Positions 1 to 64,000 are shown, counted from the stretch's first letter. The stretch is 64,000 nt of DNA from Iphione sp. A-MEVVRFRX5 (GCA_976226885.1 OZ320313.1:46314001-46378000), one strand, 5' to 3'. The notes: a model not told the origin generated them from the sequence alone. Numbers and translations are program-made.

Positions 1-11500: not shown

Positions 11501-14500
11501 TCATCACCAACTTCATGCCAGAATACTGTCGGTACACGACCGAATGTGCAGACAAAGGCATGTCTCATTCACAGAGTCATTGTTGGTGGAGAATTCAATG
11601 ACGTTAGTTTATGGGGAGCACACACATTGGAACGCCAATTCTATTCAAGACCTGCGAAAACAACCGTAGTGGTGGTAATGAAACAGCAGTAACTTTTTTC
11701 TTGGTCCAGAGAGAGACATAGAAACTGTAACACCGTCCGCGACATACCAGATCGCAGGCTTCGTAAAACGTCCGCGTAAAAACTCAGGGTAGAGATTCTG
11801 GTATCTTGTTAAAATGGTGAGAAACCTCACGATTAGGTTCATTTCAATGCAGGTTCGGCCGCCCAACCTGTTAATTATTTATCTCGGGCGCACACAAGTC
11901 ACATCCACACTGGACGCTTGACGAATAAACATCCGATGTTGCATTCTAGCAGTTGTTACCGTATTGGTTCAATTAACCGCTCACAAACATCCAAATTTCA
12001 TTAACTCACAACGAAGCATACATTAGCCAAGACTAATGCTGTGAATTGATACAGGGCGCACTTAATGCAGCATACTAATGCTTATCGACAGCATCAAGAG
12101 ACTAATAATACATGTATCTGGCGGCTTGAGTTAGCTACAATGTTTCACAAATATACTACAAACTGCAATATTTCAAAGGGACACTAACCACCCACAAGAG
12201 TAGGAGCCGCAAACCTGAATGATGGCAATGTGAAAGGTTGTATTTTCCACATCACAAACCGCTCTATATATATGCATATAAGGTCTCGACGGGTGAGTGA
12301 CTCAAGGGCTGGCTGATTGGAAAATGCACAAAACCAGAGCAGCTCACCTGTTATACAAGCGGTGGCAGCCATCATTCATGCTGAGCACTACGGTTCGCTA
12401 TACTTATTCCTAGTACAAATTCAGCGCAAGCCGGGTTTTCAAAAGCTGGTGGCCATTTTATATACCGGTCACATACGGAGATATCTTCTTTCAATGGTAT
12501 TCATAGAACATAGCCACGGACCGAAACTGAATTGTTTGCTGTGGTTTAAGGAGGAGCCTATCGTTGGCAGCAATGGCGCTAGGAGGACACTATTACGACA
12601 AGGAGTGACGCGGGGGAAAACCCTGGGTGTGATGAAGGCACCCAATCTGCCACAGCCCTCCTAATCCCCGTGTTAATCAGTCATGGCCGGTAGATCACCT
12701 GAGTCGCTCCTTGCTCCATCTTCATAATTCCAAGAATATTTTCATCCACCATCTCCTGTACCATGAAACGATGTCTCTGGAGATAATAATACGAATTCCT
12801 AAAACAAACCTTCAAAGTTCTTTCCAAAATGGTAAATGTTTCGAATAATACGGAGCCGATTTTTATCATTCTTATCTAAATTGCTCAGAAGTTATTAGAC
12901 GATACCAGTCGGCACATCAATGAAAAATGACGAGAGAAACGACCAGAGATGCAACGGAAGAGTTCCGGATGAAGGATATGTACATAGAAAGAGGATGGGG
13001 TTGGACTGTTGCTGTCATATCCCATATAGTTATTTTTACGCTGATTATTCTGCAGAGATACCAAGTGAAACGTTTATGTACGCGTGTACATGTGTATGGT
13101 TCGCTGAATATCCTCATCACTGCACGTCTTCTAAGCTTTGCGTCTCGACATAAATTCAGGTTTTAGGGCACAGACGAGACAGCATATATGACATTACCAA
13201 GTAAACGCACACCTTACATTTACACGTCTATGAAATCCGCTCACTAATGCATTTATAGCAAAAGGTCACGTTGCTCAAAGAGATACTATCGGCCGAAAAA
13301 TGGCTCAAATAACAAGGTTAGCGTTAAGAATGACATTGTTGGAAGAAAGCATACCCATAGGGCCAATAGTGCCATCCCTTAATGCCACAGTAACAGTAAA
13401 CGGAACAGGGTTCCTGCTAAAAGGTTGACTGTGTCGACGTAGTCACCCATTTTCTAATGCCGAGAAAGACGGCAGAGGCTGCTAGAGCATTGCGGTCCGG
13501 CTCAGCCGAAAGGCACGGGACGGCGAGACAGGTGGATCACTTAACTGCAGAAAGGAAACAAAGACAGGGCTAACATGGCAATTGCGTACTAGTGTGACGA
13601 CTCACTGCAGATCTAGATCCAGGAAGAGCTCCTATGACGCCATAACTTTCTTGTGAAAGTGTATTAAGGCAACTACATGTGTCAGATTATTGCTCAGTTA
13701 GGAGCAAAGCCTTAGTGAATCAGACCAGGGCATATTTAAAATGCATGTAAATGTATTAAATAAATATTATGTTAAATCTGCCTTGCCAAACCTGGCATTG
13801 GGGTGGGTACTGCTATTTTAACTAAACTACTCTAATCTACTCAAGACTGGGGCATTGCGCGTTCTTGGATGTTTCAATATTTGCTCCATTATACAGAAGC
13901 CGCAGCAACTTGCGATGCTATGTCTTATATGAGGTCCTCTTTACATAGGCAATACGTCAGAAGAAGAATACCGAACGTAGCATATACATCATCATAGATA
14001 CTTGCTGCAATAGACATGAAGCAATCACAGATAGCGATCAAGTTGTATTGGAGTAGCTTGGCCCAAGATACCCCATACCGATGAAAAAGGCCAAGATGAG
14101 TAACTTGGGAAATCTCATCAAGTGTTTTCAGCTAACCAGGCAGACGAATGTCTGCGCAATATGCCGTTATATGGGAATTACTTACGGCATAACCGTGGGC
14201 CAACAGAACAGATGTTCATAACGTTATTTAAGAAATATTTTCCCACGGAGTTAGTTGAATTCTTATTCAGCGCACCAACACGCAATGCTAACGTCCAAAT
14301 AGATAGGCGTCAGAGGATATGTGCACAATACAAACGAAAATACTATCGCGCTTTTTGCAGGGGCACCTTTTAGTCGCACAGTGACAGAATGCTGAATGAA
14401 GCTTTTGCGGCATTAGCCCGAGCCGCCACCCTCGCGCCGTCCCGTAGACGGTACTCCCTCTTAATATAGGATAAATGTTGTAAGCTTCGGGGCCTTCCCA

Positions 14501-15899
14501 CCTCAATCGCTTTCCCGAGATAGGTTCTTTCCCTCTCAGTCACTGCCAATAACCAGTGCAGTAGCAGTGAAAAGCGAATCACAGTCTACAATAAGAAGCA
14601 AGCTGCCGAGCCGTCTGCCTCGGCGCCCGGGGATCGAGTCTCTCGGAGTAGACCGAGTTACTCCTTCAGGGAGAAAACTCACGGAAGACAATGACAGACG
14701 ACAAGAGGACTCGATGACAAATGAGCGACATGTGAATTGAAGGAAAGATAAAGAGGAAAGGGTGATCTCTTAGAGATAAAATGAGCAGAGTTCATACAAA
14801 CAGTAATCCCCTCGTGTGTCTTTTTTCCACTCAACGATATCAGCGTAATAAAAAAAAAACTCGCCACGGTAATAAAAGATTGTTGATTGGGAATGAGAAC
14901 CACAATCTTATGAAAAATGATGAATGTCGATGATAGAAATCAAATATGAAGGAAGGAAGAGATTGGCGCGAGGGGATCTGCTAGCGCGTCGTTTCTTGCG
15001 TACATGTACGTATTTGCGCGCGTCAGTGAGTTCGTCCGTGCTTGCGTGCGTGATGCTCATCGGGAAAAGCCTAGCAGGCACGCCCTCAGAGGGCTAAGAA
15101 GTGATTCACGAAAAGGAGAAGAAAAAAGGGAACTATATATATAACTCCCGATTGTGTAAATGCAGTATTACATAAGTCAGGACGTCACGGTCCAAGGCAA
15201 TCAAAGCCGTCACCACTAAAAATTGGTAAGACATAAAAATAAGACTCGAAGTTGTTGATCGATGTGAGGTAACCGACGAACTTGACATCACTGCGAGATG
15301 TAGCCAATCGACTTCAGCGACAGCCACTGTTTGCTCTCCTCTCAGTGGCTTGCCGCTTCAGCCTGACAAGTATGCACGTAGGGCGCGCCGCTTTTCCTGA
15401 GCCACTCGCAATGACACATATATAGACGCCGCGAGCAGGAGCTATTTCCCGCGATCTATTGTTGTCCGTGAGTGAAAAAAAAGGACACTGCATCCAAACA
15501 ACTTTCTTGCGATACACGTGTGTTCGACCACCAAAACTGAAAAGGCTGACGGGACCCTATGTCCACATGCGACTGCACTGTTGTGAGAGGAGCGGGAGAA
15601 TATCCACCCCAGGTGAGACCTACCGCCGCAGGTAGACCGGTCCGTCAGAGCACACTCAGCCGGCGAGCCTGAAGACGGCATAAAGGTGGGCGCTGATGAG
15701 CCGTCCACTGTACGAGCAGCAGGGGCCCATCCCAGCCCGGCATTGTCCTCCACTCATTTTCCAACACGGCCGGTCTTCTTATCTTTTGCCTGCGGCACGA
15801 CGAGAGGATTGCGACAAGGAGGCGATTACTCCAAATACACCTATCACAGCCATTACTTATTCACCGCCGCATTACACGCTGCAAATATTTGGACACGGC

Positions 15900-15962
15900 A
15901 CCTCGATCTACTTTAATACCTCGTGGTGGTAGTGCGCACATTCAGCTGGATTAATCGACTAG
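15900..15962 (+). other. Putative non-coding leader exon 3' end (start arbitrary), candidate first exon of gene B
   Basis: Consensus donor AG|GTAAGT at 15962/15963 at the end of a CpG-rich stretch (about 15300-15950). Confidence 0.35.
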
Positions 15963-16347
15963 GTAAGTGGAGTAATTTGAGGAGGACAAAAAAAGATGCC
16001 AATAAATCATGTAGATGTAGATAACAGTGGTGCTTGCAAGGAACAACACAGCAGGCTTGTATGCCATGGACTAAGCCACAACCACCGCCTACAGGCTCCC
16101 CAGGCGGCTCTTTTACGAGGCGGGGGAGGTTTCAAGCGGCGAGCTGCTCATTTAGTCGTCAATCAATCGGCGCCCGTTGAGGCTACCGTGCTAGATAGCT
16201 GTCTGATGAGGCCAATGCTTTCCCCTGCTCCTTCTACTATCTACAAATTCACCCGATACGCCTATATACTGCGAGAGAGTCGCCTCCCGTATTTCCATCA
16301 TTAATATAATTACACAAGCATTCCGGTCCCTCTTGTTTTTCCTACAG

Positions 16348-16455
16348 TTTCCTCCGCCCGTGTCCGAGTCCGACAAGTGAGCTGCAGAGCGCGGTATTCT
16401 TCGCCTTTTAAGACGGCCGTTCTTCTTCGGGACCCTCGTTTTGCGTCGCCCACGT
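16348..16455 (+). other. Putative 5'UTR exon
   Basis: Pyrimidine tract cctcttgtttttcctacag| and donor |gtaagt. Confidence 0.35.
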
Positions 16456-18556
16456 GTAAGTCGGATTAGGAATAATGACTATCAATATTGCCAGTTGAGT
16501 ATGGTGCTTTATGTGCGTTCAGTTTAACAGATGTCCACATTCGGTTCATACTGAAATGGACAACCACAACAGAATACAATATACAGTAACTTTCACTCAT
16601 TTCTTTGCTTGCAGCAACAATTTGTTTTCGTATGATTCTGAGCATTTTAGGTCACTACTTTCGTTCTCTTGCCGATCTTTGGTGCTCTAGTGTCAGTCCT
16701 TCTGAATACGAAATCTCCTCCTCACCTTAAAAAAATAACAGCTTGCTTCTTGGACAAAGAAAAGGCCCTCTCAGCTGGACCTGTCTCCTGTCTATCCATT
16801 CTAAGCCCCTCCTGCCTTACGTAGCCGTGCTGTCCATGATTAATCTTGACCGCTGCCTCATTACATCGCCTGCAGGTTGGCGTCCATTCCGAGCTCGTCA
16901 ACACCGCTGGTCAGGAGACGGAAGGCTGCCGCTCAGGCCCCGGCGGTCTCCCAGTACACCGACGTATTGTTTAAAGTGAATTAGAACCTGTTAATCGGCT
17001 ATCGCCGTTAACAATGGTCCAGTGTTCGTCTTCGCCACTTAAGATTCCCTGCCGCTTTGTTGATCCAACACATGAAATGTGCATGGAATCCTTTTAGCGT
17101 GCCCCTGGGGGAAACTGTGTCAGTGGGAATTTGGGATAAGAAAAACGGACTACACGGAATATCTCAAATAACAACAGATTAGATGAGAAGTTAATCTAAA
17201 TGCTGTCCAAATTAAACTTTACAGAATGAGATTAAATAAATGCCCCCAAAATACACTTGAATCCCCTCACCTACAAAAGCATCCAGGACATTACAACCAT
17301 CTACAAAACATTAAACGAACAATGTTTAATTATCATCAATGAGCAGCGCTACCTTTCATTGCGAAAGAATGCAGGACAGCATTGTCTGTGAGTGCTTAAG
17401 GCTGCTTTTCAAGCGGGGCCTGCAGCTCGATGTTGACTTCGTCATTCGGCTCGGCCTCTACAACTGTTCACACACCACACTCACGAAGCACGACACTGCG
17501 TCTACATCTTGTTGACCAATCGTTTCAAGAATCGATATGGCCGCCGACAAAATGTTTGGACAAGCAGGCTGTCGTCTCTGACAAGAGATCAATGGGATTT
17601 AATTGGGAGTTGGACCATAGCGAGGGGGACTGTCACTGTAACGCTGGACCAGATCCACCTGTTCAAAGGTATACACATGTACACAGGGGCATTTACATAA
17701 TGATGTCGACGCAGACCTGTCTTACGCCATATCATACTGTAGAGAATAAGCTTAGCTGACCCCTACAGGGTCGACTATACAAGCAGCCCAGGGGGTAAAG
17801 CCATATTCATTAAGAAGTATTATTGTGCATAATATCTGCCTCCATGTTGCTTACGAATAATCAAGGAAATCAGGGTTTAATTTGTCGTCCAATGGGTTTA
17901 TAACACTCGACATTGCTGGGAAAAGAATGTCACTTCGATCCAATGGTTGTGATGGATTAGAAGCTGTATATGGCAAGACTTCTAGTGAGTTTTTCCCTTT
18001 TATGCATGGAAGCTCTTAGCAAATGAGCTCTATCTGTCCACGATGAAAGGCCTAGTAGAAAAAGGCATAAGCCAGTCCAGAATAGGAGCGGCTGAAAATG
18101 CACAACGTTAATGTGGCTTTCAAAGATTATTTCCTTTTGTGAGCCAGGAAGGGGAAGGTAGTTCTTAGAAGAGACTGACATGAATGGGCATATACATCAC
18201 TGCTGACCTTCACACTTATCTTCTGGCGACACATAAGAAAGCAAAATGGAATCTTTCGATTCCAGCTGGTTCGAATGCATCTATCAATGGAATTGTTATC
18301 GTCTATTTATTCCACGTCGTAGGATGGAATACCCTCTGGAGATGCTCGGCATGTTTCAACTTGAACGTAGATGTAATTTCCTTCTTCTACAGCAACATTT
18401 GTGTGCCTTCTTTCTCTTTATTTTAGTAGATTAAATCTCTTCTTTGTTTGATCCATACAGGCCTTTAGACATCAGTAACAACTTCCATATTATGAGACCC
18501 ATAGGCAATTTGTGTAAAGAAATCATTCATTGTTCGTTTATTTTCCATCAACTCTT

Positions 18557-18580
18557 TCTCTCTGTCTCTCTGTCTCTCTG

Positions 18581-18630
<50 letters not shown>
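18557..18630. repeat. (CT)n/(CTCTGT)n microsatellite
   Basis: Seen directly. Confidence 0.95.
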
Positions 18631-18634
<4 letters not shown>

Positions 18635-20999
18635 CTCTATCTATCTCACACACGCACACACGTGTTTATATACATGCACTAACGATTTTGACATAGGTTT
18701 GCCAAAATAACTGACAGCTAACTATGGTATTGATAATGCAGTTGTTCAGTGTTTGCTACACGTGTTGGATCCTCACGATAGCATTAAAAAACCGACGTCG
18801 CAATGATGCTGGAGGTGTGCATATAGATGGATTTAGTAGCTGAGTGTCACATTCTACTAAAGGCTGCCCTGAGCGTTCCTTGTGGCTCTTAGACTGAATA
18901 TTCTCATGCCTAATTTTCAGATCCACCCAGCCATGTGAAAAGTGCCTTTGGGGCCTTCCCAGAAAGCTTTGATCTTTACACCTGGCGAGTGGACAGATGC
19001 CAAAGACTGCCCACGACTGGCTTTATCCACCGCTCGGCTGGCTGTTCGCATTGACGTTAGTACATTTTACTGGCGGCCTGATAATCAATTGGGGCCAGGT
19101 TAATAAGTGACATTAATCACGATGGTAAATGCCCGTCCAATAAATAAACGTCAATTATGAACTCGACGTTAGTTCCGTATTGCTGCTCACATCTGCTTCC
19201 AATCAACGAATATTTAGCCTTTTCCCTCACTTCAGTGTTATTATAAACAAGCTGCACTGTACGCAGTTTAGAATGAAGACTTAAAACATCACACGAAATG
19301 AGTATACTTTTTAGATGCGACATTAAAGGTATTCCAAGCTTGGACTCGTATTAAAAAGTCATCGGATTAACTACATCAGGAGCAGAAGGTAATAGGCGCA
19401 GGTAGTCGGCTCCTTGATAAGTCAACTATATTGAGTCATGTTCGCAATAATTTGGCGTGACATTTCCTGGAAACATACTCGCAGCCAAGAAAGGGCCTCA
19501 ATCTATATCCGGGTTACCCAATAAGCTACGGTGTTCGGTGAACCGGAAGATATTTGCCCGAACATTGAGTACATCTAGACGAGAAAGGTTAATGGGCATT
19601 AAGGACGAAGCCAGATGTCTGCTGCGCACCTATCTCCACAAGGTTTTGCTGGATACTACGATAAGTGCCCCTTTGGCAATATTACTAAAAATCCCCAGAC
19701 GATCCGAAAGCACAGCGGCAGGCAAATTATTTTTTTTTCATCTAAAGTACCAGATTAACAATGTAACTACTGCATAATCTGCGGTAAAATTAGGACTGTG
19801 TGATGTTAATAGGAACCAAAAGAGTAAAAACAGGAGTTATTCCTAGAACGAGACTGGCGTCGATTTCTTTGGTTCGCTTGTTATTATATGCTTAAGTCTC
19901 GATTTCCACCTGGCAAGATATATGGATTAAGAGTCAGGTGTAACGTGCTCGCCGAGGTACTTCAGCACGACTGCGGTGAGCTGGCACTTCTTTGGCCTGT
20001 CCTCCCCATCGATAACGGTCAATATAGCCGGCTAGGGTGGGCCGGTAGGTATAAATTGGTGGCGGCTGGCGGCGGGTGATTGTTGGCGCCGACTCACGTG
20101 TGGACTAACCACCGGCAGGCTGGACAATGGGCAGGGCGGAACCCACGCTGAACATACAAGGGGCAGCAAAGTTGGTCATCCAAGTGCTGTGGTGGGAGCG
20201 CGCCATCTCATTTCGTATTAGGAATTGCTGGCGCCAATGGTACAACACCAGGCGGGCACGCCAATTAGCTGAGTGGCCCATCGGTGGCCGATAGGGACCC
20301 CTTTACATATCGCATCATCCTCTACAATTGCTAGGATGAGCCAATCTAGAACACTCGTCGAGAAGCACGTTTCGAGAAGTTCGCCTCTTCCAAGGAGGTC
20401 ATCCGTCCTGGAATCAATGGCGGGTCTCTGTTCACGTCTCCCCAGTTGCTTATACAGTATCTCTGGACATTAAACAGAGAGGCATCGATCTCTAAAGCTG
20501 CTGTACTTTCATCGTGTCCAAAGCCTGCAGCTATAACATGCATGCCATTCCGTCCAGGTAGGGACCGCTATTCCAGGCGGTAGAAACGAAACGCCGGCAG
20601 TTCATACAGCCACGCATCTCGCCATGTCTTACCGTAAAATCACTACGTCACCCTCCCTTTGCGTCCCGCGTGCAGTGCCAACATAAAGAGAAATGATGTG
20701 TCTGGACAGATTATTTATCGATCCGTCTCATCTTGCCCCTGCCGTCCATGCCAGAACCCCTTTCAAGCATGATGCTATGATTAATCATAGAGCTCCGTCT
20801 CTCTTACGTAATCGATTTTCTGCTTTGTTATCTTTCCAGGTGTTGTTGCGCAACAGAGAAGCTCTTGCCGACTAATTTCATTATTTCTAGACTGAAATTG
20901 TCAGAATATCGCTTTTTATTGGGTCAGTCGATGGAATTTTGTAGCGATCTGATATCGTAACAATACCAATTAATAAATCACTTTCTTTGTTCTTTTCAG

Positions 21000-21039
21000 G
21001 TACAACCGAACGATAACGTGGTGACGGGACACGTTACAG
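21000..21039 (+). other. Putative 40-nt 5'UTR exon
   Basis: Strong acceptor ctttctttgttcttttcag| and donor cag|gtagaa. Confidence 0.35.
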
Positions 21040-22650
21040 GTAGAAATCATAGGAATTTTCCGCGCTCACCTTCGGAACCTATATTGTTCTCTTTTCTTAT
21101 TCACATCAGCCTAGAACCTTCAATTGAGAATATGTACAGTTCTTTCGCAATCAAAGCAATCGAGTATATTCTTTGAACCGAAAATATACACGAAATAATT
21201 TTTCTTTAACTGACAAGATCGCACAAAGAAATATAGCCGTAATTACGTTAACCTGCAAAAGAGGCCGAAGCACTACTTTGATATTATAGACCTGGGAGTA
21301 GTATAATAGAGTTTAATACATCCAACCGATTTGTCAAATGCATAATTCAAGGACAAAATTACTGCAAGACTCGTTCAATTTACCACACAAGAGAGGCAAT
21401 CATCAACTCTAGGGCACTAAACAGGCTACCATAGTGGTGCTGTTAACTAGAGTACGTAGGAACAAGAGTTCGGTCGAACTCATCATTGTCGGGTCGCAGT
21501 TCTTCTTCGTCGACATTACGCAAAACGGCCAGAATGGCCGGGGAAATTACCGCCTGAATATTTATTGTCTGAATACATTCATTGCCCTGGAGTCCCGTGA
21601 CTATTGACAACTGATGGGTGAGACCTACTGAAGGAGGGATGAGCCCAGCAGTGTGCATGTGTGCTGCGCGTGTGTGTGTATATCAGTGTGTATGTGTAAG
21701 TGCTGAAGCCGGGAGAAGGGGTGGGTGCCGGTTGCATCTGTTGGGCCCGCGCGTCAGCCGCGACGCGCTATTGTCCTGGTGGGAATCGGCGGTCGCGATT
21801 ACTCTCCCTGTCGCGCATGCGTTAGCGAGCGTCGCGCGAGTTAGGAGGTCGCTTCTGGATGAAGGTTTTGCTGGAGGGGGGGGGGACGTGGCTGTTTCCA
21901 TAACAACAAGTGCCGTTGCTACTAAATGCTGATGCTGCTGGCTGTTCAATCTAACAATGAAGGCCTCTGCTCACAAGTAGTGATATAAGAACATTCAGGG
22001 GTCAGTGCAACTGCTGTTCTGATACACTGTACAACGACCGACCACACAAGACGCTTATTTACCCAAAATACACATGGTCCAGAAGCAAAGATTTCTTACT
22101 GTGCCAGAAACATCGCAAGACGTGTGTGACTAGGCTCAGTGATCGATGTCCAAAGATTATGTCCAGAAGCTTAATATGTGTGAAACGTCTGCTGTATGAT
22201 GAAAAGGCGGCCAGCGATTTGAGTTGGTGACAATCGAACAGGCATTATGTATGTGGGTCTCATATCAGGGTGAACAACATCTCCGTATGGTGAATCCACG
22301 AGACCCGCAACCCCCACCCGCCACCCGCCTCCCCGCCTCTTTACAGGTAGGATCCCCGCCTAGGCCCAGACCACGTGATGCAATGCATACAGGCGGATGC
22401 ACCGAGCGGCTGCATGGATCATGCTCGACCTGCGCGCGAGCGTGCGGCCTGCCACTGCAGTACCTACGAGGCCGGACGGCTCATTCAGCTGACAACAGCA
22501 CTAAACCACCTGTCCGACGGTTCCTATATGGACCAGCACAGTTAATTAGCAGGTGGCGGAGAATGATTTGACATCCGCTTTGTTTTCTTTACAGCACCAG
22601 CACTTGATTTCCCCACGTAAATTAGTCTCCTTTTTCAAGTTTTTTTCCAG

Positions 22651-22841
22651 AGGGGGCTAGATGATTTGATTTCGCCGGCGGTATCGTCACTGCCTACACT
22701 TTGAGGAAGCCACACGCTGCCCACGATAGGCCATACAGTGTGCGCGACGAGTCCATTGCTCGCAGTTCGGCGGTCGGGGAGGCAGGACGCAGGCGTAGCC
22801 CTTTCGGCCGTCCGGACCGCCCGCGCCAGGGGCGACTCTCA
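22651..22841 (+). other. Putative 5'UTR exon of gene B
   Basis: Acceptor ttttttccag|, donor cag|gtaaaa, CpG-rich. If spliced to 23860 it places an in-frame stop (22662) upstream of ATG 23877. Confidence 0.3.
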
Positions 22842-23876
22842 GGTAAAACTCCATCGGCGACAGAGGTCGCTACAGCATCAGCAGCATGCAGCAGCATAGG
22901 CGGCAGTGACGGCAGCACAAGAAGCAGCCAACAAGAGCAGTAGGAGAGCGGCATCGGCGGCCGACACAGCAGCAAGTACTACAGAGCGTATGGGCTGGAT
23001 AACAAGGCCGCCTAACAACACGCCAGCAGTTTGTACGCAAAGGCCGTCGGAAGTCCATGCCGGGACGCTGCTAGTGCCCCGGGTGATCGTGCCTCTGTGA
23101 GGGTGCTGTATTCTTCATGCTTGGCTGATTGTCACGAGAAAAGACGTAATAAGAAGTAGTGCGGGTAGCTCACAAGTGGGAGCGCTGGCCGGCTGTATCA
23201 CGACCGAGAACCTGTAGAGGGGAAACCACAGGACACACGGGCCCAATACTACTAGGAATGCGTCAACGGCATAGGAGTAGCAGCACAATAACCAAGAGTG
23301 GCTTCCATATGTATGTAGGCCGGCCCTGAAAGACCCGCCCTCTCCTTGCTTTGTAGGGCATACAGAAGGTATGAGTCAGTCCCGGCAGTTACTTCTGCTA
23401 ATGCTCTGCATCGGCCCGACCGATTTCTAAGAGATTGACCTTTTAGTGCAGCAAAGTGTGTCGCTGAAGAAGCCGCGCACGACTCAGTCCCGCCTGTGTT
23501 TAAGGGGTCAAGAGACAACCAGTGTTAGAGGAACAACACGGTCACTGGATAAGAGGAAGTGGGTGTACTTCTGCTTCTTCACGAGGATACGAAATGTCCA
23601 GTGCAAGTCCTCTCAAGGCAGGATACTGTCGTTATTAATCATACCGGCGTGTATGTGCGTGTTATCCGCAGAGGAATTACGTGAGAACGTACACTGACAC
23701 GCACGGGGTAAACACACAACACAACACATACTCGTAACATACACACACACGAACCAAAAAAAAAATGCTCGGTTTACTGGCACGAAACAGAGCCAGCACT
23801 CTCCTTCGGCCGTCGCCTGTGATTGTCTGATTTTCTCTTGTCTCTCTCTCCTCCCTCAGTAGTCCTTCCCATTTGC

Positions 23877-24024
23877 ATGCTGGACATGGGAGTGGGCGCG
23901 GACGGAGCCGTGGCCGTCTGGCTTCCGTGGAGGACGGCCTCCATCGGCTCCATACTGCTGCCGCTGCTTCCCTTGCTGCTCCTCATGGCCGGAGGAGTAC
24001 GCATGGTAGCTGCTTGCAACTTCG
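23877..24024 (+). CDS. Gene B exon: signal peptide (exon starts at 23860; ATG at 23877 or 23886)
   Basis: MLDMGVGADGAVAVWLPWRTASIGSILLPLLPLLLLMAGGVRMVAACNF; acceptor ctctctctcctccctcag|, donor cg|gtaagt, phase 1. Confidence 0.8.
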
Positions 24025-27000
24025 GTAAGTGCCTCTCCACCCTTCCACACCATGCTCAAATGATTTCAAATCGTGACGGCGACAGCTATACTAGTGGCGT
24101 ATGATGAAACACGGTGTACCAATTACTCACTGTCAGGACTAGGTGCAGCATCCTGCTTTATATGGTTTATGTTTTCAAGCAAGAAGGTCATTCATACTAA
24201 AAAAAAAAAGACAAGACACCTATGAATCAAAGGTTCTTAGAATTTCATTTCTTACCGGCCTTTATGTGAACATGTAACATAAACAGTGTGACGGTGTACA
24301 ATATAGTAATGAATAATATGATTTACATGTACACGTCAAGGATAAAGCATTGATCACTATGACTGGTCTGAGTTCTGAGATCTTACAATTTTCTCACAAC
24401 CCACTGCCCCCTCCCAACATGCCTGATACAAGCAGAAAAAATCCACTTGTTGAATATCAATGCAATGTTTGAAGGGTATGCTGAAACGGGCTCTTTTATC
24501 ATAGTCCAGTGGATACCGAAGCCAAATCATTTGTCATCGAACCTAATTAAGTACACGCATCAGTTTAACAGGGTGACCTAGGTTGGCTTGTAAATATGGT
24601 GTAAATATCGCGGTCTTGTTCAACATGACTCAAACTAAACAGTTGGGAGGTTCAATATATTGTGTCAATAACGAAGTTTGAGTCCGTATTAGCCATGCTG
24701 GGGGCAGCATCCCATGGGAGCTCCCTACAGCGTCTACTCCCTGGAGAACACTCTATTCATAGCCACCCTGTCATCCACGCGCGCTCCCAGTCAAACTGCA
24801 ATGCTATTCTATATGAACGTACACGACAGTTTGTCTTGCGAATCATATTTGAATACAATGTACAGCATTCGACCTCATATTTATTAAGAATATGAACTTG
24901 CCCGCTCGACACTTCAGTTCTCATCCTCCTTTTCAGATGGGACGATGAACTGTTTTTTTTCCTACTATTTTTACTAACTGTCACAAAAATCAACTTTCGG
25001 TGTTTTCTTTCACCTTCGCTCGCTTCAGGAAATGTTACAGGTGAGAGAATTATCCCGAAATGTTGTTTTGTCCGTCTGTTATTTAGTAAAAAGTCAACGA
25101 TTTGTAAACATTACCTTTAAAATTATCCCTGGCACGTTTACATGTCTATCTGTACACGTTCACCTGATGCTACGACAAAACGACTTGAGATAATCCTACC
25201 CCCCCCCCCCTTTCTTCTCCACCAAATCTCCTCTTTCGGACACTGCTGACGCCATTATCATTGACACCTTTTACACTCTATCATTCATTATCACGTAATC
25301 TCATCAAATGGCACATATTCGAATACATGTATGTTCATATGTCATATTTGTTTGAATAATGCTGCTCTTCATTCATATAACTAATGGTGCATTATTCGCA
25401 TCCACATTATTCCTATTTTCTATTTAAAGCGCCTCCCAGGAGTAGCGACTTGGGTAAATGTCACCTTGGAATAACTCATATTAGCAGTGTCATAGTTCAC
25501 TTTATCTTTATTTATCGTTTACGAGCTGATTCTAATGGACGTTCATTTTAGAATGTCATCTTCTTTTGACTGTCCCCTTTTTCACAGTACACTGACCCAT
25601 GCCTGTCAAGATCCTCGAGCGCATCCTTTGTAGAATACCGCATAGCCTTGCTCCTTGTATTCAATCTTCTTCGCTGCTTTCATTTAATTAACCCAAGGGC
25701 TTTCCCTGGACGAACCATTAGATGGGTCCGTACGAGAATGACCGCTTGGAACGAGTTCGGCCATTCGACGTATTGTGTAGGAAATTATTAGTCGCCCCAT
25801 TTTCACGCATGACGTACAAGTTATCACCTGAATGACAGGTTTTCATACCGCACCGGAGTAATAAATAGTCGGGACGGTCAATCTATTCAGAGATGTTTGC
25901 CTTCACGGCCCGCAAACCTGTCGTGGGCATTTCATATCATGTTGTAGTGGATCAGCCAATAGGATCCAATGTGACGGACATGAATACTGCCATCCAACCT
26001 GCAAGCTACCAAGGAAAGCCACATACCTGACTAAATATATGTGTAGAATATATACATGTGCGGTTTCGACTCTGAACTGTATATATTATATATACGTTTA
26101 TATAAGATATACACGGATACATTTTCATTCTACTTCTCCGAGGAGTACACTTTATTTCATATTCATCGTGCACAAGTAACCGCCTGAACATTTCTTAGTT
26201 TTTGTCGTGGGGGAGGTGAAAGAAATGACGTAATGGTTTATTATTCCTAGTTAATGTTCGAGAGATCGACGAGCAGGTGATGGTGTGTCGAAATCAATCC
26301 ATATGTCAACATAATTCATAACACCTGTTGTCTGGGGCCAGAGCCAGCAGAACAGTCCTTTATTACTCTGCTTCATACGATCGGCTTCAAGGAGCACAAT
26401 TTTCCATTATTTCACTTCCGATCTCATAGCACACATGAAGTTGCCCACTACAGGAGAAAAACCCGCTTATGAGGTCTTTTTACAACTTCCCACGTAGTGA
26501 ACTTTTCGCCTGTTTACTGAACCTTAGTAAACCTACCGCTGACTTTGGAGTTCCTCTGCTACCAAATTTAGTCTTTTCTCACTGTCTACCTTACACTCAA
26601 AATTATCTTCGTCGAAATATTGCTGGATAATGATGACTTTCCGTAAGACTTAATGGAGAATACTAATGTTATACTAAACTAAGAATTACATTCTCAATAA
26701 TCAATTACAAACGTTAGCCAAACTAAGATTAAATGTATGATACAAATCATAACGTAACATGATACAACACCTACTGCTTAAAATTAACTGTATAATTCAA
26801 CTAATCTTTAAGGCTTTAATTTTTGCCGTTCTACTGTGAATTGCAACTGTAATTTTATTCAGCTTCTATCATATTACCCTTCTTTTGCTAGCTGACAAAC
26901 CATGTAAGCGCTTTGAGTGGTTCCAAAGACGGTTCAATGACTTGGACGTATCTGTTACACTTTAGATCTCAGTAGATAAAATTGCTCGAGAGCTGCCCCG

Positions 27001-30000
27001 TCAGCGACAGCAATTTACATCTTTGTCTGTGGTTGGTTGTGCATATTGGCTTTTACTCATACTTACTTTACTTTGCTCATAATGTGGATACATGGGCGGT
27101 TTAACCATGCGTGATGTCATTTGAATGGTTGATGCTATCGTTTTGTGACTGATAGAATACCTGAAAACGTGAACCCCCCGTGGCATTTACTCGTGTGCAC
27201 GCCGCTTTTACCACCAACACATTCTACGATCAATCCAAGCTTGGACACAGTCCACTTAACCTTATTGTTCCGAGAGGCTCCCTATGCACCAGCAGCAACA
27301 TATCCATGTATCTGCCAACTTAGTTGAGTAGTTTATTGCCCTCTTTGTAATATTTATGTACATACAGAAAAAGACACAATTTCCACTATATAACCTTCCG
27401 TTTATATTAATTTGTATACTTATTTTGGATTAGGATCATTAAAATGTACGTAGGTTTAGATGCTGGTAGTTAGTATTGTATTCTGTCTTTAGTTTGAGTA
27501 GTGATCACGCATCTGGCACAAAATATTTAAGTCGATATTAGAAACTTTGGTTTGGGTCTCTGAAAGTAACACCGAGTATATTCTGGCCTCCTGGCATGTA
27601 ATGTACTAAACACTAATACCAAGCATTGAATGTATTGCTGATAGATCTAAGAACAAAAAAAGAGAGAAAGAGCATTACTGATCATTCCCTTGGTACTTCA
27701 CTGACAGCATTTGTGAGGATGGACAGGTGGTCAATACTGGTCGATGGCATTATCTAAGTTTACAATGAGAGAGCTACACAGTCACATACCTTTTGACAAA
27801 TTCACATTAACGTTTTGACATTGTTAAGGCGTGTGGGGGGTTGACTGGTGGTAATTGCTGGTCATTAAATGTCTTCCCAACTTTGGAATTGCTCACGTGA
27901 CATATTTCTTCCTGTATTTGTGTGCCTATTAGCTTTTATCGAATCCCTGCATGACTATTGTGGCATAAAAAGAACCATCCGAAGAATAGGCTTGTTGGAG
28001 AGAAGGCAGATGACTCTAAGGGTGAAAGGGTGGGGGACATTAGCACTGTTGACATTTATCAACTCACTACATGAAAATGATACAGTCATGCAAATATCAC
28101 CATGAAACGGATATTGGGGCAAACAAGAAGCTTGAAACGGCCCGTAAACAATGGAATGCGTGTCAAAAATATGCAAATTTATGGCGTCCTCAACATATTT
28201 ACTCGGAGACGGCGTCCCCTACTTAATGAATGGTGTCGTGTCAACCGCGCTCGGTAAATGCATTTTTCCCAGACAGGTTCCCACAGAATAACGACGGTCA
28301 GAGGAGGTAGCTGCAAAGGAAATCGAAGAGTTTAAGTGGATTGTCTGTCAATGGAAAAGAAGCTAAACGCTAGACCGTTAGGGCATGCAACACTCGTCAT
28401 GTTCGATTGGAAAGCAGTTTTCTTTATAACACTTAATGCAGTTTTCGTCATAAAAACAAATCTAAAGTCAGAGTGAGCTGTCATGGTACGCTCTTTCCAA
28501 AATGTCAGAGAAGCCCTAGTTGTATGCCCTACTTCATATTGCGTCGGGCACGCAATGAGGAGAACCAAGTGGTCTCACCCATAAAATTCTGTCCATTACA
28601 AAGAATCTGTTCGTATAGCGGGAATCACTTCCCCGACAGAAAACAGAAAGAAAGATATGCTTCAGCCGAAATAAACGTCTGGAAATTAATCAGGGAAAAC
28701 CAGAATTCCCACATGGACCGGTTTCTCATTCTCTGCCACGACTTTATTCCTGGAAGACGTTTCTGAAAACAGATCCGAAAGAAACCAAACGCACTTCTGA
28801 GCATGCTGTGTCTTCGTTTGTTGCTCGATTAATTACTGCAGGCGTTCCGCCTTTAAGATTAATTGGTATCGACACGAAACACAGAAATATTCTGGTGTTT
28901 GTGAAGCCTGCGATGCTGCAACGGATAGTACATAATTATTCCATCCTCCACCAGTCCTTTCCTACCAACTCCCTCTGGAGATGATTTTGCTCGAGGTGTT
29001 GACGAGCGGAACGAGCAGACAGATGAACTGCTATGCATTAGAGCTTAGCATTAACAAGGAAAATAATGACCCTTTCCTCAGCATTGCTCGGCGGAAGAGA
29101 GGGTGGGGGTTAGGGACAGAACAGAAGCCCTCCCTCCGCACCACTGACAACCATCCTCCCTTCATCTACCGCACCCGACTTTAACAGCAGGTTCTCATTA
29201 TTTCCCTTGCATGCACTGGCTGATCGTATATCCAGTCTTGAACAGCGAACCCCCACCCTACCCTTCTCCTTCCTAATTGTTGAAAGCCTCATAAGCAGAC
29301 AATGTAGCTAATTTCGACTTTTTTCCTGGCTTGTTAACAGAATGAAAACTCTCGTCTGGTTTATTTTATCCAAGTACTCTCAGCAATGTAGACATCCGTG
29401 AAAAATAGGAAAACAGGAAATGCGCCCATTTTTTTTACTTTTGGCTAAATGTCTTCATCTATAACATGCCATAACTTATATTTGTATCCCAATGATTCCT
29501 GCCTCGTGTACTGTTGTGGTTCTTGTTACATTTATAGTAGTTTGCAATTTTGAATTTTCCTTTTGAAACATTTTATATTGTTTCTTTTAAACTTAATGAG
29601 AAATGTTTGATCAGTTTTTTTAGAGCTCTTACGGGACTTAATTTGTATTTTCTTGGTAGCGGTCGTACGTACGCTAATGTCATTACGATGCAGCTGAGAA
29701 CTGCCCTCATGATTAATATGATAACAAGGAGGAAGAAATCCATCAACCGTATGCTCAAAAAAGGAAGACAACCAATTACGGCCCCTTGAGAGGCATAGGG
29801 TTAGATTAGGTGATAATTCCAACGAGAATCCCCGATACATGACCTTGCCATCGTCATGTCCTTCATCTTTGATAACTCCTCCTGCCTATGTACACGTATT
29901 CTGTATAGTAGCCCTTCCAAATTACCTTAAAACAAATGGTGTGTTTTTCCTCCAAAGATATCTTTGGGATAATACAGTGCGGCAGATACTGAAATAGATA

Positions 30001-33000
30001 GGATAGACAGGAGAGCAGCGCCACCTCTTACTAGACCTGCCTACTAACGGCGAACAAAAGGAAGCTTTCTTAATGATGCTTTTCGATCGAGATGGATCTG
30101 CAGTGATTACTGACTACCTCTCTTACAGACTACGACCGCATCCATTGCAAGCAGGACGGTGACCTAGACCTGACGTGCACCGGGGACTATGCTATCCGCA
30201 TCCTCTCGGCTCGGAAGCGGAAGCTACTGTCTGGTTCGTGTACCTCCAGCCAGGGGGACATTTACCAGGCGTGTTACAGCGAGAGCACCGCCTACTCGTC
30301 GGTGACGCGCGCCTGCAACACCAAGACGACATGCCGGACGGACGTCACTGCCATCTTGTCCTACAGCAATGTCGGATGCGAGGGCTACAACGGCGACTAC
30401 ATCCTGCATGTCATCTACAGATGCGAGCCGCGTACGTGTCTCTTAGGAGCTTTTAGCGACGACCAGATTGAGTTTGAATGAGATCCTTTAGTGCTTCCTC
30501 TAATTACGTGTATACTCCTCATCCCTTTCGGCGCATTCCTTTGTTACCTTCCAATAAGCACACCAAGGGACACGAGTGTTTTCCAAGAAACTGCAGAGAC
30601 ATTCTATGCAACGGTCTACTGTACAGAATGTCTATTGGGAAAGTAACAGAACAATCTAAATTAATCGTTCGAGTAACAGAAAGTACAAGCCGTGGGCTAA
30701 ATTCGCATGTATACCAGAAAGAAATATAAACTTCTCCTCTCTGTTCCAGCTTCTTTGCCGGCACACGTTGCGTGGACAAAGTCGATATGCTCGGGTCAAG
30801 CCGACCCCTTACCGTGGGCACACATCCACAGTCTGGTGCCCAACGGTGCCAGTGCCTTTCTCGCCACTACCAGCTGTATGTGCCTCATCGACGTACCTGC
30901 CAACGTCGAGGTACAGGTGAGTGCGACCCTTCCCTCAGACGCCTTTTCTATGGTGATGGCATGTTTCATAGGAACCGCGCCCTCAGTCCACTAAATTACA
31001 AAAAACGTTTCACCAAATAGAACGACTCTTACAGTAACCATACCCGTCGTGTACTAAATTAAAGGAAACGTAACGGCATTAGAAAGATGACTATACGGCA
31101 TCCATACAGCTACAACAACCATGCCAACTTCGCTCACTACATTATACAGTGGAACATCTCAAATACGGACACCTGTTCTGAGCTCAACTGTCCACATTTG
31201 AGACATGGCCACATTAGTGGTCTGCTAGTAGTATAGGATTAGAGTGCCAAATTTGATTTGATTTGAATCCTAAAAGTGCCAAATTTAAGTAATAGTCCTA
31301 AAAAGCCTAAATTGCATTCGTTTTACTGCTTTCTGGCCGAACTTGCATGAATTTCACCATTTTCAGCTGAATGTGCATGAGTTCTGCCATTTTTTTCATC
31401 CCGAATTTAGAAGAATTTCAGTGTTTTTCAGGCAGCTTTTACCTTTTCACGCCCGTGTAAATATGGTGTAGATGATGTGAAAACATAGAAGGAAACATGT
31501 GAAGGAATGTGTGAAGGAACGTGTGAAGACATCTGAAAGACAATGCGAAAACACCTCTGAAGAGCTAGACATTGCTGAAGATGCTCATTGGAAGTGGTTG
31601 CATGTCTCTCTCACACCTCTGAATAGCTTGTCCGCAGGGGACGTCAGGCAAAAATTGCCGTACTGATATGAGGTGTCTTATTATATGGGTTAACTGTGGA
31701 ATACGAATTGTCTGAATTTGAGACATATCCATATTGCAGATGTGTCGAAAAGGGGATGTCCCACTATATTTACTCTAAATGTAACTTACGTCATCTTAAA
31801 AGTTCAGTAATAAGATTATGCAAAAATGCATATAATATAATGCATATATATCCTCTATTTTGAGGTAAAGCCCAGATTCTCAGTGCACCTTTGCAGGTAC
31901 AAAACGTTGTTTTTAATAAAGTTCAAGGTAATGTATCAATTGAAAACTAATCCACAGAATAAAAAAGAATGAACAAGGTGATTGGAACAATCTTTTGGTT
32001 CCCGGCCTATAGACACAATACAGTAATACAGTACAATACAGTAATATAGTGACATTATTTTAATATTATGACATTATGTTAACACCATGGTATTTTTCTA
32101 CCAGAAATATCCATATTGGATAATCTTTCTCTAAAATATCAAAGAGCTAGATTAATCTTAAGTAAAGTTAGTAAAGATACAATGTCTGGTTGGACGGTTA
32201 GATGCCGGGATTTTTCTTAGACTGGGACAAACCCACTCCTAATGTTGCCATTCATAGGCGGGGACGAAAGTACAGAATTTTCAAAATGCGTTAACACATT
32301 CTTGAGAGAATCACACGCGTGCATGTCGCCTCGGTTATCTGGGTTTTTACTGGGAAAACCTTACCATTTACGTTGATTCAGAGGTCCTCACACGTTTTTC
32401 CTTGCATTCCTGTGTAGCCCATATTACTCTCTATGCATGTTACCCATCGATGATAACAAAAGCGTTTTCCTAATAATGTGTATTCCTTTATATATCGAAT
32501 CCAATTGGATTTCTTCGTAAGCAGTGAGTGAGAATATAGAGCTCTGATTTACTTAGGTACATATAGGGCCTATATTTATTCACAATGAATTGAGGGAACG
32601 TGTACTTCGTCCTTTCCAAATGAGTTCGTTGCTCTGAAACAAGAAAATATAAGCCCTCTTTTAATTCAAACGCTTGGGTACAAATAGAATACAATACAAA
32701 CTGCAATATCATCCTCTGCGAAAGGTCTCGTGTTTCGTCTCGGTGCTACTGAGGCAAACCTGATTATTCATTCTTCTGTAACTTTCTCCCTCACTATAAC
32801 TTCGTTGCTCACCACAAACACCTGAAGCCTGGCCAACAGCAACGCAGTGTTCCTTGTTTAGGGGGGTGGGGACGTCAGTCGGGACCAACCTGAGCTGCTC
32901 CCGGGTGGGTGACAGGCGCAGCATTGAAGGCTGAGCTGCTCAAGGCACTGCCGAGCTTGCCGACGACACCTCCTGAAAAGGGCGGAGGAGAAGGGAGGGG

Positions 33001-36000
33001 GAGCTTGTGCAGCCAGGTGGGCAGCCGGCAGGTGGGGGGGGGGGGCGCCCTAGGATGGCGATGGGCGGTTCTCCCCGGGGGTTAGCCCGACCGCCCCTTT
33101 GATTCAACGTCAACGCCGAGCGGACTAAGTCCTACAGCCAGTGGGCGGCGGAGGGCCTGGACGAGGGGGTGGGGGGTGGGGGGCACCAGGAGAGATTTAT
33201 CTTAGTCACCCAAGCTACTCGACCTGCTACAGGCGAGACGACCATATAAGTTTGCGAAATCATGGGACGCAACACACAAATCACTGAAACGAGTTATGAC
33301 GTTTATGGAAAGGGACTTCATTACTTAAAAGGAGAAGCTTTTGGCTGTGTCGATCTAATGGACGGCACATTTAAAAAAATAAATGTTTTTCCTTCAATAT
33401 AATTACAAAAAAGCGACTATCGATCCACCAGCCTTTGTTATACTTTATCCCGAAGCTTATTAGACCGCCATAGAGCGCTAACTTTTAAAGCCGAGTGACA
33501 CGGTCCCATTAACCCCGGGCAGTCTAGATCTGATTTGATGGGCCTTGAATGTCTTAGCAATATATTTAATGAGCATAGCCGATATAGTGCTCGGGTCAGA
33601 CGGGGTAGCAGAAATCCACAGTGTGTGCTACTGGGTGTGCGCCCAAGAGAGCAAAATGTTGAAGAGGCAGTGCGATGGCGTACATCTATAAAGAAAATAA
33701 CATAGCTTGTGTAATACGTCCAAAATTGTTCCAGTGGTGCTACATCTAGAATGACATTCTACGTGCAGTATGGCAACACGTTTAAATACCAATCGCCCCC
33801 CCCGTCTAATATTTTGCTGTACATGTATATCCTATCCACTCATCCAATCTGGATCTTATGGGCTTATATACTCAGAAACAACGAACCTAAGGTTCTGGAA
33901 AGTCCAGAAACATTTTCCTACTACGGACTCTTAATTGGCACTGAGTGATTTTGAAGATGATAAGTAAAGAGACTTTTTTTATCTACCGTGTGACCCTATT
34001 AACTGTAGAATTAATCGGGGTGGCTTGTTCTGATGAACAAGTTTTACACTTTCTGGTATCCACATACTGAAAATGACAGACTCAAAAGGACCGCACGCTT
34101 TACGCTGATTGGTTTCGTTTAGAGGTTTGGCCTCTGCCTTACTTTAATCCAAATGTTGAAGTAGGATCCATGCACTCCACTTTTGGGGTAACATCACTTG
34201 TATATTAAGCATATATACGAATACACGGCGGGTGTACATGTATGTATATAACATTGGCATAGTAGTTGACGCTGGCTTTCGCTATAATGTATCGGGTTTG
34301 ATTTTTTACTGAGGATATCCACACAATATTCAATCTACATTGTATATCTCTGTAGCTAGCCTCTGGCGTCTCCAGAGAGGACAACGTTCTGTATTATACC
34401 TATACTTCTGGTGATGGCGACGTGGCTTATATAGACGGTGTATGTTATATTCTGCAACAACAGATCCAGCCACAAACGTTCAGCCTCACCAAGTACGGCA
34501 CGTGGTGCGGCCAGAAGATTGTGCTGCGTGACGGCGCCGACTCACGCGAGTTCTGCAGTCAGCTGTACGACCCGTTTATCCTGAGGTGCGCGCCCCAAGC
34601 ACGCACGTTGGAGCTGAGCTTCGTTAACAACGACGCCAGTATCCTCACACACTTCAACATAAGTATCTGGGGTGAGTAGACAGTGCTGCTGTAAAAGCTG
34701 GGGCAGCCCTGGCAGGGACAGCCTCAGTGAGAATGACATGTCACTGCATATATCAAGATCAGGCCTTTCGTGTGGAAGTCGTTCTCCTTTCTTCGCCGAC
34801 TTCTTAAAGGTCGGTTCCGTGATATCTCGTATGTTGATCCACATCGCCTAATTAGAGATTCGCCTTCTTACTTCAGCCACTACGGGGGATCAGCTCATGT
34901 TCTGGTGCGGTTTACCGCCGACAACTAGTACGACAGCCTCAACCGTCACCTCGTCAACACAAACCAGGAGCACCAGTACAACATCTATGTCGTCTACTAC
35001 GACCACTGCCCCGACTACCAAACCAACACCAACCACCACAGCCTCAACACTGCCGACCACTACGACGACAAGTACCGTGCCCACCACAAGCTCGACGATA
35101 TCCCAAACTGTGACTACGAGAACAAGTACGCTGCAAACCGTTCCATCCTCCACAAATTCCTCTCCGACCGGCAGCGAGGCACCCCTCATGACACCCCCGG
35201 TCTTGAACGTCCCATCCAACGAGCCCCCAGGCGATACGGATACTTCCACCACCGTTAAGACGACGGCTACGATGCCGCCCTTGCCGCCACTACACGCCGC
35301 CTCCACGACGTCGACGACAGCACCGGACGTAGAGACTCAGCCGACGGCGATGATGCCGGTCTCGGTCTCCTCCAGTAAGGATCCGCGCGACAGCAATGTC
35401 CTGGAACCGGCAGCGGGCGACCCGAAGGACCAAGGAAGCCAGGAGCCGTCCTTCACTGCCTCCCGGATCCCCGACGGTGAGCGTGTCCAATCGTCCACTT
35501 AGCTTAGCGCGAACCTTTAGCGAGAACCTTTAAAAGTGATTCCTCGCCAGCTGTGAGCCTTTAAGGCAGAGGGTCGTGGGAGGGTAAGCCTTTGAAACTA
35601 TTCTCTGCCGACTGCTTCCGGCGTGCCATGAATCATTCTAATTCCATTTGGAATCGAACGACTGGGTTCCTGTCCCACACTGAACTACTTCCACTTTGGC
35701 TTTTTATTGTCTGATTTATATGACATGGAAGGATACTCAATTAATGCGAATAGAAACGTTGTAGACGCTACAGTATAGATTATTAAATACATGTACATGT
35801 ACACAGATATATTAAGTTTGTGTATAAGTGCCTTTATATCTACTGCTGTTTGTCACAATATAAAGGGCTCTGGTGTTTGAGCATATACATGTATATAGCG
35901 AATATAAAAAGGATACGTAATATGTCACTGTAAGGAGGTTACATGTGAGAAGGAGTAGGCTCTCACAGAAGAAAAGAATTTAAGAAGTTCTCTTCAAAAA

Positions 36001-39000
36001 AATGGATAGAAACTACTATAGCCAATCAGCCATTAACCCTGTCTCAGACACAGCAACAAACCTCCCACTGCTAGCGGACAACACTGCAGATAGGGTTTAC
36101 GTGTTATGCCAGCAGCCTGCATACTGCTTAAAATTAGACCAAATTTGTCAATAGTTCTTACATGACTACGTTAGCTAATTAAGGGGTGAAATTTCAAAGA
36201 ACAGCTACAACACGAGCAGACACGGACTGATTTAGGGAGAAGGGTTGCTTTGTTTGAAACGCTCATAACTGCCGAGTGGTGCCAAAGCTAATAATAAAAA
36301 GGAGGACACGTTCTCCTTTTCAGCCGAGCATTAGAGATCTTTCAAACACATTCCCAAGAACATTACCTCCTTCTCAGAATCTTATCTGGAGGAGGCCTAC
36401 TCCTCGCGGAAAACGACAAGTGTAAAAGGAGGAGACAGCAGGGATGCGGCACATCGGTAGCTAAGACCTTTACCTGCATAAAACCCTTAGCCATGAGTAT
36501 CTCGTGTGATAATGCAGACGGCCTTCTTATGAGAGGCCATGTAGAGGCGAAGCAGCGACCCTGTCCAGGCACAAACGCCCCTTGTCATCAGAGCGGCTGC
36601 AGTCGATGCTCGTCCGTCTAATGGCACCGTATCCTTCACAGCAGCCCACTGTCTAGCAGTGCTTGCCCCTCCAAATCAAATGCCCGTAAGACATAGCGAC
36701 TGTGCCATACGAAGGAAGCAGCACAATATTAATAGCAAAGGCCATGTTATATGGTACCCGTGTGAACAAAACACGCACAGAGCTACCTTCATAAATACCT
36801 ACTATATCAAGAACTGAATAAACATGAATGCTTAATTTAAGGCACGCCCCTAGTTGAAATCTAGCCTCCAACATTAACGACAACACCATCTCCAACCTTT
36901 AGTTGGAGAGAGGGCAAAAGTTAAGCTGCCTCATCACCTGGACTTATAAATGGTGCAGAGATACTAACTTCTGAAGTTATGCATCTATAATTAAATGCCT
37001 CAATTTATTAAATGAATCCAATGTGCATTTAAAATTGACCCACGACACAACGGTCCATTACGGAAACGGTCCTTTTTCTTTATGTCCTTAAATATGGCAG
37101 TGAAATATAACCATAATAATTGGAGACGATAGGTGAAAGATGAAGCATACTATGGTGCGGTGCACAAAGACGGTCCCACACAGACAACGACGCTGGGCAG
37201 GACGCTCTTAGATGCCTGTGCCTTTACTGACTGGTGTGATCCGTCATACTTCCCTTGCATGTCACTGCCAACGAGCTTTTCCCATCGTTGCGCCGCTGCT
37301 CAAGACCAAGAGACGTGGGAGCGAAAAATTGAAGTAATATGGAGAAAAATGCCGTATTATGTTTTCCTTTCCGCACACCGTCTACTATTTTCACACGCTG
37401 TACTTATTTTTGGCTGTGCCTCAATGCCCTTCCTTTATTGCATCTTACAAATGGATGGACATGAAAATGAGGCCGCAAATTTAAGAGCTCCATAAGCAGG
37501 AAAATGACGGTACGGCGCCGCTCCGGATCTTGAAATAATGACCCAACAGGTGGGGGTGGTGCCTCCTAAAGGAGAAGATATACTTTTGAATGCAGCATGA
37601 TGACGCCCAGCTCCTGATAAGCACATACGAGTAATTGCCGCTAACACGACAGCAGTTAGGTGTCAGTAATGTTCGTCGGGAAAACAACCTTATATGTATA
37701 TATCGTTTTTAATCTTCCATTTCTTAGAGATTACCAAGCGGTGGTAATTATTTTCGCATTTAATATCATTCCATCTCGTCTTGCGTCTTCTAGATGGTAT
37801 AATTTAAGAGAAAATATCATAGTTTTATCATAGTGGCACAAAGTGAAAAATGTTGCTCCTTCAAGTACATCACTATTTTATGAGTAACTACACAAAAAGT
37901 GGAAAATAGTTAATATCAATATCATGAACACTGTTTTCGCGCCGGGGATTTATCTGCGACGAGCAGAGTTGATGGTTTATCATACTAAGCTGTTCTGTTC
38001 TGCTTTTGTTTCCAGTTCTCATCATCGGTGCCGTCGTAGGTGGTCTCATCTTCGTGATTCTCGTAGTCACTGGGGCAGCGTTCTTCTGTGCCAGGTAGGA
38101 CCAAAAGGATTTAAAACCCAACACATTGATAGGAAAATCATCAACAGAATATTTTTTTTCAAGTCTATTTTAAAATGGGGAATGTGTCAGACCATAAACG
38201 TTGAAGCCTTTCATGAACCGTGTCCATGTATCTTATGCAAGCACTGAGGGGGATGTTACATTGATTAAGTCAACACAACGGGACTATCACCTTCCTTTGA
38301 CTATACTGTCCAACAGCTCATATATTCACTCTTAAGTGGTTCTTAGCATCATAAATAGTTTATGCCTTAATGTAAACGGACTCATTGGTAATTCAACCCA
38401 GTAAAACGCGTCGTTCTACATCATTCTTCGTCGGGCTTTACAACGTAACCCCTTCTTTTGTCGTATGAAACAACATCAAAATGTGAAAGGAAGAATGTGC
38501 CAGGAAGCCTAGAGAAAGCCTCTGCTGGTCCGACTTCCCTTTGCCTGACGGCCCGCTATGGTCTTAGCGAAATGGCTTGCGCTTGTTTTTTTCTCTCTCC
38601 CATCCTCTTCCTAACGAAAGAATGACATTGCCTCGATCGCTGCTGCAATAGAACGGCCGTACCCATGGTCTATAGCGCCGCCGATAGCCTCGTTAATGAG
38701 GGAAGCTTACCCGCCCGGCCACTTGCGCCCGAGGAACAAGGCCACGTCGACTGACTATCTCACATCAAAGGGTCAATCTAGCACGAGCGGTTCGGGGCGG
38801 CGCTTGCCGCTCTCAACAGCCCGATAAGCGTGGCCGCCGGTTGACCGCTCCTGTTGGCGCATGGTTGGCATCGCCTCGGCTCACACGGAGATTACCTTTC
38901 CCTGACTTCAGCTCACGCCTACGTGCCTACACGGCTGGAAGTACATGCGCACTGTGGGACATACATCGGGCGAGGGAACATTGGATCTCGGCCGTCACCA

Positions 39001-42000
39001 GTCTTGATCTCTAGCAGCGTGCTGGTAAAACCACGCAAGTAGGGTGTATTGAAACGGCAGCAAATTACACAGATGCGAACAGCAACACAAGAGAACACAC
39101 CGAACGAGGGAAACGCTTTCAATTTCTCCTCTGCTTCCTATTTTATCACGCGATATGAAAGCGCGGGTATCCATTTTCTGACCACACCGACCGAGTATGT
39201 AACCGCATCTACATCGGGCGAAATCGAATTCAGATCGTGTTAACTAAGGGCTGATCCTTCTTTCACCTGACATATGAAAGCAGCAGGGACTTTTCAGGTG
39301 GAGCCAGGTGGGGCCGAGCCACAACTGGTCGCTTGACATTAATCTAAAACGCATGCTAGCGCCTTAACTGTTGGCTATACCGGGCACGACCAGACAAGTC
39401 AGCAGATCTTATCAGGCGATATGTCAAGAGACAGACCGGCATATAGCCAAGTCAGACACGCCCTGCAGTGTCCCTGGGCGACACTCAGGTGGTAGGGAAG
39501 TCTAACATCAACTGCTGCGCAGGGCTACACCGTGTGTTCCATGTGAAACCCTTCCAGGTGTTTTTGACTCAGTATCCGCCTTGCCAGATCTCTAAACGCC
39601 TCGAGTACAAAATGACGACAATCAGCACCAATGCTACACCCACAACCACCACTAAACCGCGACGACCATCACAGTCGCAATGTACAGAACGGTGAAGAAT
39701 ACTGCGGCTCATACCAACCAATGTGCTGTCCCCGTCGCCTACCTCGGCGCCCCTTCGGCTATCCACTTTCCCAGCTTTCATTTATCCCCATCCTCATCAT
39801 GTTCTCAACTCGACGCGTCTTCATTATTGAACAAGACCTGTCTGGTGTCACCTCAACCCTCACTGCATATTTATTTCAGTTCGACGGCCCTTCCGTTCCG
39901 CTGCTTCATCTGCTCGCCCATTCATTTTCTTTGCGAATCGTACCACTCACGCTACAACTTAGGAAACGTGATTTAAGTTACTCACCGGCTTACTTGTTTT
40001 AAAAAAATGACGACATAGTGTTTTAGTCGGTCTGGCCAGTATTTTACCACACACTAGACTGACTATATATGTACATGTACGTGTATGTATTGGTGCGCTT
40101 CGTGGCTTACACGAAAACTGTACCTAATGTTAAATGTACAAATAAGCGACGAGTTTGCCTTTCCTGATCCAATCAGAACAGGACTGCAGCTGCCGTCTGT
40201 CTAATATTCCCTGGCAGCATTAATTCAATGAAAATTTAAACCGCATAAGTTTGATCTTGTCTCACGACGATTAAAAACAAGACCACGGTACCAGGGACAT
40301 ACATATTAACCGCACGCCACAATATGGCGGCCCAATGGCCTGGGTAATTTTAATCAGGGGAACGAATATATGCATCGGACCTTCTCAGTTCTTCTTTCGT
40401 TACTGCCCCATGGGTCTCACGACGCGGAACGGCCCCTTCTTGTCGTGCAAATCCACCGGGGACGACTGACTTAGAGGGATGCGCAGCTTGATACGATAGA
40501 CGGGCAATGATCGCCACCATCCCCAACTGCCTGCGTTCCTTTTTAATGCGGATCGCATGTTCGCCTCGCGACGCGCACTGGCGAGGGGGGAGGGGACCAT
40601 TCTGATAAATTGTTATTTAGCTCGTTTTACAACGACATCATCTTGAAAGATCCAGGCTGCTGCCGCTGCTACTGCTACTACTGTTGTCTGCTGCTGCTAG
40701 GATGCTACCAAAGGCGCTATTTCCCACACTGGTCCCATTTTGATGCTGCCACAATCGCTGTAAACACTGATATTACAGTGGCTGGCCGTCAGCCTCCGAC
40801 CACTCGTCTCTCACTTACTTAGGTGCACTGCGGCTAGTAACAAGATCCTAATGTGGTTGTCAGGGATACCAGAATTAAGGGTTGGTTGCGAGCACACCTG
40901 TAATGACTTCCATCTACACCTGCGCCCGTTATATATCACAACCTTCCGCGCACTGCCGGTCTAAACTGCTACGCTGCAGTGATGCATACAAACAATCATG
41001 AGCTCGGTTCTGACATTAACCACAGGCGTCGCTTGTGTCCGTATATAAGTAGTATGGTCCGCGCGATAATCGCTGTGGCGTAGCTGTTTCGAAATGACAT
41101 CTACGCCATTAGCAGGCCTCTAAGCACTATTGTCGCTTTAATCATGTTACTCTACTTCTTGTATATAGGCCGTCTTCCAGAAATTACGACTGCTTTCAAT
41201 TGAACGGGAAGACACAGCATGCGAGGCGGTTACACTGCTTACCCCGGCAAATGAATGTATGAGGTAGAGGACGTCTCGATTTATAGTTCTGTCATTTCTC
41301 ACGCTGAATGTGCCATCTGCCGCGGCCACGACCTGCATCAAGTAAACGACGAAATATACAATTAGCCGACGTTATGTATGGAGATATATCTTACGGAGGG
41401 GTGCACCCCCACATAACCTTGTTTGTACACGCTTGCCTTTTGGAACCTTATAAAAGGTTGGCAGGGTCGGTAATATACGTTTGGCAATAGCTCTCCAGCC
41501 GTATGCCAAGATCTGGGAATCTTTATGCATGTGCTATTCATTTTTTATACGGATTGCCTCTGAGTAGGATCACTATTCTCTACATGACAAGTCCCCCACC
41601 GCCTCTTCCCGACACACCCAATCCCCAGCACAGGTCACTCCCTGGAGAGCAATACATCGCAGACCGGATACAATTTCCACCATGTGGGACATTATAGGTC
41701 CATACAATCAGCACAATGCAGGACAGCAATACACGGGAGCTACATTTCATCTGACTCGGCGTGGATGCTGGTTATTGCTGAGGAGCGTTTACAGGCGCTG
41801 TCTACGCGGTGTTGTTACGGTTGTGGGTGCGTGGGTGGGGTGCGGAGGGCCTCTCGCTGCCCTGATCGGGACTGTCCTCAGCCGGGATGGATGGCAGGGT
41901 TGATGGAAGGGCAGGATGGTGGTCGCCCAAGGAGAGGCAGGTGGAGACTGCGTTGACAGGTCGGTCGACCAAATCAGGTGGCTGAGACTTCAATGCAGAT

Positions 42001-45000
42001 GATCTATACAGCAGGGAAGGCGCGTGTGTGTTTGGGGGGCGAGTGGGTGTAAGACGCCCGTATGGATTATTAACACTACGAGGTGAGGCCGAGGCACGTG
42101 ACTGAGCTGCTCCCAGCGGTAGATAGCCAGCCGTGCCGTCGTTGCCCACCACCCCCAGAACATGATGACAACTCCTCCTTCTGTGTCACCCGGGAGTCGG
42201 TCGAGCAGGTTCTCAGGAGAAATCAAGCGACTGACGCCTTGCCACGTGTTAGGTGAGCAGTCGGTGGCCTCCTACCCTTCCGCGTGCCACCAATACCGCA
42301 GTAGTGAACCCCTATACCACCATCGACAGCAAGTGCGATCACAGATACGGACCGGCCATCACTCCAACATAAAAACAAAAAAAAGAATACCCATAAAGTG
42401 TTTTCGTGGATTTCCAGTAGGAACAGCAATGTCGGTGTGTCAGAGCTGTGGACGGTTCTAAAACACGCAATGCATACGTGTGCCTGCCAAAAAGGCTCCG
42501 ACTTAAGGACCTGATAAAAAATTACCACATGGGAATCTTTCTATTCCGGAACAAAGGACCATGCATTGACATACAGTATGGAGATACATCGGTCCAAAAA
42601 GCGAATTAGGTTACAAAAAAAAGCACACCAGAATAACATGACAGGCAGAAATACTTACCCACAAAAAGGTGGCAGGTTGTTAGATCGGACTAGGTATAGG
42701 CCCCGCTAAAACACGCCGCGTTCTGTCTCACGTGCAACGTGACCTGCGTGTCCTGTGACAGGGCAGCCCGCCATGGCATGTCCCTTGATCCGACGGGGCG
42801 TGGGAGGGAGGGGGGGAAGAGCTGCTGAAAGATGGCTCAGTGCTGGCGGGAATGTGGAGCAGGGTGCATGGGTGGGCGGGTGCATGGCTGCTGATCCTGT
42901 ACACGACATCCTCCACCTCTTCCTGGCGACAAGACCAATGCGCCCCCCCCCCCCAACATCCCACCGTCAGGAACACCCAGGCTTCTGAATCCAGCGGGGA
43001 AAAAAATTTCAAGATTGAGTCTTGACTGCCATTCCCGTCTCGCTCTCTGTGTGTAACTCCCACTGTGGCCCAATCTCTTATTCTCTCGCCCGCCTTCGAT
43101 CCATCTCTTGCCGTCCGTTTTTCTCTGCTACTCTCTCCGTGATTAGCGATGCTTTGTGAAAGCTAATTATCAGAGCCCGAGAGGAGTCTGATGCGGCGCT
43201 GGCGGTGGAAGAAGAGCTTTAAAACGTCTCGGCGCCACGCCCTGAATAAAACACGGACCGACGCGGAAACCCGAAGAGGCGCAAAATGGCATCGCTCTAT
43301 TCAGACGAATCCCACGACTTTCTAGGATGGTCTCCTAATGCAGGCTCATTAGTGCTCGTGATTCATGCCTGAGATCGGAGCCTAAGTGGCCGCTACGGAA
43401 ATCTGCCCCGGGATTCAGTGACTCGCGTGAAAATAATCGTTTAATTAAGTTCTTTATACGTGCAAATGATAGGCCTGTTTGTATTGATAAACAAACACAG
43501 TCGAATGGGGAAAAAAATTCTATCGCGGCAAATCCGGCTCCCAAAATAAAAGAGGAACAACACTATTTAGAACCCGAGCAACATTGAGAACTTTGGGCCG
43601 AGGCTGCCATTTAAAACGAGAAGTACCACTGGTCTTTCTAACTTGTCTAATCGGACATATGTATCATGTTTAGATGCAAACGGCATACCAACATCTGGCA
43701 CAAGTGGGACACTAACTGTGAATGGTGCTTTCAGTTTTTTTTTTCAAGATGTAGTGAATCTATATCCTCACTTGAATATCACAGTCATAACATATTTTAA
43801 GCGTGATTTATTGAGACCGAATGGCCAACTCGGTTGGCCTTCGTGATTAGCCATGTCTGCTAGCGTTAGCCTGAGGTCCAAAACGTTGGAAAATTACCCC
43901 AGTGGGCTTAATAAGCTTCACTTCGGGTATTGTGCGCATGTACGGTCGCAGGTGAACAAGGTCCAGGTCAATCAAGGATTGCAATTTGCAGCCGCTATCA
44001 GGTGACCATTATACCGACCTAGGGCGCTTGACATCCACAGCGACCACTAAATCGGCACAGCGTGAGAGGCAACCACGCCTTCCTTATAGAGAAACTCTCA
44101 TTCAATGCTGTCTGCCATGGGCTCATCGGTCAGTCGCGGCAGCGCAGGAAACCCTCGGCTAAGAGAAAAGTAGGAGGCAGAGCAGTGGCTCGTGGGTTGG
44201 GCGAATGGACTCGGAGAGATCCTATTGAAATATTGCCCGATTCTTTAATCTGACATGCCATTGAGGAGGGTAATGTGATGGCATTAGGATGGGCAAGCGT
44301 CGCACCCAGCAAAACGAAAGCGAGCGGCACCGCACTGTAAACCATAGCGCCGCGTAGGGGCCGAGGTGGTATAGTTGGCAGGACGGGCCTTCTCCACTGG
44401 GGATACTCGTTCTGCTGATGTATCTATTATACCTCAGACTGGACGGTGGCGGCTAAAGCTACAGCAGCAGCTGGTTCCACGGTAGCAGCAGAAGCCCTGA
44501 CGAGCAGAGCTGTAGGAACAATGTAGCCGTCCCTTCCTTACGCCGAACAACGCTTCCTGTGAGCAATACAAGTCAAACACTGTGTCCGAGATTTACACGT
44601 CCTTATAACGGGAGCGTATTAATCTGGGCGTCACCTAACGTCGTCAACGCGTCCTTCCATTGCTTCAACCCCCTGCGGCTAGCGGTAATAATCTCACTTT
44701 CCCACCCGCTGTGAATTATCTATAGACACGTCGCAGAGGATACTAAATTAAAGAAAATAAAATAAAAAGAGAGAGAGTGGCAATCAGGAGATGCGTTTCT
44801 TAGACACCGATAGCTCAAGAGCCCATCAACACAACCACTGTTTTGGCGCTGCTATGCCGTCCACTTGTGGAAATTTGTTCTGATAGTAATCAGTAAGCCA
44901 GTGCTTTAACAAATGTGGCTAAGAATATCTCCGGAGACAATAAGTGTATGGGGACATTGATCAAACAACGGATGGGAGAAGGAGAAGAAAAAAGCATGTG

Positions 45001-48000
45001 ATCAACCCAAAGAGAGGGGGGAAAACGAAAACGAAAAAAGGTTGATCTTCGCATTAGCAAAACGTCAGCCGCCAAAATATGATGGCGCATACGTAGTCAG
45101 CTTTTACATGTGTATATCGTCAGCCCCGGAGGCCTGCAGCATATTTACAGGCAGTATGACAAAAGGACGAGGGGTCCATGACAAGCCACAGTGGGAGCAC
45201 ATGAATGGCGTCCTATTGGAGATAAGCCCTCAGAATATATCAGCGCTGACGTCGCTTACAAGGCTAGCGCCAATGAAATGGTGTGGTGCCGGTGACCCAG
45301 GAGCTCCCGCTTTTGTGAACGACCACTGCAGTGTACATGCATACAGCAGCGGCCCCAAAACAACTACGTTTTAACGGACTGCTCTCCTCTAAGCTTTTCC
45401 GGAATGGCACACACAAGTATATGGAGCTGTAATCCATTTAGATGCTTTGTGTGTTGTGTATAGGTCGATCTGATCAGCCTTGCCAGCGTCATCTATCAGA
45501 TTCACTCTATGCATATTGACAGTGTCTCACAGGTGGTTCTTCATGTAAGGAATCTATCATTAAACGACGACTTCTAAACATGCATATTATAACACAGTGC
45601 GAGATAGACCCATATACACATCACAAACACGAGAAAGTTATAGATGGCGTAGCTCTTGATATACTGACCATATGTTTCATATCTTAACGAGACAGTGTAC
45701 AGATGGTAATGAACGCTGACGAGTTTAGATGGGTTCATATACATATTTCTCCCTCCTGAATATCGTTGGGCTGCGGGGAAAGGTTACCAGGGTAGCTACG
45801 CACTACCTGTGTATATGCAAATTTGAAGTTGGCGGCTAAGTCACTTTAAGAAGATGCAGACGGTCCATAAGCCAATCAGTCAATGGCCGATCGGTGATGA
45901 ATGTAACGTCAACTTGTCATTGCTCATCGGGGGCCTCTACTCCTCCTGACTCTCAGGCGGAGTCTCTGGAGGAGATCCACCGAGGAAGGACAAGATATGG
46001 CATCTACCTAGTGCCTATCTGTGAGGCGTGCACTAATCCCATTGTTCGTATATGATCCCTTAGCCCGCCACTCAACGTCAGCTGGTCGTCCTCCACAATC
46101 AACGTGAAGACGCGCGCCGAATTCAACGCGTCATGTATCGGCACGAAAAGGACAATCTGCACAAAGCATAATTATGAAAACGTCAGCAGTGAAGACGCCC
46201 GCCGCGAACAAACACACCGATGATTACAGAGCCGAACTGAATTCTAATTTCGCAGGATCTAATTTGGATGTAGCGGATTCTCAACGCTGTTACGCAGCAG
46301 AAAGAAGATATTCCCATGCTGCCGTCTCGAAAGACTGAGACGTTTTGTTGAAAAGCACTAAGATGAGAGGAAGCGATTAAGCACGGAAGGGCAGAAAGTT
46401 ACTTGAATTATTAAGGTTCTCTCTCTCTGAAGATGAAACAGGGACTGTTTGCTTCCTGTGTCTTTCCAACACCGCTTGTTCGTACGCTACACGAGTAAGC
46501 AAATAGCTCTGACATGCCTGATGTAAGATACAGATTGAAAATTGCGTGAGATTATGATCTGGTGTAGAAGCAATTGCATTTCTCCCTGGTAAAGAACTAA
46601 TTATGAATAAACCAAAGCTCAGTAACTGTTACTAATGTACTAAAGCTCAGATTGCTTATCTCATTTTACATCTCTCACTCTCCAAACTTTGCCACGCTTA
46701 ATTTTCACTATATATACACATATAGGAATACGGATAAAGAAGTAAATTCCATTGCTATATGAATAACACATTTATGTAGTATAAATACTAATACCCTGGA
46801 CGAATGACGCTACTTATTGCTATACACAAGCCAAACTACTGATACTTAGTCACCGAGAAGGAGAAACACGAAGCGATTTGTCACTTGTGTGTCTGGCATA
46901 GCTCCCAGTGGGTAGTACGATACAAAAACTACAACGATCTCAAAAGTAATAAGTCGGATGTTGACAAATCGGCTCGTGTAGGTCTCACAGCTTTTTAACC
47001 GCAGAGCATCTTTTTTGTACTAACTACACCCAGACAACCTTTCAGACGGCGAAAGGCTGCGGCTGCTGCTGCTGCAGCCTCCCTGCCCATGGGCGGACCA
47101 CACACCTACGAGTCTACCGTCCACAAGCTGCCCCCGCCGCCACCAGGTGGCAATCCGTACGCCTTCCCCCGCTACGGACCTTACGGACCAGTCGACCCGA
47201 ACGGAAGTGACGACAACATCTACTGTGAAATCCCAGCCGATCACGAGCCGGAGCCTTCGCCTCATATGTACAGACACCACTACAACCAGAACCACTACAA
47301 CCAACCCCACCTTCACAACCATCACCACCACCACCACCACCATCACCACCAACAACAGCACCACACCCCTTATCGAGCACTTCGATTGTGATTATTGCCA
47401 ACCATCCTAAGAATAAATGAAGCCCCTGCCCAGAAAGGGGAAAAAATTAACTACTTTGAGGACCATGAACGTGAACCAAATCCACCCCCAAACAAATTGC
47501 ATGATAACCCTTTAACAAAGGACTGTGGAAGGCACTGCATTAGGTACATTGAAAGATCGCTATCGTCTGATTATCGACACTATGAGAGTAAGTTGACAGT
47601 CGATTTTTTTCTGCCCAAAGTAGTGATTAGAGAAGATGGTTGGCAATGTTGTTTTGCACGCTTTAAACACCTGTTTAGTTGCACACGTCATCCACTTTAT
47701 GCGTACCCCGCAAACCGTGTTGTCATGAACTGAATGTGCATGTTAGTTTTTCATTCAATATGCCCATCTTATTAGGAAACGACGAATCAGATTGCTTTGT
47801 TCTTTTCATCCGAGTAGCGAACACACAGGGCAAGTTCACGCCCATCTCAGTTACCTGTGGTGGATAGCTCCATATCACACATTGGGAGAGCGAAGAAAAC
47901 CACTTCTCTTACTGCTGGATCACAGCACAAAGGACCAAGGTCAGAGTGGTGTCGATATTCTCGATTCCCTTCATTGACCCATTCTGAAGTTCTCGACCGT

Positions 48001-49004
48001 GTCACGAGAGTGGAGTTGCTTACTTTCGGCACACGCCCAAAGCGAGGGTTATGGTCGTCTAGAGAAGGGAAAGTACCGTTTCCTTTTATAAGAGCAGACA
48101 TTACGACGCTGTCCCTTAAGAAAACAGTTCATTTTTCGCCCTCATTGTACTACATCGAGTAGGTCCTGCGTTCACGATCCCAGTAGACTCCACCACGGCT
48201 AGGTTTTATTTTGATGTTGTATCTTCAAGCGAGGCGTCTTCGCTTTTATGTGTACTCCGCCTGTTTACTGGCATTCGTTATCGTGAAGATGTGCCGATGT
48301 CTCCTTCAGTACCTATGCTTTGGTACTTACCAGTATCTGCTGCTCCTTAAGTGTGATTCGGCGTGTTTTGCCACAAACTGTTTGTTCTATATTGATTTTC
48401 GACACACAGAGACGTTTTCAATAATGTCTTCCATTGCATACTATTTGAGTAAGTCTAATAACCACACTGTAAAATAAAAAAAACAGAAGGTTGTGTTCCA
48501 TGCTTTCAATGTACGAATACAATTCTCACATAAATGTCCACACTATGTCCATAACTATGATTTAGCAAAGCGTATTGTTACTCGTGTGTAATTAATCCGA
48601 AGCCAAACAGTGATAAAATCCCAGTTGATTGAACAGTGGCGCCAGAGATTAATCAGTGCGGAGGGCGGATGGTCGAGTCGGGGCTGTTAGCTGACTATTT
48701 AATAACACTGCTGCTTTCCCATCTTGATATTTGCAGAAGGAAGTCCAAGCCAGACGCCAGCAGCTATCCCACCGACACTATGTCCGAGGACCATATCTAC
48801 GAGGAGCCTACCTACTACACCATGCCCTACGACCCAGAGCCGGCGACGCTGGGGCCGCGGACAGACACTAGGAGGGGCCCAATGACGGTGGGAGATCGCA
48901 GTGCTCCGAGTTACGGTCCGCAACCGGTGGCGGTGGCCGTCATAGACGATGTGGCTCACAATCCCCTCTACCGCGGGGAGCATAACATGCTCTTCGCCTA
49001 CTAA
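23877..49004 (+). CDS. Gene B: multi-exon type I membrane protein paralogous to gene A (SP - SUEL-like - CUB-like - 200-aa Thr-rich stalk - TM - alternative tails), about 620 aa (tail 1) or 590 aa (tail 2)
   Basis: Exons 23877-24024, [25029-25040], 30129-30431, 30750-30916, 34464-34671, 34877-35476, 38016-38094, then 47034-47391 or 48737-49004, all join in frame with GT-AG sites. Linking the tails across about 9-10.6 kb is inferred from phase and polybasic starts. Confidence 0.75.
25029..25040 (+). CDS. Gene B 12-nt microexon (GNVT)
   Basis: Branch point TACTAAC at 24972-24978, long pyrimidine tract ending cttcag|, exon gaaatgttacag, donor AG|GTGAGA; frame-preserving phase 1-1. Confidence 0.6.
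30129..30431 (+). CDS. Gene B exon: SUEL/Gal_Lectin-like domain
   Basis: 303-nt phase 1-1 exon (cttacag| ... |gtacgt) encoding DYDRIHCKQDGDLDLTCTGDYAIRILSAR...GSC...QAC...RACNTKTTCRTDV...VGCEGYNGDYILHVIYRCEP, 8 Cys. This frame is not in the ORF track. Confidence 0.85.
30750..30916 (+). CDS. Gene B exon: CUB-like domain, N-terminal half
   Basis: ctctgttccag| ... cag|gtgagt, phase 1-0; ICSG...AHIHSLVP...TTSCMCLIDVPANVEVQ. Confidence 0.85.
31147..31766. mobile_element. pogo/Tigger-type MITE in a gene B intron
   Basis: TA|CAGTGGAACATC...GATGTCCCACTA|TA (imperfect TIR, TA flanks). The right subterminal sequence resembles the right end of the 54969-56774 element. Internal GTGTGAAGGAA repeats near 31500. 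Confidence 0.65.
34464..34671 (+). CDS. Gene B exon: CUB-like domain, C-terminal half
   Basis: caacag| ... g|gtgagt, phase 0-1; WCGQKIVLRDGADSREFC...LRC...TLELSFVNND...FNISIW aligns with the gene A exon at 3147-3336. Confidence 0.85.
34877..35476 (+). CDS. Gene B exon: CGLP motif plus Thr/Ser/Pro-rich mucin-like stalk (600 nt)
   Basis: cttacttcag| ... g|gtgagc, phase 1-1; covers ORF 34897-35502 (FWCGLPPTTSTTASTVTSST...). Confidence 0.85.
38016..38094 (+). CDS. Gene B exon: transmembrane helix
   Basis: 79-nt phase 1-2 exon VLIIGAVVGGLIFVILVVTGAAFFCA; acceptor ctgcttttgtttccag|, donor ag|gtagga; same length and phases as the gene A TM exon. Confidence 0.85.
47034..47391 (+). CDS. Gene B alternative terminal exon 1: Tyr/Pro/His-rich cytoplasmic tail
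   Basis: TACTAAC branch point then acacccag|, phase-2 entry: RQPFRRRKAAAAAAASLPMGGPHTYESTVHKLPPPPPGGNPYAF...DDNIYCEI...H10...TPYRALRL*. AATAAA follows 21 nt after the stop. Confidence 0.7.
47412..47417 (+). promoter_or_regulatory. Candidate polyadenylation signal for tail-1 isoform
   Basis: AATAAA just downstream of the stop at 47391. Confidence 0.45.
48737..49004 (+). CDS. Gene B alternative terminal exon 2: Tyr-motif cytoplasmic tail
   Basis: ctttcccatcttgatatttgcag| phase-2 entry: RRKSKPDASSYPTDTMSEDHIYEEPTYYTMPYDPEP...DDVAHNPLYRGEHNMLFAY*. Confidence 0.7.
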
Positions 49005-52000
49005 TGTCTATTTTTAATACACAACCTGAAGCTATTTTTATTACGACATGGAATTAACTTAATGAAACTCTGAGAAATGAGCGTAGGATATGTCCGACTT
49101 CGTCCTTAGCGGTCCAAGCAAAAGACGTCTATATATTACATTAAAGGAGGACCGTAGGATTTCTTCACGGAAATGTGATGTTTTTCTATACAACTTGATA
49201 TTCTCCCTTCAAACACCAAGATGTGTCTTTATGGTGTTTACACATACTTCATCCGTTTCCTGCTTGTGTTTCCTCTGAATTACTTAAGGTCAAGAGAGCT
49301 AACACAAGATGAACGATACTTCTGCCGCATTTACATTTTCTGGGGACAAACAGAATCAATGAAGTGACTATGTCTAGTTTCCCCAGAGGCATGTCTGTAT
49401 CCCTTGAAACTACAGCTGCTCCAAATGTGTTAACCACTCGGATGGACAGCATTCGTCGTGTACGTGGGGAACAAACACAATCACATGAAACAGCATTGGA
49501 TATGAGTTTGTGCCAACCGCAGTAACTGTATAGCGTGAAACTCTAATGCTACAATCTGCTGTAAAACGCCAAAGACTTCGACGAAAAGAAGGCCCATAAT
49601 GGACGGTGTAGGGGTTAACCTTGACTTTGACAGGGTGCTGCAGGACTGTTACCGGGAAGTGACCTTGGCCATCGTGTAACTTGAAGTATGAAATATGAAA
49701 ATACCTTATCTTACATTCTATCCTAAATGGCTTTATATCGTGGACAAATACAGGACAAATCTTAAAAATGACAGTAATGTCTACCCTCATTGGAGAATTG
49801 TATTAAAAATTGGTTCTTCACAAACAAATGTAAACCTTTAGAATGTCAGAAACGACCTCTTCGGTCGTGTTTGCATTTATTTTGCTTGTTGTAGAGTTCC
49901 AGTGATGACAGGTGCCAACTATGCGACATGTTTTACATTGTTCAATATTCCAGTATACTGTTTGACCTTAAAGTAGTCTTCTTCATACGATGATGGTGTT
50001 TATTATCCTGGCGAATAAGAGGAAGAGTAAAGCGCAGTGATTACACTAAAGGTGAATTTAACAGCCGCCCAACTGCAATTCCTTCTGACAAAGGGCGTTT
50101 CCCATTTGCTGGTCAATTGGAGGCACAATGCCTATTTTAAACCACCTTTGTCCCATTATCTTTTGTATTTAGCAATCAGCAACTGGTTATTCACTGACTT
50201 CACTTTCATCACAACAAACACGGAACGCCTGTTGTCTTACTCGCTGAGAAGAATTCTCACAGATAACGTGTACAACATTGTTTCCATATGATGGTGCTCA
50301 TGTTGATTTTACAAGTCACCAAAACGCGTGTAAAAGAGATATGATACAGGTGAAGAGTGAAGCAGCCAACAGCATGCATGCACTTAATTTACACCAACAC
50401 TAATGACGCTGAAGTTCCCACAATAAAGATGACAAGGACCGTATCCACGGCTGTCTATGATATACTCTATAGTTTCCTTACAAAGATATACAGTGTCATA
50501 CACATGGTATACTGGATACTGGTAATACTTGTTCGATGTATTCTGCGAATTTTTAAAATAAATGCAATTGTGTTCCTTTTTACATTTCCCCTCCAGAACC
50601 GTCATTTCCTGCCATCTCCTCTGTTTTATGTGCCCACACTAAGGTTATCAAGTTTCCTTTCAACCGAGAAGACAGTGCCTACCAATGTTCTTGAAAGCAT
50701 TCCGTCCGGTTCAGGTGCACGCCGTATTGTTGAATTCCACCTTTAACAAGCGCTGCCGTGGGAGCTGCTGCCGGCGTGTCATCCGCGGCAGGCATAATCA
50801 GCCACGACAAGACAGTTTAGCATTCCATTAGCTCGGCGCACCTCAACCAGTCGGCATTTCGCGCGATGCACATCATCGAGCGTTTCCGGGCTACGACGAG
50901 GATGCCGCACACAAATTCACAAATATACATACTGACAGGTCTAATCAATACACACACGCAAAAACAGATTAACACATACCAAGATACATGGGACATATAA
51001 ATAGATATGTTTCATTGGTTTTTGTTGTTGTTTTTCTGTTTTTTAACCAAACTCTGTAACATAATAAGGTAGATTTTCTTCGCATTTGGGCGGCTGCATC
51101 GAAGATGAAAACCCGTTACCCAGTGGCGTACAAACAAGACCTGATGCTCTCTGATGCAAAAGGCGTGCACGGCTGCATGGTTAAAGGAGCTTTTTCATGT
51201 GACCCACGAGCATTCACTGAAGCTGTGGGAGCGGCCGACACGTTTAATCTACGTCTTTTCCACTGGCACGCCCGTGCTCAAAGACAGCACAGCACGTTAT
51301 CGCCATGGCCGTCGTTTCTGCAGAAGCCATTGTCGGGGGCTGCCTAGAATGCCCCCCCCCCCCCTTTCCACCAACCCCACCAGCCCGCCTATCGTGTGGG
51401 TGTACTTCTCCCAATCACCTCATCCAGTTCTCATCCTATTGCGGGTCCCTCTCTGGTCGTCTAAGTAGCCTAGGTGTTACCGAGTGTTGGTGGAACCGCC
51501 AGGGATGGTCAAAGAAAGCGCTCTCTGAGCTGCGCCATCTAGCGGCAGCTGTCACAGGCCTTGCCTCCCTGCGCGCGACTCCAGCGCCCTAGCCAACCAT
51601 TCACAAGGTCATCCCAGAGGTCAGCGTTGGTCGATAGCTTCCGGGAGACGGTACCCAGGAGGAGATAGGGAAAGGGGGCGTACGAGCGCAGGCCTTCTCT
51701 AAGGCTGATCTTCCGGGAGGCGCTTGCTGTCTGCGCTCGTTTCGTCTCCTGCTCTATTAACACTCAGAGATCAACATCTCCTGTCAGAGTCCTTGTTCTA
51801 TTTGGATCTGCACAACCACAGCACCGCAGGCAGGAGCGTCTCCCAACCTCAAGAAATTTAGAAATGGACAAGCATCACGGAAAAAATGGACTCACAACTG
51901 AAGTCCTCGCGGCGAAAATGATAAAAAGCACAAAGAAATTCCATAAATTCCGTGTCATCCCGCGTCTTCAAAAAGCGAGACAATTCCTGCCATATCTGAA

Positions 52001-55000
52001 ATACTAAGTGATGTCTATATACTCACACTTATGATTAAAGGTTATTTCGTGATCGGAAAACAATCGCGAAAGAGGGGCATTTGAACAAAACATACCTAAG
52101 CCTTCGTCAGTTCCTTGCATACTGTCTTTTGCGGTAGCCTTTATTCCTTCTTGTCATATCTTACTGTTGGCTGAAGTTAATATTTCAAACGGACGTCCAG
52201 CTTAGAGAGGAAATAATCCTGCATCAATCTTATTAGGAAGGCCATCCTAGATGTTCTTCACAGAATAGAATGAGCTGAGTAGGTATCCTGTGTTTTTTTG
52301 GGTTTTTTTAAAAACGGTATTGAATATTTTAAAAGGGGACATAGAGGAGGCAACATAAAAGTCATGCCTCATTCCAGGTGACTGAATCTTCAAAAGGTCC
52401 ATTTACAGTCCACTGTACTAAACACCTATTCACACTCCAACACAAACACATGAAAGATGTAGACAAGGGCCTGCATGCATATTTTAACAGATACATTACC
52501 TGGCTTCATTCGATTAAAAATACATGTCTGTGTGTTATCGGGTATGATAGACACTATCGGGTTCCTTGTAGAAGCTTAGGCTTTTTAGAAGCTTAGACTT
52601 AGCATTTCAGGATAGTGTGAACTCTCCTTTACTTCGGTTTTACGTTTATGAAGCCGATGGTAATTTATCTGAGAAAAGCATTAGAGCATATTTTTTGCCG
52701 AATCTCCCGAGAACGAGGATTACTCAGTTCTCTTTATTGATACTTTTTTATGGTTTAAGGTCCTGCGCCAGGCCATCTGATTAATGAAATAATGCCACTT
52801 TCTAATAAAAATGCAGGTGATGAAATAAAGTCACATTTTCAACGTTTATAACTATTGTGCTCGATGAATTATTTTGGAGAACAGCTTTGTTGAACGGACA
52901 TGCACGTGACGAGCTGTGAATTAAATGCCTTTTTCTGAGAGAAATAAACAATAAACTGTGCAATCAATCCTCCGACAGTGGCATTTTAGTGTTAATCATT
53001 CCAACGAAAGATTCAAACCAGTCAGTGCCTCGTCAGGACTATTAACGAGCACGTGGAAATGAAATGGTGTACTTCAAAGAAAACTTTCAAGACGTTCCGC
53101 AGGTAAAACCAGCAGTAAATTCCTAGCTAGAATACGACCGTTGAAATATGTTATAGACATGTGAATTACAGCACTGCCCATCTGAAATGCATGTCCTTTG
53201 TGTGTGTGTGCATCCATCTCAGGAGGCAGTGAAATCAAAACCACAACACGAGGCATGAAGTAAGAAAATAGGCGTTGCAAGAATTCGAAGAGGTCAAATT
53301 TGAGATGGAATCTATTTCATAACGGACACGCCCAGACACAAACACAAAGGAACAGTTTGTGAGTATTCATTGACATAGGTGAACAGGGTTCAATTATGCA
53401 GTAGCAACAGGTACAACGTCAAGGTACGCCCTAATACTCCACCCAGTGCTCAGACGACACGTAAGATCCATTGCTCCTCATCACCAATGCTAGTCTGGGC
53501 TGAAGGAACAACGGAACCGGGGCGAACTTCAGGAGGAAATTAGCCGCCAGCTCGCACGCCGACGGTGGTGGCATCGTGGTTGCTCTAGGATCCTGACCAG
53601 TCGTTAGATTATAATAAATTTGTACATCATACGACGTGCGGAATCTAGCAACATGTCATATCTCCTCTCATGTGTTTAGCCTGGTGTTAGTCGAATGGAA
53701 TTCTAAACGACCATGTACTGCTGCAGGAAATCGGTCGCCTAAACGGCCGCTCCGACACCGTAGAACATCCGTAGAAGTGCGGTATTGACATTAGAGAACG
53801 TCTCGGCGTTAGCTACGTTGGTGCCGTATTATTCATGTATATATGTATGAAACTGATAGAGTCGGGATATCATTATCGGTATCAGAATCTACCGCCTGGG
53901 GACGTATTGCTGGTGGCGCCGCCTCGCTGCCACATCACGACAGGTGGCGCCACGATTCGGCGGGCAGGGCTAATGCCAGAGAGGGACAGATCGCTTCGAT
54001 GGGGAGTTGAGAATACCGGCCCGGCAGAGGAATTCACTGTGAGGGTTGATTAATGTTTGACACTGGCAAATGAGAAGACCTCTCCCCAGAGAAGGCCTCC
54101 CGTGCTTTTTGTTTTTTGTTTTAAATTGCTTGCCATTAAAGTTCTTCGCGATTCAGCCGAAACATTTGTACCAGGAATATTTCACACTTAAAGCACATAC
54201 GGCACACAAAATGCATAAACATGTGGGTAGGTTACATATAAGCCCCCATGCGGTTATGAATCCGTTTTCAGATTAAATCACAAATGGCAAGACAGATAAG
54301 ATGGAATGAATAGCGAAAGTGACACTCGTGTTCTTGCTATTTGAACACAAGGACATTAGACGTAGACGTGTACATTTATTCATAGAGGTTTCTTCTACTG
54401 CGTAAATCTAGACGTAAGTATGTTCATGAATATATGTTCATGAATTTACGTATGGTAGCGAGACGTCTGATAGTTACTGTTTTATAACACGGAGTCTTCG
54501 GGTTTAATTAATATATCCACCAATACGCCATTTGATCTCTCAAAGGAACGCAATGCTCGCAAGTAATACTGCACATTACAATTAGGGACACGTTTAAGAA
54601 GAACGACCTTTGTTTACCGGTGCGTATGGTGGGATCTACTCCAATTATCCCAGTGCTTTAATCTATCAAAGTCATGCACAAATCTGATTGACAGCAAGTT
54701 CGATTATTTCGTGCCTCTGGATGTGTAGGCTGGTGTTTGTGCTCGGGGCCTGAAACGTGGTCGAGAGCATGATGCATTTAATGAAGATGATTTAATGACG
54801 ACGTTTCTGATGGATCGGATGATAATGTCTGTTTCGGGGATATCTGTACACAAAAAGCTGCAGTTTGCAAACGTAAAATAATGAGCAGTGAAGAAGAAAA
54901 CAAGTGGATTTATAAACGGGCAAGATAATTCAACAACAATTACCATCAGCTGATAACTAATGTATATACAGTAGACTCCCCAAATCGCGCTCGCCCTTCG

Positions 55001-55089
55001 TTCTTCCCCAAATTGTCTGCATTTCAGATTTTATAGATCAATATGTAGGGTATGAAAGAGGGGTCAAAACTGGAAATGGTCTCCCCCTC

Positions 55090-55233
55090 NNNNNNNNNNN
55101 NNNNNNNNNNNNNNNNNNNNNNNNNNNNNNNNNNNNNNNNNNNNNNNNNNNNNNNNNNNNNNNNNNNNNNNNNNNNNNNNNNNNNNNNNNNNNNNNNNNN
55201 NNNNNNNNNNNNNNNNNNNNNNNNNNNNNNNNN
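55090..55233. other. Assembly gap (N run)
   Basis: 144 consecutive N. Confidence 1.
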
Positions 55234-55369
55234 CATGAGACAACATAAAGGTAGACTTGCATGTATATGAGTTTGTTAAAGAATAAATAGCTAAATACAG
55301 GATAACAATAAATTCACATAAACATTAATAAATGAACACATTTAAACCTATTTCTTAATTAAAGTTGTC

Positions 55370-56365
55370 TAAGGTTGTCTACACAGCCTTCCTTGACAGA
55401 GTTCTGGTGGTATGGCACTGCTAGATGGGCTCTAGCAGTTCTGGGCACTCCAGGTCACCTTTATAGAAGAAATCTTTTGTCATCTTCAGAAACATTTTCC
55501 TGATGTCACAGTCAGTGGTGTCACACTTCTCTTCATGTGGAGTCTCCTCTGCTTCCTCCTCTGTCTCCTCAACAGTGTAGTCTTCTTTACTGTTGCTGTG
55601 TGTCAGCAGATGGTCATCTAGGCCCTGGAATCTTGTGCTGTCATTCTGCTGCCCTCTGGAAGGACCTCCTGCACCTTTGTGAGGAGGTGTCTGGGTCTGG
55701 CTGATTTACTAATAACCACAGATATTTGGATTTGTCCAATGGAGTTGACGCAAAACATCACTGTTATCCTGTCTTTGGCTTTCTTGCTGGGTGAAGCGTC
55801 TGACCCCTTCACACTTAGTTTGGCAGAGCACAATAAAATATACCACTTTCGGCCACAGTGAATATGTCACAGGAAGCATACCCCTCTATGATGGAAGGGA
55901 GATGTTCCAGCCACATCTCTACAGTCATCTCGTCTACTGCAGCCTTCTCACCAACGATTTTAAAGTCGCCGATGCAATGTCTCTTCTTGAATTTCATTGA
56001 CCGGTCAGACAACTCCTTAAATTCATCCATGATGAGCTCCTATGCAATGGATACGGCCTGTGTGCAGATCATCAGGCCAGAGACGGGCACACTAAGAGAA
56101 TGAATAGAGCTGAACCATGAGAAGATTCTCCTGCAGGATGGATGCAGAGATCGACAAGCAGTGTCTACTGGCCGATGGATTAGTACATTTTTCAAAGTCG
56201 TTTAGAATTTCCCGGCTTTGCTTCAGTATATAGCCGAAATGTCTTGCCGACCCCGAACCGTCAGGCAAGTTATCTCAAGCTGCGACTTAGAGAATGTTTG
56301 ATGTTGACCTTCTCCTGTAGGGTCAGGTCCTTCCTCTCAACTGGAGTTTTTGGTGTTGTTGACAT
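55370..56365 (-). pseudogene. pogo/Tigger transposase pseudogene (HTH-psq, CENP-B HTH, partial DDE_1, acidic C-terminus)
   Basis: MSTTPKTPVERKDLTLQEKV...LA*RFGVGKT; FKKRHCIG...GEKAAVD...FTVAESGIFY (DETG motif degenerate); KKAKDRITVMFCVN...ISKSARPR; EETEEEAEE. Contains stops and frameshifts, and most of the DDE domain is deleted. Confidence 0.85.
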
Positions 56366-57188
56366 GTTGCCTGGTATGGATACAGGGTGAGAATGATAAT
56401 CAAGTCAGAAATTACCCTCCTTAAGTATTTCTCCAGGGTCCTGCCAAAACCAGAGGCATCAATTGCAATAAAAAATGTGTGAGTAGATCAGAGATGGTAA
56501 GTGTCTCTTTTGACCTGGCCTAGGTGAATATACTCTTTTATGCCCTCCATGGCTTCTCTAGGCATTAATGGGGTTGACTTGTCGTGATAACATGCTAACT
56601 TGACTTCTGAGGCTTGAAACACGCTGTCTAGAGGGGGATGCTCTGCGAAAATAGGTGTCCTGAGAAGTCTCATTATACTGGTTATGTATAGAAACTAAGC
56701 TGGCATTTTTCTAAATTGCTCGCATTTCAGATGCGTCCGTATTGTAGACGTGTCTGCAAGGGTGGAGTCCACTGTATAGCTGTCCATTATTCCTATTTTG
56801 TTTAATTTAGGTAATTTATGTCTGCATAACGAGGGAGTCCAGTTGCCAGGGTATAGAGTGACAGCTCTTAAGTTAAACACATATACTCAACGGGTAATTT
56901 GACTCTTCCTGTAGAAGTAATCAGTACATGTACTTGTATGAATCACATTGCTCAGGTCTGAGTGGTACACATAGCCAACTTGTACATTTGCATGGGAATT
57001 TAAACTATTTCACACAGAGTTTGAATGAAAAGAGGTAGGCTGTATCTGAAGGAATTAACTCAATGAGAGATACGAGTCTATATAATAAGCAGATACAATA
57101 CATTTAATGCGGCATAAACAGGGATAAGGTTTTTTTTCAGGTTTGAGACTACCTCACAAGGACTGACCTGGTAAGTCTAGAGTGAGGT

Positions 57189-58850
57189 AGTCAAGTCAAG
57201 TCAAAACACTTTATTCACTTCTCAAGCATAATCATATGAAGTGTTAATGTGAAACGTTATTACAAGAAAATTTAAGTATTATAGAAGATTTTTAAGACGT
57301 AGAATTTCAAGACGTTTCTTTCTTGCAGGCAGCAGATTCCAATTTTTGATGCCAGTATAATAAAAGCTCTTCCTCGTGGATGACAGGCGGGTCTTTCTTG
57401 GTCGAATTTGGCTTGTCTGCCCACGTCTTGTTCATCCTAGTCGCTCACTGCGAAGAATATTTTCCCTATGCAATCTATGAATAAGCAGAACAGCTCTTAA
57501 TGTAGATAATTCCTTAAGGGTTAGTAATGAGAGTTTTTCTCGTATTCTTTTAGCACTCATAACACGCCTTGCTGGCAATGACAAAACAACTCTCTTGATT
57601 GAAGTGTTAAATTCAATCTGAAGTGATGTTAGTACCTTTGACGATGCACCACATAAAAAGGAGAGGCCATAAAGAAATAATGGTTGAATAAAGCCCCAGA
57701 ATGCGTTAACACGAGCACTATAAGGCAATTGAGAACATAGTCGTGATATCATCTTACTACGGCTTCTGACCCTTGTGATAATAATTTTAGCATGGGCAGT
57801 CCAAGTCAGTCGGGAGTCCAACCGATATCCAAGGAGTATTGGATTTTTGTCATGTCTCAAGCCATTGCCACTCAACTTTAAGTCTAAGTTAAACAGTGCA
57901 CTGCGTCCAAGGCAAGTATATGTTGTTTTGGCTTCATTTATACTCAGGCGATTTGTTTGTGCCCACTCTTCTACCCTACGCAGGCCATGCTGCAACTTCA
58001 GCCCAAGACTGAGTATGTTGCTAGCACTTGCTGCTAGGGTGACATCGTCCGCGTAAATGACAGCCCGGGTTACTTTCAAATTTTCTTCAATATCATTTAT
58101 CATCAACGCGAACAGGAGGGGACCGAGAATGCTCCCCTGCGGCACCCCCTGCCTCACAGGCATGTTCTCTGAACATTGATTGTTACAGCTAACGTATTGC
58201 TTTCTTCCTGATAGGTAGGATGCTAGGAATTTAACCCTCCCAGAGCCTATCCTCATCTTGTATAACTTGTTGATTAAAACAACATGATTTATCGCGTCAA
58301 AAGCCTTTGAAAAATTCACCATAACTATTCCATAGTGCAGACCCTTGTCAATAGACTCATAGGCATTCATTAGCAGGGATGCCGCAGCGGTCTCAGTCCC
58401 CCTCCCTCTACGGAAACCATGCTGTGACGTGGTCAAAAGATTATTTCTTTGAAGAAAGGACGACAGTTGATTATAAATAATACGTTCGAAAACCTTTCCT
58501 ATAGCTGGTAAAATTGAAATTGGGCGATAGTTACCCTTGTCAGTATAAGGGGGCTTTTTCGGGATTGGGGTCACTTTAGCCAGTTTCCAGCTATCTGGAA
58601 ACTCATTAGCAACTAACAGATCGGGGAAAAAGGATACACTTGAAGCGGAAGCTTGAAAGGCGATAGATTGTGTTGTGTTCAAAAGTACACTTTTTGACTG
58701 TCAGTTTGGAAGAGGGTGACACTCTTCTCAAAAACCTTTCTTTAATGGGACATATGCATTGAAATGGCTATCACAGGTACGTGTATATGTTAAGTTTAAG
58801 TCATCCTGTACTCCATTATCCTGGAAACTTTTAATCATATTTCTATTGTC
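57189..58850 (-). mobile_element. 5'-truncated non-LTR retrotransposon (CR1/L2 group); 5' boundary approximate
   Basis: RT ORF followed by a frameshifted C-terminal segment (RAFYYTGIKNWNLLP), AATAAA and a (TTGAC)n tail ending near 57189. Confidence 0.85.
57432..58682 (-). pseudogene. LINE reverse transcriptase ORF2 fragment (416 codons)
   Basis: WKLAKVTPIPK, NYRPISILP, QHGFR, NFSKAFD, GVPQGSILGPLLF, YADD. No endonuclease domain; the conserved Asp before FSKAFD reads Asn. Confidence 0.9.
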
Positions 58851-59640
58851 CAAAATCAAATTGACACACATCTATTATATTGTTTTCATGAGTATGGAAT
58901 GAAGTTTGACCTTTTAAACTATGTGGTACACGCTCTGTGTACCACCTTACCATGTGGTACACGATGACAGAAAAATTGGCTACGCATGGGGGCGTTCAAG
59001 GATGCGCGTACCGCATGGTCCTGGAAGAAAGGGTCATACAACAAAGCCACAGCATAATACAAGGTATGGGGATATTGAAATGTATTCAGGGACATGCAAA
59101 TACCTATATACCCCTCCCTGTTAATGAAGTAGATGTATTCTGTGGAATCACTTCATTGTAGGAAACTTCCTTGTCGGAGACAGGCTGTGCTAGCAATAAT
59201 TTTCATTGCTTTTAATAGGTTTTTGCACATAAATCATTCGTTCTTGAGGTAGTAAATGTGTCGATAGCTACTACTTTAGGTTTACTCAATTCCTTTGAAA
59301 ATGGGTTTGTTGAAAGTAGCGTCGGTTAATAACGAGATCAAAAACACTAACTTCGCTATAAAGAGGTTTCGTTGCCTGGGGATTCGCTGGGAGTATGTCT
59401 GTATGGATGTATGAATGCAACACTAAAAGCAAAGAAGTAAAACCTCTCATCTGTATTTAAAAAAACAAAGTTTGTGTTCATTATTACGATGAAAAAAATA
59501 AGTATATATGTGCATGTATTCAAAAACTCCGCAGGAATAATTCGTGGACGCATAAGTTTGCACAAAGCAGCCACGAGTCCTAGTAAAAGTATATATATAT
59601 ATATATATATACAATGTATATATACATGTATTTTCTCTCC

Positions 59641-59643
<3 letters not shown>

Positions 59644-59697
<54 letters not shown>
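59644..59697. repeat. (CT)n microsatellite
   Basis: Seen directly. Confidence 0.95.
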
Positions 59698-59700
<3 letters not shown>

Positions 59701-60153
59701 CTGTGTTGGCCTTAGCGAAGACATCCTTTCCACACCTGATTATGGGTCATCGGAGGCCAGAACAAGCGAACCGTGTCCGGCGACTACTGCGCCCCCTTGC
59801 TCAAGGCTACAGGCACACTGCTACTGTGGTGGAGGAGGCCATGGGCAGGGGAGGGGGGGGGGTGCGACGGGGTGCGGGGCCGTTCTTCCTACGCGCAAAC
59901 GTCTACAGAGGAGCTAGGTTCGGATCAAGAGGACACGGTACTTACACGTACCCCCACACACACGATCACAAACACACACAAACAACCGGTGGGGCTACGA
60001 CGACCTGCGCCGTCTCAGTACGGGCTTTACACCCAGGCGGTCACATTTCACAACTCATCTAGCACTGTCGACGCACACTCCACACTCAAGGTAGGCCCGT
60101 GGCTTTTGAGACAGCAGAGCTGCTGAAGGACCACGTACGACAGTCGGAGAGTC

Positions 60154-60232
60154 ATGAGAATCCTCAGGGCGGATCTACTCTGGTGGATGGTACTGGCAAA
60201 CTGTTGTTGGTCTACTACGAGCAGTGACATAC
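60154..60232 (+). CDS. Gene C: signal-peptide exon of a further secreted or membrane protein continuing beyond the window
   Basis: MRILRADLLWWMVLANCCWSTTSSDI followed by a strong donor ac|gtaagt, phase 1. No compatible downstream coding exon was found before 64000. Confidence 0.55.
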
Positions 60233-60302
60233 GTAAGTGTACTATGTGTCTCAACAGAGTATGAGAGTGAGGTGGCATGTGTCGTTAGTATGGAAGGGAG
60301 GT

Positions 60303-60305
<3 letters not shown>

Positions 60306-60388
<83 letters not shown>
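60306..60388. repeat. (GA)n microsatellite
   Basis: Seen directly. Confidence 0.95.
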
Positions 60389-60391
<3 letters not shown>

Positions 60392-63300
60392 TTATAAGGA
60401 TGTGATATGTGAGAGGGACCATATGTCAGTATATTTTATTACCAGGAAGATTAAATTTATTACATGGAAGAACAAAAAGTCCGACAAAGGTATCTGATCG
60501 ATGAGAGAAGTGTGATACAAGAAACTTGGTGAGTGTTGTAAAAATATATCAGAGCTGTCTAACTTAGCTAGTTTGTGAAGTGAATATAAATCAAATTTGC
60601 CATTTAAAGAAACATTTAGAACAATGCGATACATATATAAACTGTCCCTAAAGTACGAGTATATTGAACAGATTGCAAGGGTGATCCACAAAATGCAGGC
60701 TCCTAGACGAGTATAAACATTATGGGGGTGAATACTCAACGATCAACTTGCCAGACGACCATTTCAACAACGATGGTACGGGCCATGATGCAGAATATTT
60801 TTTTCGGGAGGTGTCTTCCAAATACCTGGGAAATTTATGTTTCCCAGTGGGTGAGTCACAAGACCACTTGCCATTGGTGTGTGATAGAAACTTTTTGCTT
60901 CCCTTTATGCCTGGATAAACATTGCGATGCGTCACATACCACATCCTTCCGGAATCAATCTCACTTTAAGGGGTCATTCATATGCTCATATATTACGCTG
61001 AACATACCAATCTTTGGGCCTTACATCTAACTATAAAAAATTGTCTTTGAATATCAAATTTGTGCTACTTCTTTCTCGAACATATCCTGTGACTTTTACC
61101 CTGACATACATACCCACGCACTATATACATATGTTTATATATCCTAATAAATATATACCCAGTGAATAAAATATACATGTATATTGCTGGCACGTAGCTA
61201 GGCGTCACCACAACACACCCAAGTGTTGCAAACCGGGCATCTTAAATGTACCTTGGAAACGATTCAACGGAGGCCAATGCGTATCTCAAAAATGTTGCGG
61301 AACATTCAGTAAAAAATATAGCAATGACGTCTTTTAAACGTGTGTTTGTTGTGTGATTGCTAAGTTCCGCGTGTCCTAGTGTGATGACAGCCCCATGTAC
61401 ATGGCAGGTACAAAGTAACGGGAACTGATTGGATATATGTGCAGGAAATGGCATAAAAACAGCCATAAAAGCACTGCTCATGTTAGACCGTATCCAAAGA
61501 GTCTTGGCCAGATTGTTCCCATTCTCTGACTTAAATTAGCCAATCCCAAGTCTCTCTTTAATGTGACATTTACCGGGGCTTACTTGAGAGTCAGATCAAA
61601 CAGCATAGCGAAAGATGGACAACTAGACTACGTACAACGGAATTACTTGCTGATGTGGGAAATCTTCAGTAGAAAAAGACTCATCCCCTTTGATTCGTCA
61701 GCGGCCTTATTAAGCGTTCTCCACTCTATTTGATGACTTGACCGAGAATGCTTTTACTTCAGGAGGCCATTCATTGCACGATGACACATATCCTTATTTT
61801 CACTATACGTTCTAACAATGTTAGATCTTCCCCTACATACAACACAAAAAGGTCAACTTTATCCACCGACTTCTATGATACGAGTGAGTCAACCCATGAT
61901 ATTGGGGTGAAACCCCCTCGTTGATCTAAGCAGCCAATATGCGATGTATGGCTCATGCTGTACAAATCCCTTCAGTGTTTTAGAGCAATCCAAAAGGCGA
62001 AAAAGCGAACTAAGCCCTGCTGAATATAGTTTACACAAAAATGAGATAAGTGCCCTTGAAATCCGCTTACTTCTCTCTCTCTCTCGTGCTTGGAAATAGA
62101 GTAAACAGGCAGAGCTTACATCCGTCGCACCTTTGCTCTATCATTGCTATTTGGCTCACCATCCCACGACCACCCGCCCGCCTGATAACCAGTTTAATGG
62201 GAGCGTACGGACAGGACGGGCGACCACTTAGAGAGAAGTGCCCTATCTGTGCCTTCAACCATTCACACCAAACACGGCTGCCAAAAATAAAGTTCTATGG
62301 CGCAGTGACCCATGAAGCTGCATGAACCGCCCTCTCCTCTGGAGGCCAGCGTCCACGTTGTGGGACACCGCCCAAATCGGCAAGCATCAACAATGTTGTT
62401 CTCCTCTTTTCCCTGGCAAGTGCGCAACGCTGTGGCAAAGCTCAAGAAATACCTTCCAACCAAAAAGTTTTTTTAACCATGATAGAAAGGCAACTTCACA
62501 CTTTGGAGCAGTGTCTCGAGGACATAGAAGCTATGTCGCGATATAGAATGCTCCTCTCTTCTATTCAGCTGCCGACGCTGGGTGCTGGATGAGGCAGGGA
62601 GGTTGCTGCTGATCCATCTCGAGCCTTGATAATTCATGACGAGTGCGGCTGAGCGAGTGGCAGGGCGGCAGGGTTGTGGGGTGCGTGTGGCGGCGTCGCC
62701 ACCAGGACCCCCAGGTCAGGCGTCTCCATCAGCCAGCCACCACTCCATGACAATCAAGCAATGTCTCCAACCTTTGCCAGCTTATTGGACACACTGTGGA
62801 ATATGAAAACAGACAGATCGGCGCGATCTGTTTAATATATTTGCAGCAAGGATGTGCCAACGTAAAAACCGTCGAACAACCCGTGAATAAATAACCTACG
62901 CCCATCTTTTCCAACAGCATTTCGCTGCGGCTATGAGTGGATATTTATCCCAGTACATGAATGTGACTATAAAAAAGACCGTGTGCATATATCTTATGAC
63001 ATAAAGTACGGTCACTAATTGCGCTTCGCTCCATGAACATGAACTTTGCAGCGGTTACAGTATTTCGTTATGTCTAATACTAATAGCATAGGCCACCACA
63101 ATTGACTCTTTGTGCCTACCAGGAGACAAACTAATGGGAATACTGTGAGGACTATTATGCAGCATTAGTCCACAAGTGGCGTAATATGTAGAGGAATGGC
63201 TGGATAAAGAAAGTAAGATTTAAACTAAACACCGTAGTTCAGGCCCGTGGTCACTGGCCAGCTGGTGTTGAATAGAACTGGTCGAAAGACGTTGAACAGG

Positions 63301-64000
63301 GACTGGATATAAATAACGGCCCATTACTTACGTCCACAGCCTATGGATGACGGCCTTTAAATGAAAAATGCCTATATACATATATGTTCATACATATACA
63401 TACATGCACGTACATATCCATGTATGTATGTTATATACATATGTACAAGGTCCAGATCGTCACATGGCGAGAAAACTAGCAGCAGCTTTAATAACAACTA
63501 TTTTCACTAAGAACCACCTTCCTGTAGACAACTGATTATTGAATCTCATTTCTGTGCAGTTCAAATATAAAAAAATAATACGTGTACGTCTTTCATGCCC
63601 GCTGATACTTATTAATGGAAGGAATTTGTTGTTATGCCAACCCCTCCCTTATTTAACGAAAAGACTCTGATAAAACCATTTTGCCGGTAAAACACAGTAT
63701 CCGATCATTTGGTATTATTTCTGCTAGTCTAGCTATCTACTGTTTGCCCTCGCAGATTGAATGGAATTTGGATCCGGTTGGCTTTCAGTTTATTTTTTTA
63801 TGAGATGAGGTAAGGCAGGGACACTAGTTTATAGAACAAGCAAAACTGCTGACTCGCATCCGTAGTTCGGCTGTAACGGGTGTTATATTTTGTCCGTTTC
63901 AAACGAAATACTCGAGCACAGCCCCTGGGGTGGAGGCAATGTCGACGTACGTCATTTCACTGAGTAAAAACAGTTCTTCCACTGTGTGTATATATAAAAG

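What the first reader, a model, noticed from the sequence alone, without database searches (positions are those of the whole stretch)
38016..49004. One ectodomain, two swappable signalling tails: alternative last exons with different tyrosine motifs
Seen: after the phase-2 TM exon come two stop-containing phase-2 exons, each starting with a juxtamembrane basic patch (RQPFRRRK; RRKSK), which is expected only directly after a TM helix. Tail 1 has TYESTV, PPPPP, GNPYAF and DDNIYCEI, with AATAAA right after the stop. Tail 2 has EDHIYEEP, YYTMPYDP and HNPLY. Established: (I/L)YxEI resembles Src-family substrate and SH2 sites, YxxP binds Crk/Nck/Abl-type SH2 domains, NPxY binds PTB domains and drives endocytosis, and poly-Pro binds SH3/WW/EVH1 domains. 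Inference: alternative polyadenylation or last-exon choice rewires the receptor's intracellular output.
Basis: partly seen in the sequence, partly recalled or inferred. Interest (0 to 1): 0.75.

Follow-up and report, generated by a model that had tools for sequence, protein, structure and literature searches.

The report
Lectin receptor with two alternative tails
An invertebrate cell-surface lectin receptor gene ends in two separate stop-containing exons that encode unrelated tyrosine-rich tails; both are conserved in a distant relative, so the gene probably makes two tail versions by a familiar mechanism, though no RNA data could be obtained.

Summary
A 79-nt transmembrane (TM) exon (38016-38094) ends two bases into a codon. 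Two stop-containing exons follow, at about 47.0 kb and 48.7 kb. Both start at AG acceptors in the matching phase, and all quoted motifs are present.

The main new evidence is a related locus in a very diverged genome (ENA ERZ25767047). It has the same order: CUB-like exon, mucin exon, 79-nt TM exon, tail 1, tail 2.
- Both tails keep the same acceptor phase and stop position.
- Non-synonymous/synonymous differences per site are 0.19/0.67 for tail 1 and 0.31/about 1.0 (saturated) for tail 2.
- Seven tyrosines are conserved in each tail, while the introns cannot be aligned.
- Neither species has another TM-like exon between the TM exon and the tails.
- Of five upstream donors checked, only the TM donor has the right phase.

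Tail 1 also has a conserved 14-nt motif and AATAAA just after its stop.

Corrections: the conserved tail 1 acceptor is 47045|47046, not 47033|47034. "GNPYAF" is not NPxY. The Branchiostoma attribution is unverified, and other follow-ups on this genome point to an annelid.

No RNA run or annotated protein could be found, so the splice junctions remain unobserved. This is a new member of a known kind (compare RET9/51 and CD46 CYT-1/2). The scan noted related receptors with unrelated tails elsewhere in this genome (s1-325156), but no two-tail gene.

The parts
30129..30431 (+). SUEL-like lectin exon (enters and leaves in phase 1), with 8 cysteines
   Evidence: Pfam PF02140 covers model positions 1-80 of 80, at E 7.6e-4, 20.2 bits, below the 31.4-bit gathering score. 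Splice sites were read. In the ESM Atlas search, 28 of 40 nearest clusters are SUEL_Lectin, score 0.95.
30750..30916 (+). Inferred exon for the first half of a CUB-like domain (phase 1 in, phase 0 out)
   Evidence: Acceptor ttccag| and donor cag|gtgagt, with phases matching both neighbouring exons. This is inference only. It was not tested by conservation, because the related locus fetched did not reach this far upstream.
34464..34671 (+). Exon for the second half of the CUB-like domain (phase 0 in, phase 1 out)
   Evidence: Splice sites read. It is 77% identical in protein to merged locus 3436-3642 of ENA ERZ25767047 and 79% to P0002 from a metagenome scaffold. Pfam gives no hit to this exon alone.
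34877..35476 (+). Thr/Ser/Pro-rich mucin-like stalk exon (phase 1 in, phase 1 out)
   Evidence: Sequence and splice sites read. A counterpart Thr-rich exon, beginning ATTGEPLDFQCGILP, lies at the same relative place in the other species.
38016..38094 (+). 79-nt TM exon ending AG|gt (phase 1 in, phase 2 out); the only upstream donor in the phase both tails need
   Evidence: Kyte-Doolittle hydropathy over a 19-residue window is 3.0, and it is the only strong TM-like stretch on the + strand between 35.5 and 49.1 kb. The counterpart at L004:4551-4629 is also 79 nt with identical phases. Paralogue gene 1 has a 79-nt TM exon with the same phases.
44226..44288 (.). Conserved non-coding element of about 64 nt inside the TM-to-tail 1 intron
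   Evidence: It is 87% identical to the other species and lies in the same intron there. It is the only alignable intronic DNA. All three + frames contain stops. It is unique in the window, with no Rfam or tRNA hit. Function is unknown; a role in last-exon choice is speculation.
47046..47391 (+). Tail 1 coding part of the proximal terminal exon (an alternative in-frame acceptor lies at 47034); 114-118 aa
   Evidence: The counterpart is L001:10117-10408, about 74% identical in protein, pN 0.19 against pS 0.67, with 7 conserved tyrosines. AlphaFold2 predicts no fold: pTM 0.12, mean pLDDT 51. The His/Gln-rich stretch (about 47283-47370) is absent from the relative.
47392..47417 (+). Tail 1 3'UTR: conserved 14-mer TTATTGCCAACCAT followed by AATAAA
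   Evidence: The 14-nt exact match lies just after the stop in both species; 0 of 300 shuffles reach it. AATAAA is at 47412. In the other species AATATAAA follows the 14-mer.
48737..49004 (+). Tail 2 coding part of the distal terminal exon; 88 aa; 3' end not defined
   Evidence: The counterpart is L001:15096-15357, 55% identical in protein, pN 0.31 against saturated pS, with 7 of 8 tyrosines, the NPLY motif and the C-terminal FAY-stop conserved. AlphaFold2 predicts no fold: pTM 0.11. The first poly(A)-like hexamer is ATTAAA at 49140.

Best explanation
This is one gene for a single-pass surface receptor: SUEL-like lectin domain, CUB-like domain, mucin-like stalk and TM helix. It ends in two alternative 3'-terminal exons.

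The TM exon's donor (38094|38095) would splice to one of two acceptors:
- The proximal acceptor (47045|47046, or possibly 47033|47034). The mRNA would then be cleaved at the AATAAA 21 nt after the stop, giving tail 1.
- The distal acceptor (48736|48737), skipping tail 1 and giving tail 2.

The tails are unrelated in sequence. Both are predicted to be disordered, and both begin with a basic stop-transfer patch.

Each tail carries its own conserved set of short motifs:
- Tail 1: K[LV]PPPPP, YA[FV]P, RYGPYGPV, [IV]YCEIP.
- Tail 2: IYEEP, YYTMP (both YxxM and YxxP), NPLY, and FAY at the C-terminus.

The two isoforms would therefore bind the same extracellular ligand but recruit different cytoplasmic partners or follow different trafficking routes.

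Shown: the exons, their phases, the conservation of both tails and of the exon order, and the lack of any other TM exon. Inferred: that both junctions are used, that the choice is regulated, that the tyrosines are phosphorylated, and which adaptors bind.
For: - Exons, phases, stops and motifs are present as described.
- A related locus in a deeply diverged genome has the same order. It runs CUB-like exon, mucin exon, 79-nt TM exon, a 25.2-kb intron holding the same 64-nt conserved element, tail 1, 4.7 kb, tail 2.
- Both tails are conserved as protein while synonymous sites are saturated. pN/pS is 0.19/0.67 for tail 1 and 0.31/1.04 for tail 2, against 0.18/0.87 for the CUB-like exon. Mismatch by codon position shows the coding pattern in the proposed frame.
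- Both acceptors need two bases from upstream in both species.
- Of the five upstream donors examined, only the TM donor leaves two bases.
- A six-frame comparison of window 28-64 kb with the 55-kb related locus finds only the CUB-like exon, the TM exon, the 64-nt element, tail 1 and tail 2 (the low-complexity filter masked the mucin exon).
- No other TM-like exon lies between the TM exon and the tails in either species.
- Tail 1 behaves as a true terminal exon: a conserved 14-mer plus a poly(A) hexamer directly after the stop.
- Tail 1 contains no conserved, in-phase donor.
- Seven tyrosines per tail and the listed motifs are invariant.
- AlphaFold2 finds no fold in either tail.
Against: - No RNA evidence of any kind.
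- No annotated or transcript-derived protein with either junction exists in the searched collections.
- Only two genomes could be compared.
- The distal poly(A) site is undefined.
- Donor-like sites occur after the tail 1 stop, though only at about twice the sparse rate seen in the large TM-tail 1 intron, so a cassette-exon mechanism is not excluded.
- The motifs are 4-7 residues long and degenerate.
- The shallow two-sequence alignments weaken the disorder call.
- Phase compatibility is a family property, because paralogue gene 1 shares it. On its own it does not tie tail 2 to this gene.
Confidence: 0.68

Rival explanations
1. CD46-like cassette mechanism. Tail 1 is not a terminal exon but a stop-containing internal exon. 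When included it is spliced on to the tail 2 exon, which then serves as 3'UTR. When skipped, tail 2 is translated. Two protein tails still result, but by exon skipping rather than by alternative polyadenylation.
For: Donor-like sites exist downstream of the tail 1 stop, for example AGA|GTAAGT with the exon ending at 47587. Human CD46 makes CYT-1 and CYT-2 by alternative splicing of exon 13 (PMC5064401).
Against: - These donor-like sites are few, at about twice the sparse rate of the large TM-tail 1 intron, and are not conserved.
- AATAAA lies 21 nt after the stop, next to a conserved 14-mer.
- A stop about 200 nt before an exon junction would normally trigger nonsense-mediated decay (established knowledge).
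Confidence: 0.1
2. Only one tail belongs to this receptor. The other, more likely tail 2, is the last exon of a different transcript that starts from an unrecognised promoter or small coding exon in the 38-48.7 kb interval or further upstream.
For: No junction has been observed. Small first exons would escape both the conservation scan and the hydropathy scan.
Against: - Nothing else between the TM exon and tail 2 is conserved as coding sequence.
- Intron ORFs have no significant Pfam match; the only hit was a sub-threshold one (E 0.035) to the antisense ORF over the 64-nt element.
- Tail 2 has no conserved internal ATG.
- Tail 2 begins with a conserved basic patch ([RV]KSK), as expected directly after a TM helix.
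- Its order and spacing relative to the receptor gene are kept in the second genome.
Confidence: 0.08
3. Tail 2 is the decaying last exon of a lost downstream tandem paralogue, or a chance ORF, and is not used.
For: The family is tandemly expanded, and all members examined share the 79-nt TM exon and the phase of the last exon (note s1-325156). A leftover exon would therefore look phase-compatible.
Against: An 84-codon frame with the same stop position, 55% protein identity, 7 of 8 tyrosines conserved and a 0.35/0.29/0.79 mismatch pattern by codon position survives where the flanking DNA cannot be aligned.
Confidence: 0.02

Closest known systems
CD46 (membrane cofactor protein) CYT-1/CYT-2 isoforms
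   Same: A single-pass receptor in which alternative splicing gives two cytoplasmic tails (CYT-1 and CYT-2) on one ectodomain (PMC5064401). The Ser/Thr/Pro-rich stalk before its TM helix and the distinct signalling of the two tails are from my own knowledge.
   Different: CD46 switches tails by alternative splicing of exon 13 (PMC5064401). Here the proximal exon has its own poly(A) signal right after the stop. The ectodomains are unrelated (sushi repeats from my own knowledge, against SUEL-like plus CUB-like), and the tails here are 5-7 times longer.
RET9/RET51
   Same: Alternative 3' splicing gives one receptor two different C-terminal tails, which change trafficking and downstream signalling (PMC3459860).
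   Different: RET is a receptor tyrosine kinase, and the variable part follows a shared kinase domain. Here the entire cytoplasmic region is swapped and no catalytic domain is present.
DCBLD1/DCBLD2 scaffolding receptors
   Same: Single-pass receptors containing a CUB domain. Their intracellular domains carry YxxP motifs that are phosphorylated by Fyn and Abl and recruit CRKL (PMC6029619). Tail 2 has IYEEP and YTMP, and tail 1 has YA[FV]P.
   Different: No LCCL or discoidin domain was seen here. There are only 1-2 YxxP motifs per tail, no sequence similarity was detected, and DCBLD proteins are not known to me to swap whole tails.
SUEL/rhamnose-binding-lectin single-pass proteins (C. elegans EVA-1, vertebrate EVA1C; from my own knowledge)
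   Same: An N-terminal SUEL-type lectin domain on a single-pass membrane protein.
   Different: Those proteins have two SUEL domains and no CUB-like domain or mucin stalk. Relationship was not tested here. The SUEL match here is below Pfam's threshold, and the sugar-binding motifs appear diverged.

Membership tests
Genes with alternative last exons encoding different receptor tails | Two or more terminal coding exons, each with its own stop, downstream of a shared donor in a compatible phase | tested here: met
   Both tails need two bases from upstream, and only the TM donor supplies two. The arrangement is the same in the second genome.
Genes with alternative last exons encoding different receptor tails | Each terminal exon has its own cleavage/polyadenylation signal | tested here: inconclusive
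   Proximal exon: AATAAA at 47412 plus a conserved 14-mer. Distal exon: only ATTAAA at 49140 and later hexamers, none conserved.
Genes with alternative last exons encoding different receptor tails | Both splice junctions observed in RNA | not testable with these tools
   No sequencing run was listed for this DNA, so read laying could not be used. No transcript-derived protein was found.
Genes with alternative last exons encoding different receptor tails | Both alternative exons maintained by selection | tested here: met
   pN/pS is 0.19/0.67 for tail 1 and 0.31/1.04 for tail 2. The stops are kept and the introns cannot be aligned.
SUEL/rhamnose-binding lectin domain (Pfam PF02140) | Match at or above the Pfam gathering score | tested here: not met
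   20.2 bits against a cut-off of 31.4 (E 7.6e-4, full model length). The paralogue scores 22.3 bits.
SUEL/rhamnose-binding lectin domain (Pfam PF02140) | Eight-cysteine framework and overall domain features | tested here: inconclusive
   Eight Cys are present at SUEL-like spacing (read by eye). 28 of 40 nearest Atlas clusters are SUEL_Lectin at score 0.95. The YGR and DPC sugar-binding motifs are not recognisable. No structure was predicted.
CUB domain | Pfam CUB match | tested here: not met
   No Pfam hit to the second-half exon alone. The spliced domain could not be submitted by reference, so 'CUB-like' rests on the pattern read by eye.
ITIM/ITSM immunoreceptor tails | [SIVL]xYxx[IVL] or TxYxx[VI] | tested here: not met
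   A regex scan of both tails in both species finds neither. YCEI has Asn at position -2.
DCBLD-type scaffolding receptors | CUB + LCCL + discoidin ectodomain and a cluster of YxxP sites | tested here: not met
   No LCCL or discoidin exon was detected. There are 1-2 conserved YxxP per tail.

The most novel reading that the evidence does not exclude
In this expanded lectin-receptor family, the 79-nt TM exon with its fixed exit phase acts as a universal adaptor. Whole signalling tails would then be single-exon modules that tandem paralogues can capture from each other. This gene would be an anciently fixed case that kept two unrelated modules under regulated last-exon choice, perhaps controlled through the 64-nt conserved intronic element. 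That would be a plug-and-play route for diversifying receptor output in an invertebrate recognition-receptor family.
Probability: 0.15. Interest if true: 0.55.

Novelty: new member of a known kind. Interest (0 to 1): 0.35.

Why it matters
If both isoforms are made, one extracellular lectin-type sensor would be coupled to two different intracellular programmes. Tail 2 suggests endocytic/PTB and PI3K/Crk-type motifs. Tail 1 suggests SH3/EVH1-type proline-rich and Src-type motifs.

The arrangement has been kept since before synonymous sites saturated between the two genomes. That makes it a clean natural experiment on how invertebrate recognition receptors without a catalytic domain choose their outputs. 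It also gives a defined pair of peptides for adaptor pull-downs.

The mechanism itself, alternative terminal exons giving alternative tails, is textbook. The value is in annotation and in characterising an undescribed receptor family, not in a new principle.

Tried and rejected
- **RNA evidence.** The look-up of sequencing runs listed no run for the tails (kind rna, 46900-49100) or for the constitutive CUB-like and mucin exons (kind any, 34464-35478). Read laying therefore could not be used.
- **Annotated isoforms.** The word search found nothing for tail 2. For tail 1 and for its alignment it found only P0001, a bacterial-style ORF call on a eukaryotic contig. The exhaustive representative search with the CUB-like exon found only P0002, a 120-aa ORF from a 1.4-kb metagenome scaffold, plus chance repeats.
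- **More species.** Two scans of JGI metagenome contigs with the tail alignments found no relative.
- **Are the two tails duplicates?** hhalign gives probability 0.2% between the tails, and the same between tail 1 and the paralogue's tail. Rejected.
- **A second TM exon or nested gene in 38-48.7 kb.** Hydropathy and exon-like scans, the conservation scan and Pfam on intron ORFs found no TM exon or gene (Pfam gave only one sub-threshold hit, E 0.035, to an antisense ORF). A TM-like stretch on the minus strand at 39602-39658 is the antisense of a Thr-codon run and is not conserved.
- **A composite tail 1 to tail 2 mRNA through an in-frame donor.** No conserved candidate was found.
- **The 64-nt conserved element as tRNA, known RNA family or coding exon.** No tRNA or Rfam hit. 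All + frames contain stops, and no conserved stable hairpin was found.
- **Suspected transposase ORFs at 55.4-56.1 kb (minus strand).** No Pfam hit, so this is not claimed.
- **Literature.** No paper on this receptor family or locus was found.
- **Not attempted.** Searches with a spliced full-length protein were not possible, because no reference exists for a spliced sequence and long sequences were not typed.
Full report
**What is in the sequence**

The TM exon is exactly as described. It spans 38016-38094 between ttccag| and |gtagg, is 79 nt long, and encodes a 25-residue hydrophobic stretch. It ends with two bases (AG) of a split codon.

From 47034 the matching frame reads R-QPFRRRK, a poly-Ala run, then HTYESTV, KLPPPPP, GNPYAF, RYGPYGPVDP and DDNIYCEIP. 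A His/Gln-rich stretch follows, then TGA at 47389-47391. AATAAA lies at 47412.

From 48737 the frame reads R-RKSK, then EDHIYEEPTYYTMPYDPEP, HNPLY and LFAY, ending at TAA 49002-49004.

Open frames of about 90-120 codons are frequent in this window. ORF length and an AG in the right phase are therefore not significant on their own.

**The gene upstream**

On the same strand I could define four exons with consistent splice sites and phases:
- A SUEL-like lectin exon at 30129-30431. The Pfam PF02140 match covers the full model length but is below threshold (E 7.6e-4). The nearest Atlas clusters are SUEL_Lectin.
- An inferred exon for the first half of a CUB-like domain at 30750-30916.
- An exon for the second half of the CUB-like domain at 34464-34671.
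- A Thr/Ser/Pro-rich stalk exon at 34877-35476.

Their exit phases are 1, 0, 1 and 1. Only the TM exon exits in phase 2, which is what both tails require.

A second, compact paralogue lies at 1-5.3 kb. It has a TM exon of the same 79 nt and the same phases (4627-4705) and a single tail exon (5128-5302). The phase scheme is thus a family trait.

**Comparative evidence (the main new result)**

The word search with tail 1 returned one ORF, P0001, from a 3.6-Mb contig of ENA assembly ERZ25767047. I walked along that contig with five overlapping loci covering 55 kb. It has the same layout:

| Feature | Position in merged locus | Notes |
|---|---|---|
| Second-half CUB-like exon | 3436-3642 | 77% protein identity |
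| Thr-rich stalk exon | about 6660-7235 | |
| TM exon | 12952-13030 (L004:4551-4629) | 79 nt, tttcag|CC...AG|gtacgt, identical phases |
| Intron | 25.2 kb | |
| Tail 1 | L001:10117-10408 | |
| Spacer | 4.7 kb | |
| Tail 2 | L001:15096-15357 | |

I compared window 28-64 kb in six frames with this 55 kb. The only matches were the CUB-like exon, the TM exon, a 64-nt intronic element, tail 1 and tail 2 (the low-complexity filter masked the mucin exon). Introns and flanks cannot be aligned.

**Selection on both tails**

Synonymous sites are saturated, while non-synonymous differences stay low:

| Exon | pN | pS | Mismatch at codon positions 1/2/3 |
|---|---|---|---|
| Tail 1 | 0.19 | 0.67 | 0.23 / 0.16 / 0.53 |
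| Tail 2 | 0.31 | 1.04 | 0.35 / 0.29 / 0.79 |
| CUB-like exon | 0.18 | 0.87 | 0.22 / 0.17 / 0.57 |
| TM exon | 0.24 | 0.94 | 0.36 / 0.12 / 0.84 |

Other conserved features:
- Both acceptors are tttcag|G in the other species and need two upstream bases, as here.
- Stop positions are kept: tail 2 ends FAY-stop in both species, and tail 1 ends Y-x-A-L-x-x-stop in both.
- Seven tyrosines per tail are invariant.
- Both tails begin with a conserved basic patch: R-RRK for tail 1 and R-[RV]KSK for tail 2.

Both exons are therefore translated sequence in both lineages, not relics.

1. Both are in frame. The other species has no AG at the upstream position. Tail 1 most likely starts R-RRKAAAA.
2. GNPYAF is not an NPxY motif. 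The conserved reading is YA[FV]P.
3. Conserved motif matches are as follows. No ITIM or ITSM pattern is present.
   - Tail 1: K[LV]PPPPP (SH3 class I pattern), YA[FV]P, YGPV, YCEI and Y[RQ]AL.
   - Tail 2: YEEP and YTMP (YxxP), YYTM (YxxM), NPLY (NPxY) and C-terminal FAY.
4. The His/Gln run of tail 1 is a lineage-specific insertion.
5. Branchiostoma could not be confirmed. Follow-ups of other windows of this genome concluded annelid, and the top Atlas cluster for the lectin exon is commonest in Annelida (weak evidence).

**Is either tail owned by something else?**

The evidence says no:
- Between the TM exon and tail 2 there is no other TM-like exon on the + strand in either species.
- No other conserved coding piece lies there.
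- The intron ORFs have no significant Pfam domain; one antisense ORF gave a sub-threshold hit at E 0.035.
- No tRNA or Rfam family is present.
- Tail 2 has no conserved internal start codon.
- Tails 1 and 2 are not detectably related to each other or to the paralogue's tail.

**How the switch probably works**

Tail 1 looks like a genuine terminal exon. A 14-nt motif (TTATTGCCAACCAT) sits just after the stop in both species (0 of 300 shuffles reach this length). A poly(A) hexamer follows it: AATAAA here and AATATAAA there.

No conserved in-phase donor lies inside tail 1. Donor-like sites after its stop are few, occur at about twice the sparse rate of the large TM-tail 1 intron, and are not conserved.

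The simplest model is competition. Either the TM donor splices to the proximal exon and the transcript is cleaved at its poly(A) site, or transcription continues and the donor splices to the distal exon. A CD46-type cassette mechanism remains possible.

The 64-nt conserved intronic element (44226-44288) is the only conserved non-coding DNA in the locus. It is a candidate regulator, but nothing ties it to the choice between exons.

AlphaFold2 finds no fold in either tail: pTM 0.11-0.12 and essentially no secondary structure. By the Uversky hydropathy-versus-net-charge criterion, composition places three of the four sequences on the disordered side. This fits tails that act through short linear motifs, although the alignments have only two rows.

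**What could not be done**

- No public run was listed for this DNA, so no junction, 3' end or expression level could be examined.
- Neither protein collection holds an annotated or spliced product of this gene.
- JGI metagenome scans added no third species.
- Full-length spliced proteins could not be submitted, because they have no reference.

**Comparison with known systems**

Swapping a receptor's cytoplasmic tail through alternative 3' exons is well known. Examples are RET9/RET51 (PMC3459860) and CD46 CYT-1/CYT-2 (PMC5064401). From my own knowledge, the leptin and prolactin receptor isoforms are further cases.

YxxP-rich, kinase-less, CUB-containing scaffold receptors are known from DCBLD1/2 (PMC6029619), but this gene is not a member of that family.

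The SUEL-like/CUB-like/mucin receptor family appears undescribed. The scan notes that it is expanded in this genome and that its members have unrelated tails. That makes capture of a neighbouring paralogue's tail exon a plausible origin, though this was not tested.

**Verdict**

The feature is real, and it is very probably a two-tail receptor gene. It is a new member of a known kind, and its use in RNA still has to be shown.

Noticed in passing
window 44226-44288 (counterpart at record position about 1054951 of ENA ERZ25767047 ctg39040, inside L002/L001): A sharply bounded element of about 64 nt is 87% identical between the two genomes, inside an intron that otherwise cannot be aligned. It has stops in all + frames, no Rfam or tRNA hit, and is unique in the window. 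A 7-bp inverted repeat (ATGCCAT/ATGGCAT) flanks a variable loop.
   Followed up: partly
window 47392-47405: The 14-nt motif TTATTGCCAACCAT lies directly after the tail 1 stop and is conserved exactly in the other genome (0 of 300 shuffles reach this length). It may be a 3'UTR regulatory or poly(A)-upstream element.
   Followed up: partly
window 47283-47370: A His/Gln-rich run in tail 1 (ten consecutive His, then QQQ) is absent from the related genome. It is a lineage-specific codon-repeat expansion inside an otherwise constrained tail.
   Followed up: partly
window 1-5302: A compact paralogue with a SUEL-like exon (within 1194-1688), a CUB-like exon (within 3147-3413), a mucin stalk (3553-3879), a 79-nt TM exon (4627-4705) in the same phases, and a single tail exon (5128-5302). 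The tail carries NYAF and RDIYLD. Its lectin domain is only 24% identical to that of the two-tail gene.
   Followed up: partly
window 47033|47034 and 47045|47046: Two in-frame AG acceptors lie 12 nt apart at the start of tail 1. Only the downstream one is conserved. Use of both would add or remove QPFR next to the membrane.
   Followed up: partly
Follow-ups on other windows of the same genome report annelid affinities, and the nearest Atlas cluster for the lectin exon is commonest in Annelida. The taxon was not established here.
   Followed up: no
L003 (ENA ERZ23495071, 1375-bp metagenome scaffold): A metagenome scaffold carries a CUB-like exon 79% identical to the window's and 85% identical to the ERZ25767047 copy. 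This is probably DNA from a third related animal in an environmental sample.
   Followed up: no
window 39602-39658, minus strand: A strongly hydrophobic 19-residue stretch (hydropathy 2.98) followed by RR lies on the antisense strand of a Thr-codon run in the large intron. It is not conserved and is probably a compositional artefact.
   Followed up: partly
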